Source: Escherichia coli (lineage in GTDB: Bacteria > Pseudomonadota > Gammaproteobacteria > Enterobacterales > Enterobacteriaceae). From it: a stretch of 64,000 nt of DNA. Within the stretch, counting starts at the first letter, position 1, and every line of letters begins with the position of its first letter. The DNA lies in NCBI RefSeq assembly GCF_050920415.1, contig NZ_CP169309.1, one strand, 5' to 3'. Positions 1 to 64,000 of this stretch are shown here, piece after piece. The notes under the pieces are model-generated. The model did no database searches, was not told where the DNA came from, and saw nothing but the letters and a program-made list of their open reading frames with translations. The position numbers and the translations under genes are program-made.

Positions 1-32
1 ATGGTGAATCTCCTGATGGTTTAAAAATAAGG

Positions 33-692
33 TTACGCTGCGGTCGGCTGGCGTAGCGGTATGGCACAAACGCAAGGATTAGCTGCCAGTGGCACAAACT
101 GGCGGGTTGCGCCGTCAAAGGCTGCGATACTGCCGCTTTCAATGTCGTAGACCCAGCCGTGCAGGGCGATCCACCCCTCTTCGAGCGCCAGGCGCACCGA
201 TGGATGAGTTTGCAAATTAGCCAACTGAGCAATGACGTTTTCACGTACCATCGCCGCAGCTTTTGACGCTAAATCGGAATGCGGGCGCGCCTCATTAACG
301 ACGCGGGCTGAATCGGCATAACGCAGCCAGTGGGAAACAGCAGGCATATGGTCCATGCACTGACAGCTGGCAATGGCGGTCATCGCGCCACAGTTGGAAT
401 GACCGCAAATCACAATGTCAGATACCCGAAGCGCAGCGACGGCATACTCCACCGAAGCAGAAACGCCACCAGGTTCCGGTCCGTAGGAAGGGACGATATT
501 GCCTGCGTTGCGAATAACGAACAGATCGCCAGGTTCGCGTTGCGTCACCAGCTCAGGGACCAGACGGCTGTCGGAGCAGGAGATAAAAAGTGTGCGCGGG
601 CTTTGCTGTGTCGCCAGCTGTTTAAACAAGGCTTCCCGCTTCGGAAATGCCTCGCGCTGGAATTTAAGGAATCCATCAATAATCTCTTTCAC
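33..692 (-). CDS. cynT: Carbonic anhydrase CynT (beta class), 219 aa
   Basis: Full-length ORF; translation matches remembered E. coli CynT (CSDSRL and HxxCG zinc-ligand motifs); divergent from the LysR gene cynR as in the cyn operon. cynS would start just beyond position 1. Confidence 0.9.
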
Positions 693-801
693 CGTTAACC
701 TCTGTCTGTCTCTGGAATGAGAGGCAGACTACTCGCCGATTGCCATAAGGTAAAAGACTCATTTATGATGAGTTCTATTGGATTTGCTTATAGGTTGGCG
801 A
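693..801. promoter_or_regulatory. cynR–cynT divergent promoter/operator region
   Basis: 109-bp spacer between divergently oriented cynT and cynR; the known arrangement for CynR-controlled cyn promoter. No individual site mapped. Confidence 0.5.
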
Positions 802-1701
802 ATGCTCTCTCGACATATCAATTACTTTCTTGCCGTGGCTGAACATGGCAGCTTCACCCGTGCCGCCAGTGCGTTGCATATCTCCCAACCTGCGCTTTCC
901 CAGCAGATTCGCCAGTTAGAAGAGAGTTTGGGCGTACCGCTGTTTGACCGTAGCGGGCGAACGATTCGTCTCACCGATGCGGGAGAAGTCTGGCGACAGT
1001 ACGCCAGCCGTGCGTTACAGGAACTGGGGGCGGGTAAACGGGCGATTCATGATGTTGCCGATTTGACGCGAGGATCGCTGCGCATCGCCGTCACCCCCAC
1101 CTTCACGAGCTACTTTATCGGCCCTTTAATGGCGGATTTCTATGCGCGTTATCCCGGCATCACGCTCCAGCTACAGGAAATGTCACAGGAGAAAATCGAA
1201 GATCTGCTTTGCCGCGACGAGCTGGATGTTGGGATTGCCTTCGCGCCGGTGCATTCGCCGGAACTGGAGGCAATACCTTTACTGACAGAAAGTTTAGCGT
1301 TAGTCGTGGCGCAACATCATCCACTGGCAGACCATGAACAGGTGGCGTTGAGTCGCTTGCATGATGAAAAACTGGTACTGCTCAGCGCGGAATTTGCCAC
1401 CAGAGAGCAAATTGACCACTACTGCGAGAAAGCGGGGCTACATCCACAGGTGGTGATAGAGGCGAACTCAATTAGCGCAGTTCTGGCGCTGATTCGCCGC
1501 ACTTCCCTTTCCACATTGTTGCCAGCAGCGATTGCCACACAACATGACGGGCTTAAAGCTATATCCCTTGCCCCACCGTTACTGGAGAGAACGGCGGTTT
1601 TGTTGCGGCGGAAAAATAGCTGGCAGACAGCCGCCGCGAAGGCATTTTTGCAAATGGCGTTGGATAAATGCGCGGTTGTTGGCGGGAATGAATCGCGGTA
1701 G
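802..1701 (+). CDS. cynR: LysR-family regulator CynR, 299 aa
   Basis: Track ORF 778..1701; start moved to the internal Met ([22 protein letters not shown]...) to match the remembered 299-aa CynR; N-terminal LysR HTH. Confidence 0.85.
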
Positions 1702-1729
1702 CCGCTGACACAGGTCAGCGGCTGGAATT

Positions 1730-1793
1730 GCCTGATGCGGACGCTTATCAGGCCTACGAGTTCAGTGCAAGGCGTTCACGCCGCATCCGACAT
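1730..1793. repeat. REP/BIME element (two inverted REP units) between convergent cynR and codA
   Basis: GCCTGATGCGGACGCTTATCAGGCCTAC and an inverted GGCGTTCACGCCGCATCCG unit seen directly; preceded by a 9-bp GC hairpin at 1702..1723 just after the cynR stop. Confidence 0.8.
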
Positions 1794-1820
1794 AAACTAC
1801 GCTCGCTGCAACCCAGCCGA

Positions 1821-3104
1821 TTACCGTTTGTAATCGATGGCTTCTGGCTGCTCCAGATATACGGTGGTTTGTGCCGGTTGTGTGCTGGCAATCACCTTGC
1901 CGCCACGTACCGAATAACGTACCGGAACCTGACGGCGCAGCGCATCAAATCCATTTTCAGCCGGCAGGATAATCAGGTTGGCGCTGTTTCCGGCGGCAAT
2001 GCCGTAATCCTGCAAATTCAACGTCCTGGCGCTGTGGTGGGTGATTAAATTCAGGCCATCGTTAATCTGCCCGTAGCCCATCAGCTGGCAAACATGCAGC
2101 CCCATATGCAGCACTTGCAGCATATTCGCCGTTCCCAGCGGATACCACGGATCGAAGACATCATCGTGACCAAAGCAGACGTTAATGCCGGACTCCAGCA
2201 TCTCTTTAACGCGCGTAATACCGCGACGTTTTGGATACGTATCGAAACGCCCTTGTAGATGAATATTGACCAGCGGGTTGGCGACAAAGTTAATACCGGA
2301 CATTTTCAGCAAACGGAACAGGCGCGAGGTATACGCCCCGTTATAGGAGTGCATTGCCGTGGTGTGGCTGGCGGTGACTCGCGCGCCCATGCCTTCACGG
2401 TGAGCCAGGGCGGCAACGGTTTCGACAAAGCGCGACTGTTCGTCATCGATCTCATCACAGTGAACATCAATGAGACGGTCGTATTTTTGCGCCAGGGCGA
2501 AGGTTTTATGCAGCGACTCCACGCCATATTCACGGGTAAATTCAAAATGCGGAATCGCCCCCACTACGTCAGCCCCTAAGCGTAACGCCTCTTCCAGCAA
2601 CGCTTCACCGTTGGGATACGACAAAATCCCTTCCTGCGGGAAGGCGACGATTTGCAGATCAATCCACGGCGCGACTTCCTGCTTCACTTCCAGCATTGCT
2701 TTCAGCGCAGTCAGGGTTGCATCCGAAACATCGACATGGGTACGCACATGCTGAATGCCGTTGGCAATCTGCCATTTCAGCGTTTGCCAGGCGCGTTGTT
2801 TCACATCGTCATGGGTTAATAACGCTTTGCGCTCGGCCCAGCGTTCAATGCCTTCAAACAGCGTGCCAGACTGATTCCAGTTCGGTTGCCCGGCGGTTTG
2901 CGTGGTATCCAGGTGAATATGCGGCTCCACAAACGGCGGTAAAACTAAACCTTGCTCGGCATCCAGGCTGTTTTCTGTTACGGGCATCACGCCGGATTGC
3001 GCATCAATGGCGCTGATTTTTCCGTCCTGCAGATGAATCTGCCATAGCCCCTCTTTGCCGGGTAACCGGGCGTTAATAATTGTCTGTAAAGCGTTATTCG
3101 ACAC
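1821..3104 (-). CDS. codA: Cytosine deaminase CodA, 427 aa (GTG start)
   Basis: Track ORF 1821..3119; translation matches CodA (amidohydrolase metal-binding HIHLD motif); start set at the GTG giving [16 protein letters not shown] as remembered for E. coli CodA. Confidence 0.85.
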
Positions 3105-4353
3105 TGTTAGCCTCCACATGCGTCATTGCAGCTGTCGTTTTGCGATTCAAAATCGGGTTAAGGATCAGATAACTCAGCGCACCACCTAATACCGCGTTGA
3201 CCGGAACAATGCCCGGTAACCAGTGGCCTGCGGCAATCCCCAGCGCGACCGCCAGAATCGCCACCCAATTGACACTCATCATACGCGTGGTCGCAAAGTG
3301 CTCATAGCGGCGACGGTTCATCAGATAGTCGGCGATGATCACGCCACCCACCGGAGGAATAGCAGCCGAAAGGAAGGTTAGCCAGCCGACAAAATTGTTA
3401 TACAGCCATAGTGCGCAGACCGTGCCGATAATACCGTTGATTACTGAAAGAGTTTTGCTCGACATACCGGTAATATTGGCGAAACCTAAACCCGACGCAT
3501 AGAGCGCGTTATCGTTGGTGGTCCAGATATTCAACCCCAGCACCACAATCGCGGGCAGCAGCAAGCCCTGAGCAATCATCACATCAGAGATATCCGCCAT
3601 CCCCAGTGCCGCAGCGCCTGCCGCACCGAAAATAAACATCAACGAGTTGCCGAGGAAAAAGGCCACCATCGCCACCAGCACCGCCAGTTTGGCATTGCGA
3701 CCAAAGCGGACAAAGTCAGCGGTGAGCGTACCCGCACTGATAAATGACCCCACAACCAGCGCCAGCGCGACATTGAAATCTAGCGGTTGTGCGGGAACGA
3801 CCGCTTTTAAGGCGTCCAAACCGCCCATGCCGTTAACGGCCAGCCATACGGAATAACCGCCAAGGCAGGCAATCGCCGGAACCGCAATCACCGAAAGTAC
3901 CGTCAGCGCCGAAATGCCAAAGAAGACGGTGACGGTCATCAGTAAACCGGAAACGGCAATCAGCAAATTAATATCCAGCCCGGTTGCCTTGCCCACCGGA
4001 ATAGCAAACATCGCCACGCCAACACCAAACCAGCCGACCTGAGTGCCGCCCAGCAGCAGTGAAGGCAGCCATGAGCCTTTAACACCAAACGAGAAGCGAG
4101 CAAGAAGATGGGTGGTCAGGCCGGTTTTTGCGCCAATGTAACCAAGAAATGAAGTGTAAATACCGAGGAGAAGATTACCGATGAGGACTGCGAGGAAGAA
4201 ATCATGATAGCTAAGACCGGTTCCGAGAGTGCCGCCGGTCCACATACTGGCGGAAAAGAAGGTTAATCCCAGCATGACGAACGTCAATGCCAATACCCCT
4301 TTCCGCGCCGACTGCGGGACTGGCCCCTGGCTAAAGTTGTTATCTTGCGACAC
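3094..4353 (-). CDS. codB: Cytosine permease CodB (NCS1 family), 419 aa
   Basis: Multi-pass hydrophobic protein directly upstream of codA and overlapping its start by 11 nt; length matches CodB. Confidence 0.9.
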
Positions 4354-4419
4354 GAAATTCCCCCTTTTTGCTGTTTGAAACCCAAAAAATCCGCCGCATT
4401 CTATTCATCTGAAGATAAA

Positions 4420-4435
4420 AAGCAATCGTTTTCGT
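4420..4435. promoter_or_regulatory. Candidate PurR box upstream of codB
   Basis: AAGCAATCGTTTTCGT, 13/16 match to the PurR consensus ACGCAAACGTTTGCGT as I recall it, 67–82 bp upstream of the codB start; codBA is known to be PurR-regulated. Confidence 0.4.
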
Positions 4436-4511
4436 GGAGGGGATATATTTTTTATATGGATGAATGCGGAAAAGTGGATAAAAACTTATTTGAGAAAAAA
4501 TGGGTACACAT

Positions 4512-4678
4512 GATAAGACACGCCTGCCTCGCATCAGGCATCTGCGCACAGTGTCGGATGCGGCGCGTGCGCCTTATCCGACCTACGGTTCAGGCCTGTA
4601 GGCATGATAAGACGCGTCAGCGTCGCATCAGGCATCTGCGCACGGTGTCGGATGCGCCACACGACACATCCGACAACG
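4512..4678. repeat. Cluster of REP units (BIME) between codB upstream region and prpE 3' end
   Basis: Several alternating-orientation copies of GCCTGATGCG...CTTATC(A/C)G(A/G)C-type palindromic units seen directly. Confidence 0.8.
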
Positions 4679-4680
4679 CC

Positions 4681-6567
4681 TTACTCTTCCATCGCCTGGC
4701 GGATCTGATCCAACGACGCAGGATCATCAATGGTCGTCAGATCTCCAGGATCGCGTCCTTCGCAAATCGCCTGGATCGTGCGGCGCAGCATTTTTCCGGA
4801 TCGCGTTTTTGGCAATTGCGAGACAAACCAGACGTGCGCCGGGCGACCAAAGTTGCCAATCTGGCTGTCCACCAGCGCCATAATCGCCTTCTCTTGCGAG
4901 TGCGCCACCTCGCGATCTTCCAGGCTATCGCTCTCTTTCGGAATGACAAACGCCACCGCCACCTGCCCTTTCAGCGCATCTTTCACCCCAACCACCGCCA
5001 CTTCAGCAACGCCCGGATGACTGGAGATACTCTCTTCAATCTCGCGTGTGCCAAGCCGATGCCCGGCAACATTAATTACATCGTCAGTACGCCCGAGAAT
5101 AAAGTGATAACCGTCAGCATCGCGGATGCCCCAGTCAAAGGTGGCGTACACCGGACGGGAAAACAGCGACCAGTACGTCTTCACAAAGCGGTCGTCATCG
5201 CCCCAGATGGTTTGAATACACCCCGGCGGCAGCGGCCCTTCCACCACTACCATCCCTTTCTCGTTGACACCGCACGGTTCGCCGGTGACTTCATTGAGCA
5301 ACTGCACGTTGTATCCATACATCGGCACGCCGGGGCTTCCCAGACGTGTCGGCCTGTCGTCCAGACCACGAGCAATCGCCATAATCGGCCAGCCGGATTC
5401 GGTCTGCCAGTAATTGTCGATGACCGGCACATCCAGCGTATTGCTCACCCAACTGGCAGTCGGCTCATCCAGCGGCTCCCCCGCCAGATAGAGCACTTCC
5501 AGCGACGAGAGATCGTGTTTGCGAATTTCAGCGGTAGGGAATTTTTTCAGCACGCGGATGGCGGTCGGCGCTGAGAACATCCGGCTAACCTGATATTTCT
5601 CGACGATTTTCCACCACACACCGCAGTCAGGATAAGTCGGCAATCCTTCGTAAACAATGGTCGCCATCCCCGCCAGCAGCGGCGCGTAGACGATATACGA
5701 ATGCCCCACTACCCAGCCGATATCTGACGCACAGAAGAACACACCGCCCGCTTTGCCACCAAAAATGGTGTCCATTGAGGTCGCCAGCGCCACCGCATAA
5801 CCGCCGACGTCACGCTGTACACCTTTTGGTTTGCCGGTCGTGCCGGAGGTGTAGAGAATGCAGGAGGTTTCGTTGGATTCCAGCCACGCCACCGGCACCC
5901 GCGCGCCGATGTGCTGATGGCGCAATGACGCGAAATCGACATCCCGTCCGGTAACGCGCGCCATTTTCGCCAGCCCGCGATCCACCAGCAAAACGTGGCG
6001 CGGCTGATGCTGCGCCTGACTTATCGCATCGTCGAGCAATTTTTTATAAGGAATGATTTTGCCACCGCGCGCTCCGGCATCTGCCGAGACAATCAGCACC
6101 GGTTTAGCGTCATCAATCCGCGCAGCCACGCTGTGCGAGGCAAATCCACCAAACACTACCGAGTGAATAGCGCCAATGCGCGCGCAGGCCAGCAGGGTAA
6201 TATGCGCTTCGGCAATCATCGGCATATACACCAGCACCCGATCGCCACGCCGTACGCCCAGTGAGCGCAGCATTGACGCCACCGCGTTCACTTCGTCATG
6301 CAACTGGCGAAAGGTAAAAGTGCGCTCTTCTTCTGTTTCCGAAGAGACGGCAATTAATGCCAGCGCCTCTGGCTGTTTCTCCAGCCAGCGGTCGATGGCG
6401 TTGTGGCACAAATTGGTTCGGCCTTCACAAAACCAACGGGCAAACGGCGGATTGCTGTGATCGAGCGTTTGCGTAAAGGGCGTCTGCCAGTCAATACGCC
6501 GGGCCTGCTCGGCCCAGAATTGCTCCGGTTCGTTAATCGAACGCTGATAAAATTCGCTAAAAGACAT
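4681..6567 (-). CDS. prpE: Propionyl-CoA synthetase PrpE, 628 aa
   Basis: Acyl/propionyl-CoA synthetase (AMP-binding motif YTSGTTGKPKG); last gene of the prpBCDE operon; length matches. Confidence 0.9.
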   Translation of the reverse strand: MSFSEFYQRSINEPEQFWAEQARRIDWQTPFTQTLDHSNPPFARWFCEGRTNLCHNAIDRWLEKQPEALALIAVSSETEEERTFTFRQLHDEVNAVASMLRSLGVRRGDRVLVYMPMIAEAHITLLACARIGAIHSVVFGGFASHSVAARIDDAKPVLIVSADAGARGGKIIPYKKLLDDAISQAQHQPRHVLLVDRGLAKMARVTGRDVDFASLRHQHIGARVPVAWLESNETSCILYTSGTTGKPKGVQRDVGGYAVALATSMDTIFGGKAGGVFFCASDIGWVVGHSYIVYAPLLAGMATIVYEGLPTYPDCGVWWKIVEKYQVSRMFSAPTAIRVLKKFPTAEIRKHDLSSLEVLYLAGEPLDEPTASWVSNTLDVPVIDNYWQTESGWPIMAIARGLDDRPTRLGSPGVPMYGYNVQLLNEVTGEPCGVNEKGMVVVEGPLPPGCIQTIWGDDDRFVKTYWSLFSRPVYATFDWGIRDADGYHFILGRTDDVINVAGHRLGTREIEESISSHPGVAEVAVVGVKDALKGQVAVAFVIPKESDSLEDREVAHSQEKAIMALVDSQIGNFGRPAHVWFVSQLPKTRSGKMLRRTIQAICEGRDPGDLTTIDDPASLDQIRQAMEE

Positions 6568-6606
6568 AATGCTCTCCTGTTGAACTTACGCCTTACCGCC
6601 GTTTAC

Positions 6607-8058
6607 TTAAATGACGTACAGATCGAGATACTCATTGACCGGCATCTGTTCCAGGCGAGCTCTGTCGAGAGAAACGTCCAGAATGCGCTGCTGCTGTCGA
6701 GTCGGGAACTGGCGCGCGAGGTTGATTTTGAATTTATCGACCAGTTTTGGAATACCGTCCTGACGGCGGCGAGCATGACCAATTGGGTACTCCACCACCA
6801 CTTCTTCAAAGCGCGTGCCGTCGGTGAACTCAAGGGTAATGGCATTGGCGATGGCGCGTTTTTCCGGGTCGTGGTAGTCAGCGGTAAATGCCGGATCTTC
6901 AAAGCAATTGATCTTCTCGCGCAGGGTGTCGATGCGTTTATCTTGCGCAAGGTTGTCTTCGTAATCTGCCGCCGTTAAGCGCCCGAATAGCAGCGGGATC
7001 GCCACCATGTACTGAATGCAGTGGTCGCGGTCTGCCGGGTTATTGAGCGGCCCTTTTTTGTCGATGATGCGAATACAGGCTTCGTGGGTGCGAATGGTCA
7101 CTTTTTCGATATCTGCCGCCGTTTTGCCTGCTGCCTGCATCTGTTCATAGAGCGTCATCGCCGCTTCAACTGCCGTCTGGGAGTGGAACTCCGCCGGGAA
7201 GGAGATTTTGAACAGCACATTTTCCATGACGTAGGAACCGTACGGACGCTGGAAGCGGAACGATTCACCTTTAAAGGAGACGTCGTAGAAGCCCCATACC
7301 GGCGCAGTCAGAGCTGACGGGTAACCCATTTCGCCCGTTTTCGCCATCAGCGCCAGACGTACCGCGCGGGACGTGGCATCGCCCGCCGCCCAGGATTTAC
7401 GCGTGCCGGTGTTCGGTGCATGACGATAGGTGCGCAGCGACTGTCCGTCTACCCATGCCAGCGAAACGGCGTTGAGGATTTCATCACGGGTCAGGCCAAG
7501 CATTTCGGCGACCACGGCGGTGGAAGCCACTTTCACTAACAGAACGTGGTCAAGGCCGACGCGATTAAAGGAGTTTTCCAGCGCGATGCAGCCCTGAATT
7601 TCATGGGCTTTAATCATTGCGGTCAGCACCTGTTTCATGGTCAACGGCGCTTTGCCGCTGGCGACCGCGTTGCGTGAAAGCCAGTCTGCCGTTGCCAGAA
7701 TACCGCCGAGGTTGTCGGAAGGATGGCCCCACTCCACCGCCAGCCAGGTATCGTTGAAATCGAGCCAGCGGATCATCGCGCCAATGTTAAATGCCGCCTG
7801 GACGGGGTCGAGCTGGAACTGAGTTCCGGGGACGCGTACGCCGTTAGGTACAACGGTGCCGGGGACAATTGGCCCCAACAGTTTTTTACAGGCCGGGTAT
7901 TCGAGAGCTTCCAGACCGCAGCCGAGGGTGTCGAGCAGGCAGTAATGGGCGGTGTCATAGGCCACTCTGGAGCTGATTTCGTAGTTCATGACGTAATCGA
8001 CAATATCAATAATTTCGCGGTCGAATTCCGGGCGGATGTTGTTGATTTGAGCTGACAT
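6607..8058 (-). CDS. prpD: 2-Methylcitrate dehydratase PrpD, 483 aa
   Basis: MmgE/PrpD-family protein in conserved prp operon position. Confidence 0.9.
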
Positions 8059-8091
8059 TGGGTACGTTTCCTTCTTGTTATTCGTAGAGGT

Positions 8092-9261
8092 TTACTGGCG
8101 CTTATCCAGCGCGACAAACTGGCGGTCTTCAGGGCCAACATAATTGGCGGAAGGACGGATAATTTTGTTGTCCTGACGTTGTTCGATAATGTGCGCCGCC
8201 CAGCCGGTGACGCGGGCGATAACAAACAGTGGCGTGAACATCTCGGTGGGAACGCCCATCATGTTGTAGGAAACAGCGGAGAACCAGTCGAGATTGGGGA
8301 ACATTTTTTTGCTCTCCCACATTACCGTTTCCAGGCGATCGGCGATGTTGTACATCTTCAGCGAGCCGCCTTCCTGCGAGAGCTGCTTCGCCACTCGTTT
8401 AATCACCTGATGACGCGGGTCGGCGATGGTATAAACCGGATGCCCAAAACCAATCACCACTTCTTTGTTTTCAACCCGCTTGCGGATATCAGCTTCGGCT
8501 TCGTCCGGCGTTTCATAGCGTTGCTGGATCTCCAGCGACACTTCATTCGCCCCGCCGTGTTTCGGCCCGCGCAGTGCGCCAATCGCGCCGATAATGGCTG
8601 AATACATGTCAGAGCCGGTGCCCGCAATCACCCGGCTGGTAAAGGTGGAGGCGTTAAACTCGTGTTCGGCGTACAGCACCAGCGAAATATGCATCGCCTT
8701 TTCCCAGCTTTGCGACGGCTTTTCGCCGTGCAGCAAATGCAGGAAGTGACCGCCGATGGAGTCGTCATCGGTTTCCGGCTGGATGCGTTCGCCGTTGTGG
8801 CTGTAGTGATACCAGTAGAGAAGAATCGAGCTAAGCGACGCTAATAATTTGTCGGCAATATCCCGCGCGCCGGAAACGGTATGCCCCTCTTTTTCTGGCA
8901 GCGTGCAGCCGAGCGCGGAAACCCCGGTGCGCATAACATCCATCGGGTGCGACGCCGCTGGTAAGGCTTCCAGCACGGTACGCACGTTAGCCGGTAAACC
9001 GCGCAGGGCTTTCAGTTTTGTTTTGTAAGCGGCGAGTTCGTCACGGGTCGGCAGTTTGCCATGGATCAGCAGATGCGCCACTTCTTCAAATTCGCAATGT
9101 TCCGCCAGATCAAGAATATCGTAGCCGCGGTAATGCAGGTCATTGCCGCTTTTACCCACCGTACACAGCGCCGTATTGCCCGCCGGAACGCCAGAAAGTG
9201 CCACAGATTTTTTCGGTTTAATGACATGGGTACTGTTTTGCAGGATCGTTGTGTCGCTCAT
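8092..9261 (-). CDS. prpC: 2-Methylcitrate synthase PrpC, 389 aa
   Basis: Citrate-synthase-family protein in prp operon. Confidence 0.9.
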
Positions 9262-9302
9262 GTTGTCCTCGTCATTGTTATCATTTGTAGGGTCGAGAAT
9301 GT

Positions 9303-9400
9303 TGTCGGATGCGACGCTATGCGTCTTATCCGACCTACAGTTCAGTTCATCCCGTAGGCCTGATAAGCCGCGTCAGCGGCGCATCAGGCATCGGTTGTCG
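9303..9400. repeat. REP/BIME element in the prpB–prpC spacer
   Basis: Inverted REP units (…GTAGGCCTGATAAG…GCATCAGGCA…) seen directly. Confidence 0.75.
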
Positions 9401-9423
9401 AATACAACCAACGGGCGTTTGTT

Positions 9424-10314
9424 TTATTTCGTCTGGCTACGGGCAAACAGGTCGTCGAGCTTTTCTTCGTACTGGTAGTAGTTAATGCTTTCATACAGCT
9501 CGTTGCGGGTCTGCATGGTGTCGATGACGCTTTTCTGCGTGCCTTCCTGGCGCAGGACATTGTAGACATGTTCAGCGGCGCGGTTCATTGCGCGGAAAGC
9601 AGAAAGGGGATACAGCGCCATTGCGACATGGGCGCTGCGTAATTCGTCGGTGGTAAACAGCGGCGTGGCACCAAATTCAGTAATGTTGGCAAGGATCGGC
9701 ACCTGCACCGCATCGGCAAACTGGCGGTACATGGCGAGTTCGGTAATTGCTTCCGGGAACAACATCTCGGCACCCGCTTCAACATAGGCCTGCGCACGCT
9801 CGAGCGCCGCATCCAGCCCTTCAACCGCCAGCGCATCGGTGCGCGCCATGATCACAAAATCAGGATCGGTTTTCGCATCCACCGCCGCGCGGATCCGATC
9901 CACCATTTCTTCTTTTGAAACGATCGCTTTGTTCGGACGATGTCCGCAGCGTTTTGCTCCAACCTGATCTTCAATATGTAAGCCCGCCGCACCGGCTTTA
10001 ATCATCGATTTCACGGTGCGGGCAACGTTAAAGGCCGAAGAGCCAAAACCGATATCCGCATCCACCAGCAGCGGCAGCGAGCAGACGTCGGTGATACGAC
10101 GAATATCAGTCAGCACATCATCAAGAGTAGAAATACCGAGATCCGGCAACCCCAGCGAACCTGCCGCCACACCACCGCCGGAGAGATAAATCGCCTGATA
10201 TCCGGCACGCTGCGCCAGCAGCGCATGGTTGGCGTTAATGGTGCCGACAATCTGCAATGGATTTTCTTTAGACAGTGCAGCGCGAAACGCTTTACCTGGA
10301 GAGTGTAGAGACAT
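9424..10314 (-). CDS. prpB: 2-Methylisocitrate lyase PrpB, 296 aa
   Basis: PEP-mutase/isocitrate-lyase-family protein; first gene of prpBCDE. Confidence 0.9.
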
Positions 10315-10360
10315 AGCCCATCCTTTGTTATCAACTTGTTATTTACGTTGATAAACTCAG

Positions 10361-10376
10361 AGCAAGGGGTGTGCCA
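10361..10376 (-). promoter_or_regulatory. Sigma-54 (-24/-12) promoter of prpBCDE
   Basis: On the minus strand reads TGGCAC-N5-TTGCT, a near-perfect sigma-54 consensus, about 50 bp upstream of the prpB start and adjacent to the sigma-54 activator gene prpR. Confidence 0.7.
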
Positions 10377-10552
10377 CAATTACCTGGATGAAATTAAATG
10401 TTTTATTTCAATTTGTTATAGATAAAGCCATGAAGTAATCCGCAAATATGCGTTTCAGTTAACGTTTCAGGCAATGTTTCACTGCGTTTCATTGCAACAA
10501 TTATGAAACAAGACTAAACCCATTATTCGGTTTCTTAACTTTGCGGTGCGCT

Positions 10553-12139
10553 ATGGCACATCCACCACGGCTGAATGACGACAAACCGGTTATCTGGACG
10601 GTATCTGTAACGCGGCTGTTCGAGCTATTTCGCGATATCAGCCTCGAGTTTGATCACCTGGCAAACATTACTCCTATCCAGCTTGGCTTTGAAAAAGCAG
10701 TGACCTACATCCGCAAAAAACTGGCCAGCGAACGCTGCGACGCCATCATTGCCGCTGGCTCTAACGGTGCGTACCTGAAAAGCCGCCTGTCGGTACCGGT
10801 GATTCTGATAAAACCGAGTGGCTATGATGTGTTACAGGCACTGGCAAAAGCTGGAAAACTCACCTCTTCTATCGGCGTTGTCACCTATCAGGAAACCATT
10901 CCGGCACTGGTAGCGTTTCAAAAAACCTTTAATTTGCGCCTCGACCAACGTAGCTACATTACCGAAGAAGACGCACGTGGGCAGATTAACGAGCTAAAAG
11001 CCAACGGCACCGAAGCGGTGGTCGGCGCGGGGCTGATTACCGATCTGGCAGAAGAAGCCGGAATGACCGGAATTTTTATCTATTCTGCCGCCACCGTGCG
11101 CCAGGCATTTAGCGATGCGCTGGATATGACGCGCATGTCGTTACGCCATAATACTCACGATGCCACCCGCAACGCCCTGCGTACTCGTTACGTGCTGGGC
11201 GATATGCTCGGTCAATCACCACAGATGGAACAGGTACGGCAGACTATTTTGCTGTATGCCCGCTCCAGTGCGGCGGTGTTGATTGAAGGGGAAACGGGGA
11301 CGGGCAAAGAGCTGGCGGCCCAGGCGATTCATCGGGAATATTTTGCCCGCCACGATGCGCGACAGGGCAAAAAGTCACATCCGTTTGTTGCCGTCAACTG
11401 CGGGGCGATTGCTGAATCTCTGCTGGAAGCGGAGCTGTTTGGCTATGAGGAAGGGGCGTTTACCGGCTCGCGACGCGGAGGACGCGCCGGGCTGTTTGAA
11501 ATCGCCCACGGTGGCACGCTGTTTCTTGACGAGATAGGCGAAATGCCGCTGCCGTTGCAGACCCGGCTGCTGCGGGTGCTGGAAGAAAAAGAGGTCACCC
11601 GCGTCGGCGGGCATCAGCCTGTTCCGGTGGATGTGCGGGTTATTAGCGCCACTCACTGCAATCTCGAAGAGGATATGCAGCAAGGGCGTTTTCGCCGTGA
11701 TCTGTTTTATCGACTGAGTATTTTGCGTCTGCAATTGCCGCCGCTACGCGAGCGGGTGGCGGATATTCTGCCGCTGGCGGAAAGCTTTTTGAAAGTGTCA
11801 CTGGCGGCACTTACTGCGCCGTTTTCTTCCGCGTTACGTCAGGGATTACAGGCAAGTGAAACTGTGCTGTTGCGCTACAACTGGCCGGGAAATATTCGTG
11901 AACTGCGCAATATGATGGAACGACTGGCGCTATTTTTAAGTGTGGAACCGACGCCGGATTTAACGCCGCAATTTTTGCAGTTGCTACTGCCGGAACTGGC
12001 GCGCGAGTCGGCGGAAACTCCCGGTCCATGCTTACTGACGCCACAACAGGCACTGGAGAAATTTAATGGCGATAAAACAGCCGCGGCGAATTATTTAGGT
12101 ATCAGCCGAACGACATTCTGGCGGCGGCTGAAAAACTGA
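10553..12139 (+). CDS. prpR: Sigma-54-dependent transcriptional activator PrpR, 528 aa
   Basis: Track ORF 10541..12139; AAA+ sigma-54 interaction domain ([14 protein letters not shown] motifs) and C-terminal HTH; start set at [13 protein letters not shown] to match the remembered PrpR. Confidence 0.9.
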
Positions 12140-12236
12140 AATGCCGAATCCAGCGCGAACGCCTTATCCGGCATAAATTTCAATAGATGATCACCGATAA
12201 ACTTACGCATCGGGCATGTTTACATGGGGTGCAGAA

Positions 12237-12512
12237 TTATTTCTTCTTATAAATATTTGCCGTGCCGTGGATCTTATTGTCAGTTTGACCAGAGGTCAGC
12301 ACCAACACATCTGCCCCTTTTTCATCCGCTTTTTTGATCAGATCTTCTTTCGCATCTGCAGTCGACATTTCATTACTGGTTGAAATATCACCTATTTTTT
12401 CATATTGCGATGCAACTTTTTCAAATTCTGCTTTGGTCATTAATTCTGCGGCATAAACGTTGGTAACGGCAAACGCTAACGCACCGATTAACATTTTAGA
12501 GATTATTTTCAT
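12237..12512 (-). CDS. yahO: DUF1471 (YhcN/YdgH-family) periplasmic protein YahO, 91 aa
   Basis: Signal peptide followed by a DUF1471-like sequence ending GTANIYKKK; matches remembered YahO. Confidence 0.8.
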
Positions 12513-22940: not shown

Positions 22941-23891
22941 TTACGTTTTAATAATATGGGTGCCCGTCTCGCCACGCAGCGCCGCGGGCAGGCATTCCGG
23001 CGTGGTGATAATCACTTCTTTACCGCCCTGTTCCAGGAACGTCAGGCTGGCGATGATTTTTGGCAACATGCTGCCTGGCGGGAAATGCCCTTCCTGCATA
23101 TAGCGGGTCATGGTGGCAATATCCACCCGATCCAGCGCCTGCTGCTGCGGTTTGCCAAAATGAATACACACTTTTTCGACGCCGGTGGTGATCACCAGAA
23201 TGTCGGCGTGAATTTCGCGGGCCAGCAGCGCGGTGGAGAGATCTTTGTCGATAACCGCGTCCACGCTTTGGTAATCTCCCGCGTCAGTACGCACCACCGG
23301 AATTCCGCCACCGCCCGCACCAATCACCACAAACCCTTGTTGGATCAGCGCTTTAATGGCAGGTGCTTCAACAATACGTTTCGGTTCCGGCGAGGCGACC
23401 ACGCGGCGATAGCCGCGTCCGGCATCTTCAACAAAACGCCAGTCAGGGTTTGCCTTTTGAAATTCGTTACGCTGGCTTTCACTGAAGAATGCGCCAATGG
23501 GCTTGGTGGGGTGAGCAAATCCCGGATCGTTTTTATCCACTTCCACCTGAGTCACCACGGTGACGGCTTTTTTCTCGCCGTGGCGCGCCAGCCGATTGTT
23601 CAGCGCCTGTTGGATCAAGTAGCCAATGCCGCCTTGCGTATCCGCCACACAGTTCGCCAGCGGCGTTAAGGGCAGCCCTTCGCGCTCGTGGGCAATCTCC
23701 GCGCGGCGTAAATCCAGCCCGACCTGCGGCCCGTTGCCGTGGGTCAGCACAATGTCGTAATCGGAAGCCAGCATTTCCAGCACCGTATCGGCGACGGCCT
23801 TCACCGCCTCCGCCTGATGCTCAATCGACTGGCTGGCGTTATCTTTGATAATGCTGTTGCCACCAATGGCAACGACCACAAGTTCTTTCAT
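22941..23891 (-). CDS. yahI: Carbamate kinase-like protein YahI, 316 aa
   Basis: Amino-acid-kinase fold typical of ArcC carbamate kinases (VVAIGGNS…, GGGGIPV motifs). Confidence 0.85.
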   Translation of the reverse strand: MKELVVVAIGGNSIIKDNASQSIEHQAEAVKAVADTVLEMLASDYDIVLTHGNGPQVGLDLRRAEIAHEREGLPLTPLANCVADTQGGIGYLIQQALNNRLARHGEKKAVTVVTQVEVDKNDPGFAHPTKPIGAFFSESQRNEFQKANPDWRFVEDAGRGYRRVVASPEPKRIVEAPAIKALIQQGFVVIGAGGGGIPVVRTDAGDYQSVDAVIDKDLSTALLAREIHADILVITTGVEKVCIHFGKPQQQALDRVDIATMTRYMQEGHFPPGSMLPKIIASLTFLEQGGKEVIITTPECLPAALRGETGTHIIKT

Positions 23892-23941
23892 GTTGTTATG
23901 TCCGCTACAGAGGGTGATGGGGTTATGACCAACGCCAAATT

Positions 23942-24021
23942 GCCTGATGCGCTACGCTTATCAGGCCTACAGATTCTTGCGCCACTCGTAGGCCGGATAA
24001 GGCGTTCACGCCGCATCCGGC
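23942..24021. repeat. REP/BIME element in the yahI–yahG spacer
   Basis: GCCTGATGCGCTACGCTTATCAGGCCTAC plus an inverted GGCGTTCACGCCGCATCCGGCA unit; the small track ORF 23888..24124 overlaps it and is probably not coding. Confidence 0.8.
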
Positions 24022-24044
24022 AGAGACAACGCGCACTTTGCAGG

Positions 24045-25463
24045 TCAGACGCCGTAACGTTCGCACCAGCCAAGAATGGCTTTTTCGAAGCAGGCGAATG
24101 GTGGATGCACAATGCCCGCGCCAATCATGCCGACGCCCGCATCTTTATGGGCAATGGCGGTGTTGATCACCGGCAGAATGCCACTGCTACCCACGCGGGT
24201 GATGTCGATTGCCGTCGGCACACCCATAAAACCGAGCAGCGGAATGGTCACGTTGGGGTTTTCGCCGAGGGTGATTTCGCGCATCTGACGGGAGAAATCG
24301 ATAGCCTCTTCCACCGTACCGCCCACCAGCGCGACGATTGCAGGCGCGGTCGCCATAGCAAATCCACCAATGCCGTAGGTTTCGGTGATGGCGCTGTCGC
24401 CAATATCCAGCCCCGAATCTTCCGGCTTATAACCGGCAAACATCGGGCCGATGACCTGTTGCGCCGGGCCGGTAAACCACTGCCCCGGCAGGCCGCTGAC
24501 TCGCAGGCCGAACTCGACACCGTTACGCGCCATGGTGGTCACCACGGTGCTGTATTCAATGCCGTGCGCCGCATCCATCGCTGCTTTACACATTGCCATC
24601 CACGTCGGGCCGGAGAAGTAATCGCTGCTGGCGACAAACTCAAACACTTCGCGCTGTTGCTCGACGGAATAACCCGCCTGAATAATCCCCGGCGTCAGCG
24701 CCTGAATCAGCAGCGTCGTCCCGGCGTTATTGCGGTTATGGCATTCATCGCCCATATGCAGCGCCTGCGCCAGCATTAAGCGCAGATCAATCTCACCGAG
24801 AATCTTCATTGCGTCGCGCAGCATGGGCCCCTGCACATCGCGCATCCAGTTCAGGCGGTCAATCACGCTCTGATCGTTAGCGCCCATACGCAAAATCTTC
24901 GCCATCTGCTCGCTCATGTTGGTGTAAGCGATGTTGCCGTAGGTTTTGTTTTTCACGATGTGCATAAACATCGAGGCCGAGGTAACACCCGCCATCGAAC
25001 CCACGCAGTCGTGTTCGTGGCACGGCGAGAAAGTGATCTCCCCGGAGGCCGCCAGTTCAGCCGCCTCGTCAAGATCTTTCGCCAGTCCTTCGAACACCAG
25101 CGCCCCGGTGACCGCGCCTTTCATCGCGCCGCACATTTTTTCCCAGGTCACTGGTGGCCCGGCGTGAAGAATGGTTTTCGGCGTCATACCCGGCACCACG
25201 TTAATCGCCTGATCAAAACCAATCAGCACCGGATGCGACTGGATAATCCGCTCCAGCGCCTGCTGGTTAGCGGCGGCGATTTTGTCTGCCAGCGGCGAAT
25301 CGGCAATGTTATCCAGCGCCTGCACCACCTGCATATTGCCCTGCCCCGGCGGCGTCCAGTCGAGTTGGGTCACTTCTACATGCTGCTTTTTCAGATCATC
25401 GCTAAACATAGCGATGCCGACATTAATAACGTTCAACGGTTGGCTAAACAGTGACTGGCTCAT
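24045..25463 (-). CDS. yahG: DUF1116-family protein YahG, 472 aa
   Basis: Start set at MSQSLFSQPL…, giving a TGATG stop/start overlap with yahF. Confidence 0.8.
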   Translation of the reverse strand: MSQSLFSQPLNVINVGIAMFSDDLKKQHVEVTQLDWTPPGQGNMQVVQALDNIADSPLADKIAAANQQALERIIQSHPVLIGFDQAINVVPGMTPKTILHAGPPVTWEKMCGAMKGAVTGALVFEGLAKDLDEAAELAASGEITFSPCHEHDCVGSMAGVTSASMFMHIVKNKTYGNIAYTNMSEQMAKILRMGANDQSVIDRLNWMRDVQGPMLRDAMKILGEIDLRLMLAQALHMGDECHNRNNAGTTLLIQALTPGIIQAGYSVEQQREVFEFVASSDYFSGPTWMAMCKAAMDAAHGIEYSTVVTTMARNGVEFGLRVSGLPGQWFTGPAQQVIGPMFAGYKPEDSGLDIGDSAITETYGIGGFAMATAPAIVALVGGTVEEAIDFSRQMREITLGENPNVTIPLLGFMGVPTAIDITRVGSSGILPVINTAIAHKDAGVGMIGAGIVHPPFACFEKAILGWCERYGV

Positions 25464-27010
25464 CAGGCTTCCTCCCCTTTGCAAATAAATTCACGCGCCA
25501 GCAATCCGGTATTGGTGCTGCTGCTGGCCAGAATCACCCCGGCATCAAGCAGCATCTGGCTTTGTTGTGCTAACGATGGCGTATCGAGATCGGTACCCAG
25601 CACATAGGCGAGAATGATCAACTCGCGGCCTTCGGCGGCAGCGATCGCTTTCGCTTCTTTGATCGCCTCGATGGTGGAACCGACCGGATCTTCATGCGAT
25701 CCAAATCCGAGCACAAAATCCATCACGATCACCGCCACTTCTGGATCACGCGCTTCTTCGATCAAGCGACTGATGCGATTGGTGGGGTCAATCATTGGAT
25801 GCGGCTTGCCGTTGGTGAAGTCGTCATCACCAAAGTCGAGGAAGGTGTGTTTGATGCTGCGGTTGATATCTTGCAGGCGGAATTCAGGATCGGGCTGGAT
25901 GTTGCTGTAGACATCGCCGTGTTTTTCCATCACCGCGAACATGGTTTCGTCACACAGCGTGCCGCCGCAGAACAGGCCACGAATGTATTTCTGCCGCGGT
26001 TGCAGACGCGCCCGCACATCCGCAATCAACGGCTGGTTCAGCGTATGCAGCTCGAGATGTTCTTGTTTCACGCCGGAGAGCATCACCGCTTTCAATGCCG
26101 CCTCTTTGCTGCCGCGAGCAAACTGTAGCCCCTGCTCATCCACTGGCGTTTCGCCACGACCGAGGAAGCAGACCACCACCGGCTTGCGGCAGGCGCGTGC
26201 GCGTTCCAGCACTTTGCGGGCCACCGCAGGCGCAGGCGGTTTGGAGATAAGTACAATGATTTCAGTTTGCGGATCGTTTTCCAGCATCCCGATAGCGTCG
26301 AGCATCATCAGGCCGCCGATTTTCTCGCTCAGGTCGCGCCCGCCGGTGCCAATCAGTTGCGAAATGCCGCCACCAAATTCATGAATGCGGACGCTCAGCT
26401 CCTGGCTACCGGTGCCGGATGCGCCAACAATACCGATGTTGCCGCGACGCACAGCGTTACCAAAGCAGAGCGCCGCGCCGTTGATAATCGCCGTGCCGCA
26501 GTCTGGCCCCATCATCAGCAGCCCTTTTTCGTGGGCCAGTTGCTTGAGCGCCAGTTCATCTTCAACTGAGACATTATCGGAAAACAGCATCACGTTAAGA
26601 TCGTTTTGCAGCGCCTGACGCGCTTCGCGAGCGGCAAACAGACCGTTGACCGAAATCACTGCCAGGTTACTTTCCGGGATATGCTTTTTGGCGCTGGCAA
26701 TAGTGGCATAACGCGCCTCGTGCGAGCCGCTTTGCGCTTTGCTGTTGAACAGTTCTTCAATCTCCACCAGCAACTGCTCGTTGTCTGCGCCCGCTTTGCC
26801 GTTGATGACAATCATCAGGTCGCCGTTTTTCGCCTGCTCCAGCTCCGGCGTCAGCAGCCCTAAATTCTTCAGAACGCCTTTGTTCATTTCGGTCGCCATC
26901 GCCACAAATGCCTGCTCGACGCCGTCGAGTTTATTTGCACGCGTGGAGATAGACATCAGCGAGACAGAATCAAAATAGGTATTCGGTTTAATGACTATTT
27001 TAACTGACAT
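25463..27010 (-). CDS. yahF: FdrA-like protein YahF (succinyl-CoA-synthetase-alpha/CoA-binding-like fold), 515 aa
   Basis: Paralog of FdrA; glycine-rich nucleotide/CoA-binding motifs; overlaps yahE by 11 nt. Confidence 0.8.
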   Translation of the reverse strand: MSVKIVIKPNTYFDSVSLMSISTRANKLDGVEQAFVAMATEMNKGVLKNLGLLTPELEQAKNGDLMIVINGKAGADNEQLLVEIEELFNSKAQSGSHEARYATIASAKKHIPESNLAVISVNGLFAAREARQALQNDLNVMLFSDNVSVEDELALKQLAHEKGLLMMGPDCGTAIINGAALCFGNAVRRGNIGIVGASGTGSQELSVRIHEFGGGISQLIGTGGRDLSEKIGGLMMLDAIGMLENDPQTEIIVLISKPPAPAVARKVLERARACRKPVVVCFLGRGETPVDEQGLQFARGSKEAALKAVMLSGVKQEHLELHTLNQPLIADVRARLQPRQKYIRGLFCGGTLCDETMFAVMEKHGDVYSNIQPDPEFRLQDINRSIKHTFLDFGDDDFTNGKPHPMIDPTNRISRLIEEARDPEVAVIVMDFVLGFGSHEDPVGSTIEAIKEAKAIAAAEGRELIILAYVLGTDLDTPSLAQQSQMLLDAGVILASSSTNTGLLAREFICKGEEA

Positions 27011-27863
27011 AATTCCCTCCGTAGGTTTGGCTCAGCGCACAACCATCGGCCATGCCATACAGCATGTCGCAGCCGGAACTGGAGCCAATATGTTTAATTT
27101 TTTCTATTGCCTGAGTTGCGTTCCCAGGTATGTCATAAATAATGTTATGAATAAAACGATGAATATTTTCCCGGCAGCGTTGTTGTAATGCGGCTTCCAG
27201 CGTTATGGCACTTAATAACGTGGTATTATTTCTGCCGCGTTGCAGACCGAGATAAAATTCCTCTTTGTATTTTTCCGCCGGATGCCCGGGAATAAATGAA
27301 ATAAGCGCCAGACCTGTTAAATAATCATCGGCTGATGGTGTAAGGCCAATCCCTAACCCCATCATACTGACGACCGCTGAGGCGATATTTTGTTTATCGT
27401 TTACGGCCTGAATAACTGCCCGTCGTTTAATATGTAATTCTTTTTTTAATGCCTGATAGAACGGGTTATCGCCACAATAATTAAACAGGGTTTCATTTTC
27501 CCCCAGGTGTTGATGAATAATGTCGTGCCACTGTTGCCAGGCGATAAGGTGAAAATTTTCAGCGGTCATTTGCAAAGCTGGGGACAGCCAACGCTGGCAA
27601 TGACTCATCTCTATATGAAGATGTTGACCAACCGTAATACCTTGATCATCAAACTGAACCTTATCACCATGACGGAACAGACCATCAAAGTGAGTGAGTG
27701 CCAACCGACAACTGTTTGGCGCATTGTCGTACTCTTCACAAAGCAGTGTCAGCAACTGCTGGCGGGCCGGAAGTGCGATATTTACCGCTCTGGCAAAGAC
27801 CTGTTCAACCTGTCCTTGCCCCCGCTGCGCCAGAAAATCAGCATCCGCAGTTAGCGCCCACAC
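27000..27863 (-). CDS. yahE: DUF2877-family protein YahE, 287 aa
   Basis: Conserved position upstream of yahF, overlapping reading frames. Confidence 0.75.
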   Translation of the reverse strand: MWALTADADFLAQRGQGQVEQVFARAVNIALPARQQLLTLLCEEYDNAPNSCRLALTHFDGLFRHGDKVQFDDQGITVGQHLHIEMSHCQRWLSPALQMTAENFHLIAWQQWHDIIHQHLGENETLFNYCGDNPFYQALKKELHIKRRAVIQAVNDKQNIASAVVSMMGLGIGLTPSADDYLTGLALISFIPGHPAEKYKEEFYLGLQRGRNNTTLLSAITLEAALQQRCRENIHRFIHNIIYDIPGNATQAIEKIKHIGSSSGCDMLYGMADGCALSQTYGGNYVS

Positions 27864-27902
27864 ACACCGTCTTTCTGGTGTGTTGATAGCAAGCCTCCCG
27901 GT

Positions 27903-28508
27903 TTATGCACCTGCGGCAATCAGTAACTGCGCAATCTCTTCAAAGCCTCGTTCCCGCGCCAGTTCCAGCGGCGTTTTGCCATATTTATCCGTCATGTGCG
28001 GGCTGGCACCGTGTTCCAGCAATAACTGGACAATCGCCTGCTGTTTTATCCCGCCATCATTAAGCACAATTGCTTCCAGTAGCGGCGTCCAGCCAACATG
28101 GTTGGTCTGGTTAACGTTAATCTCCGTATGCGCCAAAAGCTCTTTTACAATACTTAAATGGCCTTTTTCACAGGCAGGCGTCAGGCCGACACCGCCAAAA
28201 CGGGTGACGCAATTAAGATCGGGTTTAGCCGGTAAAATAATCCGTAACAGGGTTAAATCGCCGGTCAGGCAGCTAATTAAAAAAGGATTTGAACATATCT
28301 GATCTTGCTTATTAATATCCGCTCCGGCATCAATTAATGCCTGAACGCAAGCATATTGCTGATATAAACTTGCCAGCGTAATTGCCGTTTTCCCCTGACG
28401 ATCGCAGGTATTAATATCGACCCCCAGCGCAAGGCAGGTTTTTACTTTATCGATATCACCCTGTTGCGCAGCCAATAAATAGTCGGCAGGTAGATTTTTT
28501 ATAGTCAT
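27903..28508 (-). CDS. yahD: Ankyrin-repeat protein YahD, 201 aa
   Basis: Several ankyrin repeats (…GKTAITLASLYQQYACVQALIDAGADIN…, …GWTPLLEAIVLNDGG…LLLEHGASP…). Confidence 0.85.
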   Translation of the reverse strand: MTIKNLPADYLLAAQQGDIDKVKTCLALGVDINTCDRQGKTAITLASLYQQYACVQALIDAGADINKQDQICSNPFLISCLTGDLTLLRIILPAKPDLNCVTRFGGVGLTPACEKGHLSIVKELLAHTEINVNQTNHVGWTPLLEAIVLNDGGIKQQAIVQLLLEHGASPHMTDKYGKTPLELARERGFEEIAQLLIAAGA

Positions 28509-28765
28509 TCACATTCCCCTGGTTTTTGTGGCTGTTTTCGATGAATTGAGAATAGCAACGATAATCTGATAAAAGAACCCGCTTAAATTTAATTCGCCGT
28601 ATTTCGCCTTTTTGTTGAATGATGTTCAACAATCTTTTCGCAGTGTGCGGTAGTGCAATATTTATTTCTTTGACCCGATACCCTTTCACTCAATCAGGTT
28701 TTATTTCTCTATAGTCTGCACATGTAAGAGTAGCTTTCGTCCATGTCTAACCAGAGGGGAACAAG

Positions 28766-29263
28766 ATGAACGGACTCACGGCAACGGGTATAACCGTCGG
28801 TATTTGTGCAGGGCTTTGGCAGTTAGTGTCTTCACATGTCGGGCTCTCTCAGGGATGGGAATTATTAGGAACCATTGGCTTCGTCGCCTTTTGCAGTTTT
28901 TATGCCGCAGGCGGCGGTAAATCGGGGTTTATCAGAAGCCTGGCGGTTAATTATTCCGGGATGGTGTGGGCGTTTTTCGCCGCGCTGGCTGCCGGTTGGC
29001 TGGCCTCGGTGAGTGGGATTTCCGGCTTCTGGGCGAGCGTGATTATGACTGTACCCTTCTCGGCGGTGGTGGTCTGGCAAGGACGTTTCGGTTTACTGTC
29101 TTTTATTCCCGGAGGCTTTCTCGGCATGACGCTATTTTTTGCCAGCGGGATGAACTGGACGGTGACATTACTGGGTTTTCTGGCGGGTAACTGCGTGGGG
29201 ATAATTTCAGAATATGGCGGACAAAAATTAAGCGAAGCGACGACTAAACGCGACGGGTATTAA
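28766..29263 (+). CDS. yahC: Inner-membrane protein YahC, 165 aa
   Basis: Hydrophobic four-helix-type small membrane protein, divergent from yahD. Confidence 0.8.
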   Translation: MNGLTATGITVGICAGLWQLVSSHVGLSQGWELLGTIGFVAFCSFYAAGGGKSGFIRSLAVNYSGMVWAFFAALAAGWLASVSGISGFWASVIMTVPFSAVVVWQGRFGLLSFIPGGFLGMTLFFASGMNWTVTLLGFLAGNCVGIISEYGGQKLSEATTKRDGY

Positions 29264-29354
29264 AAGTTATTCAAAAATGATTATCTATCTTTAACCGATA
29301 CCTCTACAGTCATAGCTGGAGAAATTCATAGTAGATAATGGCGGGAATGGTTTA

Positions 29355-30287
29355 ATGAACTCAATTTTTACCGAAGAGAATCTGTTGGCATTTACTACCG
29401 CTGCGCGTTTTGGCAGCTTCAGTAAAGCTGCAGAAGAGTTGGGTTTAACCACTTCCGCCATTAGCTACACCATCAAGCGAATGGAAACAGGGCTGGATGT
29501 GGTGCTGTTCACTCGCAGTACCCGCAGCATTGAGTTAACGGAGTCCGGGCGTTATTTTTTCCGCAAAGCTACCGACCTGCTGAATGATTTTCACGCCATC
29601 AAACGCAGCATCGATACTATTTCGCAGGGCATAGAAGCGCGTGTGCGTATTTGTATTAATCAGCTGCTTTATACGCCCAAACACACCGCACGCTTATTAC
29701 AGGTACTGAAAAAGCAATTTCCAACCTGCCAGATTACCGTCACCACCGAAGTGTATAATGGCGTCTGGGATGCGATTATTAATAATCAGGCGAATATCGC
29801 TATCGGCGCACCCGACACGCTGCTGGACGGCGGCGGCATTGATTACACGGAGATTGGCGCGATTCGCTGGGCTTTTGCTATCGCCCCGGATCACCCGTTA
29901 GCCTTTGTGCCGGAACCCATCGCCGAAAGCCAACTACGTCTCTATCCTAATATCATGGTGGAAGACACCGCGCATACGATTAATAAAAAAGTGGGCTGGT
30001 TGCTGCATGGGCAGGAGTCGATTCTGGTGCCAGATTTCAACACCAAATGTCAGTGCCAGATTTTAGGCGAAGGAATTGGTTTTTTGCCGGATTACATGGT
30101 CCGTGAGGCGATGGCGCAATCCCTGCTGGTTACCCGACAAATCCATAATCCGCGCCAGGATTCACGCATGTTACTGGCGACCCAGCACTCTGCCACCGGT
30201 CAGGTGACGCAGTGGATTAAAAAACAATTTTCGCCAAATGGCATATTAACAGGGATCTATCAGGATTTACTGCATCGGGAGAATTAA
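29355..30287 (+). CDS. yahB: LysR-family transcriptional regulator YahB, 310 aa
   Basis: N-terminal LysR HTH (…FTTAARFGSFSKAAEELGLTTSAISYTIKRME…). Confidence 0.85.
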   Translation: MNSIFTEENLLAFTTAARFGSFSKAAEELGLTTSAISYTIKRMETGLDVVLFTRSTRSIELTESGRYFFRKATDLLNDFHAIKRSIDTISQGIEARVRICINQLLYTPKHTARLLQVLKKQFPTCQITVTTEVYNGVWDAIINNQANIAIGAPDTLLDGGGIDYTEIGAIRWAFAIAPDHPLAFVPEPIAESQLRLYPNIMVEDTAHTINKKVGWLLHGQESILVPDFNTKCQCQILGEGIGFLPDYMVREAMAQSLLVTRQIHNPRQDSRMLLATQHSATGQVTQWIKKQFSPNGILTGIYQDLLHREN

Positions 30288-30328
30288 TCGCTGCCAACCT
30301 CCCGATGCGCTGTGAATAGCGGTTTACC

Positions 30329-31312
30329 TCAACCACCTGCTTTCATTACCCATTCAGAGATAAATTTATTACCCGGTACTGGCGGAGAGTACAAATAGCC
30401 CTGCAAAAAGTGAACGCCTTTGCCGATCATTAAATCCGCCTGCTCCTGGGTTTCTACCCCTTCCGCCACGATACTCAGACCAGGCTTACGCGCCAGTTCG
30501 ACAATATTGTCCACAATATGACCGGAAATTTCGTCGACACTCGCCATTTGCACAAACGACTTGTCAATTTTAATAAAATCGACCGGAAACGCCTGCAAAT
30601 AACGATAGGTCGCATAACCCGTACCAAAGTCATCCAGCGCAAAGGTAATGTTGTGCTGATGAAGGCTGTCAAATATCGCTCTGGCTTCTGGCGTTACCGG
30701 AATGGGGTTGCGTTCCGTTAGCTCAAGAACCAGCTTGATTTTATCGTTACCTAATTTCTTGACCAGGTTCAGACACTCTTTTTCAAATCCTGCGGCCAAA
30801 AAACATCCTGCCGAGACGTTGATGCCAATATGGAAATTATCCGGCAGCAAATGTTTTACTGGCATCAGAATATCCGCAGTCTGTTTCATCAGCTGGCGAG
30901 TCATTATGACAATAAGACCGGATGACTCCGCCAGAGGAATAAACTGATCCGGTGGGATAATTCCCGTTTGCGGATGTTCCCAGCGAACAAGCACTTCACA
31001 GCCCGTCAGTACCCCTGTCTGCGCGCAGAAAACGGGCTGGATCCACGGTTTGAATTCGTGATTTTCCAACGCCAGACTGATGGCTTCAGGCGTGACGATA
31101 TGGTGACAACGGTTATCAGGAATATAAAAATTATTTTTATTTCCCTTGCCACTGATGACTTGCGGATGATATTGAAAAAAGATATCCCGCCAGAAAGTAA
31201 TATCACTCTGGATGCCTAATTTTTCATACAACTGCTTCTTCTGATGTGAAATTGTCTTTGCGCTACGATTTCTGTATTGTGATATTTCTGTAACCGACAT
31301 TCCCTCCATTAG
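30329..31312 (-). pseudogene. pdeL: pdeL (yahA) 3' portion encoding the EAL c-di-GMP phosphodiesterase domain, separated from its 5' end by IS2
   Basis: The track ORF 30329..31447 begins inside IS2: its first 45 codons are IS2 sequence, then it continues in frame as the PdeL HTH tail (…MSVTEISQYRNRSAKTISHQKKQLYEKLGIQ…) and EAL domain. Confidence 0.8.
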
Positions 31313-31403
31313 TAGACTGGCCCCCTGAATCTCCAGACAACCAGTATCACTTAAATAAGTGATAGTCTTAATACTAGTTTTTAGACTAGTCATTGGAGAA
31401 CAG

Positions 31404-31769
31404 ATGATTGATGTCTTAGGGCCGGAGAAACGCAGACGGCGTACCACACAGGAAAAGATCGCAATTGTTCAGCAGAGCTTTGAACCGGGGATGACGGTCT
31501 CCCTCGTTGCCCGGCAACATGGTGTAGCAGCCAGCCAGTTATTTCTCTGGCGTAAGCAATACCAGGAAGGAAGTCTTACTGCTGTCGCCGCCGGAGAACA
31601 GGTTGTTCCTGCCTCTGAACTTGCTGCCGCCATGAAGCAGATTAAAGAACTCCAGCGCCTGCTCGGCAAGAAAACGATGGAAAATGAACTCCTCAAAGAA
31701 GCCGTTGAATATGGACGGGCAAAAAAGTGGATAGCGCACGCGCCCTTATTGCCCGGGGATGGGGAGTAA
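31404..31769 (+). CDS. insC: IS2 OrfA (InsC), 121 aa, HTH protein
   Basis: [40 protein letters not shown]… matches remembered IS2 InsC; overlaps insD in the -1 frame (programmed frameshift arrangement). Confidence 0.85.
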
Positions 31770-32632
31770 GCTTAGTCAGCCGTTGTCTCCGGGTGTCGCG
31801 TGCGCAGTTGCACGTCATTCTCAGACGAACCGATGACTGGATGGATGGCCGCCGCAGTCGTCACACTGATGATACGGATGTGCTTCTCCGTATACACCAT
31901 GTTATCGGAGAGCTGCCCACGTATGGTTATCGTCGGGTATGGGCGCTGCTTCGCAGACAGGCAGAACTTGATGGTATGCCTGCGATCAATGCCAAACGTG
32001 TTTACCGGATCATGCGCCAGAATGCGCTGTTGCTTGAGCGAAAACCTGCTGTACCGCCATCGAAACGGGCACATACAGGCAGAGTGGCCGTGAAAGAAAG
32101 CAATCAGCGATGGTGCTCTGACGGGTTCGAGTTCTGCTGTGATAACGGAGAGAGACTGCGTGTCACGTTCGCGCTGGACTGCTGTGATCGTGAGGCACTG
32201 CACTGGGCGGTGACTACTGGCGGCTTCAACAGTGAAACAGTACAGGACGTCATGCTGGGAGCGGTGGAACGCCGCTTCGGCAACGATCTTCCGTCGTCTC
32301 CAGTGGAGTGGCTGACGGATAATGGTTCATGCTACCGGGCTAATGAAACACGCCAGTTCGCCCGGATGTTGGGACTTGAACCGAAGAACACGGCGGTGCG
32401 GAGTCCGGAGAGTAACGGAATAGCAGAGAGCTTCGTGAAAACGATAAAGCGTGACTACATCAGTATCATGCCCAAACCAGACGGGTTAACGGCAGCAAAG
32501 AACCTTGCAGAGGCGTTCGAGCATTATAACGAATGGCATCCGCATAGTGCGCTGGGTTATCGCTCGCCACGGGAATATCTGCGGCAGCGGGCTTGTAATG
32601 GGTTAAGTGATAACAGATGTCTGGAAATATAG
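31727..32632 (+). CDS. insD: IS2 OrfB (InsD) transposase with DDE/integrase core, 301 aa
   Basis: IS3-family transposase catalytic domain; length matches InsD. Confidence 0.85.
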
Positions 32633-32643
32633 GGGCAAATCCA

Positions 32644-32762
32644 ATTAGCAGCTTGAGTAAAAGCCGTTCTTTTTCGGACACGATACCAGGCAAGGTCAAA
32701 TTAACCGTTGCCCCGAACTCTTCCAAAAAAACACTCAAATCATGCGAAGCCATTGAACACAC
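32644..32762 (-). pseudogene. pdeL: pdeL (yahA) 5' fragment (first ~39 codons, start of the LuxR-type HTH)
   Basis: Minus-strand ORF starting at 32762 reads MCSMASHDLSVFLEEFGATVNLTLPGIVSEKERLLLKLL and then runs into the IS2 right end. Confidence 0.7.
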
Positions 32763-32894
32763 CTTGATGAAATCTTGTGCGCCAGCTAAATCTGCTTGTC
32801 TTCACTCTAACTGATAAAGCTGACTGCAAGAAAATGACACAGAGAGCCGAATTATCTCCCGTTCGGCTCTCTCTCCTTTTACTCATTATTCAGA

Positions 32895-35800
32895 TCAGAA
32901 TTGCCACTTAATGCCCACCATTGCAGAGGTGTCATTATATCCTCTATCGGCAACCTGAACGCCCACATTCCCCCAGACATTCAGGTTGGCATTTAGCTGT
33001 CCTTCCACCCCGGTTTTTATCTCAGCAATATTGCGGGCTCCATCCTGAGTGACGGACACGCCATCCATACTGGTGCTGAAATCCTTACTGTTATGCAGCC
33101 AGTTCACTTCTACAAACGGCTGGAACTCGCGGGATTTACTGTCATCCATTTTATGGTGGCTCTTCAGCCAGGTTTTTACGCCAAGTCGGGTTTGAACATT
33201 GCCATCACCGTTGCTATGAACGAGGGTTCCGTTGCTTTCGCGGTGATTATCGGCTTTGACTCCCATCCAGGTAACCTGTGCTTGCGGCTGAACATACCAT
33301 TCATTACGCGTTCCCTGGCTGCCATTAAATTCAGCTAATTTGTGTTTGTATCCAGCTTCCAGTGACGCGGTAAATCCTTTTGATTTATAGGATTCACTTT
33401 GTAAGTCATCCCCTTTCACTGTGTTATCAAACCAACTGTACTGCGCCCAACTGTCGAGATACGCGCCATTACGCGACTCGTCATCGGCATACCAGGTGGC
33501 ATAGAGGCCTGTGCTATATCCGTTCACACTCGCTTTTGCACGATAACCAGTGCGCGAGGAGGTCGTTTTGCTGTCGCTGTTGCCATATCCCGCCATGACC
33601 CCAATATGCCAGCGATCGCTGTCGTTTTGGCTCCACTGCGCGATATCGCCTCCCAGTTGCAGAACATAGCGATTGCTTTGGGTTTTCAGCTGGCCGCTGC
33701 CATCACGCCATTTATTATGACCCCCTTCATGGCGCATCCACATACTGGTTTGTTTCTGCTCACCCGTCACCATGTCGGTATAGTATGTATTTCCCAGACG
33801 CTCATGCAGACGCGTGTTGAACATGGTATTCGCTGCTGCAAGGTTCGCAATGTAGCTACCCGCCTCCGGTCGCAGGTCATTATCCACATTCAGATCCGGA
33901 CCCGGCGTAGGTGTCGGGTTAGGGTTCGGCTCTGGATTCGGGTTTGGCTCCGGATTCGGCATCGGGTCTGGCTCCGGCTGCAGTTCAGGAGAATCACTGC
34001 CGCTGGTCAGATACCAGTTACCACTATTTGCCCCTTGTCCACGCGCGAGAGTGTAGTCATATGCCCCCGCAACGATACGCCCAGCCTGAACAAATTCGCC
34101 CTCAGACTTACCGTCAACATGGATAAGTTCGATACCGTTAAGGGTTTTCGCACCTGTACCGCCAGCGTTATTCACCGTAACGGCAGTCGTGCCGCTAGTA
34201 TCGCCCTCGACAACCAATTTATCAGTTACTGAATCATCGCCATTCAGTACCGTATTCATTACCAGTTGGCCGTTATTACCGTAGTAGTTCCCCTTCACCA
34301 CCAACACGTTGCCAGCTTGCAGTCCTGACATCCCGGTCATCAGCGTACCGTTGTTGGTCAGATTGCCACCCAGGGTGTAATTCACTGGTGCAGCCGCTCT
34401 TTTTTCAGCGCTATTATTCAGCGCCAGGGTGCCGTTGTTCTCAATGTTTGCGTTACCCATTCCCTGCGCATGACTAACCAGGACATTAGCCGAGCTAGCA
34501 ATGTTCACATTCGCCGTCAGGTTGCTATTATCGCCCGCGATATCCAGCGTGCCGCCCTGAATATTCAGCTCTCCGCTTCCCGTTAACGAACCGGTTGAAG
34601 TGCCCCCGTTGGTAACCGTCAGACTCCCGCCGTTCAAGCTCAGCAGTGAATCGGCGCTGCCATTGAGCGTGCCCACGATCTGGCTGTGACCATTCATATC
34701 CAGTTCAGTCTCTGCCGCCAGACGCAGTTCATGGGTATTACCCAACACGTTATCGTTATTCAACAAAAGCGTCCCGCTGCGCAGATCGGTAATACCGGTA
34801 TAGTCGTTGTCTTTGTTAGAAAGCGATACGGTCTGACCTTTCTGGCTGCTGAAAGCCAGGTCACCACTGCCGGTAATCTTTGCACTAAGATCGGCGGCAT
34901 TCTCGCTCTTACCGTTGGCACTCAGCACCAGGGCATCACTGTCGGTAGCCTGCAATTCAAGCTGGGTCAGGCCGTAACCGATATACAGACCGTCATTGTT
35001 TACCCCACTCGTCAGACGATAGTCGTAAGTGCCGACGGCCGCTTTTTGCCCATTCTGCTGAATATCACGTTGGGCGCTGCTGGAGAGGATTTGCCCATTT
35101 TTATCCTGCAATTGCAGATTGCCCGCATCGCCCAGAACTTCCGCACCTTGCGCATCAACCAACTTAATGGTGCTGTTACCATCATCGACTTCAGTGAGCG
35201 ATAACGCAGAGTCAATATCACGAGATACTGAGCGGACAACGTCACTGTCAGAAACCTCAATCACACCCTCGCCGCGCAAATCCAGCGTTTTACTAACGTT
35301 GACTGTCCCTTCTGTCATCTGCGCGCCAGCGGTCAGGGCACCAAAATCAACGGTTCCGCCCGAGAATCCCAGAGTGCTAATGGAGTGAGCGCCCTTACCC
35401 ACTGTTATCTGGCTTCCCTGACCCGCAGTGATCCCGCCTTTCTGCAGAAACTCAGCATTTTTTTCCAGGTTAAATGTCGTGTTCTGGAATGCCAGTGCCC
35501 CCTGAAACCAGTCTGTATAAGCAAACTCATCGAAGGAGAATTCGTGATTCCCCATGTTTATTTCAACAACGCCTTTACCTTCAAGATCGTTATCAAACAC
35601 CCAATCTTTATTGGCATTAATTTGCAGTTTGCCATCAACATCCAGTTCTGCACGGCCGATGTTCTTATCTTCAGAAATAACAGCGACAGCATCGGAAGCG
35701 ACATCAATATATCCGCTGAATGCATAGTTATTGCCGATCAACTCCACCGTCCCACTGTCGATACTTATTGTACCGTTGCCGGAAATCTTATTGGCAAAGG

Positions 35801-36878
35801 TCATGCTATCGTCAGCCTTCAGGTGTAATTTCCCGCGGTTGGTGATTTCTGCTGTACCTATATTTTGGGTGATCCCTAAAGCCCCGTTTTTCTCAATTTT
35901 GACTTTGCCGCTAAAGGCGGAGTTATCACCGGTTAAGTAAGTTGTACCATTGAGCGCATTGATATAGCCCAGGCCCTCGCTGCCACTGACAATATCCGCG
36001 GAAATAGTCGCGTTTTTATCCGTGTGGTTTAAAGTGATTTTCTTATCTGATGTCGAAGCCCACACAAACTCAATTTTTTCGGCATCAATAATCCCTGCCG
36101 CCTTCGCTGCATTTCCTTCCTGTGCACCTAACGCCAACTCAGAGTTGGTGCTTAAACTAATAGTCGGCGCAGATACTTTTCCGCCTTCTGAAACGGCAAG
36201 TGTTGTATCGGAGTTTTGATTATAATAGCCCAGGCTAATTTGCTTACTGGCATTAACTTCACCGCCGTTATTAACTGACAGGTACTGATTACCACCGTAA
36301 CTGCTGTAAACGCCCATAAAGAAGGTTTCGGAATTTACCTGGCTACCTTCCCCACTGACATTTCCCTGCGTATAAGTCAGACGACTGGTGCCCTTAACAT
36401 GGATTTTGCCGCCGTTGGAGACATTAAAATAGCCGCGATCGTGTCTCATGCCTGAGTTTGATTCATACAAATCATCAGCATATAACTCGCTGCCAGCATT
36501 GGAGACATTCAGGAACCCCGTACCTTTCAGCAAAAAGTTAAGTGGGCCATTGATTGTTACCTTTCCTCCGGTAATATCCAACCCACCACCAGAAGCGAGA
36601 GTCAGACGCGGACGGGAAGTATCTGTCGCATTGATTACCAGATTGGCATTGTCAGTCACCGTAATATGGTAATCGATGCTCTGGTTCTCTTTGCCAAAAT
36701 CAATAGTTTTATCCTGGTTTACGATGACATCATCGGCGAATACCAGAGATGAATATAAACTTATCGCGCTAATTAAAACAGCCCGGGACTTTTTTCCTTT
36801 TACTCTGCTCCCCAGCTCAGAGCAAACGCTCCAACAGTTACGGGACCTGTTCCACTTTAGCCGATATATTTTATTCAT
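32895..36878 (-). CDS. ehaA: AIDA-I-type autotransporter adhesin, EhaA-like, about 1327 aa
   Basis: Extended autotransporter signal peptide (MNKIYRLKWNRSRNCWSV…), long Gly/Asn/Thr-rich passenger, Pro-rich linker PEPDPMPNPEPNPNPEPNPNPTPTP, C-terminal beta-barrel ending …GIKWQF; start set at MNKIYRLKW. Name assigned from memory of O157:H7 EhaA length and locus. Confidence 0.75.
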   Translation of the reverse strand: MNKIYRLKWNRSRNCWSVCSELGSRVKGKKSRAVLISAISLYSSLVFADDVIVNQDKTIDFGKENQSIDYHITVTDNANLVINATDTSRPRLTLASGGGLDITGGKVTINGPLNFLLKGTGFLNVSNAGSELYADDLYESNSGMRHDRGYFNVSNGGKIHVKGTSRLTYTQGNVSGEGSQVNSETFFMGVYSSYGGNQYLSVNNGGEVNASKQISLGYYNQNSDTTLAVSEGGKVSAPTISLSTNSELALGAQEGNAAKAAGIIDAEKIEFVWASTSDKKITLNHTDKNATISADIVSGSEGLGYINALNGTTYLTGDNSAFSGKVKIEKNGALGITQNIGTAEITNRGKLHLKADDSMTFANKISGNGTISIDSGTVELIGNNYAFSGYIDVASDAVAVISEDKNIGRAELDVDGKLQINANKDWVFDNDLEGKGVVEINMGNHEFSFDEFAYTDWFQGALAFQNTTFNLEKNAEFLQKGGITAGQGSQITVGKGAHSISTLGFSGGTVDFGALTAGAQMTEGTVNVSKTLDLRGEGVIEVSDSDVVRSVSRDIDSALSLTEVDDGNSTIKLVDAQGAEVLGDAGNLQLQDKNGQILSSSAQRDIQQNGQKAAVGTYDYRLTSGVNNDGLYIGYGLTQLELQATDSDALVLSANGKSENAADLSAKITGSGDLAFSSQKGQTVSLSNKDNDYTGITDLRSGTLLLNNDNVLGNTHELRLAAETELDMNGHSQIVGTLNGSADSLLSLNGGSLTVTNGGTSTGSLTGSGELNIQGGTLDIAGDNSNLTANVNIASSANVLVSHAQGMGNANIENNGTLALNNSAEKRAAAPVNYTLGGNLTNNGTLMTGMSGLQAGNVLVVKGNYYGNNGQLVMNTVLNGDDSVTDKLVVEGDTSGTTAVTVNNAGGTGAKTLNGIELIHVDGKSEGEFVQAGRIVAGAYDYTLARGQGANSGNWYLTSGSDSPELQPEPDPMPNPEPNPNPEPNPNPTPTPGPDLNVDNDLRPEAGSYIANLAAANTMFNTRLHERLGNTYYTDMVTGEQKQTSMWMRHEGGHNKWRDGSGQLKTQSNRYVLQLGGDIAQWSQNDSDRWHIGVMAGYGNSDSKTTSSRTGYRAKASVNGYSTGLYATWYADDESRNGAYLDSWAQYSWFDNTVKGDDLQSESYKSKGFTASLEAGYKHKLAEFNGSQGTRNEWYVQPQAQVTWMGVKADNHRESNGTLVHSNGDGNVQTRLGVKTWLKSHHKMDDSKSREFQPFVEVNWLHNSKDFSTSMDGVSVTQDGARNIAEIKTGVEGQLNANLNVWGNVGVQVADRGYNDTSAMVGIKWQF

Positions 36879-37408
36879 CACAATCTCCAGCAATACATCC
36901 AAATAAAACTAAGATTGCATAAACAGCAACGCATTAAATGCCATTCCGGTTACTGTTCATCGCATATAAAAATTCAAAAATTTTGCATAGCATTGACAAC
37001 CACATATCTGAGTATGTAGTTCAGAGGGTAATAAAATAGCAAGTTACTACTGAAAACTTATTTTAAGTTAACACTATTAACTTTATCATTACATTCCTCC
37101 CAGTCTCGAATACCTGCGCATTATATGTATCCAGGAACTCAAATCAACTCAAAATATAAACAAAAGCAGGAGGAATACACTTAATATACAGCCGATAAAA
37201 GTGGTAACTCTTATTAGGTATCAAAATATAAGAATCGTCTTATTAATAAATATATAACTCTATAGGACTGAATCCATTCAGCTAATACAAAATAAAATCG
37301 TTAATTAATAAAATATAAAATCATGAAGTGATACAAGAGGAATTGCAGGATATGACATGACAATCATATATAATATATGCATAATTTTTTACAGCGAGTC
37401 AATGATTT

Positions 37409-37438
37409 CCGCGCCATATGCAGACATGGCGCGGTTTT
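37409..37438 (+). terminator. Putative intrinsic terminator (9-bp GC stem + TTTT) abutting the betT 3' end
   Basis: CCGCGCCAT-atgcagac-ATGGCGCGG followed by TTTTAT on the plus strand; the T-run is only present in the plus orientation. Confidence 0.45.
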
Positions 37439-37450
37439 ATGCAATAACAA

Positions 37451-39484
37451 TCACGCGTCCGGGAACATCACGCTATGGCCCGGCGCTTCACGATGGAGAT
37501 GGATAAAGTTAAGGTGCCGCTCGTACTGGTCGAGAATATCGGTGATCACCTGCTCTTTGCTGTAGTCCATCAGGTCGTTGCCCTGGCTGCCTTCTAACAG
37601 GAAGGTTTCCAGCCGGTAGTAGGTCGATTTACCGCTACGTGCGCGGTAGGTAAAGCCCGGCACCGAATATTGCTGCGGCCAAATCTGATAGACAAAGTTT
37701 TGCTCTTCGCCCATATGCACCAACAAATCCAGATGCCCCAACTGTTGTCCCTCTTCCGGCGGCAGGCTTTTTAGCTCCACGTACGCGCCGCGCAACCGCA
37801 GCTCCTGCGCCACTTCTTCCATTGCCGGGTAACAGACCGTCTCCATCATCTGTTTAGTGTAACGCGTGCCCGGATAATTCATCAGGCGCGAGAGACGCTT
37901 TTTCCAGCTCAGGCGATCCTGAACGCTCAATGGCCGCGGTGCAGTATCACGACTCGCACTTTCCCGGCGATAATCTTCAACTTTCAGCGATTTATACAAT
38001 CCCGCCATGACGAAGAAAATCACAAAACTAAACGGCAGCCCCATGATGACCGTGGTGTTTTGTAGCGCGGATATCCCGTTGGTCATTAACATACCGAGCG
38101 TCAGCAGACCAATGGCAACCGACCAGAATACACGCAGCCAGCCCGGCGCGTCGCTGTTGATATCTTTAAGCTGCGAGGTGAAATTCCCCAGCACCAGCGC
38201 CCCGGAATCTGCCGAAGTTACATAGAACAGCAGACCCGTAATGGTGGCAACCGAGGCGCTAAAGGTAAATGCCGGATACTGCGCCAACAGGCTGTAGAAG
38301 CCGCGCTCCGGATGGACCATCGCTTCCTGGGCAAATGCCGCGCCGCCGTGGATGATTTCATACAGCGCGCTATTGCCGAACACCGAGAGCCATAACAGCG
38401 TGAAGGTAAACGGAATAATCAACGTCCCCAGCACGAACTGGCGAATGGTGCGCCCACGCGAGATACGCGCCAGGAACAGGCCGACAAACGGCGACCAGGC
38501 CACCCACCATGCCCAGAAAAAGAGCGTCCAGTTATTCATCCACTCCACCGGGCGGTCAAAGGCGAAACTGTTGAGCGTCATGCCCATAAAGCGGTTGACG
38601 TAATCGCCGACGTTCAGCACCAGCGCATTGAGCAGGAACGAGGTGTCGCCCATAAACAGCACGAACAGGATCAGCCCCAGCGCCAGTGCGACATTGAGTT
38701 CAGACAATACGCGAATGCCTTTGTCGACACCGGATGTCACCGAGATAGTCGCGATAATCACCGACAGCGCGATCAGCGCCGCTTTCGCCGCCATTGAATC
38801 CGGAATATCAAACAGTACGCTCAGGCCATAGTTAAGCTGCACCACGCCAATGCCGAGCGTGGTGGCAATCCCGAAGATGGTTCCGATCACCGCGGCAATA
38901 TCCACCGAGTGACCAATCGGCCCGTTGATCCGTTTACCGAAAATCGGATACAGCGCCGAGCGGATGGTGAGCGGCAAATTATAACGATAGCTGAAGTATC
39001 CGAGCGCCATGCCCATCAGCGCATACATCGACCAGCCGGTTAAGCCGTAGTGAAACAGCGTCCAGACCATCGCCTGACGCGCGGCCTCAATCGTCTGACC
39101 CGCGCCTTCCGGCGGCTGCATATACTGCGTTACCGGTTCGGCTACGGAGAAGAACATCAGGTCGATACCGATCCCGGCAGCAAACAGCATCGCCGCCCAG
39201 CTCAGCAGGCTGAACTCAGGCTTAGACTGCTCGGGCCCGAGTTTCACCGAACCAAAGCGCGAACAGGCAATGCAGACCACAAAGACAATATAGAGCGTTG
39301 CCGCTAACAGATAGTACCAACCAAAAGTTTTAGAAACCCAGTCCAGCGTGCGGCCAATCCACAGGGCCGAGAAGTCGCGAAACAGGATCGTTGTCAGGGA
39401 AAACAACAAAATCAGTCCGGCGGAGGTGTAAAACACCACCGGATTGATTTTGTCCTTTTCCCTGCTGTGCGAAAGGTCTGTCAT
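37451..39484 (-). CDS. betT: Choline transporter BetT (BCCT family), 677 aa
   Basis: BCCT-family membrane protein with long C-terminal cytoplasmic extension; divergent from betIBA. Confidence 0.9.
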   Translation of the reverse strand: MTDLSHSREKDKINPVVFYTSAGLILLFSLTTILFRDFSALWIGRTLDWVSKTFGWYYLLAATLYIVFVVCIACSRFGSVKLGPEQSKPEFSLLSWAAMLFAAGIGIDLMFFSVAEPVTQYMQPPEGAGQTIEAARQAMVWTLFHYGLTGWSMYALMGMALGYFSYRYNLPLTIRSALYPIFGKRINGPIGHSVDIAAVIGTIFGIATTLGIGVVQLNYGLSVLFDIPDSMAAKAALIALSVIIATISVTSGVDKGIRVLSELNVALALGLILFVLFMGDTSFLLNALVLNVGDYVNRFMGMTLNSFAFDRPVEWMNNWTLFFWAWWVAWSPFVGLFLARISRGRTIRQFVLGTLIIPFTFTLLWLSVFGNSALYEIIHGGAAFAQEAMVHPERGFYSLLAQYPAFTFSASVATITGLLFYVTSADSGALVLGNFTSQLKDINSDAPGWLRVFWSVAIGLLTLGMLMTNGISALQNTTVIMGLPFSFVIFFVMAGLYKSLKVEDYRRESASRDTAPRPLSVQDRLSWKKRLSRLMNYPGTRYTKQMMETVCYPAMEEVAQELRLRGAYVELKSLPPEEGQQLGHLDLLVHMGEEQNFVYQIWPQQYSVPGFTYRARSGKSTYYRLETFLLEGSQGNDLMDYSKEQVITDILDQYERHLNFIHLHREAPGHSVMFPDA

Positions 39485-39549
39485 CCAGTATCCCCACTAT
39501 TATTGTTACCATTTAAAATCAAATTCGTAACAATTAAGACACATTTTAT

Positions 39550-39567
39550 ATTGAACGTCCAATCAAT
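39550..39567. promoter_or_regulatory. Candidate BetI operator in the betT–betI divergent promoter region
   Basis: Inverted repeat ATTGA-N8-TCAAT (ATTGAACGTCCAATCAAT) in the 128-bp AT-rich spacer; assignment to BetI is by context. Confidence 0.35.
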
Positions 39568-39612
39568 AACCGCTTTAATAGATTAACAACGCTGATGAAT
39601 GGAGTGGCAAAA

Positions 39613-40200
39613 ATGCCCAAATTGGGGATGCAGTCGATCCGGCGCAGACAACTGATCGACGCCACGCTGGAAGCAATAAATGAAGTAGGTATGCACGATG
39701 CGACGATCGCGCAGATCGCCCGCCGGGCGGGCGTTTCCACCGGGATCATTAGCCACTATTTCAAAGATAAAAATGGTCTGCTGGAAGCAACCATGCGTGA
39801 TATCACCAGCCAGCTGCGTGACGCGGTCTTGAACCGCTTACACGCGCTACCGGATGGCAGCCCTGAGCAGCGATTACAGGCGATTGTTGACGGAAATTTC
39901 GATGAGACTCAGGTCAGTAATGCTGCGATGAAAGCCTGGCTGGCGTTTTGGGCCAGCAGTATGCATCAGCCGATGCTTTACCGTTTGCAGCAGGTGAGCA
40001 GCCGCCGCTTGTTGTCGAATCTGGTGAGCGAATTTCACCGCGAGTTACCGCGCAAAGAGGCACAGGAGGCAGGTTATGGCCTGGCCGCGCTGATTGACGG
40101 TTTATGGCTGCGCGCGGCATTGAGCGGTAAACCGCTGGATAAACCTCTCGCACACTCGCTGACCCGTCACTTTATTACTCAGCATTTACCCACCGATTAA
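39613..40200 (+). CDS. betI: TetR-family repressor BetI, 195 aa
   Basis: Start set at [24 protein letters not shown]…; TetR HTH. Confidence 0.85.
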
Positions 40201-40213
40201 CCGAGGAGACGTG

Positions 40214-41686
40214 ATGTCCCGAATGGCAGAACAGCAGCTTTATATACATGGTGGTTATACCTCCGCCACCAGCGGTCGCACCTTCGAGACCATTAACCCG
40301 GCCAACGGTAACGTGCTGGCAACCGTGCAGGCCGCCGGGCGCGAAGATGTCGATCGCGCCGTGAAGAGTGCCCAACAAGGGCAAAAAATCTGGGCGGCGA
40401 TGACCGCCATGGAACGCTCGCGCATTCTGCGTCGGGCCGTTGATATTGTGCGCGAACGCAATGACGAACTCGCTAAACTGGAAACCCTCGACACCGGAAA
40501 AGCGTATTCAGAAACCTCAACCGTCGATATCGTTACCGGCGCGGACGTGCTCGAGTACTACGCCGGGCTGATCCCGTCGCTGGAAGGCAGCCAGATCCCG
40601 CTACGCGAGACGTCGTTTGTTTATACCCGCCGTGAACCGCTGGGCGTGGTCGCCGGAATTGGCGCATGGAATTACCCGATTCAGATTGCTTTGTGGAAAT
40701 CCGCACCGGCGCTGGCGGCAGGCAACGCGATGATTTTCAAACCGAGCGAAGTCACCCCGCTTACCGCGTTAAAGCTGGCCGAAATTTACAGCGAAGCGGG
40801 CCTGCCGGACGGCGTATTTAACGTGTTGCCGGGCGTGGGCGCAGAGACCGGGCAGTATCTGACCGAGCATCCGGGCATTGCCAAAGTGTCATTTACCGGC
40901 GGCGTTGCCAGCGGTAAAAAAGTGATGGCTAACTCGGCGGCCTCTTCCCTGAAAGAAGTGACCATGGAACTGGGCGGTAAATCACCGCTGATCGTTTTCG
41001 ACGATGCAGACCTCGATCTCGCCGCCGATATCGCCATGATGGCGAACTTCTTCAGCTCCGGCCAAGTGTGTACCAACGGCACCCGCGTGTTCGTTCCGGC
41101 GAAATGCAAAGTCGCATTTGAGCAAAAGATTCTCACGCGCGTTGAACGCATTCGCGCGGGCGACGTTTTCGATCCGCAAACTAACTTCGGCCCGCTGGTC
41201 AGCTTCCCGCATCGCGATAACGTGCTGCGCTATATCGCTAAAGGCAAAGAGGAAGGCGCGCGCGTACTGTGCGGCGGCGATGTGCTGAAGGGTGATGGCT
41301 TCGATAACGGCGCATGGGTTGCACCGACCGTGTTCACCGATTGCCGCGACGAAATGACTATCGTGCGCGAAGAGATCTTCGGCCCGGTGATGTCGCTCCT
41401 CACGTATGAGTCTGAAGACGAAGTGATTCGCCGCGCCAATGATACCGACTACGGTCTGGCGGCGGGTATCGTCACGGCGGATCTGAACCGCGCGCATCGC
41501 GTCATTCATCAGCTGGAAGCGGGTATTTGCTGGGTCAACACCTGGGGAGAATCCCCGGCGGAGATGCCCGTTGGCGGCTACAAACACTCCGGCATTGGTC
41601 GCGAGAACGGCGTGATGACGCTCCAGAGTTACACCCAGGTGAAGTCCATCCAGGTTGAGATGGCTAAATTCCAGTCCATATTCTAA
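40214..41686 (+). CDS. betB: Betaine-aldehyde dehydrogenase BetB, about 490 aa
   Basis: Aldehyde dehydrogenase family with catalytic Cys region (…[15 protein letters not shown]…); 10 bp downstream of betI. Confidence 0.9.
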
Positions 41687-41699
41687 CCAGGAGGTTTAT

Positions 41700-43388
41700 T
41701 TGCAATTTGACTACATCATTATTGGCGCCGGCTCTGCCGGCAACGTCCTCGCGACACGTCTGACTGAAGATCCGAACACTACCGTGCTGCTGCTTGAAGC
41801 GGGCGGCCCGGACTATCGCTTTGACTTCCGTACCCAAATGCCCGCTGCGCTGGCGTTCCCGCTACAGGGTAAACGCTATAACTGGGCCTATGAGACCGAG
41901 CCGGAACCGTTTATGAACAACCGTCGCATGGAGTGCGGACGCGGTAAGGGGCTTGGTGGATCATCACTGATCAACGGCATGTGTTACATCCGTGGTAACG
42001 CGCTGGATCTCGATAACTGGGCGAAAGAACCCGGTCTGGAGAACTGGAGCTACCTCGACTGCCTGCCCTACTACCGCAAGGCCGAGACGCGCGATGTGGG
42101 CGAGAACGACTACCACGGCGCTGATGGCCCGGTAAGCGTGACCACCTCAAAACCGGGTGTCAATCCGCTGTTTGAAGCGATGATTGAGGCGGGCGTGCAG
42201 GCGGGCTATCCGCGCACAGAAGACCTTAACGGTTATCAGCAGGAAGGTTTCGGCCCGATGGACCGCACCGTCACGCCGCAGGGCCGTCGCGCCAGCACCG
42301 CGCGGGGTTATCTCGATCAGGCCAAATCGCGCCCGAACCTGACTATTCGAACTCACGCCATGACCGATCACATTATCTTTGACGGCAAACGCGCGGTAGG
42401 CGTCGAGTGGCTGGAAGGCGACAGCACCATCCCAACCCGCGCAACGGCCAACAAAGAAGTGCTGTTATGTGCAGGCGCGATTGCCTCACCACAAATCCTG
42501 CAACGCTCCGGCGTCGGCAACGCTGAACTGCTGGCCGAATTTGATATTCCGCTGGTGCATGATTTGCCCGGCGTGGGCGAAAATCTTCAGGATCATCTGG
42601 AGATGTACCTGCAATACGAGTGCAAAGAACCGGTTTCCCTCTACCCTGCCCTGCAGTGGTGGAATCAGCCGAAAATCGGTGCGGAGTGGCTGTTTGGCGG
42701 CACCGGCGTGGGTGCCAGCAACCACTTTGAAGCAGGCGGATTTATTCGCAGCCGTGAGGAATTTGCGTGGCCGAATATTCAGTACCATTTCCTGCCAGTG
42801 GCGATTAACTATAACGGCTCGAACGCAGTGAAAGAGCACGGCTTCCAGTGCCATGTCGGATCGATGCGCTCGCCAAGCCGTGGGCATGTGCGGATTAAAT
42901 CCCGCGACCCGCACCAGCATCCGGCGATTTTGTTTAACTACATGTCGCACGAACAGGACTGGCAGGAGTTCCGCGACGCGATTCGCATCACCCGCGAGAT
43001 CATGCATCAACCGGCGCTGGATCAATACCGTGGCCGCGAAATCAGCCCCGGCGCGGAATGCCAGACAGATGAGCAGCTCGATGAGTTCGTGCGTAATCAC
43101 GCCGAAACCGCCTTCCACCCATGCGGTACGTGCAAAATGGGGTACGACGAGATGTCCGTTGTGGATGGCGAAGGCCGCGTGCACGGGCTGGAAGGATTAC
43201 GCGTAGTCGATGCGTCAATTATGCCGCAGATTATCACCGGCAATCTGAACGCCACGACCATTATGATTGGCGAGAAAATGGCGGATATGATTCGCGGACG
43301 AGAAGCGTTGCCGAAGAGCACGGCAAGATATTTTGTGGCAAATGGGATGCCGGTGAGAGCGAAAAAAATGAGTCGTGATTTGAACTAA
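41700..43388 (+). CDS. betA: Choline dehydrogenase BetA (GMC oxidoreductase), TTG start
   Basis: TTG start preceded by AGGAGG, giving [18 protein letters not shown]… (FAD-binding GxGxxG); the longer track ORF 41655..43388 overlaps the betB 3' end. Confidence 0.85.
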
Positions 43389-44166
43389 CTCAGGAACCTA
43401 TCAGATTGAGAGTTACCGTTCTACGATAAGGACCGAATCCTTATATAAAAAACATAGGTAACTCTCATGCTTCATATCCAGTATTCATGATGCTGTTTTT
43501 TTGCTGATGTTTTTACCAGAATATTCCTGATACAGACTATTAATTCAAGCTTATCTGCGACAGATTTCATTTTCTGGATATATTATGAGTGACAAATCAA
43601 ACAGGATATCGATCTGATTGAAATTTTATTTTATCTGAAGAAAAAGATTCGTGTTATTCTGTTTATTATAGCTGTTTGTATGACAATGGTGCTATTATTT
43701 CTGTACATCAATAAAGACAATATAAAGCTGAGTTACAGCCTAAAAATAAACCACACAACATCAGGCATACTTGTAAGCTGTGATAGCAATAATAACTTTG
43801 CCTGTCAGACCACAATGACTGAAGATGTTATTCAGCGAATTACGAGTTTTTTAGACCAGTACTAATGCTAAAAATTGCCTTGTCAAAAAAATGGTAGATG
43901 AATACCAACAAAACTCTGGGCAGTAATAAACAGCATTCTGATAGAGAGTGCCTGTATATAGCTGAAGTGACAATGACCGGGAAGGGAACCCGTTTTCAGG
44001 AATGGATGCCTGTCTTTTTCACTGTAAATATCCTGGCATTACTAATGCCAGGATATTTAAAGAAGAGGAGCATAACCATGACAGAACGGGGTTAAGTCAG
44101 GTTGTCCTTAGCGCTATTCGCAACTTCGTGCCGCCTTCAGGTTTATGTCCAGACTTCATATCTCTC

Positions 44167-44862
44167 TCAGCAATCCTCAATAATCAGATACACCGCTTTC
44201 ACCGGACCATGAACCCCGACGACTTTGATAAGCTCAATGTCCGCCGTTGAACTAGGACCACTGATGATGTTAATACATGACGGCATTCGTTCACCGGCCT
44301 GCGCTTTCTGATGCAATTTTTCTGCGAGTTGCGCTACACGCGGCAGGATTGTGCTTTTACGCAGGATAAAAAGAGAAGATTCCGGGAGCAGGCTCAATGA
44401 ACGCCCGCGCCCGGCGGCGGAAAAAAGAACCACGCCACCCGATTCGGTTAAACCATATTCAGCATATACGACGCCCACTTTAGCCTGCTCTGCTTGTGAT
44501 ATGTTCTCAATACCTTTCGCCGGATCCCAAACAACGGCATTGCATTCCTGCTGCAAACGTTCGCTAATCCCCAATTCCTCCAGCCTCGTGTCACCGCTAA
44601 TCACGACCGACTGCTCTCCCAGCTCTTTACACAGACATATTGCAGCTTCTGCGGCCTGCGCCTCGCTGGTCAGTTCACAGCGCGTCAACATAACATCGCT
44701 GGCAAACTGGATAAACGCGTCACAGCGCTGCTGTTGGTTAAGTTCGGTAAGCCGCTCGTTAGCATAGTTGTTAAGCGGCGCATCTTCTGCTTGCGGTTCA
44801 AGTCGCTGCGGGCGACCCAGTGCCTGAGCAACGTTACTCAAAAATTCGCTCCGATTATCCAT
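44167..44862 (-). CDS. ykgG: LutC-like protein YkgG, 231 aa
   Basis: Track ORF 44167..45015; start set at MDNRSEFLSNV… to give an 8-nt overlap with ykgF; last gene of ykgEFG (lutABC-type). Confidence 0.75.
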   Translation of the reverse strand: MDNRSEFLSNVAQALGRPQRLEPQAEDAPLNNYANERLTELNQQQRCDAFIQFASDVMLTRCELTSEAQAAEAAICLCKELGEQSVVISGDTRLEELGISERLQQECNAVVWDPAKGIENISQAEQAKVGVVYAEYGLTESGGVVLFSAAGRGRSLSLLPESSLFILRKSTILPRVAQLAEKLHQKAQAGERMPSCINIISGPSSTADIELIKVVGVHGPVKAVYLIIEDC

Positions 44863-46282
44863 TCTTTTTCTCCTGCGCCTGATGTTTCTTAAACCAACTA
44901 CGGAAACTCTCTCCGTCAGCTTCAGGAAGATCGCGTGCTTCCATCCAGTCGCTAATCGCGCCAAATTTGAGTGGTGTTTTGCCGCCATTGATAAACCAGC
45001 TTGCCGCATGAGCACCAGCCATCATCCCGACTTTCCACAATCCTGGATGACTATTGGCATACGCGAACATTTTTATCGCCCGTTGCTCTGCTTTTGCGGT
45101 GATCCCTTTTTCAGCCATCACCCGACGATGACGCAAAATCAGTTTTGACAGCGGAATACGCACCGGACACACGCTGTCACAAGCTGTGCATAAAGAGCAG
45201 GCGTAGGGTAAATCTTTAAAATCTTTATAGCCGCCAAGTAACGGGGAAATCACCGCACCAATTGGCCCTGGATAAATAGAGCCATATCCATGACCGCCAA
45301 TATGGCGATATGCCGGACAAGTATTCATACAAGCCCCGCAGCGAATACAGCGCAGCACATCCCGAAATTCAGAAGCCAGCACCTCAGAACGCCCGTTATC
45401 GACAATAACCAGATGAAACTCTTCAGGACCATCAACGTGCCCCGCTTCGCGCGGTCCTGTCAGCCAGGTGTTGTATCCCGTCAAACGTGCACCAACGGCA
45501 CTGCGCGCCAGCATGGTGATCAATACATCTACCTCGGCAAACGTGGGGGCAATACGCTCCATTCCCATCACTGCAATATGCGTTTTAGGCAGCGTGGTAC
45601 ACATTCGCGCATTACCTTCATTGGTCACCAGGCATACCGAACCGGTCTCTGCCACCGCGAAATTACAGCCGGTAATACCTATTTCAGCACTGAGGAAATC
45701 TTCGCGGATTTTTTGCCGAATGAATAAGGTCATCGCTTCAGGCGTTTCCGGCCCCTCATAACCCAGACGTTCGTGTAGCACTCGACGGATCTGATGGCGA
45801 TCTTTATGAATTGCCGGGACCACAACATGAGAGGGCGGATCTTGATCCAGCTGGAGAATGTATTCACCCAGATCGGTTTCAATCACCTGAATGCCTGCAT
45901 CCTGCAACACATGATTGACACCAATCTCTTCGGTCACCATCGATTTAGATTTCACCACCTTCCGGGCATTTTTGCGTTGGGCGACCTGTAAAATGTAGCG
46001 GGTGGCGTCTTCTTTAGTTTTTGCAAAATAGACGTGACCGCCGTTTTGCGTCACTTTTTCAGAGAGCTGGTACAGATAAGCGTCGAGATTACTCAGAACA
46101 TGATCACGTATCTGGGCGGCCCGGTCGCGCCACTCCTCCCAGTGCCCTAATTCATCGACCATTTTTTGCCGATTTGCCCCAATACGCTGCTGCGCGTTTG
46201 CCACCGCTTTGCGCATGATCGGATCTTCAATTTGCTGACGGATGCGTGTCTTAAAATCTGTATTACTGGTTTTGATCGACAT
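44855..46282 (-). CDS. ykgF: LutB-like iron-sulfur protein YkgF, 475 aa
   Basis: Two 4Fe-4S ferredoxin-type Cys clusters (CIRCGACMNTCP, CSLCTACDSVCP) plus DUF162-like region. Confidence 0.85.
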   Translation of the reverse strand: MSIKTSNTDFKTRIRQQIEDPIMRKAVANAQQRIGANRQKMVDELGHWEEWRDRAAQIRDHVLSNLDAYLYQLSEKVTQNGGHVYFAKTKEDATRYILQVAQRKNARKVVKSKSMVTEEIGVNHVLQDAGIQVIETDLGEYILQLDQDPPSHVVVPAIHKDRHQIRRVLHERLGYEGPETPEAMTLFIRQKIREDFLSAEIGITGCNFAVAETGSVCLVTNEGNARMCTTLPKTHIAVMGMERIAPTFAEVDVLITMLARSAVGARLTGYNTWLTGPREAGHVDGPEEFHLVIVDNGRSEVLASEFRDVLRCIRCGACMNTCPAYRHIGGHGYGSIYPGPIGAVISPLLGGYKDFKDLPYACSLCTACDSVCPVRIPLSKLILRHRRVMAEKGITAKAEQRAIKMFAYANSHPGLWKVGMMAGAHAASWFINGGKTPLKFGAISDWMEARDLPEADGESFRSWFKKHQAQEKKNG

Positions 46283-46292
46283 CTTTATATCC

Positions 46293-47012
46293 TCAGCGGC
46301 TCATCAGCACTTCAGCAATATGCATCACTTTGACTTTCTGCCCTTCCCGTTGTAATCGTCCACTGATGTTCAGCAGGCAACTCACGTCAGCACCAATTAA
46401 ATACTCAGGGCGGACTTCCATCAGGTGCGAAACCTTTTCTTTCACCATCTCGCCGGATATTTCGGCCATTTTGACCGAGAACGTGCCGCCAAATCCGCAG
46501 CAGGTATCCTGTTCAGCAAAGGTCAACAGCTCCAGTCCACGCACATTTTTCAGCAGCGTAAGTGGCTCGTCCTTCACCCCCAGCTTACGGGCCAGGCTAC
46601 AAGATGGGTGATACACCGCTCTCCCTTGCAAACTGGCACCTACATCGACTACCCCTAATGTATTAACAATAAAAGAGGTGAGATCCTGCATACGCGCGGC
46701 AACCTTTTCGGCACGTGATGCCCATTCAGGCTCATCCGCCAGATACGTTGGGTAACTTTTTACGGCATAGGTACAGGAGCCAGCCGGTGAAATAATGGGA
46801 TCGTCGTTATCCTCCAGTGCGGCGATCAGATTTTTCATCCCTGGAATCGCTTCTTTGATATAACCACTATTGATCGCAGGCTGACCGCAGCATCCCTGTT
46901 TCTCCGGGAAATTTACGCGACAGCCGAGTTTTTCCAGTAGCAGCACGGAGTCTCGTGCCATTCTTGATTTCAGGGCGTCACCAATACAGGTGACAAAGAA
47001 ATTGACATTCAC
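46293..47012 (-). CDS. ykgE: LutA-like Cys-rich (CCG-domain) protein YkgE, 239 aa
   Basis: Cys-rich CCG motifs (…CCGQPAINSGY…, …CCGFGGTF…). Confidence 0.85.
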   Translation of the reverse strand: MNVNFFVTCIGDALKSRMARDSVLLLEKLGCRVNFPEKQGCCGQPAINSGYIKEAIPGMKNLIAALEDNDDPIISPAGSCTYAVKSYPTYLADEPEWASRAEKVAARMQDLTSFIVNTLGVVDVGASLQGRAVYHPSCSLARKLGVKDEPLTLLKNVRGLELLTFAEQDTCCGFGGTFSVKMAEISGEMVKEKVSHLMEVRPEYLIGADVSCLLNISGRLQREGQKVKVMHIAEVLMSR

Positions 47013-47529
47013 AACTAATACTCCATTACTTCATGCCCATTTATGCCCGATGGTTCCCCCCACAAGGGGATCAATCATCAATAAATATGGCGTTCTTTTT
47101 TAATTGGCTAGCAACATACCACCCCTCATTTGTATGACAAATGATAATCTTTCATCCAAACTTCAAATGCAATAACTAATTTTATTTCTTTCGGCATCGC
47201 TCACATTTTATAGGGAAATCGACGATCATTTTGGGCATAAGAAATTCATTTAAAAAGGCCACATCCCTTATACCTATTCAGAGCTACTTATTCAGGGGTT
47301 GTTGAGATATACAATGATGGTGTACTAACAAAATCACCGGCAATAATCAGGTATCAAGTAATAGTCGGCATTTTATTTAATTAAAGCAATTTAGTTTGCG
47401 TTTTTATTTACATACTGGGCCAGCATTCTTCAAAAAAACATATAAAACACAGTTGGAAATAGAAATAGTTGAAAGGCTCACAACACCCGGAATGCTGATT
47501 ATCTTTGCTCCGATTCCTGGCGGTTTTAT

Positions 47530-48384
47530 TCAGGGTGCAAGCTGTCTGACTCTTTCCCGATATTCTCCCGGGGTACAACCAAACTCGCGGACAAACGCCT
47601 TGTGAAAAGATGATTCACTGGCATAGCCTACTGACTCAGCAATCACCACAACAGGGAACGTTTCCCGGGAAAACATCTGGGCCGCTATTTGTAGACGCAA
47701 CTTTGTTAATACAGCCAGCGGCGTGGTTCCGGAAACATCACGGAAAAGCTGGGCAAAACTTGCCCGGGACATGTGGGCGATGCTGGCCAGCGATTCGACG
47801 GTCCAGGCGTATCCTGGCATTTCCAGCATTTGCTGTATTACCGCACCAAGACGTGGATGCAGAAGCAAACTGAGAATGTTTTTCTCTGTATTAACCTGTG
47901 CAATCCACTCACGCACCGCGAGGGTAAAGAATGTAGCGCAGATCTGGCTACACAGAGCATCCACTCCCGGCATTGCCGATCTCGATTCCTGTTGTAAAAA
48001 CGGGATCGCCTCCCTCAGCCAGTTATATTCCACGCTGTGGTTAACCGGTGCTACAAACAGCGTTTCCGGCAAAGACGTTAAAAAATAACGCGCCGAATGT
48101 TGCAGTCGAAGAGTGCCACAGACAATACAGGTCGATTCATTATCGACATGACTCAGGCGATGAGCTGAATTTTGTGGTAGCAGGACCACATTTCCCGGGC
48201 GTAATGTAAAAATCTCTCCCGTCGGCATTTCCAGCTTCGCCGCTCCTTGCGTTAACGCATGCCAACGAATAACCGACAATTCCCCGGCACCATGTGGAAG
48301 TTGCCAGTCACTTCCTAACACGCAATTCTTATCGATCGTTCCTTGTGGAGCGTTAAGCATCAACAAACGGCTAAGAGCATCCAT
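47530..48384 (-). CDS. rclR: AraC-family redox-sensing regulator RclR (YkgD), 284 aa
   Basis: C-terminal AraC HTH; divergent from rclA. Confidence 0.8.
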   Translation of the reverse strand: MDALSRLLMLNAPQGTIDKNCVLGSDWQLPHGAGELSVIRWHALTQGAAKLEMPTGEIFTLRPGNVVLLPQNSAHRLSHVDNESTCIVCGTLRLQHSARYFLTSLPETLFVAPVNHSVEYNWLREAIPFLQQESRSAMPGVDALCSQICATFFTLAVREWIAQVNTEKNILSLLLHPRLGAVIQQMLEMPGYAWTVESLASIAHMSRASFAQLFRDVSGTTPLAVLTKLRLQIAAQMFSRETFPVVVIAESVGYASESSFHKAFVREFGCTPGEYRERVRQLAP

Positions 48385-48609
48385 ACCAGACTCCTGAGTG
48401 GTTTTTGATTACAAACACCAACAATCTTAGACAATAATTAATCTAATACCATCAAATGGTTAATCATGATTTTTGTTTTGTGATTCTGATTAAGAAAAAG
48501 AAAATACCAGACGATAAGACAAAATATCAAGCGTTGTGAAGAAATGTTATTTGCTATTTTGCGTCTATAGTCATGATGTCAAATGAACGCGTTTCGACAG
48601 GAAATCATC

Positions 48610-49935
48610 ATGAATAAATATCAGGCAGTTATTATTGGTTTTGGCAAGGCTGGAAAAACATTAGCCGTCACGCTGGCAAAAGCAGGTTGGCGTGTGGCTC
48701 TCATCGAACAATCAAATGCAATGTATGGCGGGACCTGTATTAATATCGGCTGTATCCCAACCAAAACATTGGTTCATGACGCACAGCAGCACACAGATTT
48801 TGTCCGTGCCATACAGCGTAAAAATGAAGTGGTTAATTTTTTACGTAATAAGAATTATCATAATCTTGCGGATATGCCCAATATCGACGTGATCGACGGC
48901 CAGGCGGAGTTTATCAATAATCATAGCCTGCGTGTTCATCGGCCTGGGGGAAATCTGGAGATTCATGGCGAGAAAATTTTTATTAATACCGGTGCACAAG
49001 CCGTGGTTCCGCCAATTCCTGGAATTACCACCACGCCTGGTGTATATGACAGCACCGGATTACTTAATCTAAAAGAATTGCCTGGGCATTTAGGTATTTT
49101 GGGCGGCGGATATATTGGCGTTGAGTTCGCCTCTATGTTCGCTAATTTTGGCAGCAAAGTAACCATTTTAGAGGCAGCTTCGCTGTTTTTGCCTCGGGAA
49201 GATCGGGATATTGCTGATAATATCGCGACGATTTTACGCGATCAGGGCGTCGATATGATCCTCAATGCCCATGTGGAGCGAATCAGTCACCATCAAAATC
49301 AAGTGCAAGTGCATAGCGAGCACGCCCAACTGGCGGTGGATGCACTGTTAATAGCTTCCGGTCGTCAACCGGCTACCGCTTCGTTACATCCAGAAAATGC
49401 CGGTATCGCAGTAAACGAGCGCGGGGCAATTGTCGTTGACAAGCGATTACATACCACCGCAGACAATATTTGGGCGATGGGAGATGTTACCGGCGGGCTG
49501 CAATTTACTTACATATCACTGGATGATTACCGCATTGTGCGTGATGAGTTGCTGGGAGAAGGCAGACGTAGTACTGATGATCGGAAAAATGTGCCTTATT
49601 CCGTATTCATGACACCGCCCCTGTCCAAGGTTGGTATGACAGAAGAGCAAGCCAGAGAGAATGGTGCTGATATTCAGGTGGTGACATTGCCTGTAGCTGC
49701 AATTCCGCGCGCCAGAGTGATGAACGATACCCGTGGGGTATTAAAAGCAATTGTTGATAATAAAACCCAACGTATATTAGGGGCATCACTGCTGTGTGTT
49801 GACTCCCACGAGATGATCAATATAGTGAAAATGGTGATGGATGCCGGGCTGCCTTATAGCATATTACGCGATCAGATATTTACTCATCCGTCGATGAGCG
49901 AATCACTCAATGATCTATTTTCATTAGTCAAATAA
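48610..49935 (+). CDS. rclA: Pyridine-nucleotide-disulfide oxidoreductase RclA (YkgC), 441 aa
   Basis: FAD-binding GFGKAG motif and redox-active CINIGC disulfide motif; start set at MNKYQAVIIGFG…. Confidence 0.85.
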   Translation: MNKYQAVIIGFGKAGKTLAVTLAKAGWRVALIEQSNAMYGGTCINIGCIPTKTLVHDAQQHTDFVRAIQRKNEVVNFLRNKNYHNLADMPNIDVIDGQAEFINNHSLRVHRPGGNLEIHGEKIFINTGAQAVVPPIPGITTTPGVYDSTGLLNLKELPGHLGILGGGYIGVEFASMFANFGSKVTILEAASLFLPREDRDIADNIATILRDQGVDMILNAHVERISHHQNQVQVHSEHAQLAVDALLIASGRQPATASLHPENAGIAVNERGAIVVDKRLHTTADNIWAMGDVTGGLQFTYISLDDYRIVRDELLGEGRRSTDDRKNVPYSVFMTPPLSKVGMTEEQARENGADIQVVTLPVAAIPRARVMNDTRGVLKAIVDNKTQRILGASLLCVDSHEMINIVKMVMDAGLPYSILRDQIFTHPSMSESLNDLFSLVK

Positions 49936-50043
49936 ACTCAAAATCAGACGCCAGGACAAATATTCTGGCGTCTCAGAGAAAAGAATCTTATTAATTCCTT
50001 GTTATTATATAACTTCTTAATCACTTCATTGATGGTATTTTAT

Positions 50044-50280
50044 ATGTTTAAAAAACCTGTTTTATTTGCAACACTATTATCTGGCGTTATGGCATTTTCC
50101 ACCAATGCAGATGATAAAATAATTCTGAAACATATCAGCGTCTCGTCAGTATCAGCATCACCGACAGTTCTGGAGGATGCCATTGCTGATATAGCCAGAA
50201 AATATAATGCTTCATCCTGGAAAGTCACATCGATGCGAATTGATAATAATTCAACCGCAACAGCAGTATTGTATAAATAA
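50044..50280 (+). CDS. rclB: DUF1471 periplasmic protein RclB (YkgI), 78 aa
   Basis: Signal peptide MFKKPVLFATLLSGVMAFSTNA followed by a DUF1471-like domain; start set at the internal Met. Confidence 0.75.
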   Translation: MFKKPVLFATLLSGVMAFSTNADDKIILKHISVSSVSASPTVLEDAIADIARKYNASSWKVTSMRIDNNSTATAVLYK

Positions 50281-50291
50281 GGATGTTCACA

Positions 50292-50885
50292 ATGGAAAAA
50301 TACCTGCACCTGTTAAGTCGGGGAGATAAAATTGGCCTGACATTGATTCGCCTGAGTATTGCGATTGTTTTTATGTGGATTGGGTTATTAAAGTTTGTCC
50401 CTTACGAGGCAGACAGCATTACACCATTCGTCGCAAACAGTCCACTAATGTCGTTCTTTTATGAACACCCGGAAGACTATAAACAGTATCTGACTCACGA
50501 AGGCGAATACAAACCAGAAGCAAGGGCATGGCAATCGGCCAATAATACCTATGGTTTTTCCAACGGTCTTGGCGTCGTGGAGGTGATTATTGCTCTGCTG
50601 GTTTTGGCTAATCCTGTCAATCGCTGGTTAGGTTTATTGGGAGGGCTGATGGCATTTACCACACCGTTGGTAACACTCTCATTTTTAATCACCACCCCGG
50701 AGGCATGGGTACCCGCATTGGGTGACGCTCATCATGGTTTCCCTTATTTATCTGGTGCTGGTCGCCTGGTATTGAAAGATACTCTGATGCTGGCAGGTGC
50801 TGTCATGATAATGGCAGATTCGGCGCGGGATATTCTTAAACAACGCAGTAATGAATCCAGTTCAACGTTAAAAACTGAATATTGA
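50292..50885 (+). CDS. rclC: DUF417 inner-membrane protein RclC (YkgB), 197 aa
   Basis: Polytopic membrane protein immediately downstream of rclB; start set at MEKYLHLL…. Confidence 0.8.
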   Translation: MEKYLHLLSRGDKIGLTLIRLSIAIVFMWIGLLKFVPYEADSITPFVANSPLMSFFYEHPEDYKQYLTHEGEYKPEARAWQSANNTYGFSNGLGVVEVIIALLVLANPVNRWLGLLGGLMAFTTPLVTLSFLITTPEAWVPALGDAHHGFPYLSGAGRLVLKDTLMLAGAVMIMADSARDILKQRSNESSSTLKTEY

Positions 50886-51044
50886 TAATCCGAACACTGT
50901 CTGTTGTTCACTTTTTCAGGCGTCAGGCTCCCTTTCTGATGATGAAGCCTGACGCCATATTACCGGAGATATGACAGAGTGAAGATCAATATCACTCCCC
51001 TGTTAAAAGATTCTTGTCGTCTCAGGTAAAATAAGTGATTAATA

Positions 51045-51929
51045 TCAATCATGTATTTTTACAGCAAGACAACCACGAACAAACTTAGGATTAAAATGTT
51101 TTACCGATTCCCCAACATAACCCAAATCAAGCGAACTAATTTGCGCCATTTCTTTCTCTGTCAGTGAGAAATCCCAAATAGCAAAATTTTCTTCGATACG
51201 CTGTTGATGTGTCGATTTCGGAATAACGACCACTCCCCGTTGAATATTCCAACGCAGAATGACCTGAGAAATCGATTTTTGATGGGCATCTGCAATATTC
51301 TGAAGCAGACTATTTTCAAAGGGTTTATGTCTTCCACCGCCTAACGGAGCCCATGCTTCAGGCTGCACGTTATAATACTTCATGGTTGCCAGCGCCTCTG
51401 GTTGGGCAAAATAGGGATGCAACTCGACCTGGTTGACCATCGGTTTAACTCTTACCGTTTCACAAAAGTTTGCCAGAACATGAGGGTAGAAATTGGAAAC
51501 CCCAATCGCTTTTAATTTGCCCTCTTCATAGGCATCTTCGAGTGCACGCCACGCACTGAAATAATCGCGCATAGCCTGGTGCAATAAATAGAGGTCGAAG
51601 TATTCTAGTCCCGATTTTTTTAATGACGCTTCAATACCTGCTTTTGCCGTATCCTGATTCAACATATCCTGTACCCACAATTTAGACGTTATAAATAACT
51701 CATCTCGGGTACATAAACCTTCAGATATAGCTTCACGAACGGCTTCACCGACGGCATCTTCATTACCGTATACCGCTGCAGTGTCGATGAGTCGATAACC
51801 CGTGCGGATAGCATTCAACACTGACTGTTTGCACACGTCTTTATCGGTAACCTGAAAAACACCAAATCCCATCATCGGCATTTTCAGATTGTTACTTAAT
51901 ACGGAAAATTCCACTGTCAGTCCCTCCAT
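51045..51929 (-). CDS. Aldo-keto reductase (NADPH-dependent oxidoreductase)
   Basis: AKR family signatures (…MPMMGFGVFQV…, …LIDTAAVYGNE…, …IPKSTHQQRIEENF…); exact start uncertain, longest ORF given; may correspond to the K-12 ykgQ remnant. Confidence 0.75.
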   Translation of the reverse strand: MEGLTVEFSVLSNNLKMPMMGFGVFQVTDKDVCKQSVLNAIRTGYRLIDTAAVYGNEDAVGEAVREAISEGLCTRDELFITSKLWVQDMLNQDTAKAGIEASLKKSGLEYFDLYLLHQAMRDYFSAWRALEDAYEEGKLKAIGVSNFYPHVLANFCETVRVKPMVNQVELHPYFAQPEALATMKYYNVQPEAWAPLGGGRHKPFENSLLQNIADAHQKSISQVILRWNIQRGVVVIPKSTHQQRIEENFAIWDFSLTEKEMAQISSLDLGYVGESVKHFNPKFVRGCLAVKIHD

Positions 51930-52161
51930 TAGGTATGAACAATGAGTCTACGTTAAAACGTAACCTCAAATTAGTATGTGGATTTTGATATCACTTATGC
52001 AAAAAATTCATTAATAATGTAGGACTGAAACCTCTCTATTTTTGGGGCAATGAAGCAGACGCTATCAGTGCTTTTGCCTTGGGACTTGCTGTTTTTGATA
52101 CACTTAGGGCCCAGGACATAACGAAAATGTGCGATATGACAAAGAATTAACGGTGAATGTG

Positions 52162-53019
52162 ATGATCAGGCAGAAGATTCTACAGCAGCTCCTGGAGTGG
52201 ATTGAGTGCAATCTTGAGCACCCTATTTCAATCGAAGATATCGCACAGAAATCTGGCTACAGCAGGCGCAACATCCAGCTTCTGTTCCGAAATTTCATGC
52301 ATGTGCCTTTAGGAGAATACATTCGCAAACGAAGGCTTTGTCGCGCCGCCATTCTTGTCCGGCTCACCGCGAAATCTATGCTTGATATTGCACTCTCTTT
52401 GCATTTTGATTCACAGCAGTCATTCAGCCGCGAATTTAAAAAGTTATTCGGCTGCTCTCCCCGTGAATACCGCCACCGTGATTATTGGGATCTCGAAAAT
52501 ATCTTCCCTTCTTTTTTAATACGTCAACAGCAAAAGACGGAGTGTAGATTAGTCAACTTTCCTGAGACACCTATTTTTGGCAATTCATTTAAATATGATA
52601 TTGAAGTGTCGAATAAATCACCGGATGAAGAAGTCGAACTGCGACTTCATCATTTAGCCAGATGTATGAAGAATTTTAAGACGGATATCTATTTCGTCTC
52701 CACGTTTAAACCGTCAACAAAATCGGTCGATTTGCTGACAGTTGAAACTTTTGCCGGTACGGTATGTAAACAAACCGATTCAGAGATGCCGAAAGAGTGG
52801 ATAATTAACCGAGGACTGTATGCCTCTTTCCGCTATGAAGGTGAGTGGGAGCACTACCCTGAATGGGCGCGAAACCTCTATCTGATGGAATTACCTGCCA
52901 GGGGGTTAGCCAGAGTGAACGGCAGTGATATTGAGCGATTTTATTACAATGAAGATTTCGTAGAAAAGGATAGCAATGATGTTGTTTGCGAAATATTTAT
53001 CCCTGTTCGTCCGGTTTAG
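52162..53019 (+). CDS. ykgA: Rob-like AraC-family regulator with C-terminal GyrI-like effector domain (YkgA), intact
   Basis: N-terminal MarA/Rob-type double HTH (…ILQQLLEWIECNLEHPISIEDIAQKSGYSRRNIQLLFRNF…); start set at MIRQKILQ…. Confidence 0.7.
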   Translation: MIRQKILQQLLEWIECNLEHPISIEDIAQKSGYSRRNIQLLFRNFMHVPLGEYIRKRRLCRAAILVRLTAKSMLDIALSLHFDSQQSFSREFKKLFGCSPREYRHRDYWDLENIFPSFLIRQQQKTECRLVNFPETPIFGNSFKYDIEVSNKSPDEEVELRLHHLARCMKNFKTDIYFVSTFKPSTKSVDLLTVETFAGTVCKQTDSEMPKEWIINRGLYASFRYEGEWEHYPEWARNLYLMELPARGLARVNGSDIERFYYNEDFVEKDSNDVVCEIFIPVRPV

Positions 53020-53139
53020 TTATCGCTATGTCTAAATGAATTTATAACAAGACTACTGTCAGGCAATTCAATAAATAATGGCGTTGAAGATGTCAACGCC
53101 ATTATTGTTTATTAGAATGTTACTTTCATACTCTTAATA

Positions 53140-56100
53140 TTATTTCATCGCCTCCTCGCCCGTTGCCGTATTGGCATCCACCGCGGTAATGGTCACCGTC
53201 ACTGGCTTCATTTCGTACCCGCCATAAGTCAGGGCGTTAAATGTGAACGTATAGACACCAGGCTTGCTGGTACTAAATGTACGCGTGATTTTTCCGCTCA
53301 CGAAATGGTCATTTTTCGACGGCAGGAACTGATAATCCTTCTCCGTCACCCCTTCCGGCGTCTGAATGTCAACCCACATATTCCCCCCAACAGGGTTGTT
53401 TGCCGACATCAGGGTAACCTTCAGCGTTGCGGTCGATTCCCCATCTGCCACCAGAGATTCCATATCAGATGTTGCGGTGAGTACCGCATTTTTATCATCC
53501 GCCACGAAACTGGATTCAGCCGTTTTCGTTGATACCTGACCGTTGTCCTGACTCACTTGCGCCGTAAGTGTATATTTCGCTGCAACAGTCGTGGTGGCGG
53601 TGAAAATAGCCTGCCCTTGCTCATTCGTTGTCGCTGTGCCATTCGGTTCCAGGTTTAACGAAGCCGGGCTGGCGGTCAGCGTCACTTCGCTATCTTTCAA
53701 CAAATTGTTATTGGCATCAGTCACCGTAACTTTATACGTCTGTTTGGCTTTGCCATCCGCCACTGCACGGTTGCCAATCACCTCAATACTGGAGATGGTC
53801 GCCGTAGTCTTATCCGCCACAAACGTAATGCTCTTCGCGTCTGAAGGCTGGTTATTTCCTGCTGAAGCCGTGATCTCATACGTTCCGGCAGTCACTGAAA
53901 CCACCTGCAACTCTGCTTTCCCTTCATCGTTGGCTTTCACCCAGACATTATCACCTGTAAGTGGCTTGACGCCCCGAGGCAGATTAAAGGTCACCAGAGT
54001 TCCTGGAACAGGGTTACCGTTTTTATCCTCAACGGTCGCCGTCAGCGTAAAGGCATCTTTGCCGTTTGCCACTTTTTGAGCGGCAGTGTCAACCTGCAGG
54101 TTTGCCTGACCGGTGCTGGCGTCTGCGTTGAATTTCACCGTGACCGTCTTCTGAGAGTTTTTCACCGCGGCCGCGATTTCAAGTTCCCCTGCAACGGTTG
54201 ATATCAACTCAATATCCGCTTTACCTGCCGCATTGGTTGTTACTGTATTCCCCGTCTTGCTAGTCACACCCTGCGGTAAAGTCAGCGTAACTTCTTGCCC
54301 CTGCAACGGGTTACCATAGCTGTCCACGACGGTCAGGGTTACCTGGTTAGCAGACTGTCCATTTGCCAGTTGGTTATTCACCTTCACCGCCATATCACTG
54401 ATCACTGCCCGGGAAGCGTCGCCTGCAACATTCAGCATCAGTGGCTGAGCAACGGCATTTTGGCCGTTCACGCGTGGCATGACAGACAACTGACCTGCAG
54501 CCGATCCCAGCGTTAAGGTCGCCACGTAGACCCCATTACTTTGCTCTGTCCAGCTTCCAGCTGAAGGTCGCTCTGATCCCGTGCTGGCGGCACCGCTAAA
54601 CACGGGTGCATCTGGCTTCAGCCCGGTGACCGGGTTCCCGTACGCATCCTTCACGGTGAAGGTGAGTTCCGTCGTCGTTTTGACGACCGGAGCCTTATTG
54701 TCCGCAACAAGCGTAGAGTTCGCTGATGACATCTCCCCGGCAATAACAGTCAGCTGCGCGGCTTCGGTGGCTGCTGGCTGGCCGTTGAAGAGCGGCATGA
54801 CACGAAGCTCGCCCGTCTTTCCGCCTGTAGTTAACGTAGCAACATAGGAACCGTCACCTTTTTCGGTCCAACTGGAAACGGTCGCCCCTTCAGAGGCGGT
54901 CCCCGTCAAACTTGCCGACAACGAAAGACCACTAATAGCGTTGCCATGCGCATCTTTTGCAATAAGCGTCACGGTTGTGCTTTCGCCTGCTTTTACGCGA
55001 TCTGCGGCTACAGACACTGTCGACTGGCCTGAAGATAACGCATCAGCCACCACGGTCACTTTAGCCGCATTCGCTGCCGCGTCCTGCCCATTGAGCTTCG
55101 GCATAACCTCTAATTCACCCGCCGTAGAGCCGAGAGTAATTTGCGCAGTCCACGTCCCATCACCATTATTTGTCCAGCCAGATGCCGTAGAACCAGCAGC
55201 TGCTGCGCCCGATAATGACGGTGCATCCGGATTGAGGCCAGTTACAGGGTTGTCATTAGCATCTTTTGCCGTCCAGATTGCCGTAACTGTACCGCCAACC
55301 ACCGGTTTATCAGGATTCAGGGTGATGGACGAATGTGCTGCATCAAGCGGCCCGGCAACAAACTTCAGCGTTTGTTGTAACGTGCCCAGCTGATACTGCT
55401 CGCTGAAGGCACGCACAACAACGTTTCCGGCACGGGTCGAAGAAACCGTGGCGCTGTAAACCCCTGGTTTTATTTCCGAAATGGCACCAACGGTTACACC
55501 ATTAGTGTCTTGCGGAACAAGTCGCAGGCGGCTGGCTTCTCCCGTCACCGGATTACCCTCGGAGTCCACCGCTGTCAGTGTCAGCGTGTAGGCTTGCTGA
55601 CCATCAGCAACCACATCACCTGACGGCTCGTTAGCGCTCAGGGTGGAGTTTGCCACATCCATCATCGTGGCCCGCAGTTCTGCAGTGACAGTTTTGCTCA
55701 TGTCATCAACGCTAACAGTAATCGTTACCTCACCTGACTGCGTTCCGGTAGTAAAGACAGACTGATACACCCCTGCTTCAGTTTCGGTGAACTCACCCAG
55801 TGTGGGTTTTGCCTGTGATTTAGTGGCCTTCAGGGTACGAGTCACAATATTTCCAGCCGGTTTGAAGGTTAGTTCAGTCTTGATCTGATCTTTCATGCCC
55901 GTGACTGGCTGGCCCTCGGCGTCGCGCAGAGACAGCACCAGCGGCTTTTGCTCATTACCGTTAGCAAGCATTTGAATACTGCTCTGACCGTCAAGCGTTA
56001 ACGCCGTACGATCGGCGCTCATACCAGCTCCGCTAATAACCACTTCTGTCTGCACACGTTTCGAGGCATTGCCTTTGTTATCGTAGGCAACTGCTGAAAT

Positions 56101-64000: not shown

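Follow-up and report, generated by a model that had tools for sequence, protein, structure and literature searches.

The element GTGGCACACCCCTTGCT, located on the minus strand between prpB and the divergent gene prpR, is almost certainly the sigma-54 (-24/-12) promoter of prpBCDE, arranged as in Escherichia coli K-12. As such, the sigma-54 promoter of prpBCDE is already known; it is real, conserved and ordinary. Below, the whole analysed stretch of 64,000 nucleotides is referred to as the window.

Gene content of the prp locus

The window contains five full-length prp genes, all scoring above the NCBIfam equivalog cut-offs. Four of them, prpB, prpC, prpD and prpE, are co-oriented and contiguous on the minus strand (4681-10314).

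4681-6567, minus strand: prpE, above the NCBIfam equivalog cut-off, in agreement with the RefSeq annotation
6607-8058, minus strand: prpD, above the NCBIfam equivalog cut-off, in agreement with the RefSeq annotation
8092-9261, minus strand: prpC, above the NCBIfam equivalog cut-off, in agreement with the RefSeq annotation
9424..10314, minus strand: prpB, 2-methylisocitrate lyase, first gene of the operon (NCBIfam PRK11320, 559.9 bits versus a cut-off of 353)
10553..12139, plus strand: prpR, sigma-54 enhancer-binding activator of 528 aa (PRK15424 (NF011953), 1006.7 bits versus a cut-off of 703)

A record with 100% identity also has prpB annotated as such. Of 5426 complete E. coli genomes, 5218 have a match to the region, which is annotated as prpB/prpR. 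PrpR scores 884 bits against TIGR02329 (cut-off 499) and is comprised of the Pfam domains PrpR_N, Sigma54_activat, AAA_lid_14 and HTH_8. In the translation, the Walker A motif reads GETGTGKE, and EGAFTGS includes the loop that contacts sigma-54, in the variant form GAFTGS documented for E. coli PrpR (PMC3162934). The ATG codons of prpB (10314, minus strand) and prpR (10553, plus strand) diverge from a gap at 10315-10552, which is exactly 238 bp, the length given for this common region in the preliminary description. No match to an Rfam family was found across the window.

The nucleotide identity to K-12 is 94.1% for prpR, 94.1% for the gap and 94.4% for prpB, that is, the prp locus (9424-12139) is diverged by ∼6%. 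Most E. coli genomes match the prp locus at only 90-95%, with the flanking codA and yahK segments matching at 95-99%, and the prp gap is at least 99% identical in only three records. The picture is that of a rare, diverged allele, which recombination may have brought in. In addition, a cluster of four genes of a sugar/AI-2-like ABC transporter (two permeases, an ATPase and a substrate-binding protein) was found between yahK and yahJ at ∼16150-20590 of the window (L023 17939-22372). K-12 has yahL and yahM in this neighbourhood, and the transporter cluster may therefore be a strain-variable insertion.

Core promoter element

The pattern search yielded a single match to TGGCACNNNNNTTGCW with zero mismatches in the 64-kb window, namely TGGCACACCCCTTGCT on the minus strand at 10376..10361. 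The preliminary description had read a TGGCAC-N5-TTGCT element upstream of prpB on this strand, and its sequence, strand and coordinates were right, the match being exact.

10361..10377, minus strand: sigma-54 core promoter GTGGCACACCCCTTGCT (17-mer including the 5' G; exact match, top PSSM score)

The -24 GG occupies 10375-10374 and the -12 GC occupies 10363-10362, in the canonical 12-bp G-to-G register. The element lies inside the prpB-prpR gap on the same strand as prpB, and thus has the correct orientation for this gene.

To score the site, we used a leave-one-out PSSM derived from 41 other intergenic sigma-54 ChIP-seq motifs (Bonocora et al.). A matrix scan had been proposed together with the preliminary description; in it, the prpB site ranks first in the window with 15.1 bits, and 15th of 41 among true sites (range 9.0-21.3). 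Still, dinucleotide shuffling of the 64 kb produced an equal or better site in 72 of 100 cases (mean 1.1 per shuffle), and with one mismatch allowed the pattern has four matches in the window versus 3.4 expected. Hence, the motif score alone is not beyond chance across the whole window. The expected number of such sites on the correct strand of the 238-bp gap is ∼0.002, and the site adjoins the gene of a sigma-54 activator, with the predicted start 36 nt from the start codon. It is the position, orientation, context and conservation that make the site significant, rather than its motif score.

Two other sigma-54-like matches were considered and rejected. The second-best score in the window, 14.8 bits, belongs to CTGGCACGCTGTTTGAA inside codA (2853-2869, minus strand, sense orientation). 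This match lacks the -12 GC, and no sigma-54 ChIP peak was reported in codA or codB of K-12 (Bonocora et al., 2015; PMC4591121). The beginning of prpR reads ATGGCACATCC and provides a -24-like TGGCAC (10554-10559, within 10554-10563), which lacks a -12 partner; this is probably a chance match.

Published evidence for the same element is available from two species. In K-12, the sigma-54 ChIP-seq site OS01 upstream of prpB is the identical 17-mer GTGGCACACCCCTTGCT, with a FAT score of 17, the peak centre at 347850 and the motif centre at 347851, 1 bp apart (Bonocora et al., 2015; PMC4591121). In vitro, gSELEX with the reconstituted RNAP-sigma-54 holoenzyme selects the prpR/prpB spacer (Shimada et al., 2021; PMC8743547). 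ChIP-chip in Salmonella shows enrichment of the homologous site TGGCATAGCCTTTGCT, and the wild type expresses prpBCDE 45-fold more strongly than a delta-rpoN strain (PMC3844500). The occupancy of the 17-mer by sigma-54 was demonstrated in K-12, from which the prp locus of the strain considered here is ∼6% diverged.

Conservation in related genomes

We retrieved prp loci from Escherichia, Citrobacter and Kluyvera, one genome per species, using only a pattern of the first 32 nt of the prpB coding sequence, so that the retrieval was independent of the promoter. In all 21 loci obtained, the best PSSM match upstream of prpB has the form TGGCAY-N5-TTGCY. In an alignment of 13 sequences from the three genera, all five positions of TGGCA and all four positions of TTGC are invariant, as compared to three of six positions in the 6-nt spacer and three of ten in the stretch from -11 to -1. 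Such a pattern is what one would expect of a -24/-12 promoter.

Of the 14 positions at which the gap differs from that of K-12, none lies in the proposed elements, which together cover 89 bp (hypergeometric P = 0.001). Taken with the gene identities, the domains of PrpR and the identity of the 17-mer to the K-12 ChIP-seq site, the conservation supports the earlier reading that the region is under PrpR/sigma-54 control.

Predicted transcription start

To place the start, we followed Bonocora (PMC4591121) in counting 19 bp downstream from the motif centre, which is at 10369 here.

10348..10352, minus strand: predicted prpB transcription start, ∼10350, 36 nt before the ATG

The predicted distance of 36 nt to the ATG equals the K-12 value, since the predicted start of OS01 is 36 bp upstream of prpB (PMC4591121). 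Among the 21 related loci, every predicted start is 35-38 nt away from the ATG, and published intergenic sigma-54 sites are commonly located 20-90 nt upstream of the gene (PMC4591121).

The preliminary description had referred to a mapped K-12 prpB transcription start. This needs a correction: as of 2015 the EcoCyc status of the K-12 prpB promoter was 'P', predicted and not confirmed (PMC4591121 Table 1), and an experimentally mapped E. coli (K-12) start was not found in the literature searched, including Zhao 2010. The K-12 prpB promoter thus appears to rest on occupancy and prediction, and not on a mapped start.

Putative PrpR enhancer and IHF-like core

Upstream of the core element, the gap contains a cluster of hexamers and an A+T-rich spacer with an IHF-like sequence.

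10452..10509: putative PrpR enhancer (UAS), five TGAAAC/GTTTCA half-sites, -102 to -159
10406..10418, plus strand: IHF-like core TTTCAATTTGTTA, -56 to -68, one mismatch to WATCAANNNNTTR

Four half-sites are TGAAAC on the minus strand (10452-57, 10464-69, 10476-81 and 10486-91), and the fifth is on the plus strand (10504-09). The distal pair forms GTTTCAT-N10-ATGAAAC, which is kept in Escherichia, Citrobacter and Kluyvera. Five half-sites per 238 bp is the maximum for the window; most stretches have none, and the others have at most two or three.

The published consensus of the PrpR enhancer is CGTTTCATGAAACG (PMC4987338 Table 1), and the hexamer TGAAAC/GTTTCA is half of it. The complete palindrome CGTTTCATGAAACG is absent from the window, the best matches having three mismatches. 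It is present exactly in Citrobacter, at the aligned position where Escherichia have three direct TGAAAC repeats spaced by 10, 12 and 12 bp. As Escherichia do not have the perfect CGTTTCATGAAACG that defines the Salmonella enhancer, the E. coli half-sites are assigned to PrpR by analogy and should be regarded as putative. The distance between the enhancer and the promoter is 10-11 bp longer in Citrobacter and Kluyvera than in Escherichia. An indel of 10-11 bp corresponds to one helical turn and therefore leaves the helical face unchanged, which fits activation by DNA looping.

The IHF-like core sits between the enhancer and the promoter. Its TAA-N4-TTG skeleton is invariant across the three genera within an otherwise poorly conserved A+T-rich spacer, and judging from the sequence, 10406-10418 is a likely candidate for the IHF site. 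Another IHF core, in this case exact, is found downstream of the start (+10 to +22). The requirement for ihf is known from Salmonella, according to work cited in PMC5566544 and PMC2965739.

A CRP site has been reported to overlap the PrpR operator. Scanning for TGTGA-N6-TCACA with up to three mismatches, we obtained one match only, over the prpR start codon (10545-10560), and thus did not locate the reported site. The match itself was rejected as a CRP activator site, as its three-mismatch core GGTGCGCTATGGCACA straddles the start codon and is probably due to chance.

Proposed mechanism

The arrangement suggests the following course of events. The RNA polymerase-sigma-54 holoenzyme would form a closed complex on GTGGCACACCCCTTGCT (10377..10361, minus strand), and the divergently encoded PrpR would occupy the TGAAAC cluster at -102 to -159. 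PrpR would bind 2-methylcitrate, which is formed from propionate via PrpE and PrpC. A bend introduced by IHF at about -60 could then bring the enhancer and the promoter together, so that the AAA+ domain of PrpR would contact sigma-54 via the GAFTGS loop and ATP hydrolysis would open the promoter. Transcription of prpBCDE would begin at ∼10350, 36 nt before the prpB ATG. In this scheme, we infer the exact start, the bases contacted by IHF and the assignment of the E. coli half-sites to PrpR. The dependence on rpoN, prpR, ihf, 2-methylcitrate and CRP comes from the work of others in K-12 or Salmonella; in reviews, PrpR, sigma-54 and IHF are named as necessary for prpBCDE expression and 2-methylcitrate as the co-activator, with CRP acting on both promoters.

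Comparison with known promoters

The closest known system is the K-12 prpB promoter (prpBp), which has the same 17-mer, the 238-bp gap, the 36-nt distance, the five TGAAAC half-sites and the IHF-like core. The two gaps are 94.1% identical, with 14 substitutions that all lie outside the proposed elements.

Salmonella LT2 shares the divergent prpR-prpBCDE arrangement, a sigma-54 -24/-12 element, bound there in ChIP-chip, and presumably the control by PrpR, IHF and 2-methylcitrate. The GTTTCA/TGAAAC recognition motif is also shared (Palacios and Escalante-Semerena 2000/2004, as cited in PMC4987338 and PMC3844500). By contrast, its core is TGGCATAGCCTTTGCT, and its enhancer, according to the same sources, is the perfect CGTTTCATGAAACG, which is also the form of Citrobacter and is absent from Escherichia. 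Unlike this Salmonella/Citrobacter form, that of Escherichia has the three direct TGAAAC repeats and an enhancer-promoter distance shorter by 10-11 bp.

The atoDAEB promoter of E. coli (OS21) has the core CTGGCACTCCCCTTGCT, which differs from the prpB core at two of 17 positions, the unusual CCCC spacer being common to both. Its predicted leader is 35 nt, and atoDAEB is also a short-chain fatty-acid catabolic operon adjoining the gene of its own enhancer-binding activator. However, that activator is AtoC, a two-component response regulator; the enhancer is different and the loci are not homologous.

Alternative explanations for the core element

One could suppose that the -24/-12 match has arisen by chance and that prpB uses an ordinary sigma-70 promoter in the gap. 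Sites of at least 15.1 bits are indeed common in shuffled windows (72 of 100), and the literature searched offered no mapped prpB start. However, sigma-54 occupies the identical 17-mer in K-12 in vivo and the holoenzyme selects it in vitro, and all 21 related loci have TGGCA/TTGC fixed at a like distance from the ATG. Moreover, a simple scan of both strands at 10250-10620 revealed no sigma-70-like hexamer pair, including one for the promoter of prpR itself. In Salmonella, prpBCDE is rpoN-dependent, and the loss of propionate induction upon the GG/GC mutation or delta-rpoN has already been reported. A chance origin of the element is therefore extremely unlikely.

It is also very improbable that sigma-54 binds the site and yet the promoter has little or no activity here, owing to the diverged prp allele. 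The divergence is real, as the locus differs from K-12 by ∼6% and identity of at least 99% over the region occurs in only three of 5220 records. However, no proposed element is touched by any of the 14 gap differences, PrpR is intact with 98.1% protein identity to K-12, and all five prp genes are full-length and above the equivalog cut-offs.

ArcA-like boxes

The gap contains two further elements, which were identified with an ArcA PWM built from 115 ArcA boxes (Park 2013 Table S3).

10325..10342, plus strand: direct-repeat element TTGTTATCAACTTGTTAT in the prpB leader, +9 to +26, ArcA-box-like (16.1 bits)
10494..10511, minus strand: second ArcA-box-like site TTGTTTCATAATTGTTGC (16.1 bits), 42-59 bp upstream of the prpR ATG

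These two 16.1-bit sites are the best two ArcA-like matches in the 64 kb, and none of 3000 dinucleotide shuffles of the gap contained two or more such sites. The leader element is a direct repeat of TGTTA, TAACAA-N5-TAACAA, and its 11-bp period is the direct-repeat architecture of ArcA-P (Park 2013). It also includes the exact IHF core TATCAACTTGTTA (10329-10341). Across the three genera, 16 of the 18 leader-box positions do not vary, a degree of conservation above that of the promoter's own spacer; it is these 18 bp, and not the promoter, that form the most conserved stretch of the gap. An RNA hairpin (arms 10328-35/10347-54) was considered as the main cause of this conservation and rejected: the z-scores of 0.34 and -0.92 are no better than those of shuffles. 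Since, in addition, the predicted start lies inside the 5' arm, the hairpin is unconvincing.

These observations raise the possibility that prpBCDE, besides having a genuine sigma-54 promoter, is shut off directly from an operator in the leader (10325-10342), either by ArcA-P during anaerobiosis or by IHF bound downstream, with 10494-10511 controlling prpR. Such a scheme would add to the main explanation rather than replace it. The pair of top-scoring boxes, the conservation and 11-bp period of the leader box, and the poor performance of the hairpin as an alternative speak in its favour. So do the 2.9-fold increase of prpR in a delta-arcA strain and the ArcA box of at least 15 bits predicted upstream of prpR, both from Park (2013). 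On the other hand, the same study has no ArcA ChIP peak at the prp locus and does not state which sequence upstream of prpR was scored. The second site overlaps the distal PrpR inverted repeat, and the PrpR half-sites could account for its conservation. The leader box, in turn, could be conserved for other reasons, since it matches the IHF consensus as well and overlaps with the ribosome-binding region. On balance, we consider a direct shut-off from the leader possible and somewhat doubtful. The proposal that 10325-10342 and 10494-10511 are functional ArcA-P operators, which derives from their sequence, is equally tentative and would more probably turn out to be wrong than right. To our knowledge, the leader site has not been discussed before, and the site upstream of prpR has been predicted computationally.

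Implications

For annotation, the value of the analysis is that the window has an intact, canonical prp regulon, comprised of the promoter, the enhancer, the activator and four enzymes. The promoter itself brings nothing new on sigma-54 biology. Escherichia seem to have rebuilt the enhancer relative to Citrobacter and Salmonella while keeping the helical phasing. This rebuilding may relate to the weaker performance of the E. coli PprpB in expression vectors, where it is about threefold weaker, according to work cited in PMC5566544. Finally, the conserved pair of ArcA-like boxes suggests a putative layer of redox control. If it is real, a redox regulator acting downstream of the start would directly switch off a sigma-54 promoter and also repress prpR, and the oxygen-requiring methylcitrate cycle would be turned off under anaerobiosis.

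Follow-up and report, generated by a model that had tools for sequence, protein, structure and literature searches.

Does the IS2 copy within the 5' end of pdeL create a new phosphodiesterase, or does it inactivate the gene? The locus lies in a stretch of 64,000 nucleotides of Escherichia coli DNA (contig NZ_CP169309.1), referred to here as the window, in which pdeL is encoded on the minus strand. An earlier note on this DNA read the locus as an in-frame fusion of IS2 codons to an EAL domain deprived of its helix-turn-helix (HTH) region and expressed constitutively. Our analysis points instead to a recent, strain-private transposition of IS2 at codon 36/37 of pdeL, which has most likely inactivated the gene.

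The IS2 element and its insertion site

The element is a complete IS2 of the IS3 family (31313-32643, plus strand, 1331 bp), which is 100.0% identical over its full length to the RefSeq-annotated IS2 copies of E. coli MFDS1022581. IS2 copies spanning at least 80% of the element are present in 4058 genomes. The left inverted repeat (IRL, 31313-31354, plus strand), matching the IRL sequence exactly, begins at 31313 with TAGACTGGCCCCCTGAATCTCC..., lies beside orfA and adjoins the EAL-encoding part of pdeL. The right inverted repeat (IRR, 32602-32643, plus strand), an exact match to the IRR sequence, finishes at 32643 with ...GGGGCAAATCCA and adjoins a 36-codon stub of pdeL. Alignment of IRL with IRR showed imperfect repeats of ~41/42 bp with one indel, and each end sequence is present in a single copy in the window, against a chance expectation of 0. 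The orfA gene (31404-31769, plus strand, 121 aa) starts 91 bp inside the IRL end and encodes the IS2 repressor TnpA/InsC, matching NCBIfam NF006928 with 276.4 bits (cut-off 229) over profile positions 1-121 of 121. The orfB gene (31727-32632, plus strand, 301 aa) encodes the DDE transposase part, TnpB/InsD, and matches NF006918 with 727.6 bits (cut-off 597) over positions 1-301 of 301. An A6G slippery site (AAAAAAG, 31721-31727, plus strand) is read in the sequence ...GGGCAAAAAAGTGG... and is presumably the -1 frameshift site joining OrfA and OrfB, as in IS2 and its family. All the hallmarks of IS2 are present, namely a length of ~1.33 kb, imperfect inverted repeats, orfA and orfB with the A6G motif, a 5-bp target duplication and near-identity to known copies. 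An Rfam scan of the whole window yielded no family at the gathering score.

The element is flanked by a perfect 5-bp duplication, ATTAG, with the left copy at 31308-31312 and the right copy at 32644-32648. The IS2 ends, the duplication and the split gene reported in the earlier note are all where it had placed them. In silico deletion of IS2 together with one ATTAG restores a PdeL of 362 residues that is identical to the RefSeq protein WP_000146382.1 of strains EC42405 and MFDS1022581; the comparison with an uninterrupted pdeL that had been proposed as a check thus gives full agreement. The gene order at the restored locus is yahD-yahC-yahB-pdeL-ehaA-betT, and synteny and orthology both identify the gene as pdeL. 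Strain MFDS1022581 carries the exact empty site, in which the two flanks are found as exact string matches that abut with a single ATTAG, and the window and this strain are 100.0% identical for ~25 kb on each side.

The chance that the assembly misplaced an IS2 copy into pdeL, by repeat collapse or a mis-join, is very small. IS2 is multi-copy in this lineage and repeats commonly cause misassembly, but a misjoin would not generate a perfect 5-bp duplication of a target that is single in the sister strain, between flanks that are fully identical over the distances given above. An assembly artefact was rejected on the basis of the perfect duplication and the exact empty site.

Not one of the 5426 complete E. 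coli genomes carries the pdeL::IS2 junction, and it had no exact match in the genome_contigs or metagenome_contigs collections. Because the sister strain has the empty site and the junction is absent from the genomes and both contig collections, the event is recent and private to this strain. The view that this is a simple, recent insertion into the 5' end of pdeL is therefore upheld by the 5-bp duplication and the empty site. MFDS1022581 itself has IS2 at 20 chromosomal and 11 plasmid places, and an IS2 there sits in a neighbouring gene whose counterpart in the window is uninterrupted. These places and the insertion in the neighbouring gene show that IS2 is active in this lineage. A literature search returned nothing specific on IS insertions in pdeL or natural pdeL pseudogenes.

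Domains on either side of the break

IS2 breaks pdeL between codons 36 and 37. The 5' fragment (32644-32753, minus strand) starts at ATG 32753, which is the RefSeq-annotated start of the uninterrupted allele (CDS of 1089 nt), and comprises codons 1-36 plus 2 nt, which specify the N-terminal tail together with LuxR/GerE helix 1. The 3' fragment (30329-31312, minus strand) runs from L36/M37 to G362 and the stop codon, and encodes the whole EAL domain as well as helices 2-4 of the HTH. The break had been put about 39 codons in; it is indeed close to the 5' end, but the distance from the annotated ATG is 36 codons, and 39 is obtained by counting from GTG 32762.

In the reconstructed PdeL, the Pfam GerE match covers residues 26-72 and the EAL match residues 112-346. 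Thus, of the four LuxR/GerE helices it is the first that IS2 interrupts, and HTH and EAL are not separated from each other. What the downstream fragment has lost is only the N-terminal 25 residues and the scaffold helix 1. In the open reading frame downstream of the break, GerE is still recognised over model positions 12-50 (E = 6e-4), as is the RcsB DNA-binding region, and Pfam assigns a partial GerE domain to residues 44-82 and EAL to residues 122-356 of the 372-aa frame described below. K60 and the catalytic residues E141 and K283 are all present in the downstream fragment; a K60A substitution abolishes DNA binding by PdeL (bioRxiv 10.1101/2021.10.01.462762). The claim that the HTH is split off is contradicted by these positions, as the K60-bearing HTH remains joined to EAL. 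Loss of scaffold helix 1 would nevertheless probably unfold the four-helix DNA-binding domain, judging from the alignment to RcsB domains. Helix boundaries were taken from how the sequence aligns with Pfam GerE and with solved RcsB DNA-binding domains, together with published work on K60A. An AlphaFold2 single-sequence model of the restored PdeL (mean pLDDT 46, N terminus below 50) was too unreliable as three-dimensional evidence and was set aside.

The EAL region differs from PDB entries 7PK5 and 4KIE by one residue. With a complete EAL domain, the downstream fragment could in principle be an active enzyme, a property that counts against a knockout. The GerE-EAL reading frame of pdeL is no longer contiguous in the window, and the locus represents a disrupted pdeL rather than an intact member of the family.

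Reading frames and transcription at the junctions

At the IRR junction, a minus-strand frame of 95 aa starts at the pdeL ATG (32466-32753) and joins 36 PdeL codons to 59 antisense IS2 codons before a stop; its product matched no NCBIfam family. At the IRL junction, the downstream pdeL frame does run open into IS2, as had been noted. The resulting 372-aa frame (30329-31447, minus strand) consists of 45 antisense IS2 codons followed by PdeL residues 36-362. The count of 45 IS2 codons was correct, but they begin at GTG 31447 and not at an ATG; the first ATG inside IS2 (31393) gives 27. Further starts in the same frame are the native M37 (31309) and M40 (31300). Neither GTG 31447 nor ATG 31393 shows any Shine-Dalgarno (SD):anti-SD pairing (0 kcal/mol). 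The M40 ATG has GGAGG just 1-2 nt upstream. The M37 ATG is preceded at 10-11 nt by a G-run (CAGGGGGC) contributed by IRL, for which an anti-SD pairing of -9.4 kcal/mol is calculated in silico. If a transcript arrives, this IRL-derived G-run makes re-initiation at M37 possible, which counts against a complete knockout.

Of the three frames that lead out of IRL, one stays open for 52 codons, and about one third of insertions in the same orientation would thus yield such a "fusion". The long frame has a start codon lacking a ribosome-binding site and a continuity no better than chance (~1/3), and the IS2-pdeL open frame is a by-product of insertion phase.

Transcription out of IRL was assessed with promoter scans based on consensus heuristics, which weak or activator-dependent outward transcription could escape. 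The consensus scan of the minus strand over positions 31000-33000 gave no promoter. A position weight matrix (PWM) scan was calibrated on a window-wide background, in which the best score per 400 nt has a median of 7.4 bits and a 90th percentile of 10.5. The best minus-strand match inside IS2 scored 8.1 bits, which is not above background, and the best outward hexamer pair at the IRL end scored 6.2-6.4 bits, below the background median. The outward -35 of IS2 sits in IRR, not in IRL (PMC9330008, PMC12095673). PMC12095673 also cites promoter activity that emerges de novo within mutated insertion sequences, with reference to a study of IS2 transcription. In the window, IRR faces away from the EAL part of pdeL, and the gene body adjoins IRL. 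Thus, neither an outward -35 nor a full promoter was found at the IS end that abuts the gene.

These results bear directly on the proposal that a constitutive, HTH-less 372-aa IS2-EAL fusion, with its promoter and start codon both provided by IS2, lowers c-di-GMP and alters motility or biofilm formation. The frame exists and is in phase, and activation of adjacent genes by insertion sequences, IS2 among them, is documented in certain contexts (PMC12095673, PMC9330008). However, the fragment is not HTH-less, the 45-codon leader starts from a GTG lacking an SD sequence as does the in-element ATG, the activating -35 lies at the opposite end from the EAL part, outward promoters were not detected in either scan, and the open frame is what one insertion phase in three would produce. 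The proposal is accordingly very improbable, and the claim of constitutive expression in particular does not stand, with no promoter above background leading out of IRL, the documented -35 in IRR and no SD pairing at the IS2 starts.

Transcripts could also reach the fragment from the native side. The native spacer between ehaA and pdeL is 141 bp long and contains a terminator hairpin, and the promoter scans revealed no promoter-like site above background in it. A read-through transcript would contain an untranslated antisense stretch of 1156 nt with 340 C versus 277 G, in which 24% of 78-nt windows have a C/G ratio of at least 1.5; the corresponding figure for the entire minus strand of the window is 8%. 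In K-12, pdeL transcription is at baseline in the absence of DNA-binding-competent PdeL and is silenced by H-NS. Homology of the K-12 pdeL promoter region to this lineage is absent upstream of -14. The published autoregulation model was built on this promoter region of K-12; with the region missing here, the model may not hold, and regulatory details are not confidently transferable.

A low level of truncated PdeL is an unlikely outcome, though a less improbable one than the fusion. Weak read-through or divergent transcription would permit initiation at M37 (326 aa) or M40, with the IS2 ATG or GTG less likely. The product would lack residues 1-36, keep HTH helices 2-4 and EAL, and behave as a weakly dimerising phosphodiesterase that is impaired in DNA binding and free of PdeL autoregulation. 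The intact EAL domain, the partial GerE domain and the SD-like motif before M37 are consistent with such a product, and the isolated EAL domain folds, has been crystallised and is described as dimerising with a Kd of ~1 μM. Full-length PdeL, in comparison, is a dimer at 25 nM through cooperation of HTH and EAL, so that a scarce truncated protein would be mostly monomeric. Other observations against it are the lack of a promoter-like site above background leading outward from IRL, the long untranslated C-rich leader that favours Rho-dependent termination, the spacing of the GGAGG at M40, the absence of SD sequences at the IS2 starts and the probable unfolding of the DNA-binding domain upon loss of helix 1. 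The specific sequence of events in which the SD-like motif of IRL and low transcription across the junction yield PdeL without residues 1-36, with the recognition helix and EAL kept and autoregulation lost, is quite improbable. If it did occur, the bistable c-di-GMP "digitizer" would become a low, constant phosphodiesterase, and c-di-GMP, motility or phage N4 sensitivity would be expected to change measurably, in a way that differs from a clean knockout.

Insertional inactivation, the reading we favour, runs as follows. The strain has lost the ability to make full-length PdeL, a LuxR-HTH/EAL "trigger" phosphodiesterase and transcription factor. Transcripts from the weak native upstream region of pdeL run into IS2 at IRR, antisense to the element, translation ends 59 codons into it, and the remaining 1156 untranslated, C-rich nucleotides are likely to cause Rho-dependent polarity. 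As the IS2-pdeL open frame has neither a promoter nor a ribosome-binding site, little or no truncated protein is expected. The sequence shows the insertion, its limits, the empty site of the sister strain and the protein segments on either side; we infer that the downstream part is unexpressed and that the phenotype is null or near-null. Since pdeL is monocistronic and convergent with yahB, no downstream gene is affected by IS2.

Significance and comparison with known systems

The wider significance is small, as this is another case of IS2, actively moving in this lineage, knocking out a regulatory gene that is not essential. Deletion of pdeL is reported to cause no significant phenotype in the laboratory (bioRxiv 10.1101/2022.01.19.477023). 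For that reason, and in view of the missing K-12 promoter region, the role of PdeL outside K-12 is worth asking about. As a naturally occurring pdeL mutant, the strain forms a near-isogenic pair with its pdeL+ sister MFDS1022581, and the pair could be used to probe that role. For annotation, the locus is best described as an IS-interrupted pdeL pseudogene and not as an "IS2-EAL fusion protein".

The reconstructed protein resembles K-12 PdeL (YahA; PDB 7PK5, 4KIE/4LJ3/4LYK) in its length of 362 aa and its GerE and EAL domains, and the two are near-identical from residue 105 on. However, the ehaA-linked allele has 91.4% DNA identity to K-12 pdeL, its product diverges over the first ~25 residues, no upstream sequence is shared from position -15, and the gene is split by IS2. 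A similar case of an insertion sequence in a c-di-GMP turnover gene that separates close strains is dgcJ::IS1 in MG1655 CGSC 7740 (PMC8669472). The dgcJ insertion carries a demonstrated phenotype, resistance to phage N4 (PMC8669472), whereas a pdeL deletion is reported to lack a significant one in the laboratory (bioRxiv 10.1101/2022.01.19.477023).

In the IS2 hybrid promoters (activation of ampC, acrEF and neoR; Pjunc), an IS2 end likewise lies directly beside a coding sequence that might rely on the element for its expression. However, the junction and hybrid promoters of the IS3 family use the outward -35 in IRR (PMC9330008, PMC12095673), whereas here the gene body is at IRL, IS2 sits within the coding sequence and not ahead of it, and suitably spaced hexamers above background are absent. 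The closest likeness is to the IS2 gene disruptions of E. coli, including the classic polar insertions, which share the same 1331-bp element with IRL and IRR, orfA and orfB with the A6G motif, the 5-bp duplication and the same expected outcome, an interrupted coding sequence. The present case differs in that the target, pdeL, is new and that the insertion has no downstream gene to affect.

The IS2 insertion and its empty site

A complete IS2 of 1331 bp is located at 31313-32643 on the plus strand, within the minus-strand gene pdeL (yahA), which encodes a LuxR-type HTH-EAL phosphodiesterase. The left inverted repeat (IRL, TAGACTGGCCCCCTGAATCTCCAGACAACC...) begins at 31313 and the right (IRR, ...GGGGCAAATCCA) has its last base at 32643. 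The two align as imperfect ~41/42-bp repeats with one indel, and the 64-kb window has a single copy of each end sequence (chance expectation 0). The element contains orfA (31404-31769, 121 aa; end-to-end match to NCBIfam 'IS2 repressor TnpA', 276 bits, cut-off 229), orfB (31727-32632, 301 aa; match to NCBIfam 'IS2 transposase TnpB', 728 bits, cut-off 597) and the A6G frameshift site (31721-31727). Across its entire length it shows 100.0% identity to IS2 copies annotated in RefSeq, and every membership test identified it as IS2. Copies of the ATTAG target lie on both sides (31308-31312 and 32644-32648). Both ends, the perfect 5-bp duplication and the split gene are thus present as the earlier note described.

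In-silico removal of IS2 and one ATTAG restored an unbroken 362-aa PdeL ORF starting MASHDLSVFLEEF.... The 400-bp reconstructed empty site has a 100% match in two complete genomes, EC42405 and MFDS1022581, both of which carry pdeL annotated as an intact gene of 1089 nt, with the gene order yahD-yahC-yahB-pdeL-ehaA-betT; alignment to an uninterrupted pdeL, the check proposed in the earlier note, shows these alleles to match the reconstruction. Window positions 6400-31312 correspond to 3893928-3918840 of the MFDS1022581 chromosome, and the match to 32649-57600 begins at 3918841, each with an identity of 100.0%. The immediate flanks in MFDS1022581 are exact string matches that abut with a single ATTAG. 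This filled-site/empty-site pair confirms the observation and indicates a simple, recent insertion, as had been proposed. The ATTAG duplication, like the empty site, contradicts an origin of the junction as an assembly artefact, which is hardly conceivable.

The gene is a pdeL orthologue, but a disrupted one. The pdeL::IS2 junction was found in none of 5426 complete E. coli genomes, and a 32-nt junction probe had no exact match in genome or metagenome contig collections. Among the complete genomes, pdeL was found in 5160 and was at least 80% covered in one piece in 5080, so disruption is the exception. The allele, absent from the collections searched, is a fresh instance of a very well-known type of event. 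pdeL and yahB converge, so the insertion has no polar effect on genes nearby.

The window has the gene order usual for E. coli (prp/yah region, bet, ykgEFG, rcl, fdeC) and no Rfam family at gathering score across 1-64000. The sister strain MFDS1022581 differs by a ~12.3-kb island in rclA (17462-31124 of the compared sister locus) with genes for an integrase, a primase, an Icd-like protein, a major capsid protein and a head-tail connector. The island resembles a phage satellite; rclA in the window (48583-49935, plus strand) has an uninterrupted ORF there. The sister strain also has an IS2 within an HTH/GyrI-like (ykgA-type) gene (33351-35543 of the compared locus) that is intact in the window (52129-53019, plus strand). 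IS2 therefore moved independently in both strains after their divergence. MFDS1022581 has IS2 at 20 chromosomal and 11 plasmid places.

The break point and the downstream reading frame

The minus-strand junction reads ...AAG CTG CTA AT-IS2-CTA ATG GAG GGA ATG..., so that the 5-bp target comprises codon L36 and the first two bases of M37. By Pfam, the restored protein has a GerE/LuxR-type domain (residues 26-72) followed by an EAL domain (112-346). The N-terminal domain aligns with the solved RcsB DNA-binding domain: PdeL SEKERLLLKLLMEG stands opposite RcsB SPKESEVLRLFAEG, the scaffold helix, first of the domain's four, and MSVTEISQYRN and RSAKTISHQKKQLYEKLG stand opposite the two HTH helices. 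The helix assignment follows what is established for the NarL/RcsB fold; an AlphaFold model of low confidence, given little weight, agrees in helix pattern (27-37, 42-50, 53-66 and 72-83). The insertion thus cuts away the N-terminal tail together with helix 1 (residues 1-36), and the HTH proper stays joined to the EAL domain. For the 372-aa downstream ORF, hits remain to the GerE model (positions 12-50, E = 6e-4) and to the RcsB model, and the ORF retains K60, whose substitution K60A abolishes PdeL DNA binding (bioRxiv 10.1101/2021.10.01.462762). The earlier description of the HTH as split off, leaving an HTH-less product, is thus wrong. However, without its scaffold helix the PdeL DNA-binding domain is probably non-functional.

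This ORF (30329-31447, minus strand), in which antisense IS2 codons continue into PdeL, is real as a string. Of the fusion to 45 IS2 codons from an ATG, the open frame and the codon count hold, but the start is a GTG; the first ATG, at 31393, leaves 27 IS2 codons. Neither GTG 31447 nor ATG 31393 has Shine-Dalgarno complementarity. Outward through IRL, one of the three frames stays open over 52 codons, compared with 11-12 in the other two, so the same leader arises whenever an insertion has this orientation and phase (prior ~1/3). With the ribosome-binding site absent and frame continuity at chance level, the fusion ORF does not qualify as a translated fusion and is not a designed feature.

The minus-strand reading of IRL contains a G-run (CAGGGGGC, 31313-31325), a fortuitous Shine-Dalgarno-like motif that precedes the native Met37 ATG (31307-31309) by 10-11 nt (in-silico duplex -9.4 kcal/mol). 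No other translation signal could serve the downstream fragment, and M37 is the most plausible start if any mRNA existed; at M40, GGAGG is just 1-2 nt upstream, too close. A truncated PdeL without residues 1-36, made at a low level from M37 or M40, is supported by this G-run and by the intact EAL domain. However, full-length PdeL is dimeric at 25 nM, but dimerisation of the EAL domain alone is weaker (Kd ~1 uM), and such a product is unlikely. The locus would best be explained as an ordinary knockout of pdeL by IS2 insertion, the open frame being a by-product; this is the probable reading.

Transcription into the EAL part and the effect of pdeL loss

A consensus scan found no minus-strand promoter in 31000-33000. 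In the PWM scan of this strand, the best site scored 8.1 bits inside IS2 and sites near IRL 6.2-6.4 bits, compared with a window background of 7.4 bits (median best per 400 nt) and 10.5 bits (90th percentile). In IS3-family elements including IS2, the outward-facing -35 sits in IRR, forming the minicircle junction promoter with the IRL -10, or hybrid promoters where a -10 box lies in the flanking DNA, reported for IS2 at ampC, acrEF and neoR (PMC9330008; PMC12095673). Here, in contrast, the EAL part adjoins IRL; the locus thus does not qualify as a case of IS-mediated activation, with the wrong IS2 end and no promoter. De-novo promoter activity in ISs upon mutation has been described, citing an IS2 transcription study, and a tested IS2 right-end fragment had no detectable promoter activity (PMC12095673). 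Constitutive expression of an IS2-EAL fusion, as first proposed, has the open frame; with no outward promoter above background in either scan and no Shine-Dalgarno at its starts, it is very improbable.

Read-through that starts on the native side of pdeL also holds little promise. The stub ORF ends at 32466, and the following 1156 untranslated nt have 340 C vs. 277 G, with C/G reaching 1.5 or more in 24% of the 78-nt windows vs. 8% for the whole minus strand of the window; by this heuristic, the C-rich composition would favour Rho-dependent termination.

Published work suggests that loss of PdeL would remove PdeL-dependent control of targets including fliFGHIJK, sslE and wecA, the c-di-GMP 'digitizer' and protection against phage N4; no significant laboratory phenotype was reported for a pdeL deletion (bioRxiv 10.1101/2022.01.19.477023). 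The earlier note's interpretation is thus supported in part. With MFDS1022581 as its pdeL+ partner, the strain makes up a natural pdeL-/pdeL+ pair, the most useful by-product of the analysis.

The ehaA-linked pdeL allele and K-12

The native upstream region of pdeL is a mere 141-bp spacer (32754-32894) after ehaA (32895-36902, minus strand), in which the ehaA terminator hairpin lies; promoter-like sites there do not exceed background, which also speaks against read-through. The hairpin (32841-32872; 12-bp stem, AGAGAGCCGAA...TTCGGCTCTCT) lies directly 3' of the ehaA stop codon, is flanked on each side by T-rich runs, and is probably a bidirectional terminator between ehaA and pdeL.

In K-12, pdeL transcription drops to baseline without DNA-binding-competent PdeL, and H-NS silences the gene. 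However, K-12 has an 874-bp betT-pdeL promoter region with a Cra box and PdeL boxes that the window lineage lacks: homology reaches no further than 14 bp upstream of the ATG, and short K-12 fragments match upstream of ehaA instead (~37116-37286). The K-12 argument against read-through thus transfers only loosely. The ehaA-linked allele, in which the first ~25 residues also differ, is present in ~1400 of the 5426 complete genomes. The PdeL autoregulation circuit described in K-12 may therefore fail to apply to a quarter of E. coli.

What the first reader, a model, noticed from the sequence alone, without database searches (positions are those of the whole stretch)
32895..37450. EhaA-like AIDA-type autotransporter island between pdeL and betT with a slippage-prone Pro-rich linker
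A roughly 1327-aa autotransporter with extended signal peptide and C-terminal barrel occupies a site that is gene-free in K-12 as I recall it. Upstream of its start lies about 570 bp of very AT-rich DNA (36879..37450), typical of H-NS-silenced acquired adhesin promoters. The linker PEPDPMPNPEPNPNPEPNPNPTPTP is encoded by short direct DNA repeats (about 33896..33980) that could vary in copy number.
Basis: partly seen in the sequence, partly recalled or inferred. Interest (0 to 1): 0.5.

Follow-up and report, generated by a model that had tools for sequence, protein, structure and literature searches.

The report
Known E. coli adhesin gene ehaA
This is an intact copy of ehaA, a well-studied surface adhesin gene that about a quarter of E. 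coli strains carry between betT and pdeL, so the finding is correct but ordinary; its upstream DNA shares regulatory elements with the K-12 pdeL upstream region, which I did not find described.

Summary
Window 32895..36878 (- strand) encodes an intact 1327-aa type Va autotransporter. It is 97% identical, without gaps, to EhaA of E. coli O157:H7, sits between betT and pdeL, and RefSeq names it ehaA. This is O-island 15 (S-loop 24) of EHEC, described in 2007-2008.

It has an ESPR signal peptide, a passenger ending in an autochaperone/pertactin module, a Pro-rich linker and a complete AIDA-I-like barrel. Full-length copies occur in 1385 of 5426 complete E. coli genomes; 3656 carry the K-12-type 834-bp spacer instead.

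The linker does vary (one, two or three PEPNPN units), but only in about 11 of about 1395 genomes and always in frame, so it is not a phase switch.

The upstream 530 bp is 29.6% GC. It is not wholly foreign: a module of about 175 bp is homologous to the K-12 pdeL upstream region, with an identical Cra-box-like palindrome and an identical TTGATY-N16-TATAAT promoter at the same spacing. An ortholog at the same locus in E. whittamii, host-like GC content and no mobility genes argue against recent acquisition.

In this strain IS2 splits the neighbouring pdeL gene.

Verdict: already known, low interest. The regulatory link is an untested lead.

The parts
32895..36878 (-). ehaA coding sequence, 1327 codons plus stop; an intact type Va autotransporter adhesin
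   Evidence: 100% nt identity to ehaA of strain MFDS1022581; 97% aa identity, no gaps, to O157:H7 EhaA
36735..36878 (-). Extended signal peptide (ESPR), residues 1-48. Cleavage after VFA48 is inferred, not tested.
   Evidence: Pfam PF13018 covers residues 1-38, E 1.4e-9. The hydrophobic core and the A48|DD site are read from the translation.
33993..36734 (-). Passenger domain, residues 49-962, presumed beta-helix. Its N-terminal 750 residues match no named Pfam family.
   Evidence: only weak PATR repeats. Relatives at 48-60% identity occur in Citrobacter, Buttiauxella and Pantoea.
34047..34364 (-). Autochaperone / pertactin-like module at the C-terminal end of the passenger (residues 839-944)
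   Evidence: Pfam AC_1 E 4.9e-28 and Pertactin E 1.9e-7. PDB IcsA autochaperone entries 3ML3 and 5KE1 match residues 739-966 at E 1e-28.
33897..33989 (-). Pro-rich linker, residues 964-994. Two 18-bp PEPNPN units lie at 33918..33953.
   Evidence: Population length variants.
32898..33878 (-). Translocation unit: alpha-helical plug plus 12-stranded beta-barrel, residues 1001-1327, ending in KWQF
   Evidence: Pfam PF03797 covers residues 1046-1305. TIGR01414 is matched across almost its full length (positions 4-432 of 432). PDB 4MEE (AIDA-I translocator) E 1.4e-91.
32841..32872 (.). GC-rich hairpin with an 11-12 bp stem, starting 23 nt past the ehaA stop. It is terminator-like; the U-tract on the ehaA strand is weak (GUGUCAUUUUCUU).
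36879..37408 (-). AT-rich upstream region of ehaA (29.6% GC)
37120..37147 (-). Best sigma-70-like promoter upstream of ehaA: TTGATT-N16-TATAAT. A start site about 235 nt before the ATG is inferred.
   Evidence: Invariant in O157, strain 06-00048 and E. whittamii. Homologous to K-12 L003 6011..6038.
37266..37282 (.). Cra-box-like palindrome GCTGAATGGATTCAGTC, identical to a 17-mer in the K-12 pdeL upstream region
   Evidence: Occurs once in the 64-kb window and once in the 9-kb K-12 locus. Invariant in five haplotypes. Assigning it to Cra rests on the published Cra consensus, recalled from memory.
37409..37434 (.). betT terminator hairpin. This is the left edge of the DNA that differs from K-12, and the only part of the query that non-carrier genomes match.
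32644..32753 (-). First 110 nt of pdeL, cut off by IS2. Homology to K-12 resumes at window 32768.
31313..32643 (+). IS2, 1331 bp, with a 5-bp target duplication CTAAT (31308-31312 and 32644-32648). It interrupts pdeL.
   Evidence: NCBIfam IS2 transposase 727.6 bits against a cut-off of 597. Ends read. The insertion is absent from the closest genome. The junction is unique among 5426 genomes.
30329..31312 (-). Remaining 3' part of pdeL (EAL domain)

Best explanation
The locus is ehaA, the single gene of O-island 15 of EHEC, here as an intact allele in a non-O157 E. coli.

Shown by sequence: EhaA is a classical monomeric (type Va) autotransporter adhesin. It has an extended ESPR signal peptide, a long passenger ending in an autochaperone/pertactin module, a Pro-rich spacer, and a complete AIDA-I-like 12-stranded barrel.

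Inferred from established knowledge of the family: the signal peptide directs Sec export; the barrel is inserted in the outer membrane by BAM (and TAM); the passenger is threaded out C-terminus first and folds on the autochaperone into a beta-helix; the Pro-rich spacer holds the passenger away from the barrel.

From the literature: surface EhaA causes cell aggregation, biofilm formation and adhesion to bovine terminal-rectum epithelial cells.

The gene is not a mobile island. It is one of two old alternative haplotypes of the betT-pdeL interval, presumably exchanged by homologous recombination through the flanking genes.

Inferred: transcription probably starts from a conserved TTGATT-N16-TATAAT promoter in the AT-rich upstream region. 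About 150 bp upstream of that promoter lies a conserved Cra-box-like palindrome.
For: Identity: 1285/1327 residues match O157:H7 EhaA with no gaps. Nucleotide identity is 100% to ehaA of MFDS1022581 and 96.4% to O157:H7; RefSeq names the product 'autotransporter adhesin EhaA'.

Architecture: ESPR, AC_1, Pertactin and Autotransporter beta-domain. TIGR01414 barrel 417.8 bits, and C-terminal matches to the MisL and AIDA-I models that run to their ends. PDB AIDA-I translocator E 1.4e-91 and IcsA autochaperone E 1e-28.

Literature: OI-15 holds the single ORF ehaA (z0402), with aggregation, biofilm and bovine rectal cell adhesion phenotypes (PMC8565820, citing Wells 2008). ECs0362 / S-loop 24 is absent from K-12 and ExPEC and present in all tested O157, O26, O111 and O103 strains (PMC2323221).

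Population: 1385 of 5426 genomes hold a full-length copy; 3656 hold the K-12-type spacer.

Not mobile: no boundary repeats; flanks are betT and pdeL, with no integrase or tRNA gene; CDS GC is 49.6% against 50.1% for the window. An E. whittamii ortholog lies next to pdeL at 89.8% nt identity, against 92.9% for the flank.

Promoter.
Against: No expression, localisation or adhesion data exist for this allele. It differs from the tested O157 protein at 42 residues, mostly in the passenger. No NCBIfam model reaches its curated cut-off; the best is the ECSE_1600 family at 761 bits against 2335, so the name rests on pairwise identity and RefSeq annotation. The transcription start site is predicted, not measured. 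The beta-helix fold of the N-terminal 750 residues was not modelled here.
Confidence: 0.95

Rival explanations
1. Regulatory co-option. The promoter upstream of ehaA is the counterpart of the Cra- and PdeL-activated, H-NS-silenced pdeL promoter of K-12. In carrier strains that promoter would drive the adhesin, and perhaps pdeL as well by read-through. EhaA display would then be tied to carbon flux and c-di-GMP level.
For: A module of about 175 bp is shared between the two haplotypes. The 17-mer GCTGAATGGATTCAGTC and the block CATATAATGCGC are identical, and the distance between them is 154-157 bp in K-12, B2 strain JJ1887, the window, O157 and E. whittamii. Shuffle tests gave 1 of 300 for the first block and 0 of 1000 for the independent segment up to the -10. 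The palindrome occurs once in 64 kb and once in the K-12 locus. In K-12, pdeL transcription needs Cra and PdeL bound upstream of the promoter and is silenced by H-NS (bioRxiv 10.1101/2021.10.01.462762). The 141-nt ehaA-pdeL spacer contains no sigma-70-like site at the scan threshold, and the terminator has a poor U-tract on the ehaA strand.
Against: I could not find the mapped K-12 pdeL start site or the published sequence of the Cra box, so equating these blocks with the experimental sites is inference. The palindrome lies about 160 bp upstream of the predicted start, which is far for a simple activator. The preprint says RNA polymerase alone binds the pdeL promoter poorly, which fits badly with a 10-of-12 consensus promoter. 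The PdeL boxes could not be located. No paper in the library mentions pdeL and ehaA together in this sense.
Confidence: 0.4
2. Recently acquired foreign island with a xenogeneic, H-NS-silenced promoter.
For: The gene is absent from K-12 and from B2/ExPEC strains. The upstream DNA is 29.6% GC, among the lowest in the window. In K-12 the pdeL promoter region, which includes the homologous stretch, is H-NS-silenced.
Against: The CDS has host-like GC content. There are no mobility genes or boundary repeats. An ortholog sits next to pdeL in E. whittamii at species-level divergence. The K-12 spacer is just as AT-rich (33.2% GC) and shares the promoter module. The H-NS high-affinity motif has no match within 2 mismatches in the upstream region.
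Confidence: 0.2
3. The Pro-rich linker is a contingency repeat whose slippage tunes or switches the adhesin.
For: Alleles with one (1321 aa), two (1327 aa) and three (1333 aa) PEPNPN units exist, plus a 1323-aa allele. They occur in O157, O103 and O111 strains and in isolates without a stated serotype. O157 alleles carry a 14-bp exact repeat spaced 18 bp apart.
Against: About 1380 of about 1395 carriers have the standard length. All variants are multiples of 3 nt, so no on/off frameshift is possible. In this window's allele synonymous differences cut the longest exact repeat to 9 bp.
Confidence: 0.05

Closest known systems
EhaA (Z0402 / ECs0362) of E. coli O157:H7, O-island 15 / S-loop 24 (Wells et al. 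2008)
   Same: 97% aa identity over all 1327 residues with no gaps. Same betT-ehaA-pdeL position, same linker, same 5' region.
   Different: 42 substitutions, mostly in the passenger. In this strain the neighbouring pdeL is split by IS2. The frame upstream of the ATG is closed by a TAG here but stays open for 22 codons in O157.
AIDA-I of diarrhoeagenic E. coli (translocator structure PDB 4MEE)
   Same: The alpha-helix plus beta-barrel translocation unit is clearly homologous (residues 1001-1327, E 1.4e-91). Both are type Va adhesins with a Pro-rich junction.
   Different: Neither Pfam scan listed an AIDA-repeat family (PF16168, named from memory) among the passenger's hits. The NCBIfam AIDA-I model scores 337 bits against a cut-off of 1200, and its best-scoring stretch is confined to the C-terminus. 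There is no adjacent glycosyltransferase gene.
Group 8 autotransporter adhesins: MisL, ShdA, IcsA, YfaL/EhaC, UpaE, EhaJ (Clarke et al. 2022)
   Same: A published classification places EhaA here (PMC9289746). The MisL model scores 504.7 bits; the IcsA autochaperone structures match residues 739-966.
   Different: All scores are far below the equivalog cut-offs. No host receptor is known for EhaA.
K-12 pdeL promoter region (Cra box, PdeL boxes, H-NS sites; Reinders et al.)
   Same: Identical Cra-box-like 17-mer and identical core promoter block at the same spacing.
   Different: In carrier strains the first gene downstream of this module is ehaA, not pdeL. DNA upstream of the palindrome and downstream of the -10 shows no homology between the haplotypes.

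Membership tests
EhaA ortholog group (E. coli O157:H7 Z0402) | Near-full-length, high-identity match to O157:H7 EhaA | tested here: met
   1285/1327 identical, 0 gaps
EhaA ortholog group (E. coli O157:H7 Z0402) | Chromosomal position between betT and pdeL (OI-15) | tested here: met
   literature
EhaA ortholog group (E. coli O157:H7 Z0402) | Mediates autoaggregation, biofilm formation and adhesion to bovine rectal epithelium | not testable with these tools
   Known only for the O157 allele
Type Va (classical monomeric) autotransporter | N-terminal Sec signal peptide, here the extended ESPR type | tested here: met
   PF13018 covers residues 1-38, E 1.4e-9
Type Va (classical monomeric) autotransporter | Complete C-terminal 12-stranded beta-barrel ending in an aromatic residue | tested here: met
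   PF03797 model positions 1-254 of 255; TIGR01414 positions 4-432 of 432; the protein ends KWQF
Type Va (classical monomeric) autotransporter | Passenger with a C-terminal autochaperone / beta-helix cap | tested here: met
   AC_1 E 4.9e-28 and Pertactin E 1.9e-7; IcsA autochaperone structures
AIDA-I / self-associating autotransporter (SAAT) group | Passenger built of roughly 19-residue AIDA-type repeats | tested here: not met
   No AIDA-repeat family appears among the Pfam hits. The AIDA-I NCBIfam model's best-scoring stretch covers only residues 1001-1327.
AIDA-I / self-associating autotransporter (SAAT) group | Adjacent heptosyltransferase gene (aah/tibC type) | tested here: not met
   The neighbours are betT and pdeL only
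AIDA-I / self-associating autotransporter (SAAT) group | AIDA-I-like translocation unit | tested here: met
   PDB 4MEE E 1.4e-91 over residues 1001-1327
Mobile genomic island | Integrase or transposase, a tRNA or att site, flanking direct repeats, deviant composition | tested here: not met
   No boundary repeats. There are no mobility genes inside 32769..37410; the IS2 lies outside, in pdeL. CDS GC is 49.6% against 50.1% for the window.
Phase-variable contingency locus (simple-sequence repeat) | Repeat-number changes that shift the reading frame or the promoter spacing | tested here: not met
   The unit is 18 bp. The observed variants are -18, -12, +6 and +18 nt, all in frame.
Cra regulon member | Cra binding site upstream of the promoter | tested here: inconclusive
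   A palindrome CTGAA-N4-TTCAG is present, unique and conserved. Cra binding itself cannot be tested here.

The most novel reading that the evidence does not exclude
In the quarter of E. coli strains that carry ehaA, and in E. whittamii, the adhesin gene lies between pdeL and what looks like pdeL's own regulatory module. The Cra-box-like palindrome and core promoter found upstream of pdeL in K-12, where pdeL transcription is known to depend on Cra and PdeL and to be silenced by H-NS, are conserved base for base and at the same spacing upstream of ehaA. If that module drives ehaA, alone or as an ehaA-pdeL operon, then display of a biofilm adhesin would be wired to central carbon flux and to a bistable c-di-GMP switch. 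The pdeL regulation worked out in K-12 would then describe only one of two ancient haplotypes. In this window's strain, IS2 inactivation of pdeL would remove the proposed co-activator.
Probability: 0.35. Interest if true: 0.45.

Novelty: already known. Interest (0 to 1): 0.12.

Why it matters
As a gene call it adds nothing new. EhaA / OI-15 has been known since 2007-2008 and is routinely annotated. It is used as a virulence-associated marker and as a surface-display scaffold.

Two things have some value. First, the linker was surveyed across about 1400 genomes and is essentially fixed in length. Second, the two betT-pdeL haplotypes share a conserved Cra-box/promoter module. That second point gives a cheap, testable hypothesis for how ehaA is regulated. 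It also cautions that K-12 pdeL promoter studies may not transfer to EHEC and phylogroup B1 strains.

Tried and rejected
- Exact-sequence cluster look-up for the window and O157 EhaA proteins: neither is in that collection. Linker variation was measured by DNA searches instead.
- Rfam scan of 30000..41000 at E up to 1: no match.
- Boundary direct or inverted repeats around 32769..37410: only short chance-level pairs.
- H-NS high-affinity motif TCGATAAATT (recalled from memory), up to 2 mismatches: no hit in the ehaA upstream region. H-NS silencing therefore rests on AT content and on the K-12 analogy alone.
- Published K-12 pdeL start site and Cra-box sequence: Reinders 2016 and Shimada 2011 are not held. 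The preprint and its supplement give the sites only in figures.
- K-12 spacer as a simple ehaA deletion scar: rejected. Both haplotypes have unique DNA on either side of the shared module, with no detectable homology.
- The 372-aa ORF at 30329..31447: rejected as a real pdeL. It is the pdeL 3' part read on into IS2.
The one-base discrepancy was a BLAST gap at the IS2 junction.

Full report
**1. What is in the sequence**

The longest ORF in the interval runs 32895..36902 on the minus strand. Its first ATG, at 36878, has GGAG 8 nt upstream and gives 1327 residues starting MNKIYRLKWNRSRNCW. An in-frame TAG at 36909..36911 closes the frame just upstream in this strain. O157 and E. whittamii have TGG there, and the frame stays open for 22 more codons. 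Pfam's ESPR model aligns from residue 1, which supports the annotated start.

The flanking genes are betT (37451..39484, NCBIfam BetT 1315 bits) and pdeL.

The 530 bp between the ehaA ATG and the betT terminator are 29.6% GC, against 50.1% for the window. This is the second most AT-rich 500-bp stretch in the 64 kb.

**2. Identity**

A megablast of 32895..37450 against 5426 complete E. coli genomes gives a 100% match to ehaA of strain MFDS1022581. Other carriers, including O157:H7, match at about 95-96.4%. All are annotated 'autotransporter adhesin EhaA' and lie in the order betT-ehaA-pdeL. The protein matches O157:H7 EhaA at 1285 of 1327 residues with no gap.

The literature identifies this as O-island 15 of EDL933, with the single ORF z0402. 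Overexpression gives cell aggregates, biofilm and adhesion to bovine terminal-rectum cells, and a deletion mutant shows reduced adherence in pig ileal loops (PMC8565820). It is also S-loop 24 / ECs0362 of Sakai, absent from K-12 and four ExPEC strains and present in all tested O157, O26, O111 and O103 strains (PMC2323221). The locus is therefore already known.

**3. Architecture and mechanism**

| Feature | Residues | Evidence |
|---|---|---|
| ESPR signal peptide | 1-38 | |
| AC_1 autochaperone | 839-944 | |
| Pertactin | 867-958 | |
| Pro-rich stretch | 963-998 | |
| Autotransporter beta-domain | 1046-1305 | |

NCBIfam's barrel model and the C-terminal parts of the MisL and AIDA-I models are matched to their last positions. 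The protein ends KWQF, so the barrel is complete.

Among solved structures, the AIDA-I translocator (4MEE) matches residues 1001-1327 at E 1.4e-91. The IcsA autochaperone (3ML3, 5KE1) matches residues 739-966.

Neither Pfam scan listed an AIDA-repeat family, and the AIDA-I model's best-scoring stretch is confined to the C-terminus. A 2022 classification places EhaA with MisL, ShdA, YfaL, IcsA, UpaE and EhaJ (PMC9289746). 'AIDA-type' is thus accurate for the translocation unit and loose for the passenger.

The mechanism is inferred from family knowledge, not shown here. It comprises Sec export slowed by the ESPR, barrel insertion by BAM/TAM, C-to-N passenger threading nucleated by the autochaperone, and a surface-anchored beta-helix that mediates cell-cell and cell-host adhesion.

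**4. Is it an island?**

Relative to K-12, the differing DNA is window 32769..37410 (4642 bp). K-12 has 820 bp of other sequence there, inside its 874-bp betT-pdeL spacer, holding only the 25-codon yahV.

Across 5426 genomes, 1385 carry full-length ehaA and 3656 carry the K-12-type spacer, including B2 strains at about 93% identity. Non-carriers share only the 40-42 nt betT terminator with the query.

Several observations argue against a mobile or recently acquired element:

- There are no boundary repeats.
- There are no mobility genes inside the segment.
- The CDS is 49.6% GC.
- In a scan of one genome per species, the only full-length relative outside E. coli is in E. whittamii (92% aa), again immediately upstream of pdeL. 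It is 89.8% identical at the nucleotide level, against 92.9% for the pdeL-yahB flank. One 96% hit labelled Collinsella is a 5.1-kb contig from a metagenome-assembled genome, which I read as E. coli contamination.

This looks like an old presence/absence polymorphism kept at one site, not a recent import. The whole window is 91-98% identical to K-12, so the region is generally divergent.

**5. The linker**

The peptide PEPDPMPNPEPNPNPEPNPNPTPTP is residues 968-992 (window 33903..33977). Two PEPNPN units occupy 33918..33953. In this allele the units differ at synonymous sites, so the longest exact repeat is 9 bp. O157 alleles have a 14-bp exact repeat spaced 18 bp apart.

Two surveys measured length variation. 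A 301-bp query sampled at even steps down the ranking gave 58 of 59 ehaA hits with unchanged length. A query carrying the one-unit allele then sorted carriers by length:

| Allele | Protein length | Genomes |
|---|---|---|
| One unit | 1321 aa | 3 (including O157:H7 RIMD 0509939 and LSU61) |
| 12-nt-shorter allele | 1323 aa | 3 |
| Three units | 1333 aa | 4 (O103 RM8385, O111:H11 and another) |
| Divergent linker (strain 06-00048) | 1329 aa | 1 |
| Standard, two units | 1327 aa | about 1380 |

E. whittamii has a longer linker. But variants make up about 0.8% of carriers and are always in frame, so this is not a phase-variation device.

**6. The upstream region is partly shared with K-12**

Aligning the K-12 spacer with the ehaA upstream region shows two things beyond the betT terminator:

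- an identical 17-mer, GCTGAATGGATTCAGTC;
- about 155 bp further on, ATTTT(C/G)AGTTGAT(C/T)TG...CATATAATGCGC.

Shuffle tests support homology. The best local alignment is reached by 1 of 300 dinucleotide shuffles. The independent segment from the palindrome to the -10 is reached by 0 of 1000. DNA upstream of the palindrome and downstream of the -10 is no better than chance.

The palindrome CTGAA-N4-TTCAG occurs once in the 64-kb window and once in the 9-kb K-12 locus. It closely matches the Cra consensus as I recall it.

The promoter scan picks TTGATT-N16-TATAAT (window 37147..37120) as the best minus-strand site. Its K-12 homologue, TTGATC-N16-TATAAT, scores 10 of 12, tied for best in the K-12 spacer. 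Palindrome, promoter and their spacing (154-157 bp) are invariant in K-12, B2 strain JJ1887, the window, O157 and E. whittamii. The DNA between them has diverged by about 40%.

In K-12, pdeL transcription requires Cra and PdeL bound upstream of the promoter and is silenced by H-NS (bioRxiv 10.1101/2021.10.01.462762). It follows, as inference, that carrier strains have ehaA sitting between a pdeL-type regulatory module and pdeL. Downstream of ehaA there is a strong hairpin with a weak U-tract, then 141 nt with no sigma-70-like site before pdeL.

I found no paper that links the two genes in this way.

Caveats:

- I could not retrieve the mapped pdeL start site or the Cra-box sequence.
- The palindrome lies about 160 bp from the predicted start.
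- The preprint reports that RNA polymerase alone binds the pdeL promoter poorly.

**7. Context in this strain**

An IS2 (31313..32643, target duplication CTAAT) splits pdeL after nucleotide 110. The real pdeL ATG is at 32753. The closest genome has an intact pdeL, and no complete genome shares this junction. The 372-aa ORF at 30329..31447 is an artefact of reading into IS2.

**8. Verdict**

The feature is the known gene ehaA (OI-15), intact and ordinary, so interest is low. The only lead beyond the known is the shared Cra-box/promoter module, which is a testable regulatory hypothesis.

Noticed in passing
window 31313..32643 (IS2); pdeL fragments 32644..32753 and 30329..31312: IS2, with a 5-bp CTAAT target duplication, splits the c-di-GMP phosphodiesterase/regulator gene pdeL after nt 110. 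The nearest genome (MFDS1022581) has an intact pdeL. No other complete E. coli genome of 5426 shares this junction. One strain (A10) has a different IS3-family element at a similar spot in pdeL.
   Followed up: yes
window 37116..37286 versus K-12 L003 5869..6042: A Cra-box-like palindrome and a TTGATY-N16-TATAAT promoter are conserved base for base, with the same spacing, between the ehaA upstream region and the K-12 pdeL upstream region. The surrounding DNA is unrelated.
   Followed up: yes
window 16225..21487: A 5.3-kb segment between yahK and yahJ is absent from K-12. In the near-identical genome it is annotated as an AI-2-type sugar ABC transporter (substrate-binding protein, ATPase, two permeases) plus an ASCH-domain gene.
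   Followed up: partly
window 49807..49813 (rclA); L034 18005..30336: The otherwise near-identical strain MFDS1022581 carries a 12.3-kb element inside rclA, annotated with an integrase, primase, capsid protein, head-tail connector and PerC-family regulator. It resembles a phage satellite. The window lacks it and appears to have rclA uninterrupted.
   Followed up: partly
L007 1..4000 (E. whittamii Sa2BVA5): E. whittamii keeps ehaA-pdeL but lacks ykgH-betABIT. ykgG is followed by the last 26 nt of betT plus its terminator, then the ehaA upstream region.
   Followed up: partly
whole window versus K-12 296-364 kb: The whole 64-kb stretch is only 91-98% identical to K-12 in 1-kb bins, lowest over betT-betA at 91-94%. 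O157 is also only about 95-96% identical to the window here. This seems to me high for a within-species comparison.
   Followed up: partly
window 36909..36944: An ATG 22 codons upstream is in frame with ehaA. The frame is open in O157 and E. whittamii (TGG) but closed by a TAG in this strain, leaving an 11-codon upstream ORF (MAFNALLFMQS).
   Followed up: partly
window 52823..56517: Another segment has no K-12 counterpart in the alignment. It lies where K-12 has the IS3-disrupted eaeH/ykgA pseudogenes, so it may hold an intact eaeH (fdeC)-type adhesin gene. It was not examined.
   Followed up: no

What the first reader, a model, noticed from the sequence alone, without database searches (positions are those of the whole stretch)
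37409..37438. Strong plus-strand intrinsic terminator where no plus-strand gene is annotated
A 9-bp GC-rich hairpin followed by TTTT sits at the betT 3' end but is oriented for a transcript coming from the ehaA upstream region on the opposite strand. It may terminate an unannotated plus-strand transcript arising in the AT-rich ehaA control region (36900..37400), or insulate betT from antisense read-through.
Basis: seen in the sequence. Interest (0 to 1): 0.3.

Follow-up and report, generated by a model that had tools for sequence, protein, structure and literature searches.

The report
betT terminator hairpin at island edge
The hairpin is real, but it is the ordinary end-of-gene terminator hairpin of the choline transporter gene betT, and it looks "backwards" here only because the neighbouring ehaA island replaced the run of T's on its betT side.

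Summary
Bases 37409-37434 form a 9-bp, 7-GC stem, followed by TTTT on the + strand. It is one of only 8 terminator-like sites in the 64 kb and is far above chance.

The interpretation needs correcting. The hairpin lies 16 nt after the betT stop codon and belongs to the conserved betT block. In about 72% of complete E. coli genomes, which lack ehaA, the same hairpin reads AAAA-hairpin-UUUCUCUU in the betT sense. That is a standard two-way (bidirectional) intrinsic terminator. In about 27% of genomes, including this window, the ehaA flank (O-island 15) begins exactly at the base of the stem. It replaces the sense U-tract with AAAUCAUU. The "+ strand TTTT" is therefore the old A-tract of betT's own terminator read on the other strand.

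Inferred function here:
- On the + strand it would still stop any stray transcription coming from the AT-rich ehaA control region.
- On the betT mRNA it probably serves only as a protective 3' stem-loop, with Rho termination or read-through toward ehaA.

I found no evidence for a discrete + strand transcript and no RNA 3'-end data. The feature is ordinary and of low interest.

The parts
37409..37417 (.). Left arm of the hairpin (CCGCGCCAT on +). Its first base is the exact breakpoint between the conserved betT block and the ehaA/OI-15 flank.
   Evidence: Homology to ehaA-less genomes starts at window 37409-37411.
37418..37425 (.). Loop. It is 8 nt on the + RNA. On the betT-sense RNA two further pairs form, including a G-U, leaving a 4-nt loop (CUGC).
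37426..37434 (.). Right arm of the hairpin (ATGGCGCGG on +).
37435..37438 (+). TTTT. This is the U-tract of the + strand reading and the A-tract (AAAA) directly upstream of the hairpin in the betT mRNA.
   Evidence: Invariant in all four E. coli alleles aligned.
37439..37450 (-). Rest of the 16-nt betT 3' UTR spacer between the stop codon and the hairpin.
   Evidence: In strain Ec1115 an IS1 sits in this spacer, with target duplication GGTTTTATG.
37451..39484 (-). betT (choline BCCT transporter), the gene whose 3' end carries the hairpin.
   Evidence: ORF list and RefSeq annotation of a genome matching window 36900-37700 at 100%.
37394..37408 (-). First 15 nt of the OI-15 flank. This is the betT-sense tail AAAUCAUUGACUCGC, which replaces the U-rich tail UUUCUC(U/C)UACCUCUU of ehaA-less alleles.
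   Evidence: Alignment A1 and scores.
36879..37408 (.). AT-rich betT-ehaA spacer, the ehaA control region and part of OI-15. It contains no other sense terminator-like site.
   Evidence: GC 25-32%, scan of both strands, OI-15 defined in PMC8565820.
37357..37385 (+). Best + strand sigma-70-like match (ATGACA-17-CATAAT, 10 of 12), 24 nt upstream of the hairpin. It is a candidate only.
   Evidence: The overall count of promoter-like sites is not above the shuffles.
32895..36878 (-). ehaA autotransporter adhesin, the only gene of OI-15, co-directional with and downstream of betT.

Best explanation
The hairpin is the 3'-end terminator hairpin of betT. In most E. coli it is a two-way intrinsic terminator: an A-tract, a GC-rich hairpin and a U-rich tract. 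In the lineage of this window the variable segment that carries ehaA (O-island 15) abuts the hairpin exactly at the base of its stem, and A-rich sequence sits where the betT-sense U-tract would be. The hairpin and the old A-tract remain, and on the + strand they read as a canonical hairpin plus UUUU.

Shown:
- The hairpin belongs to the conserved betT block.
- The breakpoint lies at the stem base.
- The sense tail is U-rich in ehaA-less alleles and absent here.
- No other sense terminator lies before ehaA.

Inferred:
- On the + strand the element would still terminate any stray or divergent transcription from the AT-rich ehaA control region before it runs antisense into betT.
- On the betT mRNA the hairpin no longer terminates by itself. 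It acts as a 3'-exonuclease-protective stem-loop for transcripts ended downstream by Rho, or lets some transcription read through toward ehaA.
- The U-tract-bearing state is the older one.
For: Position: the hairpin lies 16 nt after the betT stop.

Breakpoint: homology to 3731 ehaA-less genomes ends exactly at 37409-37411, while 1398 genomes share the ehaA flank.

Sense reading of each allele:
- NC101-type (phylogroup B2): AAAACCGCGCCAUGUCUGCAUAUGGCGCGG-UUUCUCUU, sense score +11.3.
- K-12: the same, with one mismatch at the second stem pair and tail UUUCUCCU, score -17.
- Window and O157:H7: AAAUCAUU / GAAUCAUU, score -43.

Tail statistics: a T-tail as good as NC101's occurs at only about 2% of positions in that spacer.

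Strand asymmetry: the betT-sense RNA folds more stably than the + RNA (-19.4 against -17.5 kcal/mol) through a G-U pair that is an A-C mismatch on the other strand.

Other species: betT is followed within 150 nt by a sense terminator-like site in 32 of 79 loci from other Enterobacterales. In 11 of them the same hairpin scores as a terminator in both directions. Antisense-only cases are rare, 2 of 79.

Literature:
- An adenosine directly upstream of the hairpin improves sense termination (bioRxiv 10.64898/2026.07.06.736697).
- Here the first 78 nt after the hairpin in the betT sense hold 13 C against 9 G.
Against: - No RNA data for either strand at this site. The K-12 3'-end tables I could read list nothing near the betT stop, probably because betT is poorly expressed in those conditions.
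- The polarity (U-tract state older) is inferred without an outgroup. No Escherichia species other than E. coli was among the fetched loci.
- The K-12 allele has a weakened stem, so the sense terminator is not uniformly strong even in ehaA-less strains.
- The terminator score formula was recalled from memory and is uncalibrated with modern energies.
- The C>G bias downstream of the hairpin is modest.
Confidence: 0.72

Rival explanations
1. It is the dedicated terminator of a discrete, unannotated + strand transcript (a short RNA or antisense RNA) that starts in the ehaA control region. One candidate start is the promoter-like site at 37357-37385, which would give an RNA of roughly 45-50 nt ending at 37438-37441.
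For: Only the + reading is canonical here. A 10-of-12 sigma-70 match with a 17-nt spacer lies 24 nt upstream. The same sequence is present in O157:H7. AT-rich, H-NS-type DNA is known to harbour spurious promoters (own knowledge).
Against: The hairpin and TTTT are shared with ehaA-less alleles whose upstream flank is unrelated, so they were not built for an OI-15 transcript. Promoter-like sites are not enriched over shuffles. There is no Rfam family and no plausible + strand ORF. No published 3' or 5' end was found.
Confidence: 0.12
2. The hairpin still works as betT's own intrinsic terminator in this lineage despite lacking a U-tract (non-canonical termination), so nothing has changed functionally.
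For: The betT-sense hairpin is very stable, with 11 bp and -18 to -19 kcal/mol. An A lies directly upstream. About 27% of E. coli keep this arrangement without a second terminator before ehaA.
Against: The tail AAAUCAUU has no U in its first three positions and a T-score of 0.33, against 3.3 in NC101. Intrinsic termination by E. coli RNA polymerase needs the proximal U-tract (established knowledge). Hairpins without U-tracts are characteristic of Rho-dependent 3' ends (PMC6061677).
Confidence: 0.1
3. It is mainly a DNA-level element: a palindrome that served as a recombination or insertion site and thereby set the island boundary, or a protein-binding or REP-like site.
For: The OI-15 breakpoint coincides to the base with the stem base. 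In one strain an IS1 landed immediately on the other side of the hairpin.
Against: It is single-copy in the window and in genomes, so it is not REP/BIME. The island has no terminal direct or inverted repeats. The position, A-tract and U-tract in ehaA-less alleles fit an RNA terminator. The sharp boundary is equally explained by selection to keep the betT hairpin intact.
Confidence: 0.05

Closest known systems
Bidirectional (two-way) intrinsic terminators of E. coli: A-tract, GC-rich hairpin, U-tract (Ju et al. 2019, own knowledge; Wang et al., bioRxiv 10.1101/2022.10.23.513370)
   Same: In ehaA-less alleles the very same hairpin is flanked by AAAA and UUUCUC(U/C)U, and the NC101-type allele scores as a terminator in both directions. 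11 of 32 betT terminators in other Enterobacterales are also two-way.
   Different: In this window only one side (+) keeps a U-tract. The flanking genes betT and ehaA are co-directional, not convergent. No transcript is known to arrive on the + strand.
Protective 3' stem-loops of Rho-dependent transcripts (Dar and Sorek 2018, PMC6061677)
   Same: In the betT sense there is a stable stem-loop just after the stop codon, not followed by a U-rich stretch, with mildly C-over-G sequence directly downstream.
   Different: Rho dependence is untested. Here the structure is a former intrinsic terminator that lost its tail, not a structure known to have evolved for that role.
Boundary of O-island 15 (ehaA) of EHEC O157:H7 (PMC8565820)
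   Same: The variable segment next to the hairpin is the ehaA-bearing segment described as OI-15, a single-ORF island.
   Different: The published description concerns the adhesin. The coincidence of the island edge with the betT terminator stem was not found in the papers read.

Membership tests
Intrinsic (Rho-independent) terminator, + strand reading | GC-rich stem-loop of adequate stability | tested here: met
   9 bp, 7 G-C, -16 to -17.5 kcal/mol; z = -3.1.
Intrinsic (Rho-independent) terminator, + strand reading | U-rich tract starting within 0-2 nt of the stem | tested here: met
   UUUUAUGC, 5 U in 8, T-score 3.49. Such tails occur at about 0.5% of window positions.
Intrinsic (Rho-independent) terminator, + strand reading | Transcription reaches it on that strand and RNA 3' ends map to the U-tract | not testable with these tools
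   No RNA data for OI-15 strains were found. The K-12 tables list nothing at the betT 3' end.
Intrinsic terminator of betT (- strand reading) | Stable hairpin shortly after the stop codon | tested here: met
   16 nt after the stop; 11-bp stem, -18.3 to -19.4 kcal/mol.
Intrinsic terminator of betT (- strand reading) | U-rich tract after the hairpin | tested here: not met
   The window tail AAAUCAUU has T-score 0.33 and d = -43. The feature is met in the NC101-type allele (UUUCUCUU, d = +11.3) and is weaker in K-12.
Bidirectional intrinsic terminator | One hairpin flanked by an A-tract and a U-tract, so that both strands read hairpin plus U's | tested here: not met
   Not met in this window, where only the + side qualifies. 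Met in ehaA-less E. coli alleles, 3731 genomes.
Bidirectional intrinsic terminator | Sits between convergent transcription units | tested here: not met
   betT and ehaA are both on the - strand, and no + strand gene is annotated.
Protective stem-loop of a Rho-dependent 3' end | Stable stem-loop not followed by U's, with a C-rich, G-poor rut region just downstream | tested here: inconclusive
   The stem-loop without U's is met. Downstream 78-nt windows hold 12-13 C against 7-9 G, which is only a modest bias.
Protective stem-loop of a Rho-dependent 3' end | Read-through increases when Rho is inhibited | not testable with these tools
   This needs bicyclomycin or rho-mutant RNA-seq.
REP/BIME or other repeated palindromic element | Many copies per genome | tested here: not met
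   One copy in the window with up to 3 mismatches allowed. Median one place per E. coli genome.
Any curated RNA family (Rfam 15) | Covariance-model match | tested here: not met
   No match up to E = 1 in 32000-42000 on either strand.

The most novel reading that the evidence does not exclude
The ehaA island boundary removed the U-tract from betT's terminator. In OI-15 strains, choline- and osmotically induced betT transcription would then read through the 572-nt spacer into ehaA. This would couple expression of an adhesin and biofilm autotransporter to osmotic stress, while the retained hairpin plus UUUU shields betT only from antisense transcription. A one-sided remnant of a two-way terminator would thus have rewired an island gene into a core stress regulon.
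Probability: 0.12. Interest if true: 0.45.

Novelty: new member of a known kind. Interest (0 to 1): 0.15.

Why it matters
As it stands this is an ordinary gene-end terminator. Its only lesson is practical: a hairpin plus T-run on the "wrong" strand at a gene's 3' end is usually the A-tract side of that gene's own two-way terminator. It is not evidence of a hidden transcript. The locus is also a clean natural example of a genomic-island boundary that falls exactly at a terminator stem and strips one half of it. If betT-to-ehaA read-through were shown, it would link an EHEC/STEC adhesin to the osmoprotection regulon. That would interest people who study adhesin regulation, but it would not change general understanding.

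Tried and rejected
- Rfam search of 32000-42000 at E up to 1: nothing.
- Repeat-element idea (REP/BIME): single copy.
- Terminal direct or inverted repeats of the ehaA segment that would indicate a mobile element using the hairpin as a target: none.
- Small + strand ORFs ending before the hairpin: none plausible. The only + ORFs (37357..37506 and 37377..37565) run through the hairpin into antisense betT.
- Published 3'-end maps:
  - Adams 2021 (PMC7815308) has no end near the betT stop in MG1655 coordinates.
  - TRS (PMC10687069) has none.
  - TERMITe (PMC12207403) has no betT entry.
  - No supplement text is held for Dar and Sorek 2018, Choe 2022 or Sy 2020.
  - Ju et al. 2019 is not held.
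- Paper searches: one was wasted on word-start matching of 'betT', and the whole-word search for ehaA plus betT gave nothing relevant.
- Homologues of the hairpin in other genera: absent from all 80 fetched betT loci, so no covariation test was possible.
- Outgroup Escherichia species were not among the loci returned, so the polarity of the change could not be tested directly.
- The extended pairing of the flanks around the hairpin in the betT-sense RNA (-25 kcal/mol for 81 nt, z = -2.8) adds little beyond the core hairpin, so I did not pursue it.

Full report
**Observation.** Bases 37409-37434 read CCGCGCCAT-ATGCAGAC-ATGGCGCGG and are followed by TTTTATG. The consensus scan lists this as the best terminator-like site in 35000-40000: 9 pairs, 7 of them G-C, and a loop of 8. 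The + RNA folds at -17.5 kcal/mol (z = -3.1, none of 200 shuffles as stable). The - RNA folds at -19.4 kcal/mol, because two extra pairs form, one of them G-U, and the loop shrinks to 4 nt.

I scored every hairpin-plus-tail in the 64 kb on both strands with a d'Aubenton-Carafa-type score. The formula was recalled from memory and used ViennaRNA energies, so the zero threshold is only indicative. The + reading scores +6.7 and ranks 5th of the 8 sites above zero. First-order Markov sequences of the same length give 0.43 +/- 0.62 sites that good.

**Context.** The - strand carries betT (39484..37451) and, downstream of it, ehaA (36878..32895). betI, betB and betA run on the + strand from 39595. 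The hairpin begins 16 nt after the betT stop codon. The 572-nt betT-ehaA spacer has 25-32% GC. RefSeq annotation of a genome matching window 36900-37700 at 100% lists nothing on the + strand there. ehaA is the single ORF of O-island 15 of EHEC O157:H7 (PMC8565820).

**Comparison within E. coli.** This is the decisive result.
- Of 5426 complete genomes, 5182 hold the betT 3' end.
- Only 1398 of them share the window's flank. In the others the match begins at window base 37409-37411, the first bases of the stem.
- The reciprocal search with the flank of strain NC101 finds 3731 genomes with the ehaA-less flank. In ehaA-type genomes the match again starts at the first base of the hairpin.

Read in the betT sense, the alleles differ as follows.

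| Allele | Sequence after the hairpin | Sense score |
|---|---|---|
| NC101 (phylogroup B2) | UUUCUCUU, perfect stem | +11.3 |
| K-12 | UUUCUCCU, one mismatch at the second stem pair | -17 |
| Window | AAAUCAUU | -43 |
| O157:H7 | GAAUCAUU | -43 |

The + reading of the window and NC101 alleles scores +6.7. In K-12 the stem mismatch lowers the + reading to about -16.

A T-tail as good as NC101's occurs at only about 2% of positions in that spacer. Its placement exactly at the stem base is therefore not accidental. The hairpin is thus a two-way terminator in most E. coli.

**Comparison with other genera.** Eighty betT loci from other Enterobacterales were fetched. None carries this palindrome, so it is specific to E. 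coli and no covariation test is possible. The position is nevertheless typical:
- 32 of 79 loci have a sense terminator-like site within 150 nt of the stop.
- In 11 of them the same hairpin scores in both directions.
- Only 2 loci are antisense-only.

An adenosine directly upstream of a terminator hairpin improves sense termination in E. coli (bioRxiv 10.64898/2026.07.06.736697). This gives the A-tract a role in betT's own termination, independent of any antisense transcript.

**What the element most likely does in this window.**

*On the + strand (inferred).* Hairpin plus UUUU would stop RNA polymerase coming from the AT-rich ehaA control region. A 10-of-12 sigma-70 match lies at 37357-37385 and a 9-of-12 match at 37068-37095. 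Promoter-like sites are not more frequent than in shuffles, though (6 found against 6.8 expected).

*On the - strand.* The hairpin has lost the U-tract that intrinsic termination requires. No other terminator-like site lies between it and ehaA. Two outcomes are possible:
- Rho terminates in the untranslated spacer and exonucleases trim back to the hairpin. This pattern was described for Rho-dependent transcripts, whose 3' ends lie just after stable stem-loops without U's and have rut sites immediately downstream (PMC6061677). Here the first 78-nt windows hold 12-13 C against 7-9 G.
- Some transcription reads through into ehaA.

I rate the first outcome more likely. Neither can be tested with these tools.

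**Polarity.** I infer that the U-tract-bearing state is the older one. A hairpin flanked by both an A-tract and a U-tract is a functional unit, and it is unlikely to be created by a deletion endpoint. No outgroup Escherichia genome was available to check this.

The ehaA segment has no terminal repeats. Its upstream region keeps two short colinear patches of similarity to the K-12 betT-pdeL spacer. The two haplotypes therefore appear to be old alternative versions of the same intergenic region rather than the result of a recent mobile insertion.

**RNA evidence.** I looked for 3'-end maps and found none that covers this site.
- The K-12 tables of Adams 2021 and of the TRS study list no end near the betT stop on either strand. 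This is expected for a gene expressed mainly under osmotic stress with choline.
- Supplements of the other candidate studies are not held.
- One paper is not in the library.

**Verdict.** The feature is real and is an ordinary member of a known kind: the terminator hairpin of betT. It is two-way in most strains. In ehaA-carrying strains it is one-sided, because the island boundary falls exactly at the stem base. The suggestion of a hidden + strand transcript has no support. The most interesting reading that remains open is betT-to-ehaA read-through, which would couple the adhesin to the osmoprotection regulon. I give it about 0.12 probability.

Noticed in passing
window 31316-32643: pdeL is interrupted by an insertion of about 1.33 kb. 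Its 301-aa ORF (31727..32632, +) matches IS2 transposase TnpB (NF006918, 727 bits). A genome that matches window 36900-37700 at 100% has an intact pdeL.
   Followed up: partly
window 37262-37278 (and K-12 locus L001 1150-1166): A palindrome GACTGAATCCATTCAGC sits in one of two short patches where the ehaA upstream region is colinear with the K-12 betT-pdeL spacer. From memory it resembles the Cra (FruR) box consensus, and the K-12 pdeL promoter is reported to be co-activated by Cra and PdeL and silenced by H-NS (bioRxiv 10.1101/2021.10.01.462762). In ehaA strains this control region lies upstream of ehaA rather than pdeL. Whether this palindrome is the published Cra site was not verified.
   Followed up: partly
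locus L086 1725-2510 (E. coli strain Ec1115): In this ehaA-carrying strain an IS1 is inserted in the 16-nt spacer between the hairpin and the betT stop codon, with a 9-bp target duplication GGTTTTATG. This separates betT from its hairpin by about 0.8 kb.
   Followed up: partly
window 16153-20589: About 5.2 kb absent from K-12 (window 16224-21488) encodes a sugar-type ABC transporter on the - strand: a substrate-binding protein, an ATPase and two permeases, all below the equivalog cut-offs of ribose, arabinose and rhamnose systems. A strong terminator-like hairpin (19576-19593, -) follows the binding-protein gene.
   Followed up: partly
locus L001 1501-1526 (K-12) compared with window 37409-37434: K-12-type alleles (about 1676 records in the 90-95% identity band) carry a C-to-A change at the second stem position. 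It mismatches on both strands and lowers the predicted stability from about -18 to -12 kcal/mol. The laboratory strain may therefore have a weaker betT terminator than B2 strains.
   Followed up: partly
window 37305-37382 (- strand): A 25-aa hydrophobic ORF (MHILYMIVMSYPAIPLVSLHDFIFY) lies in roughly the position, relative to the palindrome, that the 24-aa small protein YahV occupies in K-12. It has no sequence similarity to YahV and no evident Shine-Dalgarno sequence, so it is probably not a gene.
   Followed up: no
window 32841-32872 (- strand reading): ehaA has its own 3' hairpin (AGAGAGCCGAA...TTCGGCTCTCT) 23 nt after its stop. A T-rich stretch follows only after a 6-nt spacer, and the hairpin lies about 90 nt upstream of the pdeL start.
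   Followed up: no
loci L004, L005 (Pseudocitrobacter): BetT of Pseudocitrobacter is reported 98-99% identical (best segment) to the E. coli protein, closer than that of Citrobacter or Enterobacter. The 3' flank is nevertheless an unrelated terminator, which may point to transfer of the bet genes.
   Followed up: no

What the first reader, a model, noticed from the sequence alone, without database searches (positions are those of the whole stretch)
43407..43467. Nested inverted repeats immediately downstream of betA
An 11-bp perfect inverted repeat (TGAGAGTTACC … GGTAACTCTCA) encloses a second hairpin (ATAAGGA-ccgaa-TCCTTAT). The structure is not followed by a T-run on either strand and does not resemble REP units, so it is not an obvious terminator. 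It could be an RNA 3'-end stabiliser, a protein-binding site or a miniature mobile-element footprint.
Basis: seen in the sequence. Interest (0 to 1): 0.35.

Follow-up and report, generated by a model that had tools for sequence, protein, structure and literature searches.

The report
Fossil insertion-sequence end downstream of betA
The nested hairpin after betA is a leftover piece of a dead IS481-family jumping gene (the stem-loop that once hid its transposase start signals); this is an ordinary kind of relic, though its main stem has stayed unusually intact.

Summary
TGAGAGTTACC (43407-43417) pairs perfectly with GGTAACTCTCA (43457-43467) around ATAAGGA-ccgaa-TCCTTAT, and the fold is far better than shuffles (-25.1 kcal/mol, z -5.8).

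It is not a free-standing palindrome. Window 43365-43476 is the decayed left end of an IS481-family insertion sequence: a degenerate terminal inverted repeat that overlaps the last betA codons, then the leader hairpin, then ATG plus about three transposase codons. A covariance model built from 54 intact relatives matches it end to end (E about 1e-9).

In intact copies the hairpin sits between the left terminal repeat and the transposase ATG. Its 3' arm holds part of the Shine-Dalgarno sequence, the spacer and the A of the ATG, and it shows compensatory changes. Its antisense strand matches Rfam psRNA2 just below threshold. It therefore looks like an IS200/IS10-style device that limits transposase translation.

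The relic lies downstream of betA in about 98% of complete E. coli genomes and is unannotated in K-12. The rest of the IS was lost. Strains like O157 keep more of it plus a 4.95-kb island.

The relic has diverged at 34 of 82 other positions but at 0 of 22 arm positions. This hints that it is now retained as a stem-loop in the betIBA 3' UTR, but that is untested.

It is a known kind of element and of low to moderate interest.

The parts
41700..43388 (+). betA (choline dehydrogenase, 562-aa form). Its last seven codons (ATG AGT CGT GAT TTG AAC TAA, from about 43368) lie inside the degenerate left terminal repeat of the IS relic.
   Evidence: RefSeq annotation of the identical strain, ORF list and the covariance-model alignment.
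43365..43390 (+). Degenerate left terminal inverted repeat (IRL) of the IS481-family relic. It differs from the intact IRL TGTATTAGTCGCGACTTGATCTGACA at 9 of 26 positions.
   Evidence: Model positions 1-26 of R1 align here; differences counted; intact IRL and IRR read in L011.
43391..43406 (+). Decayed linker between the IRL and the hairpin. The family-conserved TTGAAA motif is lost, and 9 of 16 positions differ.
43407..43417 (+). 5' arm of the outer stem (TGAGAGTTACC). In the parent IS it pairs with the ribosome-binding region.
   Evidence: family alignment and pair counts.
43418..43456 (+). Interior of the hairpin. The family's middle stem (GTTTTGAT/ATCAAAAC) has decayed. The inner stem ATAAGGA (43426-43432) / TCCTTAT (43438-43444) with loop CCGAA is retained and is perfect here.
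   Evidence: 16 of 40 interior positions differ from the intact IS.
43457..43467 (+). 3' arm of the outer stem (GGTAACTCTCA). It corresponds to the remnant Shine-Dalgarno sequence ((A)GGT), the spacer and the A of the former transposase ATG.
43467..43476 (+). ATGCTTCATA: the former transposase start codon plus codons 2-3 and one further base. The relic ends here. 43474-43476 (ATA) is the 3-nt microhomology at the deletion junction.
   Evidence: Identical to the IS and ylbG starts; junction comparison with O157:H7.
43479..43502 (+). Separate small hairpin (7 bp, loop CAU) followed by T7. It is a weak candidate intrinsic terminator that belongs to the ykgH-proximal DNA, not to the IS relic.
   Evidence: It was not flagged by the consensus scan, and the stem is poorer in K-12.

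Best explanation
Window 43365-43476 is the fossil left end of an IS481-family insertion sequence. This IS clade also gave rise to the E. coli pseudogene ylbG and still occurs intact in a few E. coli and E. albertii strains and many other Gammaproteobacteria.

The nested inverted repeat is that element's leader stem-loop. In intact copies it lies between the left terminal repeat and the transposase ATG. Its 3' arm contains half of the Shine-Dalgarno core, the spacer and the A of the AUG. Folding in the transposase mRNA would therefore occlude ribosome binding (inferred from the anatomy and the covariation, by analogy with IS200). The complementary strand probably encodes a structured antisense RNA (inferred from near-threshold Rfam psRNA2 matches and a conserved antisense extended -10 motif).

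At this locus the IS is dead. It inserted at the extreme 3' end of betA in the Escherichia lineage, so the betA stop codon now lies in the old terminal repeat. A 3-nt-microhomology deletion later removed everything beyond transposase codon 4.

The hairpin is now simply the first structure in the betIBA 3' UTR, on the same strand as betA. Its outer stem has been preserved while the rest of the relic decayed. The most likely present role, if there is one, is a stable 3' stem-loop that blocks 3'-to-5' exonucleases or read-through, as REP elements do. This last step is inference only; I put it at roughly 40%.
For: Homology:
- The covariance model R1, built from 54 intact IS leaders, hits window 43365-43481 full length on the + strand (52.4 bits, E 1.3e-9). 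It is the only significant hit in the window.
- blastn of IS nt 39-112 against 43403-43476 gives 81.6% identity, E 3e-12.

Context of other copies:
- The same hairpin plus ATGCTTCATA heads ylbG, which scores as an IS481 transposase N-terminus (E 2e-25).
- It also heads full-length elements with matching IRL and IRR and a 346-aa transposase.
- 568 relatives were found in a one-genome-per-species bacterial and archaeal collection.

Structure in the family:
- 91% of cells are paired, and 8 pairs carry changes on both sides. No shuffle out of 500 reaches the observed value, and slid registers give 28-56% paired.
- The SD and AUG lie in the 3' arm.
- G-U pairs outnumber A-C 49 to 17, and the + strand is the more stable in 45 of 54 sequences.

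Antisense RNA:
- psRNA2 (RF02349) matches the minus strand of 18 of the 20 IS loci scanned (and L011), up to 63.8 bits against a gathering score of 65. The matches start 2-5 nt upstream of the ATG in all but L083.
- ORF nt 7-17 (CATACTAnCAA) are about 98-100% conserved, including a four-fold degenerate site. On the antisense strand this reads TGnTAGTAT.

History:
- O157-type strains retain IS nt 4-165 plus more of the transposase gene (E 1e-18 and 6e-4), followed by 4,951 nt that are absent here. ATA lies at both breakpoints.
- The Enterobacter-like and related non-Escherichia betA loci examined lack the relic.

Preservation:
- 0 of 22 arm positions differ from the IS against 34 of 82 elsewhere (p 6e-5).
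- At family-conserved columns the counts are 0 of 21 against 18 of 49 (p 7e-4).
- Placing the 16 substitutions at random gives -12.5 +/- 3.9 kcal/mol against the observed -22.9; only 1.2% of trials are as stable.
- The arms are invariant in 10 E. coli lineages that cover the main identity classes among the genomes carrying the relic.
Against: - No experiment shows that the hairpin represses translation in this IS family, and no sigma-70-type promoter was detected in the IS left end. How the mRNA and the antisense RNA are made is therefore inferred.
- The Rfam matches are below the gathering score, and the window copy gives no Rfam match at all.
- For a present-day role at betA, published E. 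coli Term-seq tables list no 3' end between betA and ykgH. However, bet is poorly expressed in the conditions used.
- Some strains tolerate loss of the structure. One has IS1 inserted inside it (L008), and UTME-7 has a divergent version without the right arm (L006).
- The preservation statistics rest on one relic compared with a present-day IS consensus and on 10 sampled genomes.
Confidence: 0.85

Rival explanations
1. It is a purely neutral fossil. The hairpin is an IS relic with no present function, and the intact outer stem reflects chance, a low local mutation rate or DNA-level quasi-palindrome correction rather than selection.
For: - No mapped 3' end lies at the hairpin in the published tables.
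- The structure is interrupted by IS1 in one strain and replaced by a divergent half-copy in another.
- The family's middle stem has decayed here.
- Nothing is annotated at this position in K-12.
Against: - 0 of 22 differences in the arms against 34 of 82 elsewhere (p 6e-5).
- 0 of 21 against 18 of 49 at columns that are conserved in active copies (p 7e-4).
- Only 1.2% of random placements of the same number of substitutions keep the observed stability.
- The arms are invariant across 10 diverged E. coli haplotypes whose interiors and flanks vary.
Confidence: 0.45
2. [quoted passage not shown]
For: The arms begin TG and end CA like many IS ends, and the sequence occurs more than once per E. 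coli genome.
Against: - Every other copy examined sits at a fixed place inside an IS481-family element, 42 nt in from the true terminal repeat and abutting the transposase ATG.
- Homology in the window extends 42 nt to the left and 9 nt to the right of the arms.
- The flanks (GAT / TGC) show no target-site duplication.
- No stand-alone copies were seen.
Confidence: 0.02
3. The hairpin is itself the Rho-independent terminator of the betIBA operon.
For: It is a stable stem-loop 18 nt after the betA stop on the sense strand.
Against: - No U-tract follows it.
- The structure is inherited from an IS leader, where it precedes an ORF.
- A separate small hairpin with a T7 run lies 12 nt downstream.
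- No 3' end is recorded here.
Confidence: 0.05
4. It is a palindromic protein-binding site (an operator or recombination site), for instance one used in gain or loss of the adjacent ipbA/hyxR island.
For: It has perfect dyad symmetry, and the boundary of the variable DNA lies 9 nt from the right arm.
Against: - The breakpoint is explained by a 3-nt (ATA) microhomology deletion inside the decayed transposase gene.
- The symmetry is inherited from the IS leader, where compensatory changes and G-U pairs point to an RNA structure.
- No integrase-type core or arm sites were seen.
Confidence: 0.03
5. The relic still expresses a psRNA2-like antisense small RNA from the minus strand.
For: The minus strand folds well (-26.7 kcal/mol, z -4.0), and intact relatives match Rfam psRNA2 on that strand.
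Against: - The inferred antisense promoter (TGnTAGTAT in transposase codons 3-6) is cut off by the deletion at 43476.
- The window gives no psRNA2 match even at E <= 10.
- The minus-strand hit to R1 is insignificant (12.1 bits, E 2.3).
Confidence: 0.03

Closest known systems
IS481-family insertion sequences (the clade represented in E. coli by the truncated pseudogene ylbG and by full-length copies annotated 'IS481 family transposase')
   Same: The window element aligns end to end with the first 112 nt of these elements: terminal repeat, linker, leader hairpin, ATG and about three codons.
   Different: It has no transposase gene and no right end, and the terminal repeat has decayed at 9 of 26 positions. 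It is a solo left-end relic, not an IS.
IS200 tnpA 5' UTR stem-loop plus antisense art200 (PMC4513863); also IS10 fold-back inhibition and RNA-OUT (PMC5006887)
   Same: Both have a long stem-loop in the transposase leader that contains the Shine-Dalgarno sequence, together with a cis-encoded antisense RNA complementary to the leader and the first codons. The logic is the same: keep transposase translation low.
   Different: The IS family (IS481, a DDE transposase) and the sequence are unrelated. Here the mechanism is inferred from sequence only, whereas it was shown experimentally for IS200 and IS10.
Rfam RF02349 psRNA2 ('Proteobacterial sRNA psRNA2')
   Same: Its consensus is the antisense strand of the left end of a related IS: the same outer stem (GGGUUAC...GUAACCC) followed by the terminal-repeat sequence. 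Of the 20 intact IS loci scanned (plus L011) match it at 33-64 bits, in all but one starting just upstream of the ATG.
   Different: All matches are below the gathering score of 65, and the window relic does not match at all. I could not find the source paper in the held library.
REP/BIME-type 3' stem-loops that stabilise upstream mRNA (my own knowledge of the REP literature, not checked here)
   Same: It is a stable extragenic hairpin just after a stop codon, without a U-tract, in the 3' UTR of an operon.
   Different: The sequence is unrelated, it occurs once in this window, and it derives from a mobile element's leader. The stabilising role is not demonstrated.

Membership tests
IS481-family insertion sequence (as a functional element) | Matched terminal inverted repeats at both ends (TGT...) | tested here: not met
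   Only a degenerate left repeat is present (43365-43390, 9 of 26 positions changed). No right end lies anywhere nearby. The intact IRL and IRR are seen in L011.
IS481-family insertion sequence (as a functional element) | DDE (rve) transposase ORF of about 346 aa | tested here: not met
   Only ATG plus about three codons remain (43467-43476). tblastn of the transposase finds nothing at this locus.
IS481-family insertion sequence (as a relic, i.e. homology to the left end) | Significant full-length match to a model of the family's first ~118 nt, in the same order (IRL, linker, hairpin, ATG) | tested here: met
   R1 hit at 43365-43481 on the + strand, model positions 1-118, 52.4 bits, E about 1e-9. 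blastn gives E 3e-12.
IS481-family insertion sequence | Target-site duplication flanking the element | not testable with these tools
   The right end has been deleted, so the two flanks cannot be compared.
SD-sequestering transposase leader hairpin (IS200/IS10 type) | Shine-Dalgarno sequence and/or start codon lie in one arm of a conserved stem | tested here: met
   In 54 intact relatives the 3' arm is (G/A)AGGTAACTCTC followed by ATG. 94.6% of cells in the outer helix are paired.
SD-sequestering transposase leader hairpin (IS200/IS10 type) | Structure maintained by compensatory change | tested here: met
   8 pairs carry changes on both sides, for example GC to AU at 47:111, AU to CG or GC at 48:110, and UA to CG (5 sequences) at 57:90. 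No shuffle out of 500 reaches the observed values.
SD-sequestering transposase leader hairpin (IS200/IS10 type) | Disrupting the stem raises transposase translation | not testable with these tools
   This needs reporter fusions or toeprinting.
Rfam RF02349 psRNA2 | Score at or above the curated gathering threshold (65 bits) | tested here: not met
   The window gives no match at E <= 10. Intact relatives score 33.4-63.8 bits on the minus strand.
Intrinsic (Rho-independent) terminator | G+C-rich stem immediately followed by a U-tract | tested here: not met
   No T-run directly follows the stem on either strand. A different small hairpin with a T7 run lies at 43479-43502.
MITE | The arms are the element's termini, flanked by a target duplication, with stand-alone copies elsewhere | tested here: not met
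   The arms are internal to the IS. Homology extends beyond both arms. The flanks GAT and TGC are not a duplication.
REP/BIME or other E. coli extragenic repeat families | Many dispersed copies and the family consensus sequence | tested here: not met
   There is one copy in the 64-kb window. E. coli genomes have a median of two places, the second being ylbG where read. No Rfam family matches.

The most novel reading that the evidence does not exclude
After the IS died, E. coli kept and now uses its translational-control stem-loop as a structural element of the betIBA 3' UTR (an exonuclease or read-through barrier between the osmoprotection operon and ykgH or the ipbA/hyxR island). This would be a case of a mobile element's regulatory RNA hairpin being domesticated for host mRNA 3'-end control. 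A linked point is that this widespread IS481-family clade would carry an undescribed IS200-like dual control: a cis hairpin plus the psRNA2 antisense RNA.
Probability: 0.35. Interest if true: 0.45.

Novelty: new member of a known kind. Interest (0 to 1): 0.3.

Why it matters
- It explains an unannotated, near-universal 112-nt feature of the E. coli betA-ykgH intergenic region, present in K-12 but with nothing annotated there, as an IS481-family relic.
- It shows that the betA stop codon, and the 556-aa versus 562-aa BetA length polymorphism, lie inside that relic.
- It fixes the direction of the ipbA/hyxR island polymorphism as a deletion in K-12-type strains.
- It links the Rfam family psRNA2 to the antisense strand of an IS481-family left end.
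- If the preserved stem proves functional, it would be a neat but modest example of host exaptation of an IS regulatory hairpin.

Tried and rejected
- Rfam scan of the window region at E <= 10 gave only chance-level hits (snoRNA, STnc410, lysM-TM7).
- The consensus promoter and terminator scans found nothing at the hairpin in the window and no sigma-70-type promoter in the intact IS left end. The IS10-style idea that the native transcript starts inside the hairpin is therefore not supported. The conserved TTGAAA-N17-TTTGAT lacks the -11 A.
- An upstream mini-hairpin around the conserved TTGAAA looked complementary in several relatives, but the register is inconsistent between sequences, so I did not pursue it.
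- Literature searches for ylbG, psRNA2 (and psRNA6, 11, 14, 15) and IS481 with RBS structure found nothing that describes this element.
- The Term-seq supplementary tables of PMC7815308 list no 3' end between betA and ykgH.
- I tried to reach other Escherichia species through BetA protein clusters, but only E. coli and Shigella members were listed. The nearest non-Escherichia betA loci lack the relic.
- The MITE, terminator, operator and REP readings were rejected, as set out under the rival explanations and membership tests.

Full report

Yes. The window reads ...gat TGAGAGTTACC gttctacg ATAAGGA ccgaa TCCTTAT ataaaaaacata GGTAACTCTCA tgcttcata.... The outer arms lie at 43407-43417 and 43457-43467, and the inner hairpin at 43426-43444. 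A pattern search finds the two arms with 0 mismatches and only one other 1-mismatch 11-mer in 64 kb, against about 0.6 expected by chance.

As RNA, the + strand folds at -25.1 kcal/mol against -10.3 +/- 2.6 for dinucleotide shuffles (z -5.8, 0 of 200 as good). The - strand folds at -26.7 kcal/mol (z -4.0). betA ends at 43388, 18 nt before the hairpin. No T-run abuts the stem. A separate 7-bp hairpin followed by T7 lies at 43479-43502.

**2. What is it?**

The window is E. coli; over 43300-43700 it is 100% identical to strain MFDS1022581. A 79-nt query around the hairpin matches 5340 of 5426 complete E. coli genomes, with a median of two places per genome.

The second place read lies downstream of mnmH and runs straight into the pseudogene ylbG. 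There the hairpin's right arm ends in the ylbG start codon (...GGTAACTCTCATGCTTCATACTGCC...). ylbG scores as the N-terminus of an IS481-family transposase (E 2e-25).

Full-length versions exist on E. coli and E. albertii plasmids. In L011 the element is about 1.2 kb. It has IRL TGTATTAGTCGCGACTTGATCTGAC, a matching IRR and a 346-aa transposase gene, and the hairpin sits between the IRL and the ATG. Full-length copies occur in only 77 of 5426 E. coli genomes. The clade is widespread, however: 568 relatives were found in a one-genome-per-species bacterial and archaeal collection, the best 80 at 77-98% protein identity across Gammaproteobacteria and some Betaproteobacteria.

**3. Formal test of homology**

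I aligned 54 distinct left ends (A2) and built a covariance model from them (R1). The model hits the window once, full length, on the + strand: 43365-43481, 52.4 bits, E about 1e-9. It also hits the betA-downstream copies of K-12-like and O157-like strains. blastn of the IS against the window gives IS nt 39-112 = 43403-43476, 81.6% identity, E 3e-12.

The feature is therefore 112 nt long, not 61:
- degenerate IRL, 43365-43390
- decayed linker, 43391-43406
- hairpin, 43407-43467
- ATGCTTCATA, 43467-43476

The IRL overlaps the last betA codons. The K-12-type stop (TGA) and the window's stop (TAA, six codons later because of an A7 instead of an A6 run) both lie inside the relic. BetA orthologues in other Enterobacterales end 1-12 residues after the conserved PVR motif. 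The IS therefore landed in or just after the variable C-terminal tail. The closest non-Escherichia betA loci have no relic (no R1 hit at E <= 10), so the insertion appears specific to the Escherichia lineage.

**4. History of the locus**

In strains that carry the ipbA (fimX)/hyxR/hyxA/adhesin island between betA and ykgH, the relic continues past ATGCTTCATA into recognisable but decayed transposase sequence. IS nt 4-165 match at 72.7% identity (E 1e-18), and there is a further tblastn match to residues 44-89.

In O157:H7 ECP19-798, 4,951 nt separate ...CTTCATA from TCCAGTATT..., and ATA is present at both ends. The window and K-12 arrangement is therefore a deletion through 3-nt microhomology, with its junction at 43474-43476. 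It removed the rest of the dead IS together with the island.

**5. How the hairpin works in its parent element (inferred)**

Across the 54 relatives the structure has three tiers:
- an outer stem, GAGAGTTACC / GGTAACTCTC
- a middle stem, GTTTTGAT / ATCAAAAC
- a short apical stem

Overall 91% of cells are paired, against 28-56% in slid registers. Eight pairs carry changes on both sides, for example GAGCGTTACC/GGTAACGCTC in Methylotenera, GAGAAAGTTACC/GGTAACTTTCT in Acinetobacter, and CTTTGAT/ATCAAAG in Vibrio. No shuffle out of 500 reaches the observed measures.

The 3' arm is (G/A)AGGTAACTCTC-ATG. It therefore contains half of the SD core, the whole spacer and the A of the AUG. G-U pairs outnumber A-C 49 to 17, and the + strand is the more stable in 45 of 54 sequences, which mildly favours folding of the sense mRNA.

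There is also evidence for an antisense RNA:
- Rfam's psRNA2 model matches the minus strand of 18 of the 20 IS loci scanned (and L011), at 33-64 bits against a gathering score of 65. The matches start 2-5 nt upstream of the ATG in all but L083.
- ORF nucleotides 7-17 (CATACTAnCAA) are about 98-100% conserved, even at a four-fold degenerate Thr site. Other four-fold sites in the first 90 nt are only 33-67% conserved.
- On the antisense strand this block reads TGnTAGTAT, an extended -10 promoter placed to start an RNA at the complement of the start codon. This is my inference.

[quoted passage not shown] The IS10 case is related (PMC5006887). No sense-strand sigma-70 promoter was detected in the left end, so the origin of the transposase mRNA is unknown.

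**6. What it does here**

The relic cannot transpose. It also lacks the inferred antisense promoter, which the deletion cut off. It lies on the betA sense strand, so it is transcribed, if at all, as the start of the betIBA 3' UTR.

The relic has decayed unevenly relative to the intact enterobacterial IS:

| Region | Positions differing |
|---|---|
| IRL | 9 of 26 |
| Linker | 9 of 16 |
| Hairpin interior | 16 of 40 |
| The two arms | 0 of 22 |
| TGCTTCATA | 0 of 9 |

- Arms against the rest give Fisher p 6e-5.
- Restricting the count to columns at least 90% conserved among active copies gives 0 of 21 against 18 of 49 (p 7e-4).
- Placing the 16 hairpin-region substitutions at random gives -12.5 +/- 3.9 kcal/mol, against -22.9 observed; 1.2% of trials are as stable.
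- The arms are identical in 10 E. coli lineages that span the main identity classes, while flanks and interior vary.

This points to constraint on the stem. The most natural reading is a protective or read-through-limiting 3' stem-loop.

The evidence is indirect, and there is counter-evidence. No 3' end is recorded there in the published tables. One strain has IS1 inside the hairpin. Another carries a divergent half-copy. I rate a present function at roughly 40% and a neutral fossil at roughly 45%.

**7. Comparison with what is known, and novelty**

The element is a solo-end relic of a known IS family, and the hairpin belongs to a known class of transposase translational-control structures.

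What appears not to be recorded:
- the relic itself (nothing is annotated between betA and ykgH in MG1655)
- the overlap of the relic with the betA stop codon
- the link between Rfam psRNA2 and the antisense strand of an IS481-family left end (no description was found in the held literature)

**Verdict**

The finding is a new member of a known kind, with interest of about 0.3.

Noticed in passing
window 43360-43388: The betA stop codon lies inside the IS relic. An A6/A7 homopolymer polymorphism (GCGAAAAAA(A)TGAGT) switches BetA between 556 aa (...AKK*, K-12 type) and 562 aa (...AKKMSRDLN*, this window and O157). Both forms are common among E. coli.
   Followed up: partly
window 43586-43865 (ykgH remnant): ykgH is a pseudogene in this strain. 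A 1-nt deletion in codon 3 (ATGAGTG-ACAAATC against ATGAGTGAACAAATC elsewhere) gives an early stop. RefSeq annotates only a C-terminally incomplete fragment, about 320 nt shorter than the intact 669-nt gene.
   Followed up: partly
window 43474-43476; L103:177-5147: O157:H7 and other strains carry 4,951 nt here: the decayed transposase remainder, ipbA/fimX, hyxR, hyxA and adhesin/autotransporter fragments. This window and K-12 lack the segment. ATA at both breakpoints indicates a microhomology deletion.
   Followed up: yes
window 43479-43502: A small hairpin (CAGUAUU-CAU-GAUGCUG) is followed by T7. It is a weak candidate intrinsic terminator in the DNA shared with island-bearing strains. Its stem is poorer in K-12 (GATGCGGGCTTTTT).
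   Followed up: partly
window 31359-32632: An IS2 copy is present. Its two ORFs match the IS2 TnpA repressor (E 4e-83) and IS2 TnpB transposase (E 1e-219). It is unrelated to the finding and was noticed through a weak tblastn hit of the IS481 transposase.
   Followed up: partly
L008:3001-3100 (E. coli FDAARGOS_1289): In this strain an IS1 is annotated about 55 nt after the relic match stops at query position 38 (inside the hairpin's interior), followed by aldo/keto reductase genes instead of ykgH. The exact junction was not read. The intact hairpin is therefore dispensable in at least some strains.
   Followed up: no
L006:1563-1649 (E. coli UTME-7): A strongly diverged version of the relic's left half (TTAAGCGTTACCGTCTTGAGATAGG...) follows betA and then runs into different DNA (an aldo/keto reductase fragment, an AraC-like HTH fragment and IS1). 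The R1 hit is only 17.3 bits, E 0.2.
   Followed up: partly
IS relatives, ORF nt 7-17 and 28-36 (e.g. L011:2579-2608): Synonymous sites in transposase codons 3-5 (CAT ACT AAC) and in AAA CAC AAA are almost invariant across 54 relatives, while other degenerate sites vary freely. On the antisense strand this block reads as an extended -10 (TGnTAGTAT) with an upstream TTGTGT.
   Followed up: partly
IS relatives, alignment A2 columns 28-45: The sequences on either side of the invariant TTGAAA motif between IRL and hairpin are often mutually complementary (for example ATCT...AGAT, CTTC...GAAG), but in different registers in different relatives. This could be a small extra helix or a protein site.
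   Followed up: no
NZ_CP169399.1 (the genome identical to the window over 43300-43700): The 79-nt hairpin query finds only one place in this genome, whereas the E. coli median is two. The ylbG copy may be absent or too diverged in this strain.
   Followed up: no

What the first reader, a model, noticed from the sequence alone, without database searches (positions are those of the whole stretch)
43389..44166. ykgG–betA spacer lacks a ykgH-sized gene and contains a perfect 33-bp palindrome
K-12 has ykgH (about 222 codons) between ykgG and betA as I recall it. Here the 778-bp AT-rich spacer holds only short ORFs. One has no ATG before its hydrophobic stretch (…IRVILFIIAVCMTMVLLFLYI…), so it looks like a decayed or non-canonically started membrane gene. 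At 44026..44058 there is a perfect 16-bp inverted repeat with a single-base centre (AAATATCCTGGCATTA c TAATGCCAGGATATTT). That is too long and tight-looped for a typical terminator and has no T-run, so it looks more like a dimeric protein binding site or recombination site.
Basis: partly seen in the sequence, partly recalled or inferred. Interest (0 to 1): 0.45.

Follow-up and report, generated by a model that had tools for sequence, protein, structure and literature searches.

The report
Decayed ykgH gene plus conserved RNA hairpin
The gap between betA and ykgG holds a broken copy of the dispensable E. coli gene ykgH, and the striking palindrome after it is a single-copy hairpin found in nearly all E. 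coli that most likely caps the RNA ends of the two facing genes; both are ordinary.

Summary
Both observations are real. The 778-bp AT-rich spacer (43389-44166) is a ykgH pseudogene. The start codon (43585) is cut off from the membrane-segment ORF by a 1-bp deletion, and about 326 bp of the gene's middle is missing. Fifteen of 5,426 complete E. coli genomes share this allele, and NCBI's annotation pipeline (PGAP) already marks it as a pseudogene. ykgH is restricted to Escherichia and has decayed independently at least six other ways.

The palindrome (44026-44058, extendable to 20-nt arms at 44022-44062) is far beyond chance and is not a repeat family. It is not special to this strain either:
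- 5,141 of 5,426 genomes carry the site.
- 2,079 carry it in exactly this perfect form.
- K-12 has it with three substitutions.

It lies 99 nt after the ykgH stop and 108 nt after the stop of the facing gene ykgG. It sits just downstream of the region published as a putative Hfq-bound "ykgH 3' UTR" small RNA.

The best reading is an RNA stem-loop that forms or protects the 3' ends of the convergent transcripts. It would act as a weak intrinsic terminator, as an exonuclease barrier ahead of Rho-dependent termination, or both. I found no support for a protein-binding or recombination site. Sequence variation could not separate RNA from DNA function. Low interest.

The parts
41700..43388 (+). betA (choline dehydrogenase), 562-codon allele. 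A run of seven A (six in K-12) just before the K-12 stop shifts the frame and adds 6 codons (MSRDLN).
   Evidence: PGAP annotates a 1689-nt betA in the identical genome NZ_CP169399.
43407..43467 (.). Nested inverted repeat just after the betA stop: 11-nt perfect outer arms (TGAGAGTTACC/GGTAACTCTCA) enclosing an inner 7-bp hairpin. Probably a 3' structure of the bet operon; no T-run follows.
   Evidence: I9; fold -26.9 kcal/mol, z = -5.6. The arms are invariant in alignment A1.
43557..43584 (+). Retained ykgH promoter-like site, GCGACA-16-TATATT.
   Evidence: The same hexamers are listed as the RpoD genomic-SELEX (in-vitro binding-site selection) 'constitutive promoter' of ykgH, with H-NS, in PMC3946193.
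43585..43926 (+). ykgH pseudogene. ATG at 43585-43587. A 1-bp deletion at about 43592 leads to a premature TGA at 43615-43617. The out-of-frame remnant ORF carrying the first membrane segment runs to 43865. The original stop is TAA at 43924-43926.
   Evidence: PGAP marks it as a pseudogene in the 100%-identical record.
43836..43870 (+). Deletion junction. About 326 bp of the ykgH middle is missing. A 35-nt stretch at the junction is only 71% identical to intact alleles.
   Evidence: The same junction occurs in 15 complete genomes.
43970..44008 (+). Target of the two published northern probes for the putative Hfq-bound 'ykgH 3' UTR' small RNA. The sequence is identical here.
   Evidence: (probe sequences in PMC8175672 supplement 3), matched by eye to the sequence.
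43997..44020 (+). Small hairpin CAGGAAUGGAUGCCUG followed by UCUUUUUC. It is a canonical terminator in B2-type alleles (G>U restores a 6-bp stem). Here and in K-12 an A.G mismatch weakens it.
   Evidence: terminator call in L013; folds; alignment.
44022..44062 (.). The palindrome. Perfect 16+1+16 core at 44026-44058; 20-nt arms at 95% complementarity. It folds as a hairpin on either RNA strand.
   Evidence: Single-copy in 5,141 of 5,426 genomes. The exact form occurs in 2,079 genomes.
44167..44862 (-). ykgG (lutC), last gene of ykgEFG, convergent with ykgH.

Best explanation
The spacer is a ykgH pseudogene followed by its intact 3' untranslated region.

The pseudogene (shown). ykgH is a small, AT-rich, Escherichia-restricted membrane-protein gene that is dispensable. 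In this lineage a 1-bp deletion after the start codon and an internal deletion of about 326 bp inactivated it.

The palindrome (inferred). It acts as RNA, not as a DNA site. Transcribed from either strand it forms a very stable stem-loop midway between the stop codons of the convergent ykgH and ykgEFG units. There it defines or protects their 3' ends.
- In the ykgG direction the U-tract is weak, and K-12 data place a strong Rho-dependent termination region about 320 nt further on. The hairpin most likely serves as the exonuclease barrier to which Rho-terminated ykgEFG transcripts are trimmed. It may add some weak intrinsic termination.
- In the ykgH direction it lies 5 nt (extended arms: 1 nt) past a small hairpin plus U-tract (43997-44020). 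It closes the roughly 100-nt 3' UTR that RIL-seq (sequencing of Hfq-bound RNA pairs) recovered as a putative small RNA.
For: Gene decay. Alignments with K-12-type and AF34 loci show the frameshift and the deletion. PGAP annotates a pseudogene in the identical genome. YkgH homologues carry only Escherichia names where a source names them, and many of the hits are truncated. Independent inactivations are seen.

Hairpin energetics. The 76-nt context folds at -32.1 (+ strand) and -28.6 (- strand) kcal/mol, with z-scores of -6.9 and -5.2. The 11-bp core alone gives -16.1 kcal/mol on both strands.

Position. It lies 99 nt after the ykgH stop and 108 nt after the ykgG stop, between convergent genes.

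Distribution. It is present in 95% of E. coli genomes as a single site. Every ykgH deletion allele examined keeps it.

Literature.
- The ykgH 3' UTR is a putative Hfq-bound small RNA with RNA-seq read pile-up (PMC5145812, PMC8175672). The probe targets lie at 43970-44008, directly upstream of the palindrome.
- A Rho termination region lies at K-12 324,913 (+), antisense to ykgH, with Rho score 6.7 and p = 2e-23 (PMC7815308 supplement 2). I place it about 317 nt past the palindrome from the coordinates.
- Stable stem-loops without U-tracts mark and protect the 3' ends of Rho-terminated E. coli transcripts (PMC6061677).
Against: - No mapped RNA 3' end at the palindrome was found. ykgG and ykgH do not appear in the Term-seq (RNA 3'-end mapping) table of PMC7815308.
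- The tail after the stem is only AUAUUUA, and the consensus terminator scan did not call it.
- The small RNA could not be confirmed by northern blot with two probes.
- Variation is uninformative. The K-12 allele keeps pairing only in the ykgG-sense RNA (G.U) and the B2 allele only in the ykgH-sense RNA. No compensatory double change was seen.
- With B2-type alleles included, the 3' UTR and palindrome are not less diverse than the ykgH coding sequence (pi 0.059 against 0.018-0.035).
- Natural strains lack parts of it. IS1 sits inside the left arm in strain RM9088, and 5% of genomes have no site.
Confidence: 0.7

Rival explanations
1. The palindrome is a duplex-DNA operator for a dimeric regulator.
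For: It is a perfect dyad. The centre base is free to vary (C, G or T across alleles), which a half-site spacer would also allow. The K-12 allele happens to contain TGGTAATACCA, which I recall (not tested here) resembles the GntR/FadR-type TGGTnnnACCA core. A weak RpoE-holoenzyme genomic-SELEX (in-vitro binding-site selection) peak is listed in the ykgG/ykgH spacer (PMC5493296).
Against: It lies at the 3' ends of both genes, far from any promoter. Arms of 16-20 bp with a 1-bp gap are much longer than usual operators. The TGGT...ACCA motif is absent from the perfect allele in this window and in 2,079 other genomes. It does not match the YieP motif atTTGTaTGAcaAAT that controls ykgEFG. The locus is not named in the main text of the sigma-54 ChIP-seq or SELEX papers. 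The authors class the SELEX peak as a non-promoter, convergent-spacer site.
Confidence: 0.07
2. The palindrome is a recombination site or the relic of a mobile element, for example a MITE or IS end, or a Xer- or integron-type site.
For: The region is a mosaic, highly polymorphic, AT-rich island. Insertion sequences land nearby, and IS1 sits inside the left arm in strain RM9088. Several different deletions end within a few tens of bases upstream.
Against: There is a single copy per genome. The two places per genome are the two strands of one site. There are no other copies in the window. No flanking direct repeats or transposase remnants were seen. The ykgH deletion endpoints lie 130 bp or more upstream in A-rich runs, not at the palindrome; one IS1-associated deletion (SW07163) ends about 40 nt upstream. 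There is no Rfam or repeat-family match.
Confidence: 0.03
3. The palindrome lies inside a real small-protein gene: the 65-codon ORF at 43898-44095 (+), which has a hydrophobic stretch WMPVFFTVNILALLMPGYL.
For: The ORF is open in the window, K-12 and B2 alleles (read by eye). It is annotated as hypothetical protein WP_015674588.1 in strain AR_0077.
Against: The differences between alleles are almost all amino-acid-changing (about 10 non-synonymous to 2 synonymous, by eye). An internal candidate start, ATG at 44006, is ATT in B2 alleles. No gene is annotated there in the curated K-12 record. The ORF starts inside ykgH in another frame.
Confidence: 0.04
4. The palindrome has no function and persists by descent in a region under weak selection.
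For: Diversity in and around it is no lower than in neighbouring sequence. Natural disruptions and losses exist. Arm substitutions in K-12 and B2 alleles are not compensated.
Against: A 33-41-nt near-perfect dyad is kept in 95% of genomes across phylogroups that differ by 6-12% in the flanks. Most changes fall in the loop or are transitions that keep G.U pairing on one strand. It sits exactly where a 3' stem-loop is expected.
Confidence: 0.12

Closest known systems
E. coli K-12 ykgH (b0310) and its published putative 3'UTR-derived Hfq-bound small RNA ('ykgH 3' UTR', Melamed 2016; Bar 2021)
   Same: The synteny is the same (betA - ykgH - convergent ykgG). The promoter-like site is the same. The last 18 codons and the 3' UTR are 98% identical. 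Both northern probe targets are identical. The hairpin sits at the same place.
   Different: The coding sequence here is destroyed by a frameshift and a deletion of about 326 bp. The hairpin is perfect here, whereas K-12 has three substitutions (A>G next to the loop, a different centre base, and G>A giving a C.A mismatch in the ykgH-sense RNA).
Protective 3' stem-loops of Rho-terminated transcripts (Dar & Sorek 2018, PMC6061677)
   Same: It is a stable stem-loop downstream of a stop codon without a proper U-tract, with a Rho-dependent termination region a few hundred nt further on in K-12.
   Different: No 3' end has been mapped here. The stem (16-20 bp) is longer than typical. It is shared by two convergent units.
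Bidirectional intrinsic terminators between convergent genes
   Same: It lies between convergent genes, has a symmetric hairpin, and has A/T-rich outer arms (AAATAT/ATATTT) that read as an A-tract and a U-tract on both strands.
   Different: The U-tract is short and interrupted (4 U in 8). It fails the consensus scan. K-12 bicyclomycin data indicate Rho dependence in the ykgG direction.
REP/BIME extragenic palindromes
   Same: It is an extragenic palindrome at gene 3' ends that could stabilise upstream mRNA.
   Different: It is single-copy and AT-rich, has no REP consensus, and has no other copy in the genome.

Membership tests
ykgH orthologue (pseudogene) | Position between betA (or hyxB) and the convergent ykgG | tested here: met
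ykgH orthologue (pseudogene) | Nucleotide homology to ykgH across the start, first membrane segment and last codons | tested here: met
   91-94% identity over 43585-43835 and 98% over 43871-43926.
ykgH orthologue (pseudogene) | Intact reading frame of about 222 codons | tested here: not met
   A 1-bp deletion gives a stop after 10 codons, and about 326 bp are deleted. It is therefore a pseudogene, not a functional member.
Intrinsic (Rho-independent) terminator | Stable G+C-containing stem-loop downstream of a stop codon | tested here: met
   An 11-bp core at -16.1 kcal/mol on both strands, 99 and 108 nt from the two stop codons.
Intrinsic (Rho-independent) terminator | U-tract of about 7-8 nt immediately 3' of the stem | tested here: not met
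   The tail is AUAUUUAA (+) or AUAUUUAC (-). The consensus scan did not call it.
Intrinsic (Rho-independent) terminator | RNA 3' ends mapping just after the stem, insensitive to Rho inhibition | not testable with these tools
   No ykgG or ykgH entry in the Term-seq table of PMC7815308. The bicyclomycin data show Rho dependence downstream.
Protective stem-loop of a Rho-terminated transcript | Stable stem-loop lacking a U-rich tail | tested here: met
Protective stem-loop of a Rho-terminated transcript | Rho-dependent termination downstream of the stem-loop | tested here: inconclusive
   Literature only, and for K-12: a Rho region at 324,913 (+), about 317 nt past the palindrome, found with 800-nt scoring windows. 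Not measured in this strain.
Hfq-dependent 3'UTR-derived small RNA | Hfq-associated RNA-RNA chimeras from the region | not testable with these tools
   Reported for K-12 by RIL-seq (PMC5145812; PMC8175672 supplement 1). The sequence is identical here.
Hfq-dependent 3'UTR-derived small RNA | Discrete, Hfq-dependent transcript seen on northern blots | not testable with these tools
   The published attempt with two probes failed.
Hfq-dependent 3'UTR-derived small RNA | Terminator hairpin followed by a long U tail for Hfq binding | tested here: inconclusive
   The palindrome lacks it. The small hairpin plus UCUUUUU 5 nt upstream qualifies only in B2-type alleles.
Repeated extragenic palindromes (REP/BIME, MITE) | Many copies per genome | tested here: not met
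   One site per genome. No other copy in the window.
Transcription-factor operator | Match to a known motif, or placement at a promoter | tested here: not met
   It lies at the 3' ends of both genes. It does not match the YieP motif. The locus is not named in the main text of the sigma-54 datasets.

The most novel reading that the evidence does not exclude
The ykgH 3' end region (the last codons, the roughly 100-nt UTR and the palindrome) could be an autonomous RNA module that outlives its host gene. It would be a small regulatory RNA and/or a shared bidirectional 3'-end element for ykgH and the lactate-utilisation operon ykgEFG. That would explain why three independent ykgH deletions all stop just upstream of it.
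Probability: 0.15. Interest if true: 0.4.

Novelty: new member of a known kind. Interest (0 to 1): 0.15.

Why it matters
It matters little beyond annotation. The spacer should be labelled as a ykgH pseudogene, as PGAP already does in an identical genome. The palindrome should be labelled as a conserved 3' stem-loop shared by ykgH and ykgEFG. It is not evidence for a new regulator or recombination system.

Two modest uses follow. E. coli offers natural variants of this hairpin: perfect, K-12-type, B2-type and IS1-disrupted. These could test how one stem-loop serves two convergent transcripts. The unverified ykgH 3'UTR small-RNA candidate is retained here although its host gene is dead.

Tried and rejected
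1. Other species. A scan of one genome per species with YkgH found only two short E. coli-contaminant contigs, so no comparison outside E. coli was possible. The protein search showed YkgH is essentially Escherichia-only. The one divergent metagenome hit (L008) lacks the UTR.

2. Covariation. I collected allele classes of the hairpin. They show only loop changes and two uncompensated transitions, one favouring each strand. This is inconclusive for RNA against DNA and for strand.

3. "The 3' UTR is unusually conserved". Three sequences suggested this at first (98% against 90%). I rejected it once B2-type alleles were added (pi 0.059 in the UTR against 0.018-0.035 in the coding sequence). The contrast reflects a mosaic, divergent haplotype in this window (betA is only 93.7% identical to K-12).

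4. Sigma-54 promoter. The palindrome contains TGGCAT-N5-ATGC. Neither ykgG nor ykgH is named in the main text of the K-12 sigma-54 ChIP-seq or SELEX papers, and the K-12 allele loses the -12 GC on one strand.

5. YieP operator. YieP is the repressor of ykgEFG. Its motif does not match.

6. Rfam. Only sub-threshold microRNA-hairpin noise.

7. Own promoter for the small RNA. No sigma-70-like site was found between 43871 and 43970.

8. Small-protein reading of the 65-codon ORF. The substitution pattern argues against it.

9. Origin of the odd 35 nt at the deletion junction. I found no source elsewhere in ykgH or in the window.

Full report
**Observation**

betA (+ strand) ends at 43388. ykgG, the last gene of ykgEFG (- strand), ends at 44167. 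The 778 bp between them is 30-39% G+C, against 55-61% in betA, and holds only short ORFs.

The 33-nt palindrome AAATATCCTGGCATTA-c-TAATGCCAGGATATTT is at 44026-44058. It extends to 20-nt arms with one mismatch (44022-44062). No shuffle of the window produced a match. It is the only tight inverted repeat in the 64 kb with separate arms; the other seven listed are weaker overlapping palindromes.

**The missing gene**

The spacer is 100% identical to E. coli MFDS1022581, where PGAP annotates an incomplete "hypothetical protein" pseudogene. In K-12 and most E. coli the same interval is 1,104 bp and carries the 222-codon ykgH.

Alignment shows what happened here.
- The conserved ATG is at 43585.
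- One base is missing two to three codons later (ATGAGTG-ACAAATC). The start-codon frame therefore stops after ten codons (TGA at 43615-43617).
- The YkgH sequence continues out of frame (...QIKQDIDLIEILFYLKKKIRVILFIIAVCMTMVLLFLYINKDN...) and ends at 43865. This is the "hydrophobic ORF without an ATG".
- About 326 bp of the middle of the gene is then absent. A poorly matching 35-nt junction (43836-43870) replaces it.
- The last 18 codons and the stop (TAA at 43924-43926) follow.

Fifteen of 5,426 complete genomes share this junction.

YkgH has only weak, sub-threshold similarity to the N-terminus of Wzz-type chain-length determinants. The sources that name its homologues all call them Escherichia, and many of the hits are truncated.

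I found further independent inactivations:
- a 118-bp deletion in NRZ14408;
- a deletion of about 570 bp in ECCNB12-2 and AR_0077;
- an ISKpn26 insertion in ES10;
- an IS3-family insertion in SK77;
- a frameshift plus IS1 in RM9088;
- an IS1-associated deletion in SW07163.

Loss of ykgH is thus recurrent and ordinary.

**The palindrome is common and single-copy**

A 57-nt query around it finds one site, matched on both strands, in 5,141 of 5,426 genomes. The exact 33-mer is present in 2,079 genomes, including O157:H7. It is therefore neither a repeat family nor a peculiarity of this strain.

The allele classes are as follows.
- Perfect: this window, AF34, NRZ14408 and KK05-19.
- K-12 type: CATTGGTAATAC, with A>G next to the centre, a G centre, and G>A in the right arm.
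- B2 type: a T centre and C>T in the right arm.
- ECCNB12-2 and AR_0077: a G centre and altered outermost bases.

The centre and its neighbours vary freely, as a loop would. The K-12 arm change keeps pairing (G.U) only in the ykgG-sense RNA. The B2 change keeps pairing only in the ykgH-sense RNA (and inspection). There is no compensatory double change. Variation therefore cannot separate an RNA function from a DNA function, and it cannot choose a strand.

**Context**

The palindrome lies 99 nt after the ykgH stop and 108 nt after the ykgG stop. The two genes converge on it.

It folds strongly on either strand: -32.1 and -28.6 kcal/mol in a 76-nt context, with z-scores of -6.9 and -5.2. The 11-bp core alone gives -16.1 kcal/mol. 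The outer arms are AAATAT/ATATTT, so the core stem is followed on both strands by AUAUUUA. This short interrupted U-run fails the consensus terminator scan.

Five nt upstream (one nt from the extended arms) is a small hairpin plus UCUUUUUC (43997-44020). It is a canonical terminator in B2 alleles. An A.G mismatch weakens it here and in K-12.

**Literature**

- RIL-seq listed the "ykgH 3' UTR" as a putative Hfq-bound 3'UTR-derived small RNA with a candidate binding motif (PMC5145812).
- A follow-up study gave it a high small-RNA score. [quoted passage not shown]
- Those probes target window 43970-44008, directly upstream of the palindrome. The sequence there is identical.
- The RpoD genomic-SELEX (in-vitro binding-site selection) promoter assigned to ykgH, GCGACA-16-TATATT (PMC3946193), is retained at 43557-43584. 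The remnant may therefore still be transcribed.
- In the opposite direction, bicyclomycin profiling in K-12 found a strong Rho termination region at 324,913 (+), antisense to ykgH (Rho score 6.7, p = 2e-23; PMC7815308 supplement 2). The K-12 palindrome is at about 324,564-324,596 (derived). The Rho region is therefore about 317 nt beyond it in the ykgG direction. The scoring windows were 800 nt, so this placement is coarse.
- No Term-seq 3' end is listed for ykgG or ykgH.
- Dar and Sorek showed that Rho-terminated E. coli transcripts end, after exonuclease trimming, at stable stem-loops without U-tracts (PMC6061677).

**Interpretation**

The best-supported reading is that the palindrome works as RNA. 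It would be a shared stem-loop that forms or protects the 3' ends of the two convergent transcription units. For ykgEFG it is probably the exonuclease barrier ahead of Rho-dependent termination. For ykgH it closes the 3' UTR that Hfq pulls down. Position, energetics and the literature support this; it has not been demonstrated.

Three findings weigh against a stronger claim.
- With B2 alleles included, the UTR and palindrome are no less diverse than the ykgH coding sequence.
- The high local conservation I first saw reflects a mosaic, divergent haplotype. betA here is only 93.7% identical to K-12, and ykgG 94.8%.
- Some strains disrupt or lack the element.

**Rivals**

- A duplex-DNA operator is unlikely. 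The site is at gene 3' ends, its arms are far longer than usual operators, it does not match the YieP motif that represses ykgEFG, and the locus is not named in the main text of the sigma-54 datasets. A weak RpoE-holoenzyme SELEX peak in this spacer remains unexplained.
- A recombination site or mobile-element relic is unlikely for a single-copy site whose neighbouring ykgH deletion endpoints lie 130 bp or more upstream, with one IS1-associated deletion (SW07163) ending about 40 nt upstream.
- The 65-codon ORF across the palindrome is annotated in one genome. Its changes between alleles are almost all non-synonymous.
- Rfam has nothing.

**Verdict**

The pseudogene is real but ordinary and already annotated. 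The hairpin is conserved and unannotated, and it belongs to a familiar kind. Interest is low.

Noticed in passing
window 43355-43388: betA here is 562 codons. A run of seven A (six in K-12) just before the K-12 stop shifts the frame and adds MSRDLN. PGAP annotates the same 1689-nt allele in other E. coli.
   Followed up: partly
window 43407-43467: A nested inverted repeat right after the betA stop has 11-nt perfect outer arms and an inner 7-bp hairpin (-26.9 kcal/mol, z = -5.6). The arms are invariant across three divergent alleles. No T-run follows, and there is no Rfam hit.
   Followed up: partly
window 41655-44862 against L002: The bet-ykgH-ykgG stretch is unusually divergent for E. coli core genes. 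betA is 93.7% and ykgG 94.8% identical to K-12, while the adjacent ykgF is 99%. This suggests a recombination mosaic or an old haplotype.
   Followed up: partly
L018 (E. coli RM9088) 725-1510: IS1 is inserted inside the left arm of the palindrome with a 9-bp target duplication, ATATCCTGG. This is a natural knock-out of the hairpin.
   Followed up: partly
L021, L022 (B2-type strains FDAARGOS_1255, MS1679): In these strains the autotransporter gene hyxB, not betA, lies upstream of ykgH. The ykgH-hairpin-ykgG arrangement is unchanged.
   Followed up: no
window 43898-44095 (+); L019 185-382: A 65-codon ORF overlaps the ykgH 3' end, the UTR and the palindrome. It is annotated as hypothetical protein WP_015674588.1 in strain AR_0077. 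It is open in all alleles seen, but the changes between alleles are nearly all non-synonymous.
   Followed up: partly
L005, L006: Tiny contigs in the Nocardioides malaquae Y6 and Amycolatopsis orientalis KCTC 9412 assemblies encode protein stretches 100% identical to E. coli K-12 YkgH (residues 1-79 and 208-222). They look like E. coli contamination of those assemblies.
   Followed up: no
K-12 NC_000913.3 about 324,913 (+), corresponding to inside the ykgH remnant or deleted region here: A published Rho-termination region lies antisense to ykgH, and a weak RpoE-holoenzyme SELEX peak lies in the ykgG/ykgH spacer. The SELEX peak is unexplained.
   Followed up: partly
window 43836-43870: The 35 nt at the ykgH deletion junction match intact alleles at only 71%, against 91-94% for the adjoining remnant. 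No source for them was found elsewhere in ykgH or in the window.
   Followed up: partly
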